48,732 nt of DNA, from positions 1 through 48,732 of the forward strand of contig CAIXWQ010000822.1 in assembly GCA_903923175.1 (NCBI GenBank). Reading direction: 5' to 3'. The notes beneath the pieces are model-generated. The model saw only the letters and a program-made list of their open reading frames with translations, was not told where the DNA came from and searched no databases. Made by a program: the position numbers and the translations under genes. The stretch is from an uncultured delta proteobacterium. Lineage in GTDB: Bacteria; Myxococcota_A; Polyangia; Polyangiales; JADJMO01. This document shows, one piece after another, positions 1 through 48,732 of this stretch (position 1 is the first letter of the stretch; every line of letters starts with the position of its first letter).

Positions 1-457
1 CCGCGGCGGGCGGCGGCGGCGCGGGCGGCGGCGCCATCGGCGCCGGCGAGGCCGCGCCGTACCCGCCGAACGGCGGGATGATCCGCGACAGCCCGCTCGC
101 CAGTCCGCCCGCGAGCCCACCGAAGGGCGCGAGCTGCGTCAGCGCGCCCGCGCCGCTGCGCACCTGCAGGTAGACCTCGAGCGCCCAGGTGACGTAGCGC
201 CCGAAGAACTCGGCGAGGGCGTCGTCGCCGAGCCGCACGAGCTGCACCAGCAGCGGCAGCGGCAGCAGCTTGCCGGCGCCGCGCCCCTCCAGGAGGATCT
301 GCGCGATCGTCGCGTGGGTCAGGTCCTCGTTCGTCTTCGCGTCGACCACGCGCACGTCGGCGCCCCGACGGAGCGAGTCCGCGAGCTCCTCGAGCGTGAT
401 GTAGCGGCTCTCCTCGGTGTCGTAGAGGCGGCGGTTGCCGTACTTCTTCACGAGCAT
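1..457 (-). CDS. phaR: PHA synthesis/accumulation regulator PhaR (partial, runs off the left end)
   Basis: Not in the ORF track. My minus-strand translation from ATG 457 reads MLVKKYGNRRLYDTEESRYITLEELADSLRRGADVRVVDAKTNEDLTHATIAQILLE..., which matches the KKYxNRRLYDT...S.YITL...V.DAKT.EDLT N-terminal DNA-binding domain of PhaR. It ends in a Pro-rich tail. Confidence 0.92.
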   Translation of the reverse strand, partial: MLVKKYGNRRLYDTEESRYITLEELADSLRRGADVRVVDAKTNEDLTHATIAQILLEGRGAGKLLPLPLLVQLVRLGDDALAEFFGRYVTWALEVYLQVRSGAGALTQLAPFGGLAGGLASGLSRIIPPFGGYGAASPAPMAPPPAPPPPAA

Positions 458-510
458 GGTGCGGTGCGAAGCATAGCGCCCAGGCCGCCCGGACGGAAAC
501 GATGCGCCGT

Positions 511-525
511 TGGTGCGCCGCAACA
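511..525. promoter_or_regulatory. Putative PhaR operator box 1 (TGGTGCGCCGCAACA)
   Basis: TGC-N3-GCA core with ACA flank, in the phaR/lipoprotein divergent intergenic region. It matches three other boxes in the window. Confidence 0.6.
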
Positions 526-577
526 ATCGTCGCCTTGACCGGGCTCGTTCTCCGCGTTAACTCGCTGAAACCCGCCG

Positions 578-592
578 TGGTGCGGCGCACAA
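578..592. promoter_or_regulatory. Putative PhaR operator box 2 (TGGTGCGGCGCACAA)
   Basis: Same consensus as boxes 1, 3 and 4, in the same intergenic region as box 1. Confidence 0.6.
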
Positions 593-808
593 AATAGGGG
601 GCGTGGCGATGTCGGGCCTGACGCGATCGGTTCGGACGAGGGCGAGGCGCGCGGCGGCGTGCGACGCGACCTCTTTCGCCCCGGGCACGCGTCTCGACCA
701 GCTCGGCGGTACCAGGACGGCGCGGATCGACGCGCACCTCGGTATCCTGGCGTCACGCTTCCTCGCCGTGTCGCTCCCTTCGTCCGCCGTCGCCTGAGAG
801 AAACCACC

Positions 809-1831
809 ATGCGTCGCACTTCATCGTCGTTCGTCGCGCAGCTCTCTCTGTTCTCGTCGCTGTCGCTGTCGCTGGCGGCGATCGGCGCGCTGGCGAGCGG
901 CTGCTCGGCCGGCAAGGAGTCCATCGTCGAGACCTGCAACCTCGGCTCGGACTGCGCCTCCGGGATCTGCAGCTCGGCGGGGGTCTGCGTCCCGCCGCCC
1001 GACGCGGCGATCGACACCGGCAGCACGGTCGACACCGGCTCGCCGGACACGGCGGTCGCCGATGCCCCGGCCGACGCCAAGGCCGACACGCAGGCGAGCG
1101 ACGCGCCGAGCACCACCTGCGTCCCCAACAACGACTTCGTGATCACGCCGCAGGAGCTGCCGCTCGGCCCGGGGCTGAAGGCGACGTACCGAACGGCGAC
1201 GACCGTCACCGTCGACACCACCGGCGCCGCGCAGGCCGACGGCACGCGCAAGTGGGACTTCTCCAAAGCGCTGGCGGGCGACACCGACGTGCTGCTCGTC
1301 ACCTCGTCCCCGACCGGAACCTGGTGGGCGAGCTCGTTCCCGACCGCGACCTACGCGGTGCCGCTCTCGAGCACCACCACCGTGCTCGGCGTCTTCAAGC
1401 TCGACGCGGCGGCGCTCTCGCTGCTCGGCGTGGTGTCGCCGACCGACACGACGCTCACCACGAAGACCAACATCGCCTACGGCACGCCGGTCCCCGTCAC
1501 GAAGTTCAACCTCGCGATGGGGAGCAAGTGGACCACGACCTCGCAGGTGACCGGCACCTACAACGGGGTCTCGCCCTACATCTACACGGAGAAATACGAC
1601 ATCTCCGTCGACGCGAAGGGGCAGCTGACGACCCCCTACGGCACCTTCCCGGTGCTGCGCGTGAGCACGCTGCTCACCAAGACGATCGGCCTCGTGGTCA
1701 CCTACACCCGGACGGCAGGCTACATGGCCGAGTGCTTCGGCACTGTCGCCTCGGCCGTCTCCAGCGCGGGCACGAGCGACCCCGGCGCCGAGTTCGCCAG
1801 CGCCGCCGAGCTCCGGAGGCTCGCGCCATGA
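809..1831 (+). CDS. Myxobacterial lipoprotein of unknown function (paralog of 4421-5287)
   Basis: ATG 809 follows GAGAG. Signal peptide with lipobox ALASGC, a short Cys-rich segment, an Asp/Thr/Ala linker and a beta-rich domain ending AECFG...AAELRRL, which is shared with 4421-5287. Confidence 0.8.
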   Translation: MRRTSSSFVAQLSLFSSLSLSLAAIGALASGCSAGKESIVETCNLGSDCASGICSSAGVCVPPPDAAIDTGSTVDTGSPDTAVADAPADAKADTQASDAPSTTCVPNNDFVITPQELPLGPGLKATYRTATTVTVDTTGAAQADGTRKWDFSKALAGDTDVLLVTSSPTGTWWASSFPTATYAVPLSSTTTVLGVFKLDAAALSLLGVVSPTDTTLTTKTNIAYGTPVPVTKFNLAMGSKWTTTSQVTGTYNGVSPYIYTEKYDISVDAKGQLTTPYGTFPVLRVSTLLTKTIGLVVTYTRTAGYMAECFGTVASAVSSAGTSDPGAEFASAAELRRLAP

Positions 1832-2806
1832 GCCGCCTCTCGGGCGCGTGCTCCACGATCGGCGCGGCGCTGATCGCGCTCGCCTCCTCGGGCTGCGCGA
1901 GCCTCGCCTTCCACCAGGGCGCGATGCCCGGCGAGCCGCCGAAGGCCACGTTCGCCGAGATCGACGGCGTGCGGGTTCGCTACGAGGACAAGGGCGAAGG
2001 GCCGCCGGTGGTGCTGGTCCACGGGTTCGCCTCGTCGCTCGAGAACTGGCTCACCGTCACGCCGACGCTCGCCAAGCACCACCGCGTGCTGTCGATGGAC
2101 CTCAAGGGGGTTCGGCTGGACCGATCGCCCCGAGGGGGACTACTCGCCGCCGGCGCAGGCCAAGCTCGTGCTCGCGCTGATGAAGCTGCGCGGCATCGAG
2201 CGCGCGGACGTCGTCGCGCACTCCTGGGGCGCGAGCATCGCGCTGCAGATGGCGATGCTCGAGCCCAAGCGCGTGAGCAAGCTCGCGCTCTACGACGCGT
2301 GGGTCTACGAGGAGCAGCTCCCCACGTTCTTCCTCTGGGCGCGCGCCGACGGCGTCGGCGAGTTCCTCTTCTCGACCTGGTACGAGGAGCGCGCCGACGA
2401 GCGCATCGCCTACGCCTTCTACGACAAGAAGAAGTGGCTGACCGAGCCCTTCATCGAGGCCGTGAGCCACATCTTCGATCGCCCCGGCACCGTCGCCGCG
2501 GCGCTCGCCGCCACGCGCGGTCAGCGCTTCTCGGAGTGGCAGGACAAGTACAAGACCATCCAGAACGAGGCGCTGCTCCTCTGGGGCCGCGAGGACGAGG
2601 TGACGCTGCTCTCGTTCGGCGAGCGGCTGCAGAAGGATCTCCCGCACGCCAAGCTGACCGTCTACCCGCTGTGCGGGCACTTCCCGATGATCGAGCAGGC
2701 CAGCGCCTCGACGGCCGATCTCGACGCCTACCTCGCCGCCTCGGCGCCGGTGACGGTGAACCCCGCCGACGCCGCGAAGAAATCCAAGAACGAGGAGGAG
2801 CCGTGA
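1828..2806 (+). pseudogene. Alpha/beta-fold hydrolase lipoprotein with a +1 frameshift at G5 run 2106-2110 (possibly a sequencing error)
   Basis: ATGA overlap with the upstream stop. The first frame gives lipobox LASSGC and GEGPPVVLVHGFASS...MDLKG. Removing one G restores DLKGFGWTDRPEGDYS and joins the frame holding AHSWG (Ser), GREDEV (Asp) and CGHFP (His). Confidence 0.85.
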
Positions 2807-4410
2807 GCGCGCGCTCGTCGATCCAGCGCCGCTTCGTCGCCGGCCTCTCCGCGTCGCTCGTCGGCCTCGTCGCGAGCCCGGCGCTCGCCACCGGCTTCTC
2901 CGACGCGGGGCAGGATCTCCACCCGCGCGACAAGACCGAGTTCGACGTCCACGGCTACTTCCGCACGCGCACCGAGGTCCTTTCGAACCTCGATCTCGAT
3001 CGCGGGCTCACCCCCTCGGGGCAGCCGCTCTTCCCGGTCCCCTCCGGCGGCGGGCAGAACTTCTTCTACGGCGACCTGCGCTTTCGCACCGACTTCGCGG
3101 CGTACGCCCTCGGCGGCGCCGTGGCGGTCAAGGCGCGCATCGACATGCTCGACGACGTGCCCATGGGCGGCAGCCCGCAGGGCGTGCCATCGGGGAGCAG
3201 CACGCAGGTCGCGGGCGGCGGCGGCGCCTTCCGCATCAAGCGCGCCTGGGGCGAGGCGCGCACGCCGATCGGCATCGTCGCGGCCGGCCGCATGGGCAAC
3301 GCGTGGGGGCTCGGCATGCTCGCCAACGGCGGCGACTGCCCCGACTGCGACAGCGGCGACGCGCAGGACCGCATCGCGTTCGTGACCGCGGTCGGCGGGC
3401 TGATCTGGGCCGCGGCCTACGACCTCTCGTGGATCGGCCCGACCGACTGGCGCAAGGACGGCGTCCGTCAGCTCGGCTGGGCGCCGTCGACCGACGTGCA
3501 CACCGTGACGTTCGCGGCGATGCGCTGGAACGACGACCTCGCGCACGAGCGCCGCAAGGCCGCCGGCAAGGCGACGGTGAACTACGGCGCGTACCTGTCG
3601 CACCGCTGGCAGACCGACGACGCGCCGTACGCGTACCTGCCGATCGCGGCCTCGGCGACGCCCGGCACCTCTCCGGTGATGGCGCGCGGCTTCACCGCGA
3701 CCGCGATCGACGGCTGGCTGCGGTTCGTCGCCCCCGGCATCCGCGTCGAGGTCGAGGGGGCCGTGCTCACCACCACCATCGCGCAGCCGTCGCTGCTGCC
3801 GGGCGTCAGCTCGAACCACGACGTCAAGGGGACGCAGATCGGCGTCGCGCTCGAGAGCGAATTCGGCGAGCCGACCGACGCGTTCTCGGGCGGCCTCGAC
3901 ATGGGCTTCGCGAGCGGCAACGACGCGCCGGGCTTCGGCGTGACGAGCGATCCGACCGCGCCGCTCGCCAAGAAGGGCGATCTCGACGGCATCCAGATCG
4001 ACCTGTCGAACCCGAACCAGCGCCGGGCCGACGCCTTCCGCTTCCACTCGGACTACCGCGTCGATCGCATCCTGTTCCGCGAGATCATCGGCACCGTCAC
4101 CGGCGCCGCCTACGTCCGCCCGCACGCGCGGTTCGATCTGTTCAAGGTCGGCACCGGCGCGCTGCGCGCGATGGTCGCCGCCATCGGCTCCTTCGCCGAC
4201 TACACGCAGAACGCGCCGGGGCAGAAGAAGCCCCTCGGGATCGAGATCGATCCGACGCTCGCCTACACGAGCCACGACGGCTTCGGCCTCGCGCTCGAGT
4301 ACGCGGTGCTCTTCCCGCTCGCCGGCCTCGACAACCCCTCGGTGGGGGCTGCGGGCCTCACGGCCAAGCCGGCGCAGCTCTTCCGGCTGCGCCTCGCGTA
4401 CGCGTTCTGA
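2803..4410 (+). CDS. TIGR04551-type Myxococcales outer-membrane beta-barrel protein
   Basis: GTG start overlaps the upstream stop (GTGA) after GAGGAG. Signal peptide, HGYFRTR, GRMGNAWGLGMLANGGDCPDCDSGD and FRFHSDYRVDRILFREIIGTV motifs, and an OMP-like C-terminus RLRLAYAF. Family assigned from memory of these motifs. Confidence 0.75.
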   Translation: MSARSSIQRRFVAGLSASLVGLVASPALATGFSDAGQDLHPRDKTEFDVHGYFRTRTEVLSNLDLDRGLTPSGQPLFPVPSGGGQNFFYGDLRFRTDFAAYALGGAVAVKARIDMLDDVPMGGSPQGVPSGSSTQVAGGGGAFRIKRAWGEARTPIGIVAAGRMGNAWGLGMLANGGDCPDCDSGDAQDRIAFVTAVGGLIWAAAYDLSWIGPTDWRKDGVRQLGWAPSTDVHTVTFAAMRWNDDLAHERRKAAGKATVNYGAYLSHRWQTDDAPYAYLPIAASATPGTSPVMARGFTATAIDGWLRFVAPGIRVEVEGAVLTTTIAQPSLLPGVSSNHDVKGTQIGVALESEFGEPTDAFSGGLDMGFASGNDAPGFGVTSDPTAPLAKKGDLDGIQIDLSNPNQRRADAFRFHSDYRVDRILFREIIGTVTGAAYVRPHARFDLFKVGTGALRAMVAAIGSFADYTQNAPGQKKPLGIEIDPTLAYTSHDGFGLALEYAVLFPLAGLDNPSVGAAGLTAKPAQLFRLRLAYAF

Positions 4411-4420
4411 GAGGTCGACG

Positions 4421-5287
4421 ATGCGGCTCCCCAAGCTCCACACGATCCTGTCACTGCTGCCGATCCTCGCGACGGCGCTCGCGCTCACGCAGGTGGGCTG
4501 TGGCACCAACGTCACCGCGGGCGGGCACGACGCCTACGTCGGCGGCGAGGTCGCGCCGCTGCAGTGCGCGCCCAACGTCGACGGCGTGCTCACGGCCAAC
4601 GAGCTGCTGACGGTGTTCGACACGCCGGTGAGCTACCTCGAGAACCCGGCCGGCAAGACCCGCACGGTCGACGTCGTCGGGGTGACCGCCAAGAACGGCG
4701 CGATCACCTGGGACTTCGGCGCCGACTACGCCGACGACGCCGCGCTCAGCGTGACGGTCACCACGCTCACCGGCAAGTGGTACGCGGCCTCGTTCCCCGG
4801 CGGGCAGTTCGTCACGCCGCAGGACGCCGCGCACACGCTCGAGGCCATCTATCGCCGCGACGACGCGGGGGTGTACCTGCTAGGCCTCGCCTCCACCGAC
4901 CCGGCGCCGAAAGAGGGGCAGACGCTGATCGTCTACGACGCCGGGATCGTGGTGGCGAAGTTCCCCATGTCGGCCGGCACGACCTGGGTCGCCAAGGGGA
5001 ACGTGATCAACGGCAAGATCCGTGGCCTCCAATACGCCGGCGCCGACATCTACGAGGTCACCGACGACGCCGTCGGGCGCGTGGTGCTCCACGACTTCAC
5101 GTTCGACGCCGTGCACCGCGTCCGCACGAAGGTCACCGTCTCGCCCTCGGCGGGGGCGACCGTCGTCACGCGGCAGGTCTCGTTCTTCGCCGAGTGTTTC
5201 GGCGAGATCACGCGCGTCGTCTCGCAGAACAACGAGCCGAACGCCGACTTCACCACCGCCGCGGAGCTGCGGCGGCTCGGCAAGTAG
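4421..5287 (+). CDS. Myxobacterial lipoprotein of unknown function (paralog of 809-1831)
   Basis: GAGG SD and lipobox LTQVGC. Shares C.PN.D.V.T..EL, WDF, W.A.SFP and FAECFG...F..AAELRRL with 809-1831. Confidence 0.82.
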   Translation: MRLPKLHTILSLLPILATALALTQVGCGTNVTAGGHDAYVGGEVAPLQCAPNVDGVLTANELLTVFDTPVSYLENPAGKTRTVDVVGVTAKNGAITWDFGADYADDAALSVTVTTLTGKWYAASFPGGQFVTPQDAAHTLEAIYRRDDAGVYLLGLASTDPAPKEGQTLIVYDAGIVVAKFPMSAGTTWVAKGNVINGKIRGLQYAGADIYEVTDDAVGRVVLHDFTFDAVHRVRTKVTVSPSAGATVVTRQVSFFAECFGEITRVVSQNNEPNADFTTAAELRRLGK

Positions 5288-5365
5288 CGACCTCTCTCTC
5301 GCGCGCCCGCGGAGCGCGCGGGGCTCACGCCCGCGCGCCCCGAGGTGACGCCGCCCCTCGGAGGA

Positions 5366-6391
5366 TCAGAGCTCGCCCCAGCGCACGACGCTGGCGGCCC
5401 ACGCGTAGCCGATGCCGGCGGCGATCATGCACACGACGGTGCCGGGCTTGATCTTCCCCGCCTCGAGCCCGAGGTGGAGCGAGAGCACCTGATCGATCTG
5501 GCCGATGTGGCCGTAGTCGCGCAGGTAGGTCGTCTGGTCCTCGCGCAGGCCGAGCTGCTCGAGCAGCGACTTGTGCATCGACGGCTTGAAGTGGAGCACC
5601 GCGAGGTAGCCGATGTCCTTGCGGGTCAGCTTCGACTTCTCGAGCGCGCGGTCGATGCACTGGAACCAGTTCGGCATCGAAACGTCGTTGAGCCGGTTCT
5701 TCATGTGCTCGGGGTCGAGCAGGTCGAGCGACTTGTAGGCCTGAGCGAGGTTCTCGCTGGTGATCGGGGCCACGGTGCCGCCGATGCGACAGCCGGCGTC
5801 GCGGGCGAGGCTGCCGTCGGTGATGACGTGGGTGCCGAGCAGCAGGTTCTTGCGGGCGCCGCGCTCGAGGATCACCGCGCAGGCGCCGGCCGCCAGGTTG
5901 AACATCATCGACATGGTCGAGTTCGAGAAGTCGACGTGGTCGCCGTTGCGGTAGCCGCCGACGACCATGATCGAGCGCACGTCGGGATCGGCGAGGAGCA
6001 TGTCCTTCGCCATCTTCATCGCCGCGAGGAGCGAGCAGCAGCGCTGCTGCACGTCGATCGCCCACGCGTTGCGGGCGCCGATGCGCTCCTGGATGTAGAT
6101 GCCCGAGGTGGTGAGCGGGTACTCCTTCCACTCCTCGCCGATGCACAAGATCACGTCGATCTTCATCGGGTCGTAGCCGGTGCGGGCCAGGCAATCGAGC
6201 CCGGCGCGCGCGCCCATCTCCTGCGTGCCGTCGTCGGGGCCGGGGATGCTCTTCTGGTCGAAGCCGAGCTTCTCCCGGATGGCCTTCTCGGTCCATTTGC
6301 CGCCCGTCGCCGCCGCGACCTCGGCGGCGCTGATCGTCGTCTTCGGGATGTAGAGGCCGTAGCCGACCAGGCCGACAGTGTTCTCGCTCAT
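5366..6391 (-). CDS. 3-oxoacyl-ACP synthase III (FabH/KAS III)-like protein, Cys-His-His type
   Basis: GYGLYIP N-terminus, DVQQRCCS catalytic Cys region, LHFKPS, YGHIGQID and AAGIGYAWAA C-terminus. Confidence 0.88.
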   Translation of the reverse strand: MSENTVGLVGYGLYIPKTTISAAEVAAATGGKWTEKAIREKLGFDQKSIPGPDDGTQEMGARAGLDCLARTGYDPMKIDVILCIGEEWKEYPLTTSGIYIQERIGARNAWAIDVQQRCCSLLAAMKMAKDMLLADPDVRSIMVVGGYRNGDHVDFSNSTMSMMFNLAAGACAVILERGARKNLLLGTHVITDGSLARDAGCRIGGTVAPITSENLAQAYKSLDLLDPEHMKNRLNDVSMPNWFQCIDRALEKSKLTRKDIGYLAVLHFKPSMHKSLLEQLGLREDQTTYLRDYGHIGQIDQVLSLHLGLEAGKIKPGTVVCMIAAGIGYAWAASVVRWGEL

Positions 6392-6557
6392 GTCCGTGCC
6401 CTCGCTGGTGCCCTGCGCGCGTCCCGGACTCCCACGCCACCGAGCGGCCGAGTCGCCGTCGCGGGGGGGCCGGAGGGGGCGCGTGGGCCGTCCTCCGACG
6501 AAGGTCGATGGGGTCGGCCCGGCCGATGCGCGCGCCAGCCATCTCTATCCATGGTTT

Positions 6558-6572
6558 TGTTGCAGTGCAACA
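6558..6572. promoter_or_regulatory. Putative PhaR operator box 3 (perfect palindrome TGTTGCA-G-TGCAACA)
   Basis: AT-rich perfect inverted repeat with a TGC-N3-GCA core, in the fabH-like/MFS divergent intergenic region. Confidence 0.7.
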
Positions 6573-6750
6573 TCAAATGAGCGGCGCGCCCTTTGGAGTC
6601 CGGGGCGTGGACACCTGAGACGTCGGCCCCTGGCGCGGGGTCACTCACCGTCATGACGCGCATATTTGTGCGTCAAACGCGCGATGCGTGCGCGCTCGCC
6701 CCGCGTCGGATTCCCATTGATCTCTCTCGCGAGCCTGGCAGAGTCCGCGC

Positions 6751-6765
6751 TTGTGCGGCGCAACA
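6751..6765. promoter_or_regulatory. Putative PhaR operator box 4 (TTGTGCGGCGCAACA)
   Basis: Same consensus, about 45 nt upstream of the MFS start. Confidence 0.6.
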
Positions 6766-6769
6766 CGCG

Positions 6770-6785
6770 CGGCACGAAATACGCA
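6770..6785 (+). promoter_or_regulatory. Possible sigma-54 -24/-12 promoter (CGGCACGAAATACGCA)
   Basis: GG-N10-GC spacing with a GGCACG -24 element, immediately after box 4. The -12 element lacks the usual TT. Confidence 0.3.
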
Positions 6786-6809
6786 ATCGCGGGCGCGGGA
6801 CTCGATTCC

Positions 6810-8078
6810 ATGGCGTTCAAGGCGAGCCACAAGGTCGGGCTGGCGCTCGTGCTTTGCTACTTGGTGGCGTGGCTCGATCGCATGGCCATCAGCATGACCA
6901 TCCCCTCGATCCAGAGGGAGCTCGGGGTGGGTGCGCGCGAGACGGGCTGGATGGTCAGCGCCTTCTTCCTCGGCTACGCGCTCTTCCAGATCCCGGGCGG
7001 CACGCTCGCCGATCGGATCGGCCCGCGCCGCGTGATCCTCGCCGCCCTGGCCTGGTGGTCCGTGTTCACGGCGCTCACCGGGCAGGTCGCGGGGCTCGCC
7101 TCGATGCTCGGCACGCGCTTCCTCTTCGGCATCGGCGAGGGGGTCTTCCCCGCCTCCGTCTGGAAGGTGCTCGGCAACTGGTTCACCAAGAAGAACCGGG
7201 CCACCGCGAACGCCCTCGTCATCTCCTCGATCGCGCTCGGCCCCGCGCTCACGCCGTGGGTGCTGCGCCCCATCCTCGCGCGCTGGGGTTGGCGCAGCTG
7301 CTTCCTCTTCCTCGGCGCCATGGGCGTCGTCTGCGTGCTCGTCGCCCACCGGTTCATCGCCAGCTCGATCCGCGAGGCGCGCGCGGTGCCGGCCGAGGAG
7401 CTCGCCGAGTACGAGGCCGACGAGCGCTCGCAGGCGGCCAACGCCGAGGGGACCATCCAGACCAGCAGCCTCGGCGGGCTGCTGCGCGTGCCGATCGTGT
7501 GGGTGCTGTTCCTGGTGGCCTTGGTCGCCAACGTCGCCATGTACGGCTGGCTGACCTGGCTCCCGACCTATCTCGAGAAGGTGCGCGGGCTCGATCTCAA
7601 GGGGATGACGGTGGGCGCCTCGCTGCCGTTCGTCTTCGGGACCATCGGCTGCGTGCTCGGCGGCTGGGTCTCCGACCGGTTCTTCCGCGGTCGCCGCAAG
7701 TACCTCATCGTCGCCTGCCTCGTGCTCGGCGGGCTCTGCCTGTTCGCGTTCACGCGCGTGCAGGACAAGACGATGTACATGGTCGCCCAGTGCGCGGCCG
7801 GCTTCCTGCTCTTCATGGGGTCGGCGGCCATCTGGGCGCTCCCCATGATCCTGCTGCCGACGCGCCTGATGGGCGCCGGCTCGGGCTTCATCAACACCGG
7901 CGGGCAGATCGGCGGCGTGCTCTCCGGCGTCCTCATCGGCGGGTACGTCTCGTACCGCGGTGAGAACTACGCCGCCGGCTTCGAGCTGATGCTGGGCGCG
8001 CTGGCCGTCGCCGCGCTGCTCGTGCTCGTCGGAATCCACGAGTCCGCGCTCCCGAGGAGCCCCGAGCCCGCGCGCTGA
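6810..8078 (+). CDS. MFS transporter (anion:cation symporter-like, organic acid)
   Basis: About 12 hydrophobic segments, WLDRMAIS, GGTLADRIGPRR (motif A), RFLFGIGEG and GGWVSDRFFRGRRK. Start chosen at ATG 6810. Confidence 0.92.
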   Translation: MAFKASHKVGLALVLCYLVAWLDRMAISMTIPSIQRELGVGARETGWMVSAFFLGYALFQIPGGTLADRIGPRRVILAALAWWSVFTALTGQVAGLASMLGTRFLFGIGEGVFPASVWKVLGNWFTKKNRATANALVISSIALGPALTPWVLRPILARWGWRSCFLFLGAMGVVCVLVAHRFIASSIREARAVPAEELAEYEADERSQAANAEGTIQTSSLGGLLRVPIVWVLFLVALVANVAMYGWLTWLPTYLEKVRGLDLKGMTVGASLPFVFGTIGCVLGGWVSDRFFRGRRKYLIVACLVLGGLCLFAFTRVQDKTMYMVAQCAAGFLLFMGSAAIWALPMILLPTRLMGAGSGFINTGGQIGGVLSGVLIGGYVSYRGENYAAGFELMLGALAVAALLVLVGIHESALPRSPEPAR

Positions 8079-8150
8079 TCGGCGGCCTCCTCGCTTCGAC
8101 TTCGCTCGTCCCCATCGGCGCCTCTCCGCGCCTCCCCAGGAGTCTCACCC

Positions 8151-9686
8151 ATGAAGCAGATCCTTTCCCTCGCCGTCGCCCTCCCCTTCGCGATGGTCGC
8201 CGCGTGCAGCAGCAGCGACACGACGGTCACGCCCGCCACCGACTCGGGCACCGACACGAACGTGATCACCGACTCCGGCAACGACGTCGCCACCGACACG
8301 CCGGTCGTGAACCCGCGCGCCGAGGCCTGCAAGACGGTGATCGAAGCGAAGAAGGCCAAGTACGCGACGGACCTCGCGACCTGGAAGAGCGACGACCTCG
8401 ACTCGATGTCGGCCACCAAGAACCCGCCCAAGGACTCGACGGGCGCCGTGGTCGGCCCCGACCACACGCTGTTCGCCGGCCGCTATCGCGACGACCTGAC
8501 CAAGCACCCGGGCTGCAAGCCGCAGACGGCCTACACCGGCAAGCTGTTCCTCAACACCAGCAACGAGGCCACCGTCGCCCCGGGCATCCCGGTGCAGGCG
8601 ACCACGTCGACGGCGCCGGGCTACGTGCCGGGCTTCGCCTGCGCGGCCAAGGAGTACTCGATGCCGACCGGCACCACGGTCGACGCGAGCAAGCCGATCG
8701 TCATCCTGGTCCACGGCAACAGCTCCAACCCGAACTCGTGGGAGGAGTTCTCGAACAGCAAGCTCACCGACGCCGATGGCGCCCTCGCCGGCGTGCAGCT
8801 CAAGTCGGCGTCCTCCTTCGAATTCACCGTCGACGCGACCACGCGCGAGATGCTCGCCTCCAAGCTCGTCAAGAAGGGCTACCGCGTCATCGCCGTCGAC
8901 CTGCGCACGGATCTCACGAAGACCCTCACCGGCGCGAACCTCACGGTCACGTACACCGACGCGGCGTACGGCGACGCGATCGGCAACGTCGACCACGGCT
9001 GGTCGGTGCCGATCCTCCAGTCGCTGATCAAGTCGGTGATGCTCGCCAACCCGACCGCCAAGGTCTCGCTGGTCGGCCACTCGCTCGGCTACACGGTCAT
9101 CCAGGACTCGATGCGTCGCCTCTACAAGGAGTACAAGGCCGGCACCTCGACGCTGAACCCCTTCGCGCACCTCAAGAGCGTGGTGCTCGCCTCGGGCGCG
9201 GCGCACGGCGTGGCGAACGGCACGTACAACTGCGGCAAGTACGTCACGATGCGCGGTTCGGTGAACTGCGAGATGGGCGATCGCGGGACCTACGTCGCGA
9301 CCGCCTTCAACAAGATCAACAACGGCCCCGGCGACATCTTCGCGACGCCCTGCGCGGACGGCTCGTTCGCGTTCGGCGCGGCCGATCAGTGCGGCGGCAA
9401 CGTCGTCGACTACTCGACGATCACCATGAAGGATCCGACCAGCGGCGCGCTGCAGGACGAGTTCGTGTCGACGGCGGCGGCCCGCCTCGACATGGACAAG
9501 AACCAGACGCTCGCCGACGGCACGCTGACGATCCTCGATCCGGCGTGCGTCGACAACCACCTCGACCTGCTGTCGGACTTCGACGGCTCGGGCTTCTTCA
9601 TGGACGGCGCGCCGGGCTTCCTCGCGAACCACTTCGGCTCGATCCGCTCCGAGGCGGGCATGACCTTCGTCCTCGGCAAGCTGTGA
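8151..9686 (+). CDS. Secreted lipoprotein alpha/beta hydrolase, lipase class 2 / PhaZ7-like (candidate PHA depolymerase)
   Basis: AGGAG SD, lipobox MVAAC, PIVILVHGNSS oxyanion motif, GHSLG nucleophile, candidate Asp (QDEFV) and His (NHFGS), and several Cys. The hydrolase call is solid; the substrate is inferred. Confidence 0.7.
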   Translation: MKQILSLAVALPFAMVAACSSSDTTVTPATDSGTDTNVITDSGNDVATDTPVVNPRAEACKTVIEAKKAKYATDLATWKSDDLDSMSATKNPPKDSTGAVVGPDHTLFAGRYRDDLTKHPGCKPQTAYTGKLFLNTSNEATVAPGIPVQATTSTAPGYVPGFACAAKEYSMPTGTTVDASKPIVILVHGNSSNPNSWEEFSNSKLTDADGALAGVQLKSASSFEFTVDATTREMLASKLVKKGYRVIAVDLRTDLTKTLTGANLTVTYTDAAYGDAIGNVDHGWSVPILQSLIKSVMLANPTAKVSLVGHSLGYTVIQDSMRRLYKEYKAGTSTLNPFAHLKSVVLASGAAHGVANGTYNCGKYVTMRGSVNCEMGDRGTYVATAFNKINNGPGDIFATPCADGSFAFGAADQCGGNVVDYSTITMKDPTSGALQDEFVSTAAARLDMDKNQTLADGTLTILDPACVDNHLDLLSDFDGSGFFMDGAPGFLANHFGSIRSEAGMTFVLGKL

Positions 9687-9726
9687 GCTGAGCGGCCGTC
9701 GCACTCGCGGGACTGGAGGCTTAGCC

Positions 9727-11043
9727 ATGAATGCCAAACGGATGGTGGTCGGGGGCTTCACGCTGCTGCTCGCGGCGCCGGGCGTCGCGTCGGCCCAGGA
9801 GGTCGGCGTGACCCCCAGCACCGAGGTGGTCCAGCCCGCGGGCGCGGCGGTGCAGCCGCGCTTCGCTCTGTATTACGACGAGAAGACGGGCACGCTCGTC
9901 AAGCCCGTCCTCGGCATCGCCGGGGGGTACAACCTCGAGTACCAGCGCAACGCGTTCCCCGGACAGGACTACAAGCTCGACCCGCTGAGCACGACGCTCG
10001 CGGTCTTCTCGTTCGGGCTCGAGGGGAAGATCGGCAAGTTCGCGAGCTTCCACACCGAGCTCCGGCGCGATCCGGGCGCCTACGGCACCAGCGTCTGGGA
10101 GGGGACCATCTCCCTCACGGCGATGGACAACTACCTGAAGGTCCAGCACACGATCGCGGGCGTCACCGGGAGCGTCGCGGCCGGCATCGTCACCGATCCG
10201 GCGAGCACGGACTTCTTCTCGCTCCACATGACCGACCTCTTCATGGCCGACGCGTACAGCCGCACGACGCTGCTGCACGCGGGGTTCAACCGGGGCCAGG
10301 GGCTCGTCGGGCAGCTGAACTGGAAGTGGCTCACGCTCGGGATGGCGGCGTCGGCGGGCAACCCGCTGGCGTCGTCCACCTCGTTCGGCTTCGGCGGCAA
10401 GGTCTCGCCGATCGGCACGCTGATCGACTACCCCCGTCGCAGCATCAGCGGCGGCAACCCGCAGCCGGGCATGGAGCTCGTGCTGCTCTCTCCGTCGCTG
10501 ACGTTCGAGCACAAGTACGTCGACGCGAAGATCGCCTTCCAGAAGTACCGGGTCAGCGTCGACACCGAGTCGCACGACGACGTGCCGCTGCGCGGCGAGC
10601 TCTATCGCGCCTCGGTGCGCGGCAAGATCCCGCTGTTCGGGACGGTGCTGATGCCGTTCTTCAACTACGCGTGGCGCCGCAACGACATGATCCTGCAGGC
10701 GACCTCGAGCCCCGATCCGACCAAGCGGGATCCCGACGACTACACGGCCACGGTCGTCTCGGGTGGCCTCGACTGGAACGTGTTCGGGTTGAGCGGCGTG
10801 GGCGTGAACTACGGCGTCGTCACGAACAAGACGGGCCTCCAGCCGAAGAACCGCCAGCAGTACCTCAACGTGGGGGCGACCTGGTGGTTCACCAGCATCA
10901 CCTCCGTCGGCCTGCGCTACGCGCGCATGATGACGTCGACCGAGGGCACGGACACCGCGGGCGCTCCCAACGGCACGTTCGGCTTCGCCGACGGCATCAA
11001 GGATCGCGACTCGTTCTTCGTCACGATGCGACTGGTGCTCTGA
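9727..11043 (+). CDS. Putative outer-membrane beta-barrel/porin-like protein
   Basis: GGAGG SD, Sec signal ending ASA-Q, many amphipathic aromatic beta-strands and terminal strand DSFFVTMRLVL. Confidence 0.6.
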   Translation: MNAKRMVVGGFTLLLAAPGVASAQEVGVTPSTEVVQPAGAAVQPRFALYYDEKTGTLVKPVLGIAGGYNLEYQRNAFPGQDYKLDPLSTTLAVFSFGLEGKIGKFASFHTELRRDPGAYGTSVWEGTISLTAMDNYLKVQHTIAGVTGSVAAGIVTDPASTDFFSLHMTDLFMADAYSRTTLLHAGFNRGQGLVGQLNWKWLTLGMAASAGNPLASSTSFGFGGKVSPIGTLIDYPRRSISGGNPQPGMELVLLSPSLTFEHKYVDAKIAFQKYRVSVDTESHDDVPLRGELYRASVRGKIPLFGTVLMPFFNYAWRRNDMILQATSSPDPTKRDPDDYTATVVSGGLDWNVFGLSGVGVNYGVVTNKTGLQPKNRQQYLNVGATWWFTSITSVGLRYARMMTSTEGTDTAGAPNGTFGFADGIKDRDSFFVTMRLVL

Positions 11044-11230
11044 ACCGGTCGAGGGCGCCGGGCTTCGCGTCGTCGAACCCGGAGTCCTCCCTTCGACCCA
11101 TGGCCGAGCTCGACGGCGAGCTCCGCGAGTCGAGAACCCTGCGCGGCGAATTCGGGTACGATTCGCCGCGCTCCAACCACGAGCCGACGGCCCCCGCGCC
11201 GTGGCCGACCCATCGCGCGCGAGGTGCCGA

Positions 11231-12541
11231 ATGAGCCGCTGGAACGAAGTCCTGAGGCAGAAGACGATCTCCATCGAGGAGGCCGTCCGGATGGTGAAGT
11301 CCCACGACGACGTGATCGTGGGGCAGTGCGCCTCCGAGCCCCAGGGGCTGATGGGCAAGCTCCACCTCATCAAGGATCAGGTCGAGGACGTGAAGGTGTT
11401 CAGCGTGCTCACGCTGAACCCCTATCCGTTCTACATGACCGCCGAGATGAAGGGGCACTTCGAGCTCTGTAGCTGGTTCCACGCGCCGGGCTCGCGCGCG
11501 GCGCTGGCCGCGGGCGCCGGCACCGTGACCTACGTGCCGAACATGCTCCACCGCGCGGGGCTCGATCGCATGCACGCGAAGAAGCCGAACGTCTTCTTCG
11601 GCACGTGCACGCCGATGGACTCGAAGGGCTTCGTCTCGCTCTCGCTCGGCGTCACCTACGAGAAGGACGTCCTCGAGAACGCCGATCTGGTCATCCTCGA
11701 GATCAACGAGCGGCTCCCCCGCACCTTCGGCGACACCCACGTCCACGTGAGCGACGTGCACCACTTCGTCGAGAACACGCAGGAGGTCCCCTTCCTGCCG
11801 GCGCCGAACCCCGGCCCCACCGACCTCGCGATCGGCGACTACATCGCGGAGCTCGTGCCCGACGAGGCGACCATCCAGCTCGGGATCGGCGGCATCCCGA
11901 ACGCGGCGGCGCTCGCGCTCAAGTCGAAGAAGAACCTCGGCGTGCACACCGAGATGCTCGTCGACTCGATGATGGAGCTCTACGAGGCCGGCGTGATCAC
12001 GAACAAGAAGAAGGCGTTCATGAAGGACAAGTTCCTCTGCACCTTCGCCATGGGCTCACGCAAGCTCTACGACTGGCTCGACGACAACATGGCCGTCGAG
12101 TTCCGCCGCGGCGCGTGGGTCAACGATCCGTTCGTGCTCCGCCAGAACTCGAAGATGGTGTCGATCAACACCTGCTTGATGGTCGACTTCACCGGCCAGG
12201 TCGCGAGCGAGGGGATCGGCACGCAGCAGTACTCGGGCACCGGCGGCCAGGCCGACACGGCCATCGGCGCGCGCGAAGGCTACGACGGCAAGGGGAAGTC
12301 GATCATCGCCTGCGCCTCGACCGCCAAGAAGGGCACCGTCAGCACCATCTGCGCGACGCTCCCCGAGGGGACGCCCGTCACGCTCCACCGCGCAGACGTC
12401 GATCACGTCGTGACCGAGCACGGCATCGCCTATCTCCGAGGGCGCACGGTGCGCGAGCGCACCCGCGCGCTGATCGCCATCGCCGACCCGAAGTTCCGCG
12501 AGGAGCTCACGGCGAAGGCGCGAACGATCGGCTACCTCTGA
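11231..12541 (+). CDS. Acetyl-CoA hydrolase/transferase family CoA-transferase (4-hydroxybutyrate CoA-transferase-like)
   Basis: GAGGT SD. TIQLGIGGIPNA, LGVHTEM (catalytic Glu), SINTCLMVDFTGQVASE, SGTGGQAD and VVTEHGIAYLRG motifs. Confidence 0.93.
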   Translation: MSRWNEVLRQKTISIEEAVRMVKSHDDVIVGQCASEPQGLMGKLHLIKDQVEDVKVFSVLTLNPYPFYMTAEMKGHFELCSWFHAPGSRAALAAGAGTVTYVPNMLHRAGLDRMHAKKPNVFFGTCTPMDSKGFVSLSLGVTYEKDVLENADLVILEINERLPRTFGDTHVHVSDVHHFVENTQEVPFLPAPNPGPTDLAIGDYIAELVPDEATIQLGIGGIPNAAALALKSKKNLGVHTEMLVDSMMELYEAGVITNKKKAFMKDKFLCTFAMGSRKLYDWLDDNMAVEFRRGAWVNDPFVLRQNSKMVSINTCLMVDFTGQVASEGIGTQQYSGTGGQADTAIGAREGYDGKGKSIIACASTAKKGTVSTICATLPEGTPVTLHRADVDHVVTEHGIAYLRGRTVRERTRALIAIADPKFREELTAKARTIGYL

Positions 12542-12569
12542 TACGACTCGCTACGCTCACGTCCGTCTC

Positions 12570-12617
12570 GAGGCTCGCCTCCGCGCAATGGAGGCGAGCC
12601 TCTCTCGCGCAGAGAGG
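12570..12617 (+). other. Two overlapping RNA hairpins in front of the phaC-like gene
   Basis: 13-bp perfect stem GAGGCTCGCCTCC/GGAGGCGAGCCTC (12570-12602) overlaps a 7-bp stem CCTCTCT/AGAGAGG (12599-12617) that covers the SD. Confidence 0.55.
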
Positions 12618-12624
12618 TCCGCCC

Positions 12625-14091
12625 ATGTCCGACGAGAAGAGCGCCCCCGCCGCCCTGGGCGCGCAGCCGACGATGCCGATGCCGATGCCGATGATCGACG
12701 GGCTCGTGCGACGGACCAGCCAGGCCGTGCTCGGCAAGCTCGCGAGCGCGACCTCGCAGGTGGTGGAGGAGGCGCTGCGCGCCGCGCGGGCGAGCCTCTA
12801 CTTCACCAGCCACACGATCGACGGCAACGTCCTGCCGACCTTGAAGAGCCTCTCGGAGATCCGCCAGGACATCGAGGAGTCGTGGCTCGAGACCGTGAAC
12901 GGCAAGAAGCAGCTCGGCGAGCACCTCACCGACAGGGGGGGCCGCGTCGACGCGGGCCGTCGCTACAAGAAGCTGGTGCACGAGCTCGGTGGCTCGCTCT
13001 TCGGCTCGGCGGTCTACGACGACGAGGAGGTGCTGCTCGCCAACGACGTCTACAAGCTCAGCTACCTCCCGCCGAAGCAGGGCGTCCCGGTCGCCGAGAC
13101 GGCGGTCTTCTTCCTCGCGGGGTTCATCCCCTACGGCGATCGCCTGTTCCGCTTCCTGCCCGAGGCGAACCTCTTCGATCGGTTCCTCGAGCGCGGCATC
13201 CCCGTCTACCTGATGGAGCTCGTCGGGGACAAAGACGAGATGCGCAACATGGGCCAGGTCACGGTCGATCGGCAGATCGACTGGATCGACGAGATGGCGG
13301 GCGTCGCGTTCCGGCACAACCGTGAGCGCAAGATGATCGCCATCGGCTACTGCGGCAGCGGGCTGCAGCTCGTCGCCTACCTGGCCGCCCGCACGCGCGA
13401 CGCCGACGCGAAGTTCAAGACGGCGAGCATCTTCGTCACGCCGGTCGACGCGGCCAAGTGCAACATCCTCGCGGAGATGGTGGCGAACCTCCCGCGCTCG
13501 CTGATCTGGACGGCCTTCCAGCGCTCGCAGCTCCTCGGCGGCTATCTCAAGGGGATCGAGATGTGGGCCGCGCTCGACACCTCGCTGAAGAACGTCTTCG
13601 CGAAGACCTCGATCGGGCGCTTCGCCTCCGGCTGGAAGAAGCCTGCGTACGCGAAGGTGCACTTCCTCGCCGACCTCGAGCCGAAGCAGCGCTTCGAGCT
13701 CGCCGCCGCCTACTGGATCTCGGTGAAGAACGCCGAGCGCTACCCGCTCCCCGTCGATCTCGCGCGTCGCGCGAGCTACCTGTACGACAAGGGGGTCGGC
13801 GCGGACGGCTACCTCGGCTTCGAGCACCGCGGAAAGCGCGTGACGCTGACGTCGATCCTCACCGACTCGAGCCTCCGCGTGACGGCCTTCTTCGCCGGCC
13901 TCGACCCGCTCGTGCAGCCCGAGTCGGGGCACGTGCTCAAGAAGATCCTCGGCGATCGCTACCAGCAGATCTCGCACCCGACCGCCGCGCACGTCTCGTA
14001 CATCTGCTTCCCCGCGCAGTGGGACACGGCGAACCCGGGGGCGTTCCTCCCCAACCCGATCGACGTGCTGCTCGCCGACTACGCGAAGTAG
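12625..14091 (+). CDS. Divergent PHA synthase (PhaC)-like alpha/beta protein with Cys nucleophile
   Basis: IGYCGSG lipase box (PhaC has GYCxGG). YLPP...FFLAGFIPYGDRLFRFLPEANLFDRFLERGIPVYLMEL aligns with the PhaC P.INKYYILDL.PENS.V...G..VF segment. Also FVTPVD, AGLDPLV (Asp) and AAHVSY (His). Context is phaR plus a CoA-transferase. Confidence 0.72.
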   Translation: MSDEKSAPAALGAQPTMPMPMPMIDGLVRRTSQAVLGKLASATSQVVEEALRAARASLYFTSHTIDGNVLPTLKSLSEIRQDIEESWLETVNGKKQLGEHLTDRGGRVDAGRRYKKLVHELGGSLFGSAVYDDEEVLLANDVYKLSYLPPKQGVPVAETAVFFLAGFIPYGDRLFRFLPEANLFDRFLERGIPVYLMELVGDKDEMRNMGQVTVDRQIDWIDEMAGVAFRHNRERKMIAIGYCGSGLQLVAYLAARTRDADAKFKTASIFVTPVDAAKCNILAEMVANLPRSLIWTAFQRSQLLGGYLKGIEMWAALDTSLKNVFAKTSIGRFASGWKKPAYAKVHFLADLEPKQRFELAAAYWISVKNAERYPLPVDLARRASYLYDKGVGADGYLGFEHRGKRVTLTSILTDSSLRVTAFFAGLDPLVQPESGHVLKKILGDRYQQISHPTAAHVSYICFPAQWDTANPGAFLPNPIDVLLADYAK

Positions 14092-14110
14092 GCGCGACCG
14101 CGCGCGCGGC

Positions 14111-15124
14111 TCACCCGCACCGCATCATCGTGCACTTGCCGCTCGCGCAGTCGGCCGGGCTGGTGCACGGCTGGCCGGCGGCGGCGAGGCAGCTCCCCTT
14201 GCCGTCGCACACCGAGAGGCCGGCGCAGACGGGGGCGGTGTCGATCTGCCCCGCGCCGATCGGCTTGCAGGTGCCGAACACGCCGGCGAGGCTGCACGCG
14301 TAGCACGGGCTGTCGCACGCGGTGTCGCAGCAGACGCCGTCGGCGCAGCTCCCCGAGAGGCACTGCGACGCCGAGATGCACGCCGTGCCGTTGGGGTGGA
14401 GGCAGGTGCCCGAGCCCGAGCAAGCATTGGCGCCCGCGCAGCTGGCCGCGGGGAAGTCGTCGGGCTCCCCCGCCGGGATCGGGCTGCAAGCGCCGAGGTG
14501 CCCCGCGACGTCGCACGCCTGACAGACGCCGCCGCATCCGCTGTCGCAGCAGACGCCGTCGACGCAGTACGGCGACGCGCACTGCGCGGGGCTCGTGCAC
14601 GGCTGGCCGAGCGCGCCGATGCAGCCGCCGACGCCGTTGCAGCTGTGCGCGCCGTCGCAGCTGCCGGGGTCGGGCGCGCCGCTGGCGATCCAGCGGCAGT
14701 AGCCCGCCGTTCCCACGCCGTTGCACGCGAGGCACGCCGTGGCGCACGCGGTCTCGCAGCAGACGCCGTCGACGCAGTGCTTGGTCGCGCACTCCGTCTG
14801 GGCGCCGCAGGCGGTGCCGAGCGCCTTCGGCGGGCCGTCGTACGGGGGCGCGTCGGCGAGCACGTCGACGAGGGCGTCGGCGGTGTCTGCCGCGTCGGCC
14901 GCGTCGGCGTCGGAGGTCGCGTCTTGCGCGAGGGCGTCTGCCTCGTTCGTGTCGGCGCCCGTGTCGGGCCTCGCGGTCGCGAAGGTGTCCTCGTCGCTCG
15001 CGTCGTCGGCCGTCGCGTCGTGGCCGAGGAAGTCGTCGCCGTTCCCACCGAGCCCGCTCGCCCACCCGCCGCAGCCGGCGAGCGAGACGGCGAACACCAG
15101 AGGCGACCACTGCAAGCCACGCAT
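14111..15124 (-). CDS. Cys-rich repeat lipoprotein (myxobacterial CxDGVCC repeats)
   Basis: Lipobox SLAGC, Asp/Ala linker and three ~58-aa repeats G.aC...QC.S..CvDGVCCd..C...C.AC...G..G.C..I. Confidence 0.82.
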   Translation of the reverse strand: MRGLQWSPLVFAVSLAGCGGWASGLGGNGDDFLGHDATADDASDEDTFATARPDTGADTNEADALAQDATSDADAADAADTADALVDVLADAPPYDGPPKALGTACGAQTECATKHCVDGVCCETACATACLACNGVGTAGYCRWIASGAPDPGSCDGAHSCNGVGGCIGALGQPCTSPAQCASPYCVDGVCCDSGCGGVCQACDVAGHLGACSPIPAGEPDDFPAASCAGANACSGSGTCLHPNGTACISASQCLSGSCADGVCCDTACDSPCYACSLAGVFGTCKPIGAGQIDTAPVCAGLSVCDGKGSCLAAAGQPCTSPADCASGKCTMMRCG

Positions 15125-15263
15125 CCGACCAGGGTAGCGCGCGCGGCGGGCGGGCCGTGCGCAGAGCGTCCAGCGGCCCCCGCGCGGATCGCGATGGCTC
15201 TGCCATGCGCGGGTCGGCGCGACCGAAGCGCGTCGCGTGCTACGATCTCCGGGAGTCGCCTCG

Positions 15264-17312
15264 ATGCGTTCCCTCCCCGAGCTGACCAGCGGCGCCGTCT
15301 TCGCGGAGAAATACCGTGTGGAGCGGCGGCTGGCGACGGGAGGTATGGGATCCGTCTACGAGGTGCGCCACGTAGTTCACCACAAGCGCTACGCGCTCAA
15401 GCTCATGCACCCCGAGCTCGCGGCGGACGACGAGGCGCGTGCCCGCTTCGTGCGCGAGGCGCAGATCGACGCGTTGATCGAGAGCGCCTATGTCGTGTCG
15501 GTCGTCGACGCGGGGGTCGACGCGGCGACCGAGACGCCGTTCCTGGTGATGGAGTTCCTCGTCGGCGAGGAGCTCGGCGACATGCTCAAGCGCGGCCAGC
15601 GCGTGCCGCCCGATCGCCTCGTGCGCTGGCTCGCCCAGGTCGCGCGCGCGCTCGACAAGGCGCACGCCAAGGGGATCGTCCACCGCGACCTCAAGCCCGA
15701 GAACCTCTTCCTCACGATCAGCGACGACGAGGGGGAGAAGATCAAGGTCCTCGATTTCGGCATCGCGAAGTGGCTCGAGGCGGCCTCGCAGTCGTCGACG
15801 CTCGGCGGCGGCACGCCCCTGTTCATGGCGCCGGAGCAGACGCGCCGCGGCCGCGAGATCGGCCCGTGGACCGACATCTGGGCGCTCGGGCTGCTCGCGT
15901 ACGTCCTGCTCGTCGGCCGGCCGTACTGGCGCGCGCAGACCATCGGCGAGCTCTACGGCGAGCTGCTCGATCCGAGCGGCCGCGAGCCTCCGTCGGTGCG
16001 GTCGGCGGGGCTCGGCGTGAGCCTCCCGCCGTCGTTCGACGCGTGGTTCTTCCGCTGCGTCGACAACGATCCGCGCCAGCGCTTCGGCCGCGCCAGCGAG
16101 GCGATCGACCAGCTCGCGGCGGCGCTCGGCGTGCCGGCCTCGACGCGCGCGTGGCAGCACGGCTCGCTCGCCCCTTCGCCGATGAGCCCGCGGCAGGTGT
16201 CGAGCGCGCCGAACGCGCCGCTGATCTCGAGCGCGCCGAGCGCGCCGAGCTCCCCGTACCTGGCGAACGTGCCCGGCCCTGCGCGGCTGCCGAGCGATCT
16301 CGGCGTGCCCGACACGCGCGGCTACGGCGGCGCGCACGGCCCCACGGCCCCCTCGGGCGGGTGGGGCGCGCCGCCTGCGCCCGCCGCGACCCCCGTCTTC
16401 GTGCCGCCGCCTCCGTACCCGGGCGCGCCGTCGAACACCGCGTCGCCCTTCAGCCGCACCGAGGCCTCGACCCCGACGGCGCCCACGCGGCGCTCCGCTC
16501 TGCCGCTCGTCGCCGGGGGCGTGCTTCTGCTCGGGCTCGGCGTCGGCGGCGTCGCGTGGTTCGGGCGCGAGCCGCCGCGACCCAAGCCCAAGGGCTCGGT
16601 CGTCGAGCAGCTGCCGAGCGCCGGCGTGAGCGCGAGCCCGCTCACGAGCACGCACGCGAGCGTCGCGCGCAACGATGCCTTGGCGGATCTGCGCGCGCAG
16701 ATCGAGCTCGGCAATCCGTTCGTCGCGCTCGGCGGCTTCTCGCTGCAGCGCACCGAGGTCACGCGCGCGCAGTTCGGCGCGTACGTGGCGGCCATCCCGG
16801 AGCACGAGCGGGCCGCGGCGCGGCCGCTGCGCGACTGGACCGGAGAGCCCGTCGAGGACGCGACCGCCAACCACCCGGTCACGTGGGTCTCGTTCGCGCG
16901 CGCGCAGCGGTTCTGCAAGGCGATCGACGCACGGCTCCCGCGCGGCGAGGAGCTCGAGGGCGCCGCGGGCGGCGCCGGCCGCTACCCGTGGGGCACGGCC
17001 TACCCGCCGCCCAAGCTCGCCGACGTCGCCGTCGCGCGGGGTGAGCAGGCGCTGGTCGTCGACGTGGGGACCTCGCCCGCCGATCGCACCGCCAAGGGGA
17101 TCCTCGATCTGTTCGGCAACGCCGCGGAGTGGACCGGCCCCGAGAGCGGCGGGCTCGCGTACGTGCGCGGCGCGTCGATCGACCTGCCGCTGGCCGACGC
17201 CAAGATCGCGTTGGCGTTCGGCTTCCAGAAGATCGCCGACGAGCCGAAGGAGCCGCGCGCGCACGCCGACGAGCTCGCCGACGAGACGCTCGGCTTCCGC
17301 TGCGCGCGGTGA
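15264..17312 (+). CDS. Membrane Ser/Thr protein kinase with C-terminal FGE-sulfatase-like domain
   Basis: LATGGMGSVY, ALK, HRDLKPEN, DFG and APE motifs, Pro-rich linker, TM helix, then TEVT...HPVTWVSF...RLP...RYPWG...DLFGNAAEW...GFRCAR. Confidence 0.93.
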   Translation: MRSLPELTSGAVFAEKYRVERRLATGGMGSVYEVRHVVHHKRYALKLMHPELAADDEARARFVREAQIDALIESAYVVSVVDAGVDAATETPFLVMEFLVGEELGDMLKRGQRVPPDRLVRWLAQVARALDKAHAKGIVHRDLKPENLFLTISDDEGEKIKVLDFGIAKWLEAASQSSTLGGGTPLFMAPEQTRRGREIGPWTDIWALGLLAYVLLVGRPYWRAQTIGELYGELLDPSGREPPSVRSAGLGVSLPPSFDAWFFRCVDNDPRQRFGRASEAIDQLAAALGVPASTRAWQHGSLAPSPMSPRQVSSAPNAPLISSAPSAPSSPYLANVPGPARLPSDLGVPDTRGYGGAHGPTAPSGGWGAPPAPAATPVFVPPPPYPGAPSNTASPFSRTEASTPTAPTRRSALPLVAGGVLLLGLGVGGVAWFGREPPRPKPKGSVVEQLPSAGVSASPLTSTHASVARNDALADLRAQIELGNPFVALGGFSLQRTEVTRAQFGAYVAAIPEHERAAARPLRDWTGEPVEDATANHPVTWVSFARAQRFCKAIDARLPRGEELEGAAGGAGRYPWGTAYPPPKLADVAVARGEQALVVDVGTSPADRTAKGILDLFGNAAEWTGPESGGLAYVRGASIDLPLADAKIALAFGFQKIADEPKEPRAHADELADETLGFRCAR

Positions 17313-17373
17313 GGCGCGCGCGCGTCGGTTGCATGAGCTTCGCCCCTCGGCCGTCCAACCCGCTCCAAGCCCG

Positions 17374-18396
17374 ATGTCGCTCGCCCGCCCGCCCAACCGC
17401 CGCCTCGTCCTGCTCGCCGCGCTCGCGTCGCTGCTCCCCGCGTTCGCGCTGATCGCGCGTGAGGCCCCCGCCGCGACCGGCTTCGCCTGCGGCGAAGGCA
17501 AGGCGAACCTCGCCGCCAAGAAGTGCGACTGCCCGGCCGGCAAGGTCGAGTCGACGAGCGCGAAGGGGGTCTCGAGCTGCGTCGACGCGCCCAAGCCGGC
17601 GTCGTCGATCAAGCCAGTCGGCTCGACGGCCGGCAAGCCGGTCGCGGCGGTCGCGCCGGTCGCGCCCGCGTCCAAGTGCCCCGCCGGCATGGTGGCGATC
17701 CCCGGCGGCACCTTCCCGCTCGAGGAGACGAAGAAGTCGATGACCGTCGGCGCGTTCTGCGTCGACGTGAACGAGGTCACCGTCGCCGACTACTCGCTCT
17801 GCGTCGGCGCGAACGCGTGCGCGCGCGCCCCCGCCTACTCGGACGATCCCAAGCTCAATTCCCAGCTGTGCAACGCGGGCCGCGCGGGGCGCGCGCTGCA
17901 CCCCGTCAACTGCCTCGTGTGGGAGGAGGCGAGCGCGTACTGCTCGTTCGTCAAGAAGCGCCTCCTGGTCGACGAGGAGTGGGAGTGGCTCGCGCGCAAC
18001 GGCGATCAGGCGAGCAAGTTCCCGTGGGGCTCGGCCGCGCCCGACGAGTCGCGCGCCAACGTGTGCGGCGCCGAGTGCCCGCCGCACGTGCTCGGGATGT
18101 TCTCCCGCCAGCCGAAGGCGATGATCCCGGGCGACGACGGCTTCGCCGAGACGGCGCCGGTCGGCTCGTTCCCGAAGGGGCAGAACCGCTGGGGCGTGAA
18201 CGATCTCGCCGGCAACGTGTGGGAGTGGACGTCGACGTCCGACGTGTCGCCGAAAGACGGCAGCTCGATGAAGATCATGCGAGGTGGCAGCTTCCTCTCG
18301 GAAGACTCGCTGATGCTCCAGTCCGGGCTGCGCGCGGTCGAGAAGCCCGACGCGCGGATCGCGCAAATCGGCATCCGCTGCGCGAAAAACCTGTAG
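17374..18396 (+). CDS. Secreted FGE-sulfatase (SUMF1/EgtB/PvdO family) domain protein
   Basis: Signal peptide, CPAGMVAIPGG, EVTVADY, HPVNC, EWEWLAR, FPWG, PVGSFPKG and DLAGNVWEW...RGGSF...GIRCA. Confidence 0.9.
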   Translation: MSLARPPNRRLVLLAALASLLPAFALIAREAPAATGFACGEGKANLAAKKCDCPAGKVESTSAKGVSSCVDAPKPASSIKPVGSTAGKPVAAVAPVAPASKCPAGMVAIPGGTFPLEETKKSMTVGAFCVDVNEVTVADYSLCVGANACARAPAYSDDPKLNSQLCNAGRAGRALHPVNCLVWEEASAYCSFVKKRLLVDEEWEWLARNGDQASKFPWGSAAPDESRANVCGAECPPHVLGMFSRQPKAMIPGDDGFAETAPVGSFPKGQNRWGVNDLAGNVWEWTSTSDVSPKDGSSMKIMRGGSFLSEDSLMLQSGLRAVEKPDARIAQIGIRCAKNL

Positions 18397-18426
18397 CGCC
18401 GGCGTTCTTCGATACGCTCGTCGCCG

Positions 18427-21006
18427 ATGCGCCGCGCCCGAAGCTCCGCCGCCCTGCTCGCCCTCCTCCCGCTCGTCGCCAGCTGCTCCGTCACGAACGA
18501 AGCGCCGACCGCCGCGCTCCCCGCGACGATCACGCTCGGCGGCGCCCAGGCCACCGTCGTGCTCTCGACCGCGCCGTTCCGCATCCAAGTGAAGAACGTC
18601 CGCGGCGACGTCGTGCTCGACGGCCTCGACGGCGCGAGCGACCCGAGCGGCGACCCGACGCACCCGTTCGGCTCGCTCGGCGCGGGGCACCGCGAGGTCG
18701 ACATCGTGCCCAAGTTCGTGGCCGGTTGGGACGGCGAGACGAGCACGGACGACCCCTGGGTCCACGGCTCCACCGTCACCGCCGCGGAGTTCGACGCACA
18801 GACCGCCTCGCTCGACCTGCTCGCCCCCGACGGCACCAAGCTCCACCTCGACGTCGACGTCGTGGGCGCCGACGTGCGGTTCGACGCCCGCGTCGTCGCG
18901 GAGCCGTCGCCGCTCACGCGTCCGAAGAACGAGCTCGGCGTCGCGTTCGCGCTCCCCGCCGACGAGCACTTCTACGGCCTCGGCGAGCGCTACGTGAGCG
19001 TCGATCACCGCGGGCGCGCGTACTACTGCTGGACCGAGGAGGGCGGCATCGCCAACGGCGAGGCGGCCGCGCCCGGGCCGCAGAACCCTTCGCCCAACGG
19101 CCCGTCGATGACGCACGTGCCCGTGCCGTTCTACCTCTCGTCGAAGGGGTACGGGCTCTGGGTCGACACGACCTACCGCGTGAACTTCGACCTCGGCGCC
19201 GCGACCGACAAGGCGTTCCGCCTCGCCGCGATGTCGCCCGAGCTGCACTTCCACGTGTTCGTGCGCGACGATCCGAAGCAGATCCTCTCGGACTTCACGG
19301 GCCTCGTCGGCCGCGCGCACCTGTCGGCGCCGTGGGTCTTCGGCGTGCGCCATCGCTACGACCACGACGTGATCGACGGCGTCGACGAGATGCTGAAGTT
19401 CCGCCAGAAGGGCATCGCGATGACGATGCTCGACGACACGACGCACTTCCTGCCGAACGGCTTCGACACCACGACCGCGGCGGCCAAGGCGCAGTGGACG
19501 CACGACGCGCACGCGCTCGGGTACAAGTCGATCTGCTACTACAACGCGTACGTCAGCACCGACTCGCCGCCGGCGCAGCCGCTGGTCGACTACGGCCGCG
19601 CGCACGATCTCTTCGTGCGCCTGCAGCCGACCGACGGGCAGACCTACGGCGACGAGTACATCGCCTTCATGATCTCGGGCGGCGGGCACAAGGTGCTCAC
19701 CATCGACTTCACCAAGCCCGAGGCGGTGCAGTGGTACCAGTCGCTCCTGCAGCGCGGGCTCGACCTCGGCTACGACGGCTGGATGCTCGACTTCGGCGAG
19801 TACCTGCCGGAGAACGCGAAGCTCTACGACGGCCGCAGCGGCTGGGAGGCGCACAACGACTTCCCGCTGATCTACCAGAAGGCCACCACCGACTATCTGC
19901 GCCAGGTCCGCGGCGACGACTGGATGTACTTCTCGCGCGCCGGGTGGACCGGCACGCAGCAGTACGCGCCGGTCACGTGGTCGGGCGATCCGGCGGCGAG
20001 CTTCGACGACGCCAAAGGGCTCCCCGCGCAGGTGCGCGCCGGGATCACCGCGGGCATGTCGGGGATCGCCTTCTGGGGGAGCGACGTCGACGGCTACGCG
20101 TGCAACGCCGATCCGCCGCCCGACCGCGACGTGTACTACCGGTGGGTCGAGTTCGGCGCGCTCTCGCCCGACATGCACGACGAGAACGCGTGCGCGCAGG
20201 CGCCGCAGGGGTCGCCGCCGAAGTGGTGGATCTGGTCCGACGCCGCCACCACCGACGTCTTCGCGCGCTACGCGAAGCTGCACACGCGGCTCTTCCCGTA
20301 CACGTACGCGGCCGCGCTCGAGGCGACGCGAACCGGCGTGCCGGTCATGCGCCACCCGTTCCTGGTGAACCCCGACCTCGACGGCGCGCGCGCTTCGGAG
20401 TTCGAGTACTGGTTCGGCCCCTCGCTCTACGTCGCGCCGGTGGTGAAGCGCGGGGCGACGACGCGCGAGGCGTGGCTCCCGCCCGGCACCTGGTTCGACT
20501 GGTGGACGATGGCGCCCGTCACCAACGGCGCGGCCGGCGCGAAGGTCACGCGCGACGCGCCGGTCGACGTGCTGCCGATGTGGCTGCGCTCGGGCGGCAT
20601 CGTGGCGATGCTCGATCCGAAGATCGACACCCTCGCCCCCGCCACCGATCCGTCGGTGGTCTCGCTCGCCGATGTCGCCGGCGTCCTCGACGTGCGCGCC
20701 GGGATCGACCTCGCGACCCAGCGCGGCGACGCCGTGCTCGTCGACGGCACCACGCTCTCCGTGCAGCTCCTCGGCGGCGCCTCGCCCGTGCTCCCCGTGG
20801 GCTTCTCCGACGCCGCGAGCGAGGACGATCTCGCGACGTGCGCCGCCTGCGGCAAGATCGAGCCGCTCGCGGGCGGCGCGCTGCGTGTGCGCCTCACCAC
20901 CGCGCCCACCGACGACGCGACCGTCGTCGCAGGGACGCTCGTGCTCAAGGGCTGGCGCTTCCCGCGGGCCACGCGCGTGCGCTGGGACGTCGTGGTGAAG
21001 CTCTGA
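18427..21006 (+). CDS. Glycoside hydrolase family 31 lipoprotein (alpha-glucosidase/xylosidase-like)
   Basis: Lipobox LVASC, FYGLGER, PVPFYLSSKGYG, nucleophile WMLDFGEY, acid/base WSGD, WGSDVDGY and EYWFGPSLYVAPV. Confidence 0.92.
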   Translation: MRRARSSAALLALLPLVASCSVTNEAPTAALPATITLGGAQATVVLSTAPFRIQVKNVRGDVVLDGLDGASDPSGDPTHPFGSLGAGHREVDIVPKFVAGWDGETSTDDPWVHGSTVTAAEFDAQTASLDLLAPDGTKLHLDVDVVGADVRFDARVVAEPSPLTRPKNELGVAFALPADEHFYGLGERYVSVDHRGRAYYCWTEEGGIANGEAAAPGPQNPSPNGPSMTHVPVPFYLSSKGYGLWVDTTYRVNFDLGAATDKAFRLAAMSPELHFHVFVRDDPKQILSDFTGLVGRAHLSAPWVFGVRHRYDHDVIDGVDEMLKFRQKGIAMTMLDDTTHFLPNGFDTTTAAAKAQWTHDAHALGYKSICYYNAYVSTDSPPAQPLVDYGRAHDLFVRLQPTDGQTYGDEYIAFMISGGGHKVLTIDFTKPEAVQWYQSLLQRGLDLGYDGWMLDFGEYLPENAKLYDGRSGWEAHNDFPLIYQKATTDYLRQVRGDDWMYFSRAGWTGTQQYAPVTWSGDPAASFDDAKGLPAQVRAGITAGMSGIAFWGSDVDGYACNADPPPDRDVYYRWVEFGALSPDMHDENACAQAPQGSPPKWWIWSDAATTDVFARYAKLHTRLFPYTYAAALEATRTGVPVMRHPFLVNPDLDGARASEFEYWFGPSLYVAPVVKRGATTREAWLPPGTWFDWWTMAPVTNGAAGAKVTRDAPVDVLPMWLRSGGIVAMLDPKIDTLAPATDPSVVSLADVAGVLDVRAGIDLATQRGDAVLVDGTTLSVQLLGGASPVLPVGFSDAASEDDLATCAACGKIEPLAGGALRVRLTTAPTDDATVVAGTLVLKGWRFPRATRVRWDVVVKL

Positions 21007-21009
21007 GCG

Positions 21010-21408
21010 TCAGTTGCAGCCGCAGACGCTGTTCGTCGCGTCGACGCAGGCACACCCCTCGCCGCAGCCGATGAGGCCGCACGGCGCGGCGGGGTCGCCG
21101 CTCGGTCCGCAGATGAACGGGCTCGGCCCCACCACGAAGTTCGCGTGGCAGACGTTGCCGGGGAGGCACAGCAGCGATTGATCGCCGAACGAACAGGTGC
21201 CGAGCTGGGGGGGCTCCACCACGTCGGCCTCCTCGTCTCCGAGCGCGTCGGCGGGCGGCGGCGAGACCTCGTCGTTGGCGTCGCCGGTCGGCGCGGACGC
21301 GACGAGGCCCGGGTCGAGCAGCTCCGTGCGCACGCCGCACGCGCCGAAGAGCGCCGCCGAGGCGAGCAGGAGGGGCGGAGCGAAGGACCAGCCGGCGCTT
21401 CGAGGCAT
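21010..21408 (-). CDS. Small Cys-rich lipoprotein
   Basis: ATG 21408, lipobox LFGAC, acidic/Pro linker and a C-terminal domain with 10 Cys. Confidence 0.65.
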   Translation of the reverse strand: MPRSAGWSFAPPLLLASAALFGACGVRTELLDPGLVASAPTGDANDEVSPPPADALGDEEADVVEPPQLGTCSFGDQSLLCLPGNVCHANFVVGPSPFICGPSGDPAAPCGLIGCGEGCACVDATNSVCGCN

Positions 21409-21560
21409 GCTCGAGGATGGCCCCGGACGCGCCGCGCGATCACGGAATCGTCTGCTCGGTGCGTCACGCAAGCGGTTCGCCAGGAACGCCCCGAACGCAA
21501 TGCATTCGCCCTGTTTTTGGGCCTCGCGAGCGCGCGGCCGCCGGGCTAATTCGCGAGGCC

Positions 21561-22526
21561 ATGGCGAAGATCCTCGAGACGGTGCTCCTGCTCGCGTTGC
21601 CGGCCTCCGGCAAGTCCGAGGTGCGGCGTTATCTGCACCACCTGTCGCCCGCGCAGTGCCGCGACGAGTTCCACATGGGACCGACGGTGCAGCTCGACGA
21701 CTACCCGTACGTGCACCTCATGCGGTGCATCGACGACGCGCTCGCCGAGCTCGGCAAGCCGCGCCCGTTCTTCCACGCGGCCGACAAGCCGTTCCAGGAT
21801 CCGCACGACTGGGGCACCCTCATCGAGCTCGTGAACGAGGACTACGCCGATCTCGTCGCCAAGCGCGTCGCGACGGCGGCCTCGGCCGCCGAGCACGCCT
21901 TCGCCCGCATCGATCGCGCGTCGCGCCTCGCCGGCGCCAGGGCGCGCCTCGCCGAACTCGACGAAGGCACCCGCCGCGCGCTCGCGCAGAAGCTCGAGGG
22001 CGAAGCGAAGAAGCAGCTCGACGAGAAGCACGCCGGCTACCCCGACACGCTCGAGGGCAAGACGCTCGTCGTCGAGTTCGCGCGCGGCGGGCCGCAGGGC
22101 TCGTCGTTGCCGCTCCCCGCGCCGTTCGGCTACCAATGGTCGCTCGCGCGGCTCGCCAAGCCGATGCTCGAGACGGCGACCATCCTCTACGTCTGGGTCG
22201 AGCCGGAGGAGTCGCGGAGGAAGAACTTCGCGCGCACCGACCCGAACGATCCGGGTTCGATCCTCAACCACGGCGTGCCGATCGACGTCATGCTCAACGA
22301 CTACGGCGTCGACGACATGACCTGGCTCGAGGCGCACGCGCGCAAGCCCGGCACGGTCCCCGTCGAGGCGCACGGCGTCGCCTTCGACGTGCCGATCGCG
22401 CGCTTCGACAACCGCGTCGACAAGACCTCGTTCCTGCGCGGCGCCCAGGCCGACTGGAAGCCGGAGGAGGTCAAGGCGGTCCACGACGGCCTGAAGGCCG
22501 GCTTCGAGCGTCTCGCCAAAGGCTGA
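21561..22526 (+). CDS. Hypothetical P-loop NTPase / NMP-kinase-like protein
   Basis: GAGG SD. N-terminal VLLLALPASGKSE Walker A variant, LVVEFARGG and ILYVWVEPEESRRKN arranged as in NMP-kinase-type folds. Confidence 0.7.
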   Translation: MAKILETVLLLALPASGKSEVRRYLHHLSPAQCRDEFHMGPTVQLDDYPYVHLMRCIDDALAELGKPRPFFHAADKPFQDPHDWGTLIELVNEDYADLVAKRVATAASAAEHAFARIDRASRLAGARARLAELDEGTRRALAQKLEGEAKKQLDEKHAGYPDTLEGKTLVVEFARGGPQGSSLPLPAPFGYQWSLARLAKPMLETATILYVWVEPEESRRKNFARTDPNDPGSILNHGVPIDVMLNDYGVDDMTWLEAHARKPGTVPVEAHGVAFDVPIARFDNRVDKTSFLRGAQADWKPEEVKAVHDGLKAGFERLAKG

Positions 22527-22601
22527 GCCGCCGGATCGAGCGCGGGCGCTGGCGGCCGTGTCGGCTGCGCGCCATCATGGGATCAACCGAGGAGGTCCGA
22601 C

Positions 22602-22736
22602 GTGAAGGCACTGCGCACCGGCAAGCCCCGCAACGTGAAGGTCGTCGCCAAGATCAAGGACCTCGAGCTGCTGCGCAGCGTCGCGCGCTGCTGCGGGCAC
22701 CCGAAGGTCCGCTGCTGCGGCCACGTCTCGCGCTGA
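22602..22736 (+). CDS. Unannotated 44-aa basic peptide with two RCCGH motifs
   Basis: Strong SD GAGGAGG about 6 nt before the GTG and high GC3 codon usage. Translation MKALRTGKPRNVKVVAKIKDLELLRSVARCCGHPKVRCCGHVSR, followed by a terminator. Confidence 0.72.
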   Translation: MKALRTGKPRNVKVVAKIKDLELLRSVARCCGHPKVRCCGHVSR

Positions 22737-22756
22737 ACCCTCCCGTCTGATCGCGT

Positions 22757-22799
22757 CGCGCCCCGCGCTCGTTCGTCGAGCCGGGGCGCGCGGCTTTTT
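22757..22799 (+). terminator. Rho-independent terminator
   Basis: Stem CGCGCCCCG...CGGGGCGCG with inner CTCG/CGAG pairing, followed by TTTTT at 22795-22799. Confidence 0.6.
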
Positions 22800-22876
22800 G
22801 CAGCGACGCCGCGGTGGCCGTGCGGGAACGGAGCTCGGCTCGACAGCGCGCGCGCCTTGCTCGATGCTCCGCCCCC

Positions 22877-23476
22877 ATGTCCGACGTGAGCGAAGTCATC
22901 AACGAGGCCGTCGAGAGCGCGCACGAGTCGAAGCTCAACTCGGTGATCGCGCTGTCGGTCGCCGTGAGCGCGACGTGGATGGCGATCTGCAACGTCAAGG
23001 GCGGCAACGTCGTGCAGGCGATGGCGAAGACGCAGGTCGCCTCGAACAACGCGTGGTCGTACTACCAGAGCAAGTCGACCAAGCAGAACATCGCCGAGAG
23101 CGCCGTCGTGCAGCTCGAGATCGAGCGCGACGCCATCCCCGGGCTCACCGCCGAGGGCAAGGCGGAGATGCAGACGAAGATCGATCGCTACAAGACCGAG
23201 GTCGCGCGTTACGGCAAGGAGAAGGAGGAGATCAAGAAGAACGCCGAGACGCTCGAGAAGGAGTACGACCGGCTCTCGTTCAAGGACGATCAGTTCGACA
23301 TCGGCGAGGCGTCGACCTCGGTCGCGCTCGCGCTCTTCGGCGTCACCGCGCTCACGCAGAAGCGCTGGCTGCTCGTGGTGGCGTTCGTGTTCGCGGGCTG
23401 CGGGGCGCTGATCGGCGTGCTCGGCTTCGCGGGCTCGCTGTACCGGCCGGAGTGGCTCGCGAAGCTGCTCGGCTGA
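22877..23476 (+). CDS. DUF4337 family membrane protein
   Basis: N-terminal TM, WSYYQSKSTKQ motif, coiled coil and two C-terminal TMs. Confidence 0.82.
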   Translation: MSDVSEVINEAVESAHESKLNSVIALSVAVSATWMAICNVKGGNVVQAMAKTQVASNNAWSYYQSKSTKQNIAESAVVQLEIERDAIPGLTAEGKAEMQTKIDRYKTEVARYGKEKEEIKKNAETLEKEYDRLSFKDDQFDIGEASTSVALALFGVTALTQKRWLLVVAFVFAGCGALIGVLGFAGSLYRPEWLAKLLG

Positions 23477-23590
23477 TCGAGCGCGCGTCCACTCGCGGCG
23501 TTCGCCGTGAGGGCGCACACGACGCAGCGAGCTGACCGCAGGCGCCTTTCGCGTCGTGCGCCGCCCGCCGACATCCGCTACGCCCTCTGG

Positions 23591-25735
23591 ATGTCCCAGC
23601 CCCGTGTGGAGCGCGCCGCGACCTGCATGCTCTGCGAGGCCGCGTGCGGCCTGTCGGTCGACCTCGAGGGCGGGCGCGCCGTGTCGGTCCGCGGTGACCG
23701 CGACGATCCGTTCAGCCGCGGCCACGTCTGCCCGAAGGCGGCCGCGATCGACGACGTCGCGAGCGACCCCGATCGCGTGCGCACACCGCTGCGGCGCGTG
23801 CCGGGCACGGAGGATCGCTGGGAGCCGGTGACGTGGAGCGAGGCGCTCGAGGAGGCCGGCACACGGCTCGCGGCGGTGCAGGCGCGCCACGGCCGCGGTG
23901 CGCTCGGGCTCTACCTCGGCAACCCGACGGTGCACTCGTACACGGCGATGCTCGGCGCCTCGCTGCTCTCTCGCGCGATCGGCAGCCGCGCGCGCTTCTC
24001 GGCGACCTCGGTCGACCAGCTGCCGCAGATGCTCGCCTCGCTCGAGATGCTCGGGCACTCGCTCTTGCTGCCGATCCCGGACGTGGATCGCACCTCGTTC
24101 CTCCTCGTGATCGGCGCCAACCCGCGCGCGTCCAACGGCAGCCTGATGACCGCGCCCGGCATCGGCGCGCGGCTCGACGCGCTCGCCGCGCGGGGCGGCA
24201 AGCTCGTCGTCGTCGATCCCCGCCGCACCGAGACGGCGGCGCGCGCCGACCTCCACCTCGCGGTGCGCCCGGGCGGCGACGCGCACCTGCTGCTCGGCGT
24301 GCTGCACGTGATCTTCGCCGAGGGGCTCGCGGCGCCCGGGCGGCTCGCGGGCTTCACCGACGGCCTCGACCGCCTCGCCGCGATCGCCGCGCGGTTCACG
24401 CCCGAGCGCGTCGCGGCCCGCGCGGGGATCGACGCGCAGGCCATCCGCACGCTCGCGCGCGACTTCGCGAGGGCGCCGCGCGCGGTCTGCTACGCGCGCG
24501 TCGGCGCCTGCACGCAGGAGCACGGCGGCCTGGTCGCGTGGCTCGTGCTGGCGCTGAACGTGGTGACCGGCAACCTCGATCGCCCCGGCGGCGCGATGTT
24601 CACCACGCCGGCCGCGGACCTCGTGGGCCTGCTCGCCAAGAGCGGAGATCGCGGCGGCTTCGCGCGCTACCGCTCGCGCGTACGTGGCCTGCCGGAGTTC
24701 GGCGGCGAGCTGCCGTCGGCCGCGCTCGCCGAGGAGCTCGACACGCCGGGCAAGGGGCAGGTGCGCGCGCTGGTGACGTTCGCCGGCAACCCCGTGCTGT
24801 CGACCCCGAACGGCGGGCGGCTCGATCGCGCGCTCGCCGGGCTCGATTTCATGGTGTCGATCGATCTCTACCGCAACGAGACGACGCGCCACGCGAACCT
24901 GATCCTCCCGACCACCTTCGGCTTCGAGCGCGAGCATTTCGATCTCGCGTTCAACGCGCTCGCCGTCCGCGACGTGGCGAAGCTCGCTCCCGCGCTGGTG
25001 CCGCCGCCGCCCGGGGTGCGCCACGACTTCGACGTGCTGGTCGGGCTCGCCCAGGCGCTCCGTCGCCACGGGGGAGGGCGGCCGGGGGCCGCGACGACGC
25101 TCACGCTCGCCGGCGCGCGCGCGCTCGGTCCGCGTCGCGCCCTCGACGCGATGCTGCGCCTCGGCCCGCGCAGGACCTCGCTCGCCGCGCTCGCCCGCGC
25201 GCCGCACGGGGTCGACTACGGGCCGCTCGAGGCGCGGCTCCCCGGACGCCTGTTCACCGAGGACCGGCGCATCCGGCTCGTCCCCGCGCTCTTCGAGGGC
25301 GATCTCGCGCGGCTCGAGGCGACGCTCGAAGGGCCGCGCGCGCAGGAGTCGCTCGAGCTGATCGGGCGACGGCTCCTGCGCAGCAACAACTCGTGGATGC
25401 ACAACGCCCTGCGGCTCGTGAAGGGGCGCGCTGCCTGCACGCTGCTCGTCCACCCCGACGACGCGGCCCAGCGCGGGCTCGCCACCGGCGACGTCGCGCT
25501 GGTGCGCTCGCGGGTCGGCGAGGTTCGCGTCGCCGTGGAGCTCAGCGACGACGTCGCGCGCGGCGTCGTCTGCTTGCCGCACGGCTACGGTCACGATCGG
25601 CCGGCAGTCGCGCTCTCGGTCGCGAGGGCGCACGCCGGGGCGAGCCTCAACGATCTCAGCGACGAGCTGCGCGTCGACGCGCTCTCTGGCAACGCCGCGT
25701 TCAGCGGAACTCCGGTCTTCGTCGCCAAGGCGTGA
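23591..25735 (+). CDS. Molybdopterin (bis-MGD) oxidoreductase, DMSO reductase family catalytic subunit
   Basis: CMLCEAACG...GHVCPK 4Fe-4S motif, GANP..SNGS, VVVDPRRTETA, NETTRHANLILP and a C-terminal molydop-binding domain (RSNNSWMHN, VHPDDA, LPHGYGH). Confidence 0.93.
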   Translation: MSQPRVERAATCMLCEAACGLSVDLEGGRAVSVRGDRDDPFSRGHVCPKAAAIDDVASDPDRVRTPLRRVPGTEDRWEPVTWSEALEEAGTRLAAVQARHGRGALGLYLGNPTVHSYTAMLGASLLSRAIGSRARFSATSVDQLPQMLASLEMLGHSLLLPIPDVDRTSFLLVIGANPRASNGSLMTAPGIGARLDALAARGGKLVVVDPRRTETAARADLHLAVRPGGDAHLLLGVLHVIFAEGLAAPGRLAGFTDGLDRLAAIAARFTPERVAARAGIDAQAIRTLARDFARAPRAVCYARVGACTQEHGGLVAWLVLALNVVTGNLDRPGGAMFTTPAADLVGLLAKSGDRGGFARYRSRVRGLPEFGGELPSAALAEELDTPGKGQVRALVTFAGNPVLSTPNGGRLDRALAGLDFMVSIDLYRNETTRHANLILPTTFGFEREHFDLAFNALAVRDVAKLAPALVPPPPGVRHDFDVLVGLAQALRRHGGGRPGAATTLTLAGARALGPRRALDAMLRLGPRRTSLAALARAPHGVDYGPLEARLPGRLFTEDRRIRLVPALFEGDLARLEATLEGPRAQESLELIGRRLLRSNNSWMHNALRLVKGRAACTLLVHPDDAAQRGLATGDVALVRSRVGEVRVAVELSDDVARGVVCLPHGYGHDRPAVALSVARAHAGASLNDLSDELRVDALSGNAAFSGTPVFVAKA

Positions 25736-25975
25736 GCGCGCCGACGCGCCGTGCCGAGTCGCGATTCGGGACGACGGGGCGCGTCACGGCGCGTCTGCTC
25801 CGAGGCGTGCGTCGCGCGCTACGCACCCGACTTCGCCGTCGCTTTCGCAGTGGGCCGGAGATTCTGCGAATTCCGCACGAAGCTTCGGTGGTCGTGAGAT
25901 TGCTTGGGTCAGGCGGACGAAGTACCGAGTTGGAGGCGTGGCGCGCGAGACGCGCGCCGACGGGAGGCAGGCTCC

Positions 25976-26485
25976 ATGAAGACGAATGGTTCCGCGAGCG
26001 CCACGCGATCGCCGGGTGCGACCGCGACGTCCGAGTCGGCCCCCGACGCCGAGCTGGCGCCCGAGATCCTCGACCTGCTCGAGAAGAGCGCCGCGGTCCC
26101 GCACGGCCTCGCGTTCGTGCACTGCGCACCGCCCGAGTGCGTCGCGGCCGCCCTCGGCGTCCATCCGGACACCGTCGAGGCCACCTGCGAGTGCCTCGAT
26201 CACGAGCCGCGCGGCGCGGTGATCCGCGAGTACACCAAGGCGGTCGAGCGGCGCCGCACCATGCCGCCCCCGGCACCGTCCGCGCCCGTCCTGCGCACGC
26301 CGCGCGGCCCCGACGACGTCATCGCGGCCGCCGAGCGCCACGTGCTCGGGCTCCCGTTCCTGATGGGCGCGCCGCTGGAGACCGCCGCGATCATGTTCGC
26401 GGCGCACCCCGACGTCGTCTCCGAGGCGCGCGAGCGGCTCACCCGCCGCGGCGTCCTCCACGAGCGCGCAGGCGACGACGCCTGA
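25976..26485 (+). CDS. Hypothetical protein with an internally duplicated ~45-aa domain
   Basis: GGAGG SD. HGLAFVHCAPPECVAAALGVHPDTVEA resembles LGLPFLMGAPLETAAIMFAAHPDVVSE. A terminator follows. Confidence 0.7.
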   Translation: MKTNGSASATRSPGATATSESAPDAELAPEILDLLEKSAAVPHGLAFVHCAPPECVAAALGVHPDTVEATCECLDHEPRGAVIREYTKAVERRRTMPPPAPSAPVLRTPRGPDDVIAAAERHVLGLPFLMGAPLETAAIMFAAHPDVVSEARERLTRRGVLHERAGDDA

Positions 26486-26510
26486 AGCCGCGAGCGTCGA
26501 GCCTGAAATG

Positions 26511-26546
26511 GCGAAAGCCCCAGCAATGGGGCTTTCGCGTTTTTTA
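26511..26546 (+). terminator. Rho-independent terminator
   Basis: 12-bp perfect stem GCGAAAGCCCCA-GCAA-TGGGGCTTTCGC followed by GTTTTTTA, between convergent genes. Confidence 0.88.
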
Positions 26547-26564
26547 TCGAGGGGCTTGCGACGC

Positions 26565-27557
26565 TCAGCGCGCGGGCGGCGGCGCGGCCGAGCGACCGGC
26601 CTCCTTGTTGGGCGACGACGGCGTGTGGATCACCGGGCCGCTGCGGATGACGTTCGAGCGCAGGCGCTGATCGAGGATCTCCTCGGCGCGCCGCCCCGCC
26701 TCCAGCATCTTCTCGGTCTCGACACCCGTGCGCACGCCCATCTCGCCGAGCAGCGCGACCAGGTCCTCGCTGCACGCGTTGCCGGTGAAGCCGGCCGAGT
26801 ACTTCGCCGCGCCGGTGGCCGGCTGGCCGCCGATCGCGCCCATCGACGAGTCGACGTAGCGAACGCCCATCTCGAGCATCGCGATCGAGTTCACGATGCC
26901 GGTGCCGCGCGTGTCGTGGAAGTGCGCGATGAACTCCGCCTTCGGGAAGTCGGCCTTGAGCTGGCCGATGCGCTGCCGCACGAGGACCGGGTTCGCCATG
27001 CCGGTGGTGTCGCCGAGCATGATCGTCTGCGCGCCTTCTTCGAGGTAGAAGCGCGTGATCTTCGCGACGTCTTCGTACGGCACGTCGCCGCCGACCGGGC
27101 AGCCGTAGACGGTGCCCGCACAGCCGACGACGCGGATCCCGAGCGCGTGCGCGCGCTTCATGATGGCCGCGTGCTCGGCCATCGCCTCGGTGTGCGTCAT
27201 GCGGAAGTTGAGGGTGTTGTGCTTCTCGCTCGAGGAGATCATCAGGATGATCTCGTCGGCGCCGTGGCCCTCCTTCTGGCAGACCTCGAGCCGGTCGAAG
27301 CCCTTGGTGTTGGGCATCAGCACAAGGTGCGAGACGCCGGGGCGGCGCTTGATCCCCTTGAGCACCTCCACGCAGTCGGCGAACTGCGGCAGCAGCTTCG
27401 GGTGCGAGAACGAGGTGACCTCGACCTTCTTGAAGCCGGCGTCGGTGATCCGATCGATCATCTCGATCTTCTGCGCCGTGGGGACGAGGACGGGCATCGA
27501 CTGCAGGCCGTCGCGGGCCCAGCACTCGCAGACGGTGACGGATTCCGGGATGGGCAC
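26565..27557 (-). CDS. Hydroxymethylglutaryl-CoA lyase family (DRE-TIM metallolyase)
   Basis: GTG start after GAGGAG. ARDGLQ, EVTSFSHPKLLPQFAD, LGDTTGMANP, HFHDTRG, DSSMGAIGGQP and GNACSED. The usual GGCP motif reads GGQP here. Confidence 0.88.
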   Translation of the reverse strand: MPIPESVTVCECWARDGLQSMPVLVPTAQKIEMIDRITDAGFKKVEVTSFSHPKLLPQFADCVEVLKGIKRRPGVSHLVLMPNTKGFDRLEVCQKEGHGADEIILMISSSEKHNTLNFRMTHTEAMAEHAAIMKRAHALGIRVVGCAGTVYGCPVGGDVPYEDVAKITRFYLEEGAQTIMLGDTTGMANPVLVRQRIGQLKADFPKAEFIAHFHDTRGTGIVNSIAMLEMGVRYVDSSMGAIGGQPATGAAKYSAGFTGNACSEDLVALLGEMGVRTGVETEKMLEAGRRAEEILDQRLRSNVIRSGPVIHTPSSPNKEAGRSAAPPPAR

Positions 27558-27597
27558 GGGGAGACTCCTCGCAGCGTTCGGTTCGGGGCGGGTCACT

Positions 27598-28356
27598 TCA
27601 CGGGTCAGCGCCCGAATTGCCACGAATCGGGCGCGCCGGGGAGTCGCCGAGGGCGACCCGGAGCTCGTCGGGCGGTTCGACCGCCAGCGTCACGATTCTC
27701 CCCCCCTCACGACGCCACGCGCCGTGCAGAGAGCGCTCGCCGATCCGGGCCTCGAACGGCGCGAAGCCGTCCGTTCCCGGCTCGCCACGCCAGCGGACGT
27801 CGACCGAGCGGGTGTCGGCGCGTAGCCCCGTTCGCAGCACCTTCAGCGCGCTCTCCTTGGCGCTCCAGACGAGCGTCACGCGCGCGTCGCGCTCCGCCGG
27901 CACCCCCACCAACCCGTCGATGCGCGCCTGCTCGGCCTCGGTGAAGAACAGCTCGGCCAGCGCCTCCGCGCGCGGCTCGACGAGCTCGACGTCGCAGCCC
28001 AGGCGGCAACCGATCGGTCCGACCGCGGCCATCGCGACCCCGCCGCTGTGGCTGAGCGACAGCTCGACCGGCGCCGGTTCGCCGTCGAGCAGCGGCTCGG
28101 GCGAGCCGTCCGCCCTCGCGCGGACGGACCACTCCGCCCGCGCGTCGGCTGGCGCGCCGAACGCGCCGAACGCGCCGAACGCGCCGAACGCGTCGGACGC
28201 CGCGCGCAGGACGCAGCGCGCCGTCCAGCGACCGAGCCGGAAGTCCGCCGCGCGCTTGGGCACGCGCAGCGCCGCGAGCGTCACGCGCTCCGCCGCCGAC
28301 AGCCACGCGTCGTCGGCGGGGACGTCGTCGAGGGTGCGGAGCAGCCAGCCGATCAC
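27598..28356 (-). CDS. Sfp-type 4'-phosphopantetheinyl transferase
   Basis: WLSAAE, GR, SLSHSG, LGCDVE and WSAKESALK motifs. Confidence 0.92.
   Translation of the reverse strand: MIGWLLRTLDDVPADDAWLSAAERVTLAALRVPKRAADFRLGRWTARCVLRAASDAFGAFGAFGAFGAPADARAEWSVRARADGSPEPLLDGEPAPVELSLSHSGGVAMAAVGPIGCRLGCDVELVEPRAEALAELFFTEAEQARIDGLVGVPAERDARVTLVWSAKESALKVLRTGLRADTRSVDVRWRGEPGTDGFAPFEARIGERSLHGAWRREGGRIVTLAVEPPDELRVALGDSPARPIRGNSGADP
28153..28192. repeat. In-frame 9-bp tandem repeat (CGCGCCGAA)x4 in the PPTase gene
   Basis: Encodes AFGAFGAFGAFGA. Confidence 0.85.
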
Positions 28357-28377
28357 GACGCGCTCACGGGTAAGCCG

Positions 28378-34044
<5,667 letters not shown>

Positions 34045-34120
34045 GAGACGTCCTCCTGGCGCACTCGCGCCCGCGCTCCTCCGCGGAATCCATCCGCAGA
34101 GGAGCCCTCCGTGACGTACG

Positions 34121-37100
34121 TCAGGCCATCGCGCTGCGGAGCGGCTCGAGCAGCTTCGCGTCGACGGCGACGGGGAGCGTCACCGTCCGATAGCCCTTCA
34201 CCTCGACGTAGACGCGGCCGTCTTCGTCGACGATGCGCGCGTCGTAGCCGCCGCCCTCGCCCTCGAGCGGCACCGCGATCGCGAAGAGCCGAGGCCCGCC
34301 CGCCTCGTGGAGCGGGCGCAGCGTCGTCACGCGGTCGATGTGCTGCGGGAGCCCCATCTTGCCGCTCGTCCCCATCTCCCAGATCCCCGCCGTCTGGAAG
34401 CACGACTCGATGAGCCGCGGCGCCGTGAGCGTCGGCAGCTCCGCGGGGTGGTGGTTGTCGGGGAGCGCGTGCGTGATCAGCGCGGCTGCCCCGTCGCCGA
34501 CGCGCCACGCGCGCTCGAGCACGCGGTACGCCGGGCCGTGGAAGTAGATCCGGTAGATGTCGCCCGAGACGACGTCGGCCGGACCCGCTCCGTTCGGAGC
34601 CTTCGGTGCGGCGACGGCGTCGGCCTCCGGCGCGTGACGACCGAGCCTCACGCGCGCGCGGTAGTGCTCCGTCGTCTGCTCGCCCTGCCCGGGGAGCACG
34701 CGCTTGCCGAGCAGCGTGCAGCGCGCGACCACGTCGGCGCCGTCGGCCTCGAGCACCGCGTGCACGGTCAGCGTGCGCGGCTCGTCGCGGTAGAATTTGA
34801 AGGGCGCCGCGAACTCGACGTCCTCGACGCTCGACACCGACCAGCCAGGGAGCAGCAGCGACGCGACCTCCGCGAACGCCTCGACGCCCATGACGCCCGG
34901 CAGCACGGCCACGCCGTCGATCCGGTGATCGAAGAGGAAGCCCTGCTTGGCCGGGTCGAGCGTGGTCTCGACGCAGAGGCCGTCCTGCACGGTCATCCCG
35001 GTGACGTGACCGAGCATCGGTCCGCGCAGCGGGTGCGTCGCGGCGAAGCTGGCCACATCGACGCCGCCCGCCTCGTCGCGCTCTTTCAGCAGCATGCCGA
35101 GCGTGCCCGCCAGCACGACCTCGCCGACGCCCACCTCGCGCGCGAGCTCCTGGCGGACGACCGGGATGCCGACCGTCGGCGGGAGCATCTCGATCCCCGC
35201 CGCCTCCATCAGCTTCGGGATGGAGCCGCGCGACGCCATGCCGATCGAGGCCCACGCCGTCCAGTCGATCGCCACGCCGCGCGTCCCGGGGCGGGTCGAG
35301 CGCAGGCTCGAGGCGACCTTGCAGAGGAAGTCGTTCGCCGCGGAGTAGTCGGTCTGCCCGCCGTTGCCGAAGCGCCCGGCGATCGAGCTGAAGACGACGA
35401 GCGCGCCGAGCTCCACGCCGTCGAGGCCGCGGAGCAGGTGGAACATCCCCTCGGCCTTCGCGTCGAACACGAGGTCGAATTCGTCGGCCGACTTGTCGGG
35501 GACGAGCCGGCTGATCTCGAGCCCGCCGGCGTGCACCAGCACGTCGACGCGCGGGGCTTCGGCGCGGATCGCCGCCATCACCGCGGTCATCGCGTCGGCG
35601 TCGCGCAGGTCGGCGCTGAACCAGCGCGCCTTGCCGCCGGCCGACTCGACCGCGGCCATCGCCCGCTTGGCCGCCAGCGCGCGCTCGAGCGTCGCGAGCT
35701 CGCGCTCCACGAGCGCCGGGGTCGCGCGCTCGCCGCGCGCCTTGAGCCGCTCGTAGAGATCGCGCTTGAGCGCCTCGCGATCGCCCTCGACGCGCTCGAG
35801 ATCCGGATTCGCACGGTCGGGCGCGGGGATGCGATCGAGCAGGAAGAACGTGCCGCCCGTCGCCGCCGCGAGATCGGCCGTGATGGCGGAAGTGATGCTG
35901 CCGGCCGCGCCGGTGACCACGAAGACCTTGCCGCCGCCGCCAGCGCCGCTCGGGAGGCTCGGCGAGGCGTCCTGCACCGGCCGCTCGGCGAGCCCGACCG
36001 TCCAGCGCAGGCCGTCCTTGCGGCCGATCTCGACCGCGCCCGGATCGCGCAGCGTCTCGTCGACGAGGCTCGCGACGATCTCCGCCGCGTCCGCCGCGAC
36101 GGGGAAGTCGACGCACTTCACGAGCGCGCCCGGCTTCTCGCGCGCGATCGCCTTGGTGAAGCCGGTCACCGCGCCGCCGAGCGGGAGCTGCGCCCCCGCG
36201 GCGTCGTAGCCGTGCTGGCCGCCGAGGCGCGTGGCCGACACGAAGAACGCCCCGGGCGCGTCGAGCGACGCGTACAGCGCGCGCATCGTCGCGTGCGCGA
36301 GCTTCACGCGCACGTGCACCGCGGCGCGCCAGCGCGCGACGTCCATCGCCGCGAGCGGCCCCTCGGCGTCGAGCGCCGGCAGCCAGTACACGCCGTGGAT
36401 CGGCCCCTCCGCGAGCCAGCCCGCGAGCCGAGCCTCGAGCAGCTCGCGCGTGGGCGCGTCGCGCACCACGAGCGGCTGCGCGCCGTGCGCCGAGAGGGCG
36501 CCGACCAGCGCGTCGGCGATGCCGCCGGCATCGGCCATGACCACCACGCGCTTGCCCTCGAGCGAGGCGCCGGTGGCGCGGCAGACGTCGAGCGACGGGC
36601 GGAGCACCGGCACCGGCACGCGCCGCGGGTAGCGCGTCTGATCGCCGGAGCTCGATTCCGTCTGCGCGCTCGGGCTCGGGCTCGGGACCGGAGTCGCGTT
36701 CGCGTTCGCGTCTGCGTTCGCGCGCCGAGCCGCGAGGTCCGGCCTTCGCGTGTGCACGAAGCGGATCACGTGGCCGAGCGTCGGGTAGTCGCGCAGCTTG
36801 ATCGAGTCGTCGCGCGGGATGTCGTACGCCGCGCGGATGGTGGCGAAGACCTCGGCCTGCTTGACGGTGTCGACGCCGAGATCGGCCTCGAGATCGAGGT
36901 CGAGCTCCAGCATGTCGCGCGGGTAGCCGGTCTTCTCGGCGACGAGCGCGAGGACGCGTTCGGCCACTTCGTCGACGCCCGCTGCTGGATTCGCAGCCGG
37001 AGCCGCAGCCGGAGGCGGCACCGCAGCCGCCGTCGCCGTCGCGACCGCGACGAGGTCCGGCCTTCGCGCGTGCACGAAGCGGATCACGTGGCCGAGCGTC

Positions 37101-40100
37101 GGGTAGTCGCGCAGCTTGATCGAGTCGTCGCGCGGGATGTCGTAGGCCTGGCGGATGGTGGCGAAGACCTCCGCCTGCTTGACGGTGTCGACGCCGAGAT
37201 CGGCCTCGAGATCGAGATCGAGCTCGAGCATGTCACGCGGGTACCCCGTCTTCTCGGCGACGAGCGCGAGGACGCGCTCGGTGACCTCGTCGGCCGCGCT
37301 CGTCGCAGCCGCGGCCGGGGCAGCCCCCGGGGCCGCCGCGGGCGACGGAGCCGCGGCCGGGACCGCGGCGAGATCGGGCCTTCGCGAGCGCACGAACCCG
37401 ATCACGTGTCCGAGCGTCGGGTAGTCGCGAAGCTTCACGGTGTCGTCGCGCGGGATGTCGTACGCCGCGCGGATGGTGGCGAAGACCTCCGCCTGCTTCA
37501 CCGTGTCGACGCCGAGATCGGCCTCGAGATCGAGATCGAGCGCGAGCATGTCGCGCGGGTAGCCGGTCTTCTCGGTGACGAGGGCGAGCACGCGCTCCGT
37601 GACCTCGTCCGTCGCCGGAGCCGGAGCCGCGCCCGGAGCCGGCGTCGTCACCGCAGCCGCAGCCGGAGCCGGAGCCGGCGCAGCGTGCGCGCCGAGGTCC
37701 GGCCTTCGCGATCGCACGAAGCCGATGACGTGCCCGAGCGTCGGGTAGTCGCGCAGCTTCACCGCGTCGTCGCGCGGGATGTCGTACGCCGCGCGGATGG
37801 TGGCGAAGACCTCCGCCTGCTTGACCGTGTCGATGCCGAGATCGGCCTCGAGATCGAGATCGAGCGCCAGCATGTCGCGCGGATAGCCCGTCTTCTCGGT
37901 GACGAGCGCCAGCACGCGCTCGGCGATCTCGTCTCTCGCGGCCGTCGCGGCCGTCGCGGCCGGAGCCGGAGCCGCCGTCGGCGAAGGAGCGGCAGCCGGA
38001 GTCGGAGCCGAGACCGGCGTCGGCGCGCGCGGCGGAGGCTCGTTCATCGCCTTGCGGGGCGCCTGCGCCTGCTGCTGTGCGTGCGCGGCCACGCCGAGAT
38101 CCTTCACCCGCAGCGTGTGGTGCACGACCTCGAGTTGCGGCGACGCCTGCCCGCTCACGCCCGCGAGCCAGCGCTCGTAGGCGGCTCGGTCTGCGACGCG
38201 GTTCTGGAAGCCGAGCGCGCTCGGGCTCGGTCTCGCCCCCAGCGTCGTCCTGTGCACCAGCGACATGCTGATCTGCGAGCCGAAGCCCGCGGCGAGTCGA
38301 AGCGCGAACTCGATCGGGTAGCTCCCCCCCTTCGAGAGGTTGAGCACCCCGAGGTCGGGATCGACCTCCTTGTAGTTCGGCACCTTCGGGACGACGCCTG
38401 TCTCGAGCGCCTTCACCGCGATGACGTCCTCGAGGCCGGCGGCCATCGGGTGGCCGGTGAAGCCCTTCGTGTTCGCGATCACGATCTGATCGGTCAAGTC
38501 GCCGAAGACGTGGCGCAGGGCCGTGATCTCCGCCGCCGCGCTGCCGCCCCGAGCGGGCGTGTACGTCTCGTGCGACATGAACACCAGCTGCGTCGCGATC
38601 TGCCGGCGCGAGATCCCCCAGCGCTCCTCCGCGTCGCGCACCAGCGACTCCATCGTCGCCGTGATGTGCTCGACGTCGAGCCGGGTGCCGTGGAACGCGC
38701 TGTTGGCCGTCACCGTGGCGAGCACCTCGCCGATGGGCGTGACGGCGCGCTCGCGGGCCGACTCCGGGCTCTCGATGACGAGGCCCGCTGCGCCCATCCC
38801 GACGATCATGCCGTGGCGACGGCGATCGAACGGCGTCGCCGCGTCGGAGACCGACTCGTCGGTGGCGGCCGCGCCCGCCGCGAGGAAGCCCGTGCCGAAC
38901 CACCCGAGCAGCCGATCGGACGTGATGTCGTCGGCCGCGACGACGAGGACGCGACGGCAGCGCCCGGCCGCGATCCAGTCCTCCGCGAGCGTGATCGCCT
39001 GGGTGGTGCTGGCGCACGCCGAGTTGATCTGCGTGTTGGGGCCGCGCGCGTGGATGTACTCGGCGAGCTGCGAGTGCCCCATCGCGAGCACCTTGAACAG
39101 GAAGCGCCGGTCGTAGCCGAACGCCTTGGTGGCGATCTCCTCGGTCAGCTCGCGGACGCGCCGATCGAGCTCGATGCCGAGCGCGTCGTTCGGGCCGAGC
39201 CGCGCGCGGAGGCTGGTCAGCTCGGCGAGCCGCTCCCTGCGCGCGTGGTCCTCGTGGAAGCGATCGAGATCGCCGACGAGCTCGTTGATGCCGGGGAACG
39301 CCGAGGCGAAGACGATCCCGGTGTCGTCGCGCATCGACTCGGGGAGGGACCAGCCGTCGGGGAGGTACGTCCCCTTGGTGGTGCGCTTGTAGCGAGGCAC
39401 CAGCGGGATGCCGGCGTCGCGCAGCGCGTCGATCGCGACCGCGATCGCCATGCGGCTGGTGACGTCGAGCGCCGAGGCGCGATCGGCCGGGACGCCGTAC
39501 TCCGCCGTCAGATCGAACGCCCCGGCGCGCCCGGCGAGCTTGATCACGTCGGCGACGTCGTCGATGATCTCGAAGACCGGATCCTGCCCCTCCTTCTTCA
39601 CGAGGCGGGTGACGTGCTTGTCCACCATCGCCCTGCGCAGCCGCGCGGGGATGACGTCGATGAACTGCTCGCCGGCGAGGATGCGCGCGACGTTGCCGTC
39701 GTCGAAGATGCGCTCGGTGCCGGGCAGCCCCAGCGCCGCGCCCGTGATGACCGGCGCCTCGCGCCGCGCGCTCGTCGCCCCCGCGCCCCCCACGCCCCCC
39801 GAGATCCCAGCCCGATCCAGCAGCTGCAAGAACATCCGCCCGATCTCGGCCTCACGCCCACCGCCGAACGCCGTTCCCGTTCCCGTGCTCGTGCTCGTGC
39901 TCGGGCTCGCGCTCGGACGCCCCGGCAACTCCGACGTCGCCACCGCGCGCGACGCGCTCAGCGCGCTCGCCGCCGCGCTCATCGCTCTCTCCTCCACCGC
40001 AGCGGTCCCCAGCCCTCGCGAATACAGCCCGCACAGCGCGTGATTCAGCGAGGTCACGTCCCCGAGCTTCGGGTGGTTGGTCCCGAGCGTGAGCACGTCG

Positions 40101-42835
40101 CCCTTGTCGCCGAGCACGTCGTCCGCGAAGCCCTGCAGCGCCTTCTTCGGTCCGACCTCGACGAACACCCGCGCGCCCTGCGCGTAGAGCGTCTGCAGCC
40201 CTTTGACGAACTGCACCGGCGCCGCCACCTGCTCGCCGAGCAGGTCGATCATCTGCGCGAGCGTGACGTCGGCCGGATAGAGCTCGCCGGTCACGTTGGC
40301 GACGATCGGCACCTTCGGCGTCGCGAGGCGCAGCCGCGCGAGCTGCACCTTGAGCGGCGCGCTCGCCGGCGCGACGATCTTCGTGTGGAAGGCGTGGCTC
40401 ACCGAGAGCATCACGACGGCCATGCGCGCCGCCTGGAGCTTCTCGACGGCCTCCTTGACCCCATCGGTGGAGCCGCCGATCACGACCTGCTTGTTGCTGT
40501 TGAGGTTCGCCGTCACCACGTAGCCGGTGACCGTCTTCAGGATCTCCTGGATCTTCTCCGAAGAGCCCACCGCCGCGGCCATGAGCCCGCAGTCGCCCAC
40601 CGCGACGTGGCTCATCTCCTTGCCGCGCGCGCTCACCGCCTCGAGCGCGTCGTCGAAGGGCAGGCACCCGGCCGCGACCAGCGCGCCGTACTCGCCGAGA
40701 CTGTGCCCCATGACCATGTCGGGGCGTACGCCGTAGGCGTCGAGCACCCGCGCGAGCGCGAGATCCACGGTGAGCACCGCGGGCTGCGTCACCGCCGTCT
40801 GCCGCAGCGCCTCCTCGGCGCCCTTCACCGCGTTTTCGTCCTTCGGATCGACGAAGACCAGCTCGCTCAGCGCCTTGCCGAGCAGCGGCGTCAGCTTGCG
40901 GTCGGCGTCCGCGAAGAGCTCGCGCACCAGCGGCTCGCGCTCGCGCAGCTCGCGGAGCATGTTCGCGTACTGCGAGCCCTGACCCGTGAAGAGGAACGCG
41001 ACCTTCGGCGCCGGGCCGGTCCCGCGGAACACGCCCTGCGCGCGCAGCGCCTTCCAAGCGTTGGGCGCGTTGGACTGCATCGCCGACTCGGCCTTCGCCG
41101 CCTTGGCGGCGAGCTCCGACGCGTCGCCGAAGTCGATCGCGATGCGCTCTTGCGCCTTCAGATCACGCTCCGCCGGCGCCGCGGGCTGCGGGGCGATACC
41201 CGCCTCGGCTTCCTTGCGCGCCCTCACGAGCCGCTGGAGAAGCTCCCCCTCGGTCGCGGCGCCGAGCACCAGAGCCCCACGCAGCGGCGCCTTCGCGGCA
41301 GCCTTCGCGCCCGCGCCCCCGTTCGCCAGCTGCTCCTTCGCCATCGCCTTCGCCCCCTCGCCGTCCGCCGTCGGCTCCGCGGAGAAGCCGCGTCCCCGCG
41401 GCTTGCTCGTGAGCCGCCCCGGCACGTGCTCCTCGAGCACCATGTGGAAGTTGGTGCCACCGAACCCGAACGCGCTCAGGCCCGCGGCGCGCACGCCCGA
41501 CGCCGGGCGCTCCCAAGGGCGCAGCTCGGTGTTCACGCGGAAGGGGGAGCGCGACCAGTCGTAGTTGGGATTCGGCTTCGCGTAGTTCAGGCTCGGCGGC
41601 AGCACCTTCTCGTGCAGCGCGAGCACCGCCTTGAGCAGCCCCGCCGCGCCGGCCGCGCTCTTCAGGTGGCCGATGTTCGACTTCACCGACCCGAGCGCCA
41701 CCGAGCCCGGGCGCAGCCCCGCGCCCAGCGTCTCCGAGAGTGCGTTGACCTCGACGACGTCGCCGACGGGCGTCGAGGTGCCGTGCGCCTCGATCATCAT
41801 CCCCTCGGAGGGCGCGACCCCCGCGGCCTTCCACGCGCGCTGCACCGCGAGCCTTTGCCCGATCGGGTTCGGCGCCGTGATCCCCTTGCCCTTGCCGTCG
41901 CTCGAGCCCGCCATCCCGCGCAGCACGGCGTAGATGCGATCGCCCGCCTTCTCCGCGTCCGCGAGGCGCTTGAGCACGAACAGCGCCGCGCCCTCGCCCA
42001 TCACGAAGCCGTCGGCGCCGTCGGCGAACGGGCGCGTGCCGGTGGCCGAGAGCGCGCCGATCTTCGAGAACTTCACGAACGTGCTGGCGCCCATGTTGCG
42101 GTCGACGCCGCCCGTGACCACCGCGTCGAACTCGCCCGCGACGAGCCCCTCGCGCGCGGCGCTGATCGCCGCCATCGCGGAGGCGCAGGCGGCGTCGCAG
42201 GTGAAGTTCGGCCCGCGCAGGTTGAAGACGTTGGCGATGCGACCGGCGATGCAGTTGGACAGCTCGCCCGGCATCGTGTCTTCGGTGATCGGCGGCAGCT
42301 CCTCGCCGATCCGCTGGTGGTACTCGGCGACGATCCGCGCCCGTGTCGCGGCCGGCAGCGCGCCGAACGCCGCGCCTTGCTCGAGCCAGCGCGCGAACTC
42401 GGGGAACGTCGCGCGGAACGACGTCCGGTAGTTCTTCTCGCCCCCCATCGCGTTGCCGAGGATCACCGCGGTGCGCTCGAGGTCGAGCGGACGATCGGGG
42501 TGCCCCGCGTCGATCAGCGCCGCGCGCGCGCACGCGACGGCCCACTTCTGCCCCTCGTCCATCGCCTCCGCGACGCGCGGCGGAATGGCGAGCTTCCACG
42601 CCGTCGGCTCCCACGGCGCGCTGCGCACCCAGCCGCCGATCTTGGAGTACGTCTTGTCCGGCGCGGCGTGATCGTCGTCGAAGTACAGCGTCGAATCCCA
42701 GCGATCGGCCGTCACGTCCGAGACGCTGTAGCGACCGCCTTTGACGTTCTCCCAGAAGGCGCCCGCGCTCGGGGCGTCCGGGAGGATGGCGCTGATGCCG
42801 ACGACGGCGATGGCTTGGTGGCTGGTGTCGTCCAT
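34121..42835 (-). CDS. Iterative type I PKS/FAS, PfaA-like: KS-AT-KS-ACPx4-KR-DH
   Basis: KS1 (DAACAS, EAHGTST, NIGHLK); AT (GQGSQ, GHSLGE, HAFH, malonyl-type); KS2 (NSACAS, SHETYT, TGHPM); four EKTGYP...LEADLG(I/V)DTVKQ ACPs; KR (VTGAAGSIT, YSAAN); DH (DHRIDGVAVLPG). No ER or TE seen. Confidence 0.93.
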   Translation of the reverse strand: MDDTSHQAIAVVGISAILPDAPSAGAFWENVKGGRYSVSDVTADRWDSTLYFDDDHAAPDKTYSKIGGWVRSAPWEPTAWKLAIPPRVAEAMDEGQKWAVACARAALIDAGHPDRPLDLERTAVILGNAMGGEKNYRTSFRATFPEFARWLEQGAAFGALPAATRARIVAEYHQRIGEELPPITEDTMPGELSNCIAGRIANVFNLRGPNFTCDAACASAMAAISAAREGLVAGEFDAVVTGGVDRNMGASTFVKFSKIGALSATGTRPFADGADGFVMGEGAALFVLKRLADAEKAGDRIYAVLRGMAGSSDGKGKGITAPNPIGQRLAVQRAWKAAGVAPSEGMMIEAHGTSTPVGDVVEVNALSETLGAGLRPGSVALGSVKSNIGHLKSAAGAAGLLKAVLALHEKVLPPSLNYAKPNPNYDWSRSPFRVNTELRPWERPASGVRAAGLSAFGFGGTNFHMVLEEHVPGRLTSKPRGRGFSAEPTADGEGAKAMAKEQLANGGAGAKAAAKAPLRGALVLGAATEGELLQRLVRARKEAEAGIAPQPAAPAERDLKAQERIAIDFGDASELAAKAAKAESAMQSNAPNAWKALRAQGVFRGTGPAPKVAFLFTGQGSQYANMLRELREREPLVRELFADADRKLTPLLGKALSELVFVDPKDENAVKGAEEALRQTAVTQPAVLTVDLALARVLDAYGVRPDMVMGHSLGEYGALVAAGCLPFDDALEAVSARGKEMSHVAVGDCGLMAAAVGSSEKIQEILKTVTGYVVTANLNSNKQVVIGGSTDGVKEAVEKLQAARMAVVMLSVSHAFHTKIVAPASAPLKVQLARLRLATPKVPIVANVTGELYPADVTLAQMIDLLGEQVAAPVQFVKGLQTLYAQGARVFVEVGPKKALQGFADDVLGDKGDVLTLGTNHPKLGDVTSLNHALCGLYSRGLGTAAVEERAMSAAASALSASRAVATSELPGRPSASPSTSTSTGTGTAFGGGREAEIGRMFLQLLDRAGISGGVGGAGATSARREAPVITGAALGLPGTERIFDDGNVARILAGEQFIDVIPARLRRAMVDKHVTRLVKKEGQDPVFEIIDDVADVIKLAGRAGAFDLTAEYGVPADRASALDVTSRMAIAVAIDALRDAGIPLVPRYKRTTKGTYLPDGWSLPESMRDDTGIVFASAFPGINELVGDLDRFHEDHARRERLAELTSLRARLGPNDALGIELDRRVRELTEEIATKAFGYDRRFLFKVLAMGHSQLAEYIHARGPNTQINSACASTTQAITLAEDWIAAGRCRRVLVVAADDITSDRLLGWFGTGFLAAGAAATDESVSDAATPFDRRRHGMIVGMGAAGLVIESPESARERAVTPIGEVLATVTANSAFHGTRLDVEHITATMESLVRDAEERWGISRRQIATQLVFMSHETYTPARGGSAAAEITALRHVFGDLTDQIVIANTKGFTGHPMAAGLEDVIAVKALETGVVPKVPNYKEVDPDLGVLNLSKGGSYPIEFALRLAAGFGSQISMSLVHRTTLGARPSPSALGFQNRVADRAAYERWLAGVSGQASPQLEVVHHTLRVKDLGVAAHAQQQAQAPRKAMNEPPPRAPTPVSAPTPAAAPSPTAAPAPAATAATAARDEIAERVLALVTEKTGYPRDMLALDLDLEADLGIDTVKQAEVFATIRAAYDIPRDDAVKLRDYPTLGHVIGFVRSRRPDLGAHAAPAPAPAAAAVTTPAPGAAPAPATDEVTERVLALVTEKTGYPRDMLALDLDLEADLGVDTVKQAEVFATIRAAYDIPRDDTVKLRDYPTLGHVIGFVRSRRPDLAAVPAAAPSPAAAPGAAPAAAATSAADEVTERVLALVAEKTGYPRDMLELDLDLEADLGVDTVKQAEVFATIRQAYDIPRDDSIKLRDYPTLGHVIRFVHARRPDLVAVATATAAAVPPPAAAPAANPAAGVDEVAERVLALVAEKTGYPRDMLELDLDLEADLGVDTVKQAEVFATIRAAYDIPRDDSIKLRDYPTLGHVIRFVHTRRPDLAARRANADANANATPVPSPSPSAQTESSSGDQTRYPRRVPVPVLRPSLDVCRATGASLEGKRVVVMADAGGIADALVGALSAHGAQPLVVRDAPTRELLEARLAGWLAEGPIHGVYWLPALDAEGPLAAMDVARWRAAVHVRVKLAHATMRALYASLDAPGAFFVSATRLGGQHGYDAAGAQLPLGGAVTGFTKAIAREKPGALVKCVDFPVAADAAEIVASLVDETLRDPGAVEIGRKDGLRWTVGLAERPVQDASPSLPSGAGGGGKVFVVTGAAGSITSAITADLAAATGGTFFLLDRIPAPDRANPDLERVEGDREALKRDLYERLKARGERATPALVERELATLERALAAKRAMAAVESAGGKARWFSADLRDADAMTAVMAAIRAEAPRVDVLVHAGGLEISRLVPDKSADEFDLVFDAKAEGMFHLLRGLDGVELGALVVFSSIAGRFGNGGQTDYSAANDFLCKVASSLRSTRPGTRGVAIDWTAWASIGMASRGSIPKLMEAAGIEMLPPTVGIPVVRQELAREVGVGEVVLAGTLGMLLKERDEAGGVDVASFAATHPLRGPMLGHVTGMTVQDGLCVETTLDPAKQGFLFDHRIDGVAVLPGVMGVEAFAEVASLLLPGWSVSSVEDVEFAAPFKFYRDEPRTLTVHAVLEADGADVVARCTLLGKRVLPGQGEQTTEHYRARVRLGRHAPEADAVAAPKAPNGAGPADVVSGDIYRIYFHGPAYRVLERAWRVGDGAAALITHALPDNHHPAELPTLTAPRLIESCFQTAGIWEMGTSGKMGLPQHIDRVTTLRPLHEAGGPRLFAIAVPLEGEGGGYDARIVDEDGRVYVEVKGYRTVTLPVAVDAKLLEPLRSAMA
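36737..37933 (-). repeat. Four tandem near-identical ACP-domain repeats (~240 bp each) with Ala/Pro linkers
   Basis: Repeats of DEV.ERVLALV.EKTGYPRDML.LDLDLEADLG.DTVKQAEVFATIR.AYDIPRDD..KLRDYPTLGHVI.FV..RRPDL. Confidence 0.95.
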
Positions 42836-42896
42836 GACGGAGCCTCGGGAGTGGAACTCGGTGACGGAATCGGTCGCGGGGGGCGGGCCCTGGCGT

Positions 42897-44573
42897 TCAG
42901 CTCGGGCGCGTCTTGCCGTAGAGGGCGTCGCGCACCTGATCGAGGTCCTCGATCAGCCCGACCTGCCCGCGGTGGATGGCCTCGACGCCGAGCGCCTGGG
43001 CGAGCGGGCCGACGAGGCCGTCGTGCACGCCGCCGGCCCCGACCACCCAGCGCATCCCTTCGGAGACGACCTTGAGCGCGGCCTCGCGCGCGTAGATCCG
43101 CGAGAGCGCGGCGAGCGTCGGCGCGTCGAAGCGGCCGTCGGTCTTCGCGTTCAGCGTGCCGGCCGCGGCGCCCGCCGCGCGCTTGGCGAACGCGCCGGCG
43201 CACTCGGCCCACGCGATGAGCTCGCCGAGGCGGAGCAGCACGTGCTGGTGGCGCGTGAGGCGCGCCGCGCGGCTGCGCTCGAGCAGCTCGCCCATCGCGC
43301 GGAGCCCCTGCGCCGCGAGCAGCGCGCCGACGTTCGGGTGCTTGCCGTGCAGCGCGTCGAGCTCCTTCGCCCGCTCCGCGTAGTACTGGCCGCGCGTCTT
43401 GAGGTGGAGCTGCCACCGGTCGCGCGCGATGGTCATCTCGAGGATCTCGCTCGTCCCCTCGTAGATGGTCGTGATGCGTACGTCGCGCTTGTACTTCTCG
43501 ACCATGTACTCGTGGACGTAGCCGTAGCCGCCGAGCGCCTGGATCGAGGCCTCGGCCGCGGCGTTCCCCGCCTCCGACGACATGTACTTGGCGATCGCGC
43601 CCTCGGTGTTGAACTGCCCCTGCATGCCGTGGGCTCCGTCGATGAGCTCCGCCGTCTCCTCGATGCACGCGCGCCCGGCCTCGAGCTGCGCGATGCGCGG
43701 GATGATCAGCTTGTGCGTGTACCCCTGCTTCTCGGAGAGCGGCGAGCCGCCTTGCACGCGCTCGACCGAGTACGGGATCGCGCGGTCGAGCGCCCCCCAG
43801 CCGGCGCCGAGGCCGAACGACGCGACCATCACGCGCGTGTACCCGAACACCGCCTGCGCCTTCAGCAGCCCTTGCCCCTCGACGCCGCCGATCAGGCGAT
43901 CGGCGTCGACGTACACCTCGTCGAGCGTGAGCGGCGCGGTGTTGGAGAGTCGGATTCCGTGCTTCTCCTCGTGCGGGCCGGCCGAGAACCCCTCGGCCCC
44001 TTTCTCCACCACGAACCACGAGGGCCCGTCCGGGGTCGCCGCGAGGATCGTGTAGAAATCGGCGATGCTGCCGTTGCTGATCCACTGCTTGGAGCCGCTG
44101 ATGCGGTAGCCGACGACCTTGCCGTCCTCCTCGATGCGCGTGGCGACGGTCTTGATCGCGCCGAGGTCGCTGCCGGCCGAGGGCTCGGTCGCGCCGTACG
44201 CGACGAGCGCCCCCTCCTCCGCGATCTTCGTCAGCCACTTCTGCTGCTGCGCAGGGGTGCCGCCGACGCTGATGGGATCGCTGCCGAGGAAGGTCGCGAG
44301 CACCGAGGTCGCGACCCCGAGATCCACGTGCGCGAGCGCCTCGCAGGTGCGATAGACGTCGAAGGTGGAGCCGCCGAGGCCGGAGTGCTCGGCGGGCACG
44401 AACAGCAGCTGGATGCCGAGCTCGCTGCCGTACATCCGGCGGATGACCTCGAGCGGGACCTCGTCGGCGCGATCCCACGCGAGGAGCTTCTCGTCCGAGA
44501 GCTCGCGGTGGGCGAATTCCTTCAACGAGGAGAGCACGCTCTCCAGCGATTCCTTGTCGAGTCCTGCGGCCAT
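42897..44573 (-). CDS. Acyl-CoA dehydrogenase with C-terminal extension
   Basis: ATG 44573 after GAGGAG. YGATEPSAGSD, ISGSKQWISNG, KHGIRLSNT, QALGGYGY and IYEGTSEI (catalytic Glu). Confidence 0.93.
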   Translation of the reverse strand: MAAGLDKESLESVLSSLKEFAHRELSDEKLLAWDRADEVPLEVIRRMYGSELGIQLLFVPAEHSGLGGSTFDVYRTCEALAHVDLGVATSVLATFLGSDPISVGGTPAQQQKWLTKIAEEGALVAYGATEPSAGSDLGAIKTVATRIEEDGKVVGYRISGSKQWISNGSIADFYTILAATPDGPSWFVVEKGAEGFSAGPHEEKHGIRLSNTAPLTLDEVYVDADRLIGGVEGQGLLKAQAVFGYTRVMVASFGLGAGWGALDRAIPYSVERVQGGSPLSEKQGYTHKLIIPRIAQLEAGRACIEETAELIDGAHGMQGQFNTEGAIAKYMSSEAGNAAAEASIQALGGYGYVHEYMVEKYKRDVRITTIYEGTSEILEMTIARDRWQLHLKTRGQYYAERAKELDALHGKHPNVGALLAAQGLRAMGELLERSRAARLTRHQHVLLRLGELIAWAECAGAFAKRAAGAAAGTLNAKTDGRFDAPTLAALSRIYAREAALKVVSEGMRWVVGAGGVHDGLVGPLAQALGVEAIHRGQVGLIEDLDQVRDALYGKTRPS

Positions 44574-44963
44574 CGATCTTCCCCGCTCCTCTCGCGTCCC
44601 GTCGAAACGGGCGTCCCTGGCAGCCGCCTCGGTAGGCGCGAGCCACCAAGCGCACAACGCCAAACGCGCGAATGACGCGCTCGCGCACTGGGGAATTCGG
44701 AATACCTCTCTGCGCTCGGTCGCTCGACCCGTCGCACGCGGCGAAGGCGCGAAGCGCGCTGCGCTCGACAAAGCCGCCGCGGAGCCTCGTGACGCGCGCG
44801 CCGCGCACGCGCGTTCGCACTCGGATTCGGCGAATACCGTAGGGGGGTCACCATCGACGCTGCGCGGCGTGGAATCCGTGTGCCGCGGCAAGTTCTCGCG
44901 GCCAGGCCTCGCGCGCCCGAGGCGATGGGCCGCCGCGCGTCGTCCGAGTGGCCATCAGCGTGA

Positions 44964-44978
44964 CTGATTGCCAATCAG
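44964..44978. promoter_or_regulatory. AT-rich palindrome CTGATTG-C-CAATCAG, candidate transcription-factor site
   Basis: Perfect 7-1-7 inverted repeat in the 513-bp divergent intergenic region between the PKS operon and the terB operon. Confidence 0.45.
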
Positions 44979-45086
44979 CGGAGAGGCGTTTCGCCTTCTC
45001 CGCCGGCGCGTCCGGCGCCGCCCGCCGCCGGCGCACCGCGGAGGCTCCGGCTCGCCGAGCCGCCTGCCGTCGTCTACGCTGCCCCG

Positions 45087-45470
45087 ATGACGCCGCAAGA
45101 GAAGACGATCGTGAGGGCGCTGGTCGCGGTCGCGTGGGCCGACGGCGACATGCAGGCGCCAGAGGCCGGCGTGATCGAGGGGCTCCTCGCCGGCTTCGAC
45201 GCGTCGGACGAGGAGACCGCGGAGCTCGTCGAGTACGCGCGCTCCCCACGCACGCTCCGCGAGCTCGCGGTCGAGGGGCTCACCGACGACGACAAGGACA
45301 CCCTGCTGCGCAACGCGGCGCTGCTCGTGTGCGCGGACGGCGTCGAGACCGAGGGCGAGCGCGTCCTGCTCGCCCACCTCGCCGACGTGCTCGAGGTCGG
45401 CGAGGCCGAGCGCGCCGAAATCATCCTCTCGGTGCGCGGCGGCCTGGGCGACGTCCGACGCGGCTTTTAG
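45087..45470 (+). CDS. TerB-like (tellurite resistance / DjlA-type) helical protein
   Basis: VAVAWADG...E and LVCADGVETEGERVLLAHLADVL duplicated TerB motifs. Confidence 0.85.
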   Translation: MTPQEKTIVRALVAVAWADGDMQAPEAGVIEGLLAGFDASDEETAELVEYARSPRTLRELAVEGLTDDDKDTLLRNAALLVCADGVETEGERVLLAHLADVLEVGEAERAEIILSVRGGLGDVRRGF

Positions 45471-45548
45471 CGGGTAGGGAGCCCCGGCGCGGGGGATCGC
45501 CGGGATCGCCCCCGGCGGGCCGGCCAAGTGCTGGTAGGCTCCCTCGCG

Positions 45549-47069
45549 ATGACCGATCGGATCCGCATCCCTGCGGTCGGCCGCGACCACGACGACATCC
45601 TGAAGTCGATGGAGGCCTTCCGCGCCGGCGACGCCGACTGGCGCGACGGGCGCACCTGGAGCCTCGTCTACTACGCGGGGGAGAAGCACCATCGGCTGCT
45701 CAAGCAGGCGAGCGAGCTGTTCTTCACCGAGAACGCGCTCAACCCGATGGCCTTCCGCAGCCTCAAGCGGATGGAGGCCGAGGTCGTCCAGATGGCGGCC
45801 TCGATGCTCCACGGGCCGCTGGGGCACGCGCCTGGCGAGGGGTGCGTCGGCACGCTCACCACCGGCGGCACCGAGTCGGTGCTGATGGCCGTCAAGGCCG
45901 CGCGTGACCGCGCCCGCGCCAAGAAGCCGTGGATCCGCAGGCCCGAGATCGTCGCGCCTTCGACCATCCACGTCGCGCTCGACAAGGCGGCGCACTACTT
46001 CGGGATGAAGGTCCGCTTCGTCGACGTGGGCCCCGATTTCCGGGCCGATCCGCGCGCGATGGAGCGGAAGATCAACCGCAACACGGTGCTGATCTGCGCG
46101 TCCGCGCCGCAGTACCCGCACGGCGTCGTCGATCCGATCGAGGAGATCGGCGCCATCGCGGAGGCGCGCGGGATCCCGTTCCACGTCGACGCCTGCATCG
46201 GCGGCTTCGTGCTCCCGTGGGTCGAGAAGCTCGGCTTCCCCGTCCCCGTGTTCGACTTCCGGGTGCCGGGCGTCACCTCGATGTCGGCGGACGTGCACAA
46301 GTACGGCTTCGCGGCGAAGGGCGCCTCGGTCGTGCTCTACCGCGACATGAGCTACCTGCGGCACCAGTTCTTCGTGTCGACCGACTGGTCCGGCGGCATC
46401 TACGCCTCGCCGAGCATGACCGGCACGCGCGCCGGCGGGCCGATCGCGGCGGCCTGGGCGTCGCTGGTGGCGATGGGCGAGGAGGGGTTCCTCGACCACA
46501 CGCGCCGCGCGATGACCGCCGCCAGGCGGCTGCAGGAGGGGCTCGCGCAGATCCCGGAGGTCACGGTCTTCGGCAAACCCGACGCGACGATCGTCTCCTG
46601 GGGGGCCAGGCGCGCGGCGAGCGAGGGGGGCGTCAACCTCTTCGCGATCGCCGATCGCCTGCAATCCAAGGGGTGGAGCGTCGATCGGCAGCAGAACCCG
46701 CCGAGCATCCACTGCACGGTCACGTCGAACCACGAAGCGGTGATCGACGACTACCTGCGTGACGTGCGCGAGGCCGTGGAGCACGTGGTCGCGCACCCCG
46801 AGCTCGGGGCCAGCGGCAACGCGGCGATGTACGGGATGATGGCGAAGGTGCCGTTCCGCGCGCTCGTGAAGAAGAGCGTGATGCAGGTGATGGAGGCGCT
46901 CTACGGCACCTCGATCGAGCCGCCGGATCCGGACAAGCTCGGCGAGGCCGACGCGAGCCCGCTCATGAAGGTGATCAACAAGTACGGTGGCACCATCGAC
47001 GCCGTGCTCGAGAAGGTCGACGCCGCCCGCGGCAAGGTGCTCGGCAAGCGCCCGGGGTCGCGCGCATGA
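45549..47069 (+). CDS. PLP-dependent sphingosine-1-phosphate lyase-like enzyme (group II decarboxylase family)
   Basis: NALNP..F.SL..MEAEVV, TTGGTES, H.A.DKAAHYFG, SAPQYPHGVVDPIEE, HVDACIGGF, SADVHKYG (PLP Lys) and WSGGIYASP...GTRAG. Confidence 0.88.
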   Translation: MTDRIRIPAVGRDHDDILKSMEAFRAGDADWRDGRTWSLVYYAGEKHHRLLKQASELFFTENALNPMAFRSLKRMEAEVVQMAASMLHGPLGHAPGEGCVGTLTTGGTESVLMAVKAARDRARAKKPWIRRPEIVAPSTIHVALDKAAHYFGMKVRFVDVGPDFRADPRAMERKINRNTVLICASAPQYPHGVVDPIEEIGAIAEARGIPFHVDACIGGFVLPWVEKLGFPVPVFDFRVPGVTSMSADVHKYGFAAKGASVVLYRDMSYLRHQFFVSTDWSGGIYASPSMTGTRAGGPIAAAWASLVAMGEEGFLDHTRRAMTAARRLQEGLAQIPEVTVFGKPDATIVSWGARRAASEGGVNLFAIADRLQSKGWSVDRQQNPPSIHCTVTSNHEAVIDDYLRDVREAVEHVVAHPELGASGNAAMYGMMAKVPFRALVKKSVMQVMEALYGTSIEPPDPDKLGEADASPLMKVINKYGGTIDAVLEKVDAARGKVLGKRPGSRA

Positions 47070-48601
47070 GCGCGCCGGCGACCAAGCGCATGCGCATCGC
47101 CTACGGCCGCATCGCGCAGGAGACGCACGCGCTCTCGCCTGTGCCGACCACCACCGAGGACTTCCGTCGCGCCATCTTCATGGAGGGGGACGAGCTCGCC
47201 CGCGCGGCCTCCAAGGACGGCGAGGAGGCCCCCGGGTTCATGAAGAACGCGGAGCTGTCCGGGTTCGTGCGCGCCGCGCACGCGGCCAGGCAGCGCGGGC
47301 TCGAGGTCGAGACGGTGCCGACGCTCTCGGCGTGGGCCATCCCGGGCGGGCCGCTCCCGCGCGACACGTTCGACGAGCTGCTCTCGCGCCTGCTCTCGCG
47401 CCTGCGCGACGCAGGGCCGGTCGACGGCACGTTCCTGAGCCTGCACGGCGCGCTCGGCGTCGTGGGGCTGCGTGACCCCGAGTCGCTGATCCTCGAAGCG
47501 GTCAAGGAGGCCACCGGCGGCAAGCCGGTCACCGTGACCCAGGATTTCCACGCGAACCTCACCGAGCGTCGGGTGCGCGCGGCGGAGGCGATCGTCGCCT
47601 ATCGGACCAACCCGCATCGCGATCACGCCAAGGTCGGCTTCGAGGCGGGCGAGATCCTGATTCGAACGATTGCCAATCAGGTGAAGCCGGTGAGCGCGTG
47701 GCGCTCGCTGCCGATGCTCCTCGGCGGCGGCACCACGCTCGATTTCCTGCCGCCCTTCCTGCAGACCTTCCTGCGCATGCGCTCGATGCGGCGCGATCCG
47801 AGGGTGCTCGCCACCTCCGTGTACGGCTGCCACCTCTGGAACGACGACCCCGATCTCGGCTGGTCGGCGCACGTGGTCACCGACGGCGATCGCGACCTCG
47901 CCGAGCGCCTCGCCGACGAGCTCGCCGAGCGGCTCTGGGCCATGCGCCACCAGATGCCGCCCCGCTTTCCGCCGATCGAGGAGGCGATCGTCGAGGCCCG
48001 CAAGGCGAGGATCGCGCGCAAGCTCGGCGTGGTGGCCTTCGCCGACGCGAGCGACGTCGTCTCGGCCGGCGCGCCCGGCGAGAACACGCGCATCCTCGAG
48101 GCGCTCCTGAAGGACGGGCGCGATCTGGTCAGCTACGTCCCGCTGCGCGACCCCGAGGTCGTCGCCAAGCTCTGGGACGTCGCGGTCGGCGAGACGGTCC
48201 GCGTCGAGGTCGGCGGCAAGCTCGATCCGAAGACGAACGAGCCGCTCGCGGTCGAAGGCCGGCTGCTCCGCACGCAGCGCATGCTGGGGCTCGGCCGGCT
48301 CGCGGTGCTCGATCTCGGCCCGGTGAAGCTCGTGCTCACCGAGCTCGCGGCCTTCTCGGTGAAGCCGGCGTTCTACCAGGACGTCGGGCTGCCGATCTTG
48401 AAGGCCGACGTGGTCGTGGTGAAGAACTACTTCCCGTTCCGGCTCTTCTATCTCCCCTACGCGCGCAAGACGATCTACGTGAAGACCCGAGGGCTCACGG
48501 ATTTCGACGCGGCCTACGTGCTGAACTTCGCCGATCCGATGCACCCGCGCGATCACGTCGAGGACTGGCGGCCGGCCGATCGTCGACGAAGGGGGGTCTG
48601 A
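47066..48601 (+). CDS. M81 family metallopeptidase/amidohydrolase (MlrC-like)
   Basis: ATGA overlap with the lyase gene. QETHALSP, LSLHGA, DFHAN, YRTNPHRD, DASDVVSAGAPGE and VVVK motifs. Confidence 0.9.
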   Translation: MSAPATKRMRIAYGRIAQETHALSPVPTTTEDFRRAIFMEGDELARAASKDGEEAPGFMKNAELSGFVRAAHAARQRGLEVETVPTLSAWAIPGGPLPRDTFDELLSRLLSRLRDAGPVDGTFLSLHGALGVVGLRDPESLILEAVKEATGGKPVTVTQDFHANLTERRVRAAEAIVAYRTNPHRDHAKVGFEAGEILIRTIANQVKPVSAWRSLPMLLGGGTTLDFLPPFLQTFLRMRSMRRDPRVLATSVYGCHLWNDDPDLGWSAHVVTDGDRDLAERLADELAERLWAMRHQMPPRFPPIEEAIVEARKARIARKLGVVAFADASDVVSAGAPGENTRILEALLKDGRDLVSYVPLRDPEVVAKLWDVAVGETVRVEVGGKLDPKTNEPLAVEGRLLRTQRMLGLGRLAVLDLGPVKLVLTELAAFSVKPAFYQDVGLPILKADVVVVKNYFPFRLFYLPYARKTIYVKTRGLTDFDAAYVLNFADPMHPRDHVEDWRPADRRRRGV

Positions 48602-48732
48602 GGCCTGGCTGGTCGCCGAAGCTGGCCGCTCTCTGCCAATCTCCCGCCGAGCGACACCGCAATCGCTCGAGCGTTTCGCGCGACCTGCCGAGGGGCACTG
48701 GTTGCGCAGGCTGCTTCTCCGCGGCCTGCTAG

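Follow-up and report, generated by a model that had tools for sequence, protein, structure and literature searches.

Genes and palindromes at the locus

The window (the whole stretch of DNA analysed, 48,732 nucleotides) begins with the first 152 codons of a phaR gene (positions 2–457, minus strand). The gene runs off the left contig end and continues on contig C1084, whose 5' fragment matches the C-terminus of a same-genus PhaR; the two contig ends have 12 nt in common. The encoded protein matches PF07879 (PHB_acc_N, 5.2e-25), and with the ORF cut by the contig end its TIGR01848 score of 92.3 bits is under the 109.45 cut-off. Divergent from phaR, on the plus strand, an operon starts with a lipoprotein gene of unknown family (809–1831) that shows a GC3 frame signal and encodes a lipobox signal sequence; 8 of the 16 orthologous loci have a homologue of this gene in the same divergent position. 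It is followed by an alpha/beta-hydrolase lipoprotein gene (1828–2806) with a frameshift at the G-run 2105–2109: the two halves match hydrolase models in two different frames, and relatives carry the hydrolase in a single frame. The third gene (2803–4410) overlaps the preceding one at GTGA and encodes an exported protein with a signal peptide, assigned to the TIGR04551 family at 3.7e-87 and 293.4 bits, just below the cut-off of 300. A paralogue of the first lipoprotein gene (4421–5287), matching the same regions of relatives at about 31% identity, completes the operon.

A FabH-like (KAS III) gene of the PRK06840 type (5366–6391, minus strand; NF005308, 7.7e-135; Pfam ACP_syn_III) lies divergent from a plus-strand row headed by an MFS transporter gene (6810–8078; PF07690, 1.3e-63). 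Next in the row is an esterase/lipase-like lipoprotein (8151–9686) with a lipobox signal sequence, weak Pfam matches to DUF676 and Abhydrolase_6, and Atlas feature matches to Lipase_2 clusters at 0.98. The porin-like outer-membrane beta-barrel protein that follows (9727–11043) has a signal peptide and no Pfam match; Atlas features (0.98) and structure (TM 0.70) relate it to Porin_4 / Porin_O_P. The row ends with a CoA-transferase of the acetyl-CoA hydrolase/transferase family (11201–12541; PF13336, 1.7e-57; TIGR03948, 8.7e-76, under cut-off) and a PhaC-like protein of an unnamed family (12622–14091), recognized by its fold and by invariant C244, D428 and H457. Intergenic gaps in the row range from 40 to 157 bp, with 157 bp between the porin and CoA-transferase genes, and we infer that the row is a continuous operon.

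The preliminary description had placed four 15-mers of a common consensus, TKKTGCNNNGCAMMA, in the two divergent intergenic regions. Direct reading of the sequence finds all four at the positions given, and they are the only matches to the consensus in the window. Box A (TGGTGCGCCGCAACA, 511–525) lies 54 bp from the phaR ATG, between two divergent promoter regions, and box B (TGGTGCGGCGCACAA, 578–592) lies further towards the lipoprotein operon. Box D (TGTTGCAGTGCAACA, 6558–6572), 167 bp upstream of the FabH-like ATG, is a perfect palindrome with the top PWM score of the whole genome, 30.1. Box E (TTGTGCGGCGCAACA, 6751–6765) is located 193 bp from box D and 45 bp upstream of the MFS ATG, within a longer inverted repeat (6745–6772). 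All four sites match the core TKNTGCRNYGCANMA of the R. eutropha PhaR palindrome YTKNTGCRNYGCANMAR, which was deduced from footprinted sites (PMC12849132, excerpt). They also fit YGCRNYGCR, the EMSA-validated AniA/PhaR motif of S. meliloti, for which a tabulated site contains TTGTGCGGCGCACAA (PMC12542648, excerpt).

A bare core, TGCGAAGCA, is present at 465–473 as had been described, but probably represents the wrong register of another site: it overlaps box C (CTTCGCACCGCACCA, 457–471, minus strand), a degenerate box that abuts the phaR ATG and has two mismatches to TKKTGCNNNGCAMMA. Since 457–471 aligns with the strong box TATTGCACTGCAACA of the relative G006 (alignment A1), the phaR region holds three boxes (A, B and C) instead of the two first counted. 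For the lipoprotein operon we place a putative -35-like hexamer, TTGACC (535–540, plus strand), and, 17 nt after it, a putative -10-like hexamer, TAACTC (558–563, plus strand). TTGAC is invariant in all ten sequences of A1, as is the TA of the -10-like hexamer, and both elements are located between boxes A and B; box B would thus lie just 3' of the -10, near the expected transcription start. The strict sigma-70 consensus scan returned 0 promoters in either intergenic region, so this box-to-promoter geometry rests on the one alignment.

Genomic placement and conservation of the boxes

In the window the consensus TKKTGCNNNGCAMMA occurs four times where 0.01 matches are expected, a count attained by none of 100 dinucleotide shuffles, with the proviso that the consensus was derived from the same four sites that it counts there. 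Genome-wide (10.7 Mb, 72% GC) there are 10 matches versus 1.5–4.4 expected under order-1 to order-4 Markov models, and nine of them are intergenic. The raw count of the published core TKNTGCRNYGCANMA is mildly enriched, given 13 matches against 9.07 expected (order-3 Markov). What distinguishes these matches is placement rather than raw count: 11 of the 13 are intergenic and adjoin PHA-linked genes, and pairs no more than 200 bp apart were found four times versus about 0.003 expected. The bare core TGCNNNGCA, with 26 occurrences in the window compared to 14.6 +/- 3.8 expected, is weakly above chance and by itself weak evidence.

The four boxes of the window contig, in the phaR and FabH-like/MFS regions, are among these 11 intergenic matches. 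Two boxes precede a phasin-like gene on C1084, where TTGACA and TATGTT elements surround them, and two are found on C41 at a phasin-like gene followed by a PhaC N-terminus. Further matches lie at PhaZ (C159; TIGR01849, 2.3e-172), between a class III PhaC C-terminus (TIGR01836, 7.4e-49) and a FabG/PhaB-like SDR (C1334), and at a second FabH-like gene (C783). The two matches in coding DNA are on C671 and at C1084:1453, and one perfect palindrome in coding DNA falls within an MCP gene (C1303). The phasin-like genes have no Pfam or NCBIfam match; we use the label on the basis of small size, location (after phaR and beside phaC) and 37% identity to a paralogue. The genome-wide check suggested along with the first description thus came out in its favor: the boxes are nearly confined to the surroundings of phaR, both FabH-like genes, class III phaC, phaZ, the FabG/PhaB-like reductase and the phasin-like genes. 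Because the same box marks core PHA genes on other contigs, both window regions appear to belong to one PHA regulon.

Conservation among relatives, also suggested as a check, came out in favor of the description as well. Of 16 orthologous loci, 15 have a box with PWM of at least 19 in the 150 bp preceding phaR; in the remaining one, boxes are 500 bp distant and adjoin the divergently transcribed lipoprotein gene. All ten phasin homologues of relatives have a box with PWM of at least 21 within about 150 bp upstream. In the ten-genome alignment A1, with a mean column identity of 50%, boxes A and B stand out as conserved islands. Equivalents of box A are seen at about -57 to -68 in eight loci (L008–L011, L013, L016, L019 and L023). 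Equivalents of box B lie about -124 to -135 from phaR, also in eight loci (L008–L013 and L016 of family f1, and L022 at the order level), two of them weak (PWM 10.6–10.8). Among 40 relatives, none has an orthologue of the FabH-like gene, and conservation of its intergenic region could therefore be followed only in four distant Myxococcota MAG loci with a 75–79% identical FabH-like gene; a variant box is present in two of these four.

The PhaC-like protein and related gene rows

The PhaC-like protein has no sequence match in Pfam, NCBIfam or PDB, and thus none to PF07167 or TIGR01836/01838/01839. It contains a GYCGSG box, which fits G-x-C-x-G with a Cys nucleophile, and C244, D428 and H457 of its family are invariant across 37 sequences. 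The best Foldseek matches of its AF2 model (pLDDT 91.8) are PHA synthases: 9knk at 2e-11, followed by 5xav, 5t6o and 5hz2, with E values for these PhaC structures between 2e-11 and 2e-8. The Cys box with putative Asp and His partners and these structural matches give the protein the features of a PhaC-type alpha/beta-hydrolase domain.

Homologues of the PhaC-like gene connect the two operons of the window independently of the boxes. The genome G299 carries a row of lipoprotein, hydrolase, TIGR04551 (1.4e-102), lipoprotein paralogue and PhaC-like genes, and G378 has the same four homologues in a row with a gap gene outside the scan; both belong to a myxobacterial family other than that of the source genome. 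No box was detected in the 18 and 11 kb around these TIGR04551/PhaC-like rows. A box of PWM 25.7 lies about 110 bp upstream of the PhaC-like gene in G221, and the MAG locus L043 has TGCTGCGGCGCAGCA at -114 ahead of a row of FabH-like, CoA-transferase and PhaC-like genes.

Predicted control by PhaR

PhaR is the bacterial sensor of PHB (bioplastic) storage granules. We consider it probable (roughly 0.8), on sequence grounds and by analogy, that the PhaR encoded at the window's left end uses the four palindromes and the degenerate fifth at 457–471 as its operators. The regulon proposed in the preliminary description (phaR, the TIGR04551 operon, the FabH-like gene and the MFS-to-PhaC-like row) is supported by genomic specificity, conservation and fit to published PhaR palindromes, each computed directly like the motif itself, with PhaR binding as the predicted step. 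The PHA-synthase-like fold of the PhaC-like protein, and the rows that join its homologues to the TIGR04551 module, lend independent support. The operators indicate co-regulation with PHA metabolism; the direction of the pathway, salvage in the preliminary description, is not something that they show. If the analogy to R. eutropha and S. meliloti is followed, dimers of PhaR would sit on the boxes while no PHB granule surface is free, and would leave them when granules form. Box A would act between two back-to-back promoters, box B would cover the beginning of the four-gene TIGR04551 operon, and box C would cover the phaR leader and mediate autoregulation. Box D would serve the FabH-like gene, and box E the row of MFS, esterase, porin, CoA-transferase and PhaC-like genes.

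More tentatively, PhaR might have recruited a second, non-canonical polyester system here, in which imported hydroxy-acids or oligomers are activated by the CoA-transferase and polymerised by the PhaC-like enzyme; we would sooner doubt this than assume it. The porin, lipoprotein esterase and MFS transporter would take up the hydroxy-acids or oligomers, for instance from the storage polymer of lysed prey. The CoA-transferase would activate these imports, perhaps with KAS III feeding in too, and the PhaC-like enzyme of the unnamed family would polymerise them. The TIGR04551 envelope module would join the same machine, since another family has this module and the PhaC-like gene in a single row. 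If true, this would amount to a new PHA synthase class and a granule-sensing salvage route.

The main competitor to uniform control, which we take seriously but hold to be rather unlikely, accepts PhaR binding and makes its logic mixed: repression by PhaR would apply to some units (phasin, phaR) and activation or fine-tuning to others (FabH-like, MFS row, TIGR04551 operon), or just one gene of each divergent pair would be controlled, and a single co-regulated regulon would then be an overstatement. The sign of regulation at each unit is likewise a prediction. In R. eutropha, PhaR is a repressor of phaP1 and an activator of phaP3 (PMC12849132, excerpt), and motif-bearing genes of S. meliloti occur in activated modules (PMC12542648, excerpt). 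Here, a long stretch separates box D from the FabH-like start codon, the spacing of boxes D and E is too wide for them to flank one core promoter, and the porin/CoA-transferase gap could hold an internal promoter. Against this, box E is close to the MFS start, and the boxes of the phaR region and of both phasin-like genes would match the phaP1 repressor geometry as given in the R. eutropha excerpt, with one site upstream of the putative -35 and one at the putative -10/TSS.

Much less probable is that the boxes are real PHA-regulon operators read by another protein, either the second PhaR-like protein of the source genome (C472) or an unrelated regulator, with the window PhaR doing something else. 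Two PhaR-like genes are indeed present in the source genome (G000) and in most family members, but every one of the 16 loci with an orthologue of the window phaR has boxes near that gene (40 matches with PWM of at least 13 in 50.7 kb). The other paralogue type has 0 such matches in 13 loci (40.2 kb), there is no box upstream of the C472 gene, and the motif equals the PhaR palindromes in the published excerpts. Finally, short palindromes are abundant in GC-rich genomes (31 are found in the two intergenic regions), and with some nine matches expected for the published core one could regard the sites as chance inverted repeats or a dispersed repeat element of no regulatory role. We give this almost no weight: the window has four matches where 0.01 are expected, the perfect-arm form TGTTGCNNNGCAACA occurs four times versus 0.12 expected, and the sites are placed in pairs beside PHA genes and kept across genera while their flanks diverge.

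Comparison with known PhaR systems

Alpha- and beta-proteobacteria have well-characterized PhaR operators. For Myxococcota, our literature search turned up no report of a PhaR regulon, and the predicted one would carry a known switch into another phylum with its DNA motif essentially unchanged. Used as a label, the predicted operators would assign TIGR04551, two lipoproteins, a porin-like barrel, a PRK06840-type KAS III and a Pfam-less PhaC-like family to PHA metabolism. Through them, the storage programme of this uncultured myxobacterium would take in one set of genes for uptake and polymerisation and another for the envelope, with the PhaC-like family as a candidate new PHA-synthase class and the row as candidate uptake-driven polyester storage.

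The phaP1 and phaP3 operators of R. eutropha (Cupriavidus necator) H16 have the same palindrome, YTKNTGCRNYGCANMAR there versus TKKTGC-RNY-GCAMMA here. The two systems also share sites upstream of phasin genes and the two-site geometry, on putative promoters in our case (PMC12849132, excerpt). R. eutropha is a beta-proteobacterium, whereas the host here is an uncultured member of the Myxococcota known from sequence alone, and unlike in R. eutropha the predicted regulon includes genes for lipoproteins, TIGR04551, porin, esterase, MFS transporter, KAS III and a PhaC-like protein of an unnamed family. With S. meliloti it shares two motif copies at phasin promoters, a site at the depolymerase gene phaZ, and a regulon that reaches beyond PHB genes and includes transporters (PMC12542648, excerpt). 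Long AT-rich arms, a feature of the S. meliloti motif, are not evident here, where the flanking columns are mixed. Autoregulation is weak in S. meliloti according to the same excerpt, whereas no feature here is better conserved than the boxes at phaR.

PhaR-type boxes in the window and in the source genome

The four 15-mers of the preliminary description lie exactly where it placed them (boxes A, 511-525; B, 578-592; D, 6558-6572; and E, 6751-6765), as does the 9-mer core at 465-473. Their consensus, TKKTGCNNNGCAMMA, has exactly these four matches in the whole window, against 0.01 expected, and a count of four was reached in none of 100 shuffles. As this consensus was built from the same four sites, we placed the weight on tests that are independent of them. 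All four sites fit the R. eutropha PhaR core TKNTGCRNYGCANMA, including its purine-N-pyrimidine centre; the full R. eutropha motif, YTKNTGCRNYGCANMAR, derives from sites mapped by footprinting (PMC12849132). A study of S. meliloti gives the motif WNWD2NYGCRNYGCRNH2WNW, lists ACATTGTGCGGCGCACAAAGT in its site table and reports that mutating the palindrome abolishes EMSA shifts (PMC12542648).

The genes flanking the boxes were mapped in this window (contig C822, 71.7% GC) from frame-specific GC3 together with Pfam and NCBIfam. Boxes A and B separate phaR (2-457, minus strand, PF07879 at 5.2e-25, truncated by the contig end) from a row of four tightly packed plus-strand genes. The first (809-1831) encodes a lipoprotein and the second (1828-2806) an alpha/beta-hydrolase lipoprotein; the third (2803-4410) encodes a TIGR04551 protein, which at 293 bits is just under the cut-off of 300, and the fourth (4421-5287) a paralogue of the first gene's product. 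The successive junctions are an ATGA overlap, a GTGA overlap and a 10-nt gap. The reading frame of the hydrolase lipoprotein shifts at a run of five Gs (2105-2109, in the region 2095-2125); its orthologues in relatives have one uninterrupted frame, and the change is either a homopolymer sequencing or assembly error or a genuine pseudogene. Boxes D and E lie between a minus-strand FabH-like gene of the PRK06840 type (5366-6391, 7.7e-135) and a divergent row that encodes, in order, an MFS transporter (6810-8078), an esterase/lipase-like lipoprotein (8151-9686), a porin-like barrel (9727-11043), a CoA-transferase (11201-12541) and, as the last gene listed, a PhaC-like protein (12622-14091). Elsewhere in the window, the minus strand of 28378-42952 has a pair of very long, high-GC3 frames that look coding, about 1,933 and 2,943 codons in length.

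Could the sites be chance palindromes of a GC-rich genome? Across the 10.7-Mb draft (1,422 contigs), the published core has 13 matches where 9.07 are expected, and TKKTGCNNNGCAMMA has 10 where Markov models of order 1 to 4 expect 1.5-4.4. The bare count of the looser pattern is thus unimpressive, and placement is what counts. The perfect-arm form TGTTGCNNNGCAACA occurs four times against 0.12 expected, and we rejected chance on this excess together with that in the window. Furthermore, four pairs among the 13 core matches lie less than 200 bp apart, where a random scatter of 13 sites would give about 0.003 pairs by our own arithmetic.

Eleven of the 13 core matches are intergenic and lie by PHA-linked genes. 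Besides the four in the window, two precede an 88-aa phasin-like gene on contig C1084; two on C41 have a 92-aa gene on one side and, on the other, a 98-aa phasin-like gene with a PhaC N-terminus (PF07167, 4e-8) after it; one on C159 precedes PhaZ (TIGR01849, 2.3e-172); one on C1334 lies between a class III PhaC C-terminus (TIGR01836, 7.4e-49) and a FabG/PhaB-like reductase; and one on C783 adjoins a second FabH-like gene, which also has TGTTGCTCTGCAACA 9 bp upstream of its start. The remaining two (on C671 and at C1084:1453) are in coding-like DNA. A perfect palindrome, TGTTGCAGAGCAACA, was also seen at C1303:14962-14976 (locus L004) within the coding sequence of a methyl-accepting chemotaxis gene; it may be a chance occurrence or an intragenic site.

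Conservation at phaR and phasin genes

To score other genomes we used a symmetrised position weight matrix trained on nine intergenic sites of the source genome, G000. The window-type phaR is present in 16 further genomes (E <= 1e-35), and at 15 of these loci the 150 bp upstream of the gene contain a box scoring at least 19; at the remaining one, L021, two boxes lie 500 bp away on the upstream side, beside a homologue of the divergent lipoprotein gene. At six of the eight loci from the source's own family (L008-L012 and L016), two boxes lie 67-69 bp apart, one at roughly -124 to -135 and the other at roughly -57 to -68 relative to phaR. Both boxes stand out as conserved islands in a 10-sequence upstream alignment with a mean column identity of 50%, and between A and B the alignment has an invariant TTGAC and an invariant TA. 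These fall on the plus strand within TTGACC (535-540) and TAACTC (558-563), 17 nt apart, which we infer to be the -35 and -10 elements of the lipoprotein operon; a strict sigma-70 consensus scan returned no promoter in either intergenic region. With this assignment, box A would sit just upstream of the -35 element and box B around the predicted transcription start, the same geometry as that described for R. eutropha phaP1. Finally, the 15 bases immediately preceding the phaR ATG (457-471, CTTCGCACCGCACCA on the minus strand) align with a strong box of genome G006, TATTGCACTGCAACA, and so appear to be a third, degenerate box. The 465-473 core noted previously is present, but its register differs from that of the aligned box, and we dropped it as the third site in favour of 457-471.

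Homologues of the C1084 phasin-like gene lie immediately downstream of phaR in relatives, and a box scoring at least 21 is found within about 150 bp upstream of phasin-like homologues at all ten relatives' loci and at both loci of G000. The source assembly appears to break at this very place. The first 39 codons of C1084 (L003, 1-122) match the C-terminus of a same-genus PhaR, and its end has 12 bases in common with that of the window (1-60), so C1084 is very probably the continuation of the window. In full, the locus would then read TIGR04551 operon, three boxes, phaR, two boxes and phasin. A class III PhaC likewise seems to be split over contig ends, with its N-terminus on C41 (L001, 2-190) and its C-terminus on C1334 (L006, 1-705); the two contigs look like pieces of one locus made up of phasin, class III phaC, boxes and the FabG/PhaB-like reductase.

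The source genome carries a second PhaR-like gene (C472:4308-4900), about 44% identical across the DNA-binding domain, whose product has a charged, coiled-coil-like tail; this paralogue type is found in most relatives. No PhaR box lies within 700 bp upstream of it. At score >= 13, the 16 window-type phaR loci (50.7 kb) yielded 40 matches, 21 of them no more than 160 bp upstream of phaR and most of the remaining 19 in the spacer between phaR and phasin, while 13 loci around the more distant paralogue type to which C472 belongs (40.2 kb) yielded none. This distribution makes the window PhaR the likelier reader of the boxes.

The FabH-like/MFS region and the PhaC-like protein

None of 40 relatives has an orthologue, at E <= 1e-60, of the FabH-like gene that lies beside boxes D and E; at E <= 1e-25 the same search gave a single match, 27% identical. 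In a scan of species genomes, the gene does occur at four other Myxococcota MAG loci (75-79% identity) and in many Firmicutes and Tenericutes (61-67%), often beside a CoA-transferase (for example L047). Given this patchy distribution, it was perhaps acquired by transfer. The G000-trained matrix found no site scoring at least 16 at the seven closest FabH-like loci (L041-L046 and L068; 71-79% identity), and its six matches among all 80 loci (L041-L120) come from AT-rich genomes and lack full cores. TGCTGC...GCAGCA variants upstream of distant FabH-like genes were seen only by a relaxed core search, which returned perfect palindromes at -120 in L041 (TGCTGCAACGCAGCA) and at -114 in L043 (TGCTGCGGCGCAGCA), a weak site in L042, and no such palindrome in L068, L044 or L046. 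G000 itself has the TGCTGC half-site (at phaZ, the reductase and C783), and the published PhaR consensus permits it. In L043 the FabH-like gene is followed in its row by a CoA-transferase (84% identity) and then by a PhaC-like gene (63%).

We also considered a PhaR-controlled small RNA between box D and the MFS gene. This idea was dropped, as Rfam gave no match at E <= 1 over 400-6900 and the predicted fold of the 238 nt from box D to the MFS start was no more stable than those of shuffled sequences (z = -1.06). A 9-bp inverted repeat with a 4-nt spacer (6654-6675, TGACGCGCA / TGTGCGTCA) lies between the two boxes and may serve another regulator.

The last gene of the MFS row had been called phaC. 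Its 489-aa product has no sequence match in Pfam, NCBIfam or PDB, and its 52 homologues are all unnamed. Its AlphaFold model, a confident one (pLDDT 91.8), has as best Foldseek matches the PHA synthases of Aeromonas caviae, Chromobacterium and C. necator (E 2e-11 to 2e-8, 14-18% identity), and C244 (in GYCGSG), D428 and H457 are invariant in a 37-sequence alignment of the family. The protein is therefore PhaC-like by predicted fold and residues, yet it falls outside the named PhaC families.

The PhaC-like family is rare: of 400 other genomes sampled from the phylum, three have a match (E <= 1e-30). One of them, G299, belongs to another family, and a co-directional row in it (L133, C226 4632-10781) encodes the lipoprotein, the hydrolase, TIGR04551 (1.4e-102), the lipoprotein paralogue and, last, the PhaC-like protein. 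G378 (L134, C776) has homologues of the lipoprotein, hydrolase, lipoprotein-paralogue and PhaC-like genes in the same order, around a gap gene at the TIGR04551 position. Through gene order, these rows independently connect the two window operons. The 18 kb and 11 kb examined from G299 and G378, respectively, contain no box; as their phaR orthologues themselves have no boxes by the G000-trained matrix, that lineage is uninformative on the operator. Upstream of the G221 PhaC-like gene, by about 110 bp, lies TTGTGCAGCGCAACA (score 25.7), and G221 phaR also has boxes.

A predicted PHA regulon

Altogether, the PhaR-type motif, its placement at PHA genes and its conservation uphold the proposed co-regulation: the window boxes are predicted PhaR-type operators that assign the two divergent regions to the PHA regulon. 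The salvage idea is consistent with the genes present; in it, the porin, esterase and MFS transporter would serve import, the CoA-transferase activation and the PhaC-like enzyme polymerisation, with the TIGR04551 envelope module as a possible partner. The operators themselves indicate only co-regulation with PHA metabolism and not the direction of carbon flow; PhaR can activate as well as repress (PMC12849132). Our literature search, which did not cover subscription journals, found neither a paper on a myxobacterial PhaR regulon nor one on TIGR04551. The main value of the operator set lies in the genes that it labels. It is real and conserved, of a kind known from other bacteria and new in this phylum.

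Follow-up and report, generated by a model that had tools for sequence, protein, structure and literature searches.

The window, by which we mean the whole 48,732-nucleotide stretch of DNA that was analysed, carries five co-directional minus-strand genes that encode, in order, an acyl-CoA dehydrogenase (ACAD), a polyketide synthase (PKS), an acetyl-CoA carboxylase (ACC), a phosphopantetheinyl transferase (PPTase) and an HMG-CoA-lyase-like protein (Table 1). The genes, their order and their intergenic gaps of 61, 76, 21 and 40 nt had been described in a first-pass annotation and are borne out by the open reading frames and domain matches, and the frames of all five genes are backed by GC3 values of 0.92-0.95. 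GAGGAG/GGAGG-like sites lie upstream of the ACAD, ACC and lyase starts. A terminator scan returned 4 sites against 4.2 expected and placed none of them in the four gaps; its sole strong hairpin lies past the lyase stop. As had also been described, enoyl reductase (ER), thioesterase (TE) and transporter domains are absent from the Pfam and NCBIfam matches of all five proteins.

Table 1. Features of the operon, with window coordinates and strand
Feature	Coordinates	Strand	Size or residues	Evidence and remarks
ACAD, VLCAD-type (predicted)	42897..44573	-	558 aa	First operon gene; Pfam ACAD N, M and C domains
PfaA-like iterative type I synthase	34121..42835	-	2904 aa	Pfam, NCBIfam, translation
Ketosynthase KS1	41426..42814	-	8-470	Active-site DAACAS
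Malonyl-type acyltransferase (MAT)	40106..41008	-	610-910	GHSLGE at 710, HAFH at 814; fabD 213 bits
Ketosynthase KS2	38246..39748	-	1030-1530	Cys-His-His triad kept
Four tandem acyl carrier proteins (ACPs)	36737..37939	-		Motif DLG[IV]DTVKQAE; Thr at the phosphopantetheine-Ser position in each
ACP Thr codon, T1670	37826-37828			
ACP Thr codon, T1778	37502-37504			
ACP Thr codon, T1884	37184-37186			
ACP Thr codon, T1990	36866-36868			
Ketoreductase (KR)	35156..36568	-	2090-2560	YSAAN at 2497
PKS-type dehydratase (PS-DH)	34166..35038	-	2600-2890	HxxxGxxxxP at 2637
Single-chain eukaryote-type ACC (predicted)	28378..34044	-	1888 aa	BC-BCCP(EAMKME)-ACC_central-CT; Pfam
Dedicated Sfp-type 4'-phosphopantetheinyl transferase (predicted)	27598..28356	-	252 aa	Pfam ACPS 51 bits
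Divergent HMG-CoA-lyase-like paralogue	26565..27557	-		Not a conserved cluster member
GC-rich hairpin	26511..26538	.	12 bp	Between the convergent lyase and 193-aa ORF; likely end of the transcription unit

The synthase, its carboxylase and their relatives

The domains of the synthase run KS1-MAT-KS2-ACPx4-KR-DH, without ER or TE, so that its earlier description holds once a second KS between MAT and ACPs is added. The HAFH motif of MAT is the malonyl motif. KS2 has FabF-type KAS II enzymes as its closest solved relatives (75 bits), and its triad is kept in nearly all related proteins (Cys in 66/66, the first His in 65/66, the second in 66/66). As read from the sequence, both ketosynthases are catalytically intact, and the domains together would cover every step of the fatty-acid cycle except enoyl reduction. 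Like the bacterial and myxobacterial PUFA synthases (PfaABCD/E; Pfa1-3), the operon is an iterative system with a dedicated PPTase and a PfaA-like subunit in which KS, MAT and KR occur together with tandem ACPs and a PKS-type DH. Unlike them, it lacks PfaB, the FabA-type DH/isomerase PfaC and the ER PfaD, places an extra KS in the same protein, falls just under the cut-off of the PfaA model TIGR02813 (995.5 against 1010.1 bits), and has ACPs that read DT, not DS. A genuine pfaD (639 bits) does occur in the same genome, beside a second PfaA-like gene on contigs C1365/C1296.

The carboxylase finds its best PDB matches in fungal, yeast and human ACC, and its BC, BCCP with biotin Lys (EAMKME near residue 628), central region and CT would make it a eukaryote-type single-chain ACC. 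A two-subunit methylcrotonyl- or geranyl-CoA carboxylase was rejected as a candidate: the protein is a single chain of 1888 aa with ACC_central, and over CT and the central region it scores 82 bits with fungal ACC compared with 29 bits for the geranyl-CoA carboxylase beta subunit. In a 301-genome sample of the phylum, the best 15 matches to the ACC central region all lie in genomes with ACAD and PKS.

Conservation was assessed over 78 related loci from about ten phyla, with the ACAD, PPTase and ACC counts taken over 64-72 of them. A strict rule places the ACAD directly before KS1 in 61 of 65 loci, and inspection of the four exceptions raised this number to 64; at locus L028 there is no ACAD within 2.9 kb. 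The PPTase follows the PKS in 65/72 loci, and the ACC sits between the two in 42/64, as an optional insert that one Chloroflexia locus replaces with a split BC+BCCP pair at the same position. The conserved module is ACAD-PKS-PPTase. Because dozens of loci in many phyla repeat the order ACAD-PKS-(ACC)-PPTase, the gene arrangement is not a product of chance. ACAD-PKS loci were found in Acidobacteriota, Myxococcota/'Deltaproteobacteria', Solirubrobacterales, Leptospiraceae, Saprospiraceae, KSB1, Calditrichia, Chloroflexia and Dormibacteraeota. The full architecture is present in Korobacteraceae, Bryobacterales and Chloroflexia MAG loci at 47-57% identity, and the Korobacteraceae loci are 53-56% identical in KR-DH. 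Downstream of 11 loci lies a GMC oxidoreductase gene, and WS/DGAT genes adjoin 7 loci.

Judged by architecture and gene order, the operon matches the 'Type R secondary lipid synthase' cluster. The main text of the paper that catalogued this type describes a pfaA homologue of the form KS-MAT-'CLF'-ACP(3-6)-KR followed by a PPTase, with a product then unknown, in clusters scattered over distant phyla (reference genomes Koribacter, Solibacter, Roseiflexus and Elusimicrobium; Shulse and Allen, 2011, PLoS One 6:e20146; PMC3098273). The domain order and the downstream PPTase recur here, and the ACC lies where Koribacter carries its ACC gene, between pfaA and the PPTase (PMC3098273). The same text names the second KS a CLF, whereas the Cys-His-His triad is intact here; it lists no DH and does not mention threonine, and the word 'dehydrogenase' does not occur in it, so that an ACAD partner is not described (PMC3098273). 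The lyase is a local addition. A match to a characterised pathway had been named as grounds for abandoning the first-pass reading; what that source offers is a cluster type catalogued in 2011, yet no characterised pathway (PMC3098273).

Type R clusters, spread over about ten phyla, hold some of the commonest PKS-like genes of soil Acidobacteriota. The present analysis narrows the question of what they make, and how, to a directly expressible three-gene core of ACAD, synthase and PPTase.

Threonine carrier domains and the phosphopantetheinyl transferase

To our knowledge, serine is otherwise the universal residue for phosphopantetheine attachment. All four ACPs of the synthase have threonine at this position, as do 269 of 269 motifs in its relatives, and in HMMER alignments with PigH, CurA and free ACPs the threonine falls on their DS serine. 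The PP-binding fold is matched at 79.7 bits (Pfam), with the conserved Ser of the (D/G)xDS motif absent, and relatives carry 1-6 tandem ACPs per protein. A canonical Pfa-type ACP of the same genome reads DLGVDSIKRVEIL. Our literature searches found no report of threonine at the ACP attachment position in Type R synthases.

The PPTase returned no PDB match at E<=0.01 from its sequence alone. Its AF2 model (pLDDT 87.2) is matched by Foldseek to AASDHPPT, PptT and Sfp at TM 0.62-0.66, and residues D122, E124, K167, E168 and K172 are invariant. The modelled pseudo-dimeric fold, together with the Asp, Glu, Glu and Lys, would place it in the Sfp-type (group II) enzymes, and the Type R P1b' motif hShxH appears in its translation as LSLSH. 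Four tandem carriers stand beside a dedicated Sfp-type PPTase. In the reading that we prefer, this enzyme would act on the carriers, with the invariant Thr of every ACP as phosphopantetheine attachment site. Perhaps a large lipid-synthase family spanning many phyla bears threonine-linked phosphopantetheine on all its tandem carrier domains, installed by a co-inherited PPTase as a private carrier/activator pair, and uses a VLCAD-type flavoprotein and ETF to complete the cycle in place of the nicotinamide-dependent enoyl reductase; we put this broader proposal forward tentatively, as a possibility that is more doubtful than probable. Carrier domains with an invariant, selected threonine as attachment residue would be a testable surprise. 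If threonine linkage is true, the textbook rule behind every ACP/PCP annotation tool changes, and an orthogonal carrier/PPTase pair becomes available for engineering.

The acyl-CoA dehydrogenase and the missing enoyl reduction

The ACAD consists of a core (residues 10-385) and a conserved C-terminal helical domain (residues 386-558). Its PDB matches are ACADs, and its catalytic Glu lies inside YEGTSE; in an alignment of 29 sequences the mean column identity is 76% and E372 is invariant. The AF2 model (pLDDT 88.5) has VLCAD, ACAD9, 3owa and 2z1q as its top Foldseek matches, at TM 0.74-0.80 over the full length. With its three domains, its catalytic Glu and the extra C-terminal helical domain, the modelled protein would belong to the VLCAD type. 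It shares with that family (human VLCAD/ACAD9; bacterial 3owa and 2z1q) the core, the C-terminal domain of ~170 aa and the YEGT Glu, but identity is only 20-27%, and unlike those enzymes it heads a synthase operon, has a C-terminal domain found only in synthase genomes and is proposed to work in the reductive direction. Its top NCBIfam match is acryloyl-CoA reductase AcrC, at 216 bits far under the cut-off of 640, with TcsD and RedW/PigA as weak matches. Full-length identity of the ACAD (558 aa) across loci is 54-83%, and the ACAD is better conserved than the PKS.

Apart from the window's own genome, the phylum sample yielded 17 with the ACAD C-terminal domain, and each of these has a full-length KS2; in 15 of them the domain lies on the contig of KS2, at a distance of ~3.5 kb. 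There were no matches in sampled genomes without KS2, and 7 genomes with a full-length KS2, mostly more distant, gave no match to the domain. The first-pass annotation had raised the idea of the ACAD as a substitute for the absent enoyl reductase. This reading has the best support, since the ER-less synthase is universally partnered by the ACAD. No ER appears among the conserved flank families of related loci either. Most likely the ACAD supplies the missing enoyl reduction, in a direction that we infer.

Enoyl reduction could instead be provided in trans, by a housekeeping FabI, FabK or FabV or by the genome's own PfaD, with the ACAD serving another role such as product recycling or degradation. 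PUFA and trans-AT systems often use ERs that act in trans, and the separate pfa cluster of this genome does supply a pfaD. PfaD was, however, found above cut-off in 0/5 other Type-R genomes (97-99% complete), and an ACAD subfamily that occurs only with the PKS, as first gene of its operon and with a better-conserved sequence, fits poorly with such a role; we regard this alternative as unlikely.

A candidate electron donor for the ACAD is encoded at many loci. In 50 of 78 loci EtfB-EtfA immediately precedes the ACAD, with a CCG Fe-S protein before it in 16, and in Terriglobia the ETF is encoded within the cluster. The window itself has no ETF genes, and the single EtfBA found in its genome has a housekeeping-like motif and is encoded on a different contig. 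As to an NADH-driven type, the cluster-encoded ETFs give a divided picture, with mixed best PDB matches and an intermediate diagnostic EtfB stretch; cluster EtfA matches the bifurcating Etf of C. difficile best. The enoyl-CoA-reducing systems Bcd-EtfAB, CarCDE and AcrC-EtfAB of anaerobes likewise combine an ACAD-fold enzyme with an adjacent EtfBA of its own, but they act on short CoA esters in fermentation, whereas ETF is missing from many Type R loci, including this one.

ETF and a CCG Fe-S oxidoreductase beside an ACAD are also the layout of catabolic acyl-CoA oxidation chains, and enediyne PKSE synthases have KS-AT-ACP-KR-DH without ER and an associated PPTase. On these grounds the synthase may be a polyene-forming iterative PKS whose released product is a polyenoic acid or conjugated polyene. 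In that case the ACAD would act oxidatively in tailoring or starter supply and pass electrons via ETF to the quinone pool. The ACAD homologues known to us that act on carrier-bound substrates (FkbI, TcsD, RedW/PigA) all oxidise, and the GMC oxidoreductase genes downstream of some loci point the same way. Such an ER-less line would, however, leave an extra dehydrogenase without obvious substrate, because the DH already gives the 2-enoyl bond. Tandem ACPs, a dedicated ACC and the adjoining WS/DGAT genes suggest bulk lipid flux, and the ACAD, besides the PPTase the sole partner conserved everywhere, fits a core cycle step over tailoring. We consider a polyene product rather improbable.

Our preferred reading, to which we give roughly an even chance, is that the operon is a self-sufficient, iterative, PUFA-synthase-like fatty-acyl factory with enoyl reduction by ACAD and ETF, ACPs that carry phosphopantetheine on threonine and a lyase outside the pathway. 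The single-chain ACC, with every domain for malonyl-CoA synthesis, would feed a MAT with the malonyl motif. ETF, encoded within the cluster in Terriglobia and, for the window's organism, the single one found in the genome, would pass electrons to the VLCAD-type flavoprotein for reduction of the trans-2-enoyl thioester. The product would be a long, largely saturated acyl chain, presumably handed to some separate acceptor because there is no TE. Flavoprotein/ETF-driven enoyl reduction within a megasynthase cycle would be a second testable surprise. The label of a self-contained lipid or polyketide operon holds in the sense of largely self-contained.

The lyase and the proposed link to leucine or terpene catabolism

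The first-pass annotation had linked the ACAD, carboxylase and lyase to leucine (Liu) or acyclic terpene (Atu) catabolism, as enzymes that may provide the PKS with a starter or extender that is branched or unsaturated. The lyase does score above the NCBIfam HMG-CoA lyase cut-off (NF004283, 255.9 against 246) and 204 bits against the B. subtilis enzyme; it follows the PPTase by 40 nt with no terminator in between, is probably co-transcribed with the operon here, and in the only related genome with the PKS again lies <=1.5 kb from the cluster. The other enzymes do not fit: the carboxylase is neither MCCase nor GCCase, the MAT is malonyl-type, and neither the ORFs nor Pfam reveal an enoyl-CoA hydratase within the operon. 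Also rejected was an isovaleryl- or citronellyl-CoA dehydrogenase: the ACAD has a VLCAD-like fold and scores just 46 bits against a cut-off of 545 with the isovaleryl-CoA dehydrogenase model NF008594.

Of the two co-occurrences with the PKS on which that proposal was staked, the one with the ACAD is upheld elsewhere and the one with the lyase is not. Because only 1 of 78 loci has the lyase beside the PKS, and three related genomes in which the PKS was not found (G002, G005, G007) carry lyase orthologues, the Liu/Atu reading fails; it is largely refuted, and we now consider it very improbable. The same evidence supports the other option raised, that the lyase is an unrelated, lineage-specific neighbour and not part of the pathway, which takes both the lyase and the Liu/Atu idea out of the picture.

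A canonical HMG-CoA lyase (394 bits) is encoded elsewhere in the genome and is ~39% identical to the window copy. The catalytic residues of HMG-CoA lyases (LiuE/HMGCL) are an Arg-Asp pair, a Glu, two His and a loop Cys. The window protein shares with them the TIM-barrel HMGL-like domain, RDGLQ and HFHDTRG, but the signature GGCPYAPG is replaced by GGQPATGAAKYSAG, with loss of the loop Cys to Gln and a 6-residue insert. The change from GGCPYAPG to GGQPATGA(A/S)KYSAG marks a small, family-restricted clade of lyases.

A Type R lipid synthase cluster

The gene set matches the catalogued, uncharacterised 'Type R' type of secondary lipid synthase cluster, for which the main text of Shulse and Allen (2011; PMC3098273) gives one pfaA homologue with the order KS-MAT-CLF-ACP(3-6)-KR and a PPTase gene downstream. 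The same text places an ACC gene between the pfaA homologue and the PPTase in Koribacter, and describes Type R as scattered over Acidobacteria, Elusimicrobia and Chloroflexi, with an unknown product; Koribacter versatilis, Solibacter usitatus and Roseiflexus are cultured carriers that it names (PMC3098273). The terms 'dehydrogenase', 'threonine' and 'serine' were absent from that main text in a term search, and no later characterisation of Type R was found in the openly licensed PMC and bioRxiv literature. The cluster was matched to no characterised pathway, in keeping with the unassigned product of the first-pass annotation, although its type had already been catalogued.

The five co-directional genes, with gaps of 61, 76, 21 and 40 nt, were borne out with the starts listed in the table, and Pfam and NCBIfam searches of the five proteins confirmed their families and found, as had been proposed, no ER, TE or transporter. 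All five ORFs have a GC3 of 0.92-0.95, the operon region forms no compositional break in a window of ~72% G+C, and the ACAD, ACC and lyase starts each have a GAGGAG/GGAGG-like site ahead of them. A consensus scan (4 sites/19.9 kb against 4.2 expected) placed no terminator-like site in the four intergenic gaps. The flanking genes are unrelated to the operon, namely a convergent 193-aa ORF, a molybdopterin oxidoreductase and a DUF4337 gene on one side, and a divergent TerB-like gene, a PLP decarboxylase and an M81 peptidase on the other. Far upstream (5366-12541) lie a KAS III (FabH-like) gene, an MFS transporter, an acetyl-CoA hydrolase/transferase and two ORFs without a family match, none of which showed a connection with the operon. 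FGE-sulfatase domains occur in two adjoining ORFs at 15237-18396, in one of them as a fusion with a Ser/Thr protein kinase domain. The ORF at 16675-18396, the second of the pair, overlaps its neighbour and could be a frame artefact.

Features of the operon and of the encoded synthase (nucleotide positions in the window unless given as PKS residues)
Feature	Position	Strand	Detail
ACAD	42897-44573	minus	first gene of five
PKS	34121-42835	minus	2904 aa
Carboxylase (ACC)	28378-34044	minus	1888 aa
PPTase	27598-28356	minus	
HMGL-like lyase	26565-27557	minus	
Hairpin	26511-26538		sole strong hairpin, after lyase stop (consensus scan)
KS1			motif DAACAS (translation, Pfam, motif positions)
MAT	GHSLGE at residue 710, HAFH at residue 814		Pfam, motif positions
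KS2	residues about 1030-1530		
Four ACPs			between KS2 and KR
ACP Thr codons	37826-37828, 37502-37504, 37184-37186, 36866-36868	minus	translation
KR			motif YSAAN
PS-DH			motif HxxxGxxxxP

Within the synthase, the HAFH of the MAT is the malonyl signature. The second ketosynthase, KS2, has FabF-type enzymes as its nearest solved relatives and retains its Cys-His-His triad across relatives (66/66, 65/66 and 66/66, respectively); it is therefore potentially an active ketosynthase, and its reading as a chain-length factor was rejected. The system is no canonical PUFA synthase: its PKS scores just below the TIGR02813 cut-off, and both a FabA-type DH and PfaD are lacking. The expectation that such synthases normally need PfaB/C/D partners fails for PfaC/D as a general rule, since PfaD exceeded its cut-off in none of five other Type R genomes (0/5). 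The window's genome does have a separate cluster of pfaD (639 bits) and a PfaA-like gene on other contigs (C1365:726-5022 and C1296:12159-16141).

Genes that travel with the synthase

A KR-DH query, with one genome kept per species, returned 231 relatives, the best 80 of which gave 78 loci whose neighbour content was assessed by tblastn with the window's proteins. Most of these loci are from Terriglobia, the others from Bryobacterales, Myxococcota/'Deltaproteobacteria', Solirubrobacterales, Leptospiraceae, Saprospiraceae, KSB1, Calditrichia, Chloroflexia and Dormibacteraeota. Conservation of the ACAD with the PKS, on which the proposed operon depended, held up well: where the sequence ahead of KS1 extends for 1.8 kb or more (65 loci), a strict rule placed the ACAD immediately upstream of KS1 in 61. 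Of the four exceptions, two (L016 and L036) have the ACAD as split or partial HSPs and a third (L071) has two ACAD-PKS units, so that only L028 shows none. The PPTase follows the PKS in 65 of the 72 loci with enough downstream sequence, and an ACC lies between the two in 42 of 64, with one more locus carrying it in fragments. The remaining flanking genes vary by phylum and include a GMC oxidoreductase after the PPTase (11 of 78 loci) and a convergent WS/DGAT wax-ester/diacylglycerol acyltransferase gene in seven acidobacterial loci (e.g. L003:15846-17834). A Chloroflexia MAG (L045:15262-16669) has its biotin carboxylase and BCCP as two genes downstream of the PPTase instead of the single-chain ACC. 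The Dormibacteraeota MAG locus L071 (5404-22448) is a split variant, in which an ACAD precedes a KS-MAT-KR-DH protein and a second ACAD precedes a KS-MAT-KS2-ACPn protein and an ACC.

Co-occurrence was also examined in 301 genomes from the window's phylum, 80 of which matched KS2 at E<=1e-80; 25 of these, the window's own included, have full-length or contig-cut matches of the Type R kind. In the other matching genomes the alignment is confined to residues about 220-510, which indicates another PKS class. This second class comprises ORFs of 3000-4100 aa in 55/301 genomes, with 51-64% identity to the KS2 segment (e.g. G045:C12:612208-613077). Matches to the C-terminal domain of the ACAD came from 18 genomes, one being the window's own; each of the other 17 carries KS2 as well, in 15 cases at a distance of about 3.5 kb on one contig, and the domain was found in none of the sampled genomes without KS2. 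KS2 genomes without a match to the ACAD domain are G248 (contig-cut), G042, G234, G043, G328, G143 and G041, mostly more distant. Of 40 genomes more closely related to the window's, G008 alone has the PKS (at locus L002), so that the cluster has a patchy distribution even inside the order.

The carboxylase is a single chain of BC, BCCP (EAMKME), ACC_central and CT domains, the central and CT part of which reaches 82 bits against fungal, yeast and human ACC and 29 bits against the geranyl-CoA carboxylase beta subunit. Of the 301 phylum genomes, 96 encode a single-chain ACC with a eukaryote-type central region (ORFs of ~1700-2200 aa), mostly without a Type R synthase. The 15 best matches to the window's ACC in these genomes (E<=1e-75) are all in genomes with the ACAD and PKS, and eight share a contig with the PKS, no more than about 8 kb from it.

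The lyase scores narrowly above the HMG-CoA lyase model cut-off (255.9 vs 246) and is alignable to solved HMG-CoA lyases, with a loop reading GGQPATGAAKYSAG where canonical enzymes read GGCPYAPG; a canonical HMG-CoA lyase with the latter loop (394 bits) is encoded elsewhere in the window's genome. The window copy belongs to a small clade from five genomes of one family (with loci L090-L093) whose loop reads GGQPATGA(A/S)KYSAG. Orthologues in G002, G005 and G007 are 83-86% identical and all have the GGQP loop, and the fourth carrier is G008; KS2 was not found at E<=1e-50 in G002, G005 or G007, genomes that are 91-99% complete. Among the 78 loci the lyase lies near the PKS in one, the closest relative L002, a locus that has no ACC and in which the lyase is found upstream of the ACAD. 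Because the lyase regions of G005, G007 and G008 have nothing in common with the window but the lyase and the 193-aa ORF, no island borders could be drawn from their synteny. This makes the lyase a family-level gene; two genomes have the PKS block next to it, on opposite sides. Its suspected status as an unrelated neighbour is supported by these distributions, and a functional link to the PKS cluster is very unlikely. The alternative in which Liu- or Atu-type catabolism would supply a starter drops out together with the lyase, as the carboxylase is of eukaryotic build, closest to fungal, yeast and human ACC, and the lyase accompanies 1/78 loci. In G005, the gene right after the lyase paralogue (L101:10662-11549) has a Lipid_desat domain (PF10520), of CarF/TMEM189 type.

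The acyl-CoA dehydrogenase as a candidate enoyl reductase

By its sequence, the operon has every activity of a fatty-acid cycle but enoyl reduction, as well as malonyl-CoA supply and carrier activation. The ACAD has a core alignable to ordinary ACADs, with the catalytic Glu within YEGTSE, and ~170 further residues after it. An AlphaFold model built on an alignment of 29 of 60 full-length homologues (pLDDT 88.5) has human VLCAD, ACAD9 and the bacterial long ACADs 3owa and 2z1q as its best full-length structural matches (TM 0.74-0.80). EtfB-EtfA genes are the direct upstream neighbours of the ACAD in many of the 78 loci (EtfA in 50, EtfB in 48; e.g. L073:160-1937 and L044:2-2533), on the opposite strand in Solirubrobacterales, and a CCG Fe-S protein gene precedes them in 16 loci.

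We propose that the ACAD may take the ER slot of the synthase, because it is, besides the PPTase, the sole gene that always travels with this ER-less enzyme, because its subfamily was found nowhere else in the sample, because of its long-chain (VLCAD) build, and because its own ETF and Fe-S protein in most acidobacterial loci would form a dedicated electron path. With the enoyl/acyl thioester couple at about -10 mV and menaquinol at about -74 mV, reduction through ETF would be feasible for hosts that use menaquinone, and the irreversible condensation that follows would draw it onward.

Several observations count against this reading. To our knowledge, carrier-linked ACAD homologues are all oxidative, the window holds no ETF genes, and the cluster ETFs gave mixed best hits by PDB bit score, with a diagnostic EtfB stretch intermediate between bifurcating and non-bifurcating types (GVQAEDGG-AQVGG in L073 vs GRQAIDGDTAQVGS in CarD and GKQAIDDDCNQTGQ in the human protein). 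The oxidative precedent would suit a polyene product made with the ACAD working oxidatively, a route that is, in our view, rather unlikely. A housekeeping reductase could instead act in trans, which we consider improbable. The constant pairing of the ACAD with an ER-less synthase strengthens the earlier suggestion that it may replace the absent enoyl reductase, and its reductive direction is what we infer; that the ACAD is the enoyl reductase of the cycle seems to us an evenly balanced proposition. No report of an ACAD/ETF-PfaA link was found in the openly licensed PMC and bioRxiv literature, and the ACAD/ETF partnership is, as far as we searched, undescribed.

Threonine carrier domains and the partner PPTase

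All four ACPs (36737-37939) read DLG[IV]DTVKQAE, and in HMMER alignments their Thr falls exactly on the phosphopantetheinylated Ser of PigH, CurA and free ACPs; the translation has no Ser near helix II in any of the four. The survey was extended to the 72 loci, out of 78, in which the region is present (it is lacking in six). One of the 72 has no motif, and Thr occupies this position in 269/269 ACP motifs from the remaining 71 loci, themselves from the best 80 of 231 relatives, and in 4/4 in the window. The codons in the 269 motifs are ACC (147), ACG (93), ACA (20) and ACT (9), and as a single base change would turn any of them into a Ser codon, Thr is maintained by selection. One ACP searched against 1.84 billion representative proteins gave 6011 hits at E<=0.001, and the best 150 of these comprise 119 that are Thr-only, 30 that are Ser-only, with LGIDSIKR of PUFA synthases or LGIDSIKKAQL, and one mixed fragment with one DS and two DT domains. 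The canonical Pfa-type ACP of the window's own genome keeps the usual Ser (DLGVDSIKRVEIL).

An S36T variant of E. coli ACP is reportedly not modifiable by AcpS. On the simplest reading of the sequences, the cluster PPTase, a nearly constant partner of the synthase, would modify the ACP Thr. No relevant report of Thr-linked phosphopantetheine was found in the openly licensed PMC and bioRxiv literature, and Thr carriers across a whole family are, as far as searched, undescribed. Searched by sequence, the PPTase had no match in the PDB. A model built from 27 rows (26 of 43 usable homologues and the window copy; pLDDT 87.2) nevertheless returned the fold of Sfp, PptT and AASDHPPT in a fold search, and residues D122, E124, K167, E168 and K172 of the PPTase are invariant.
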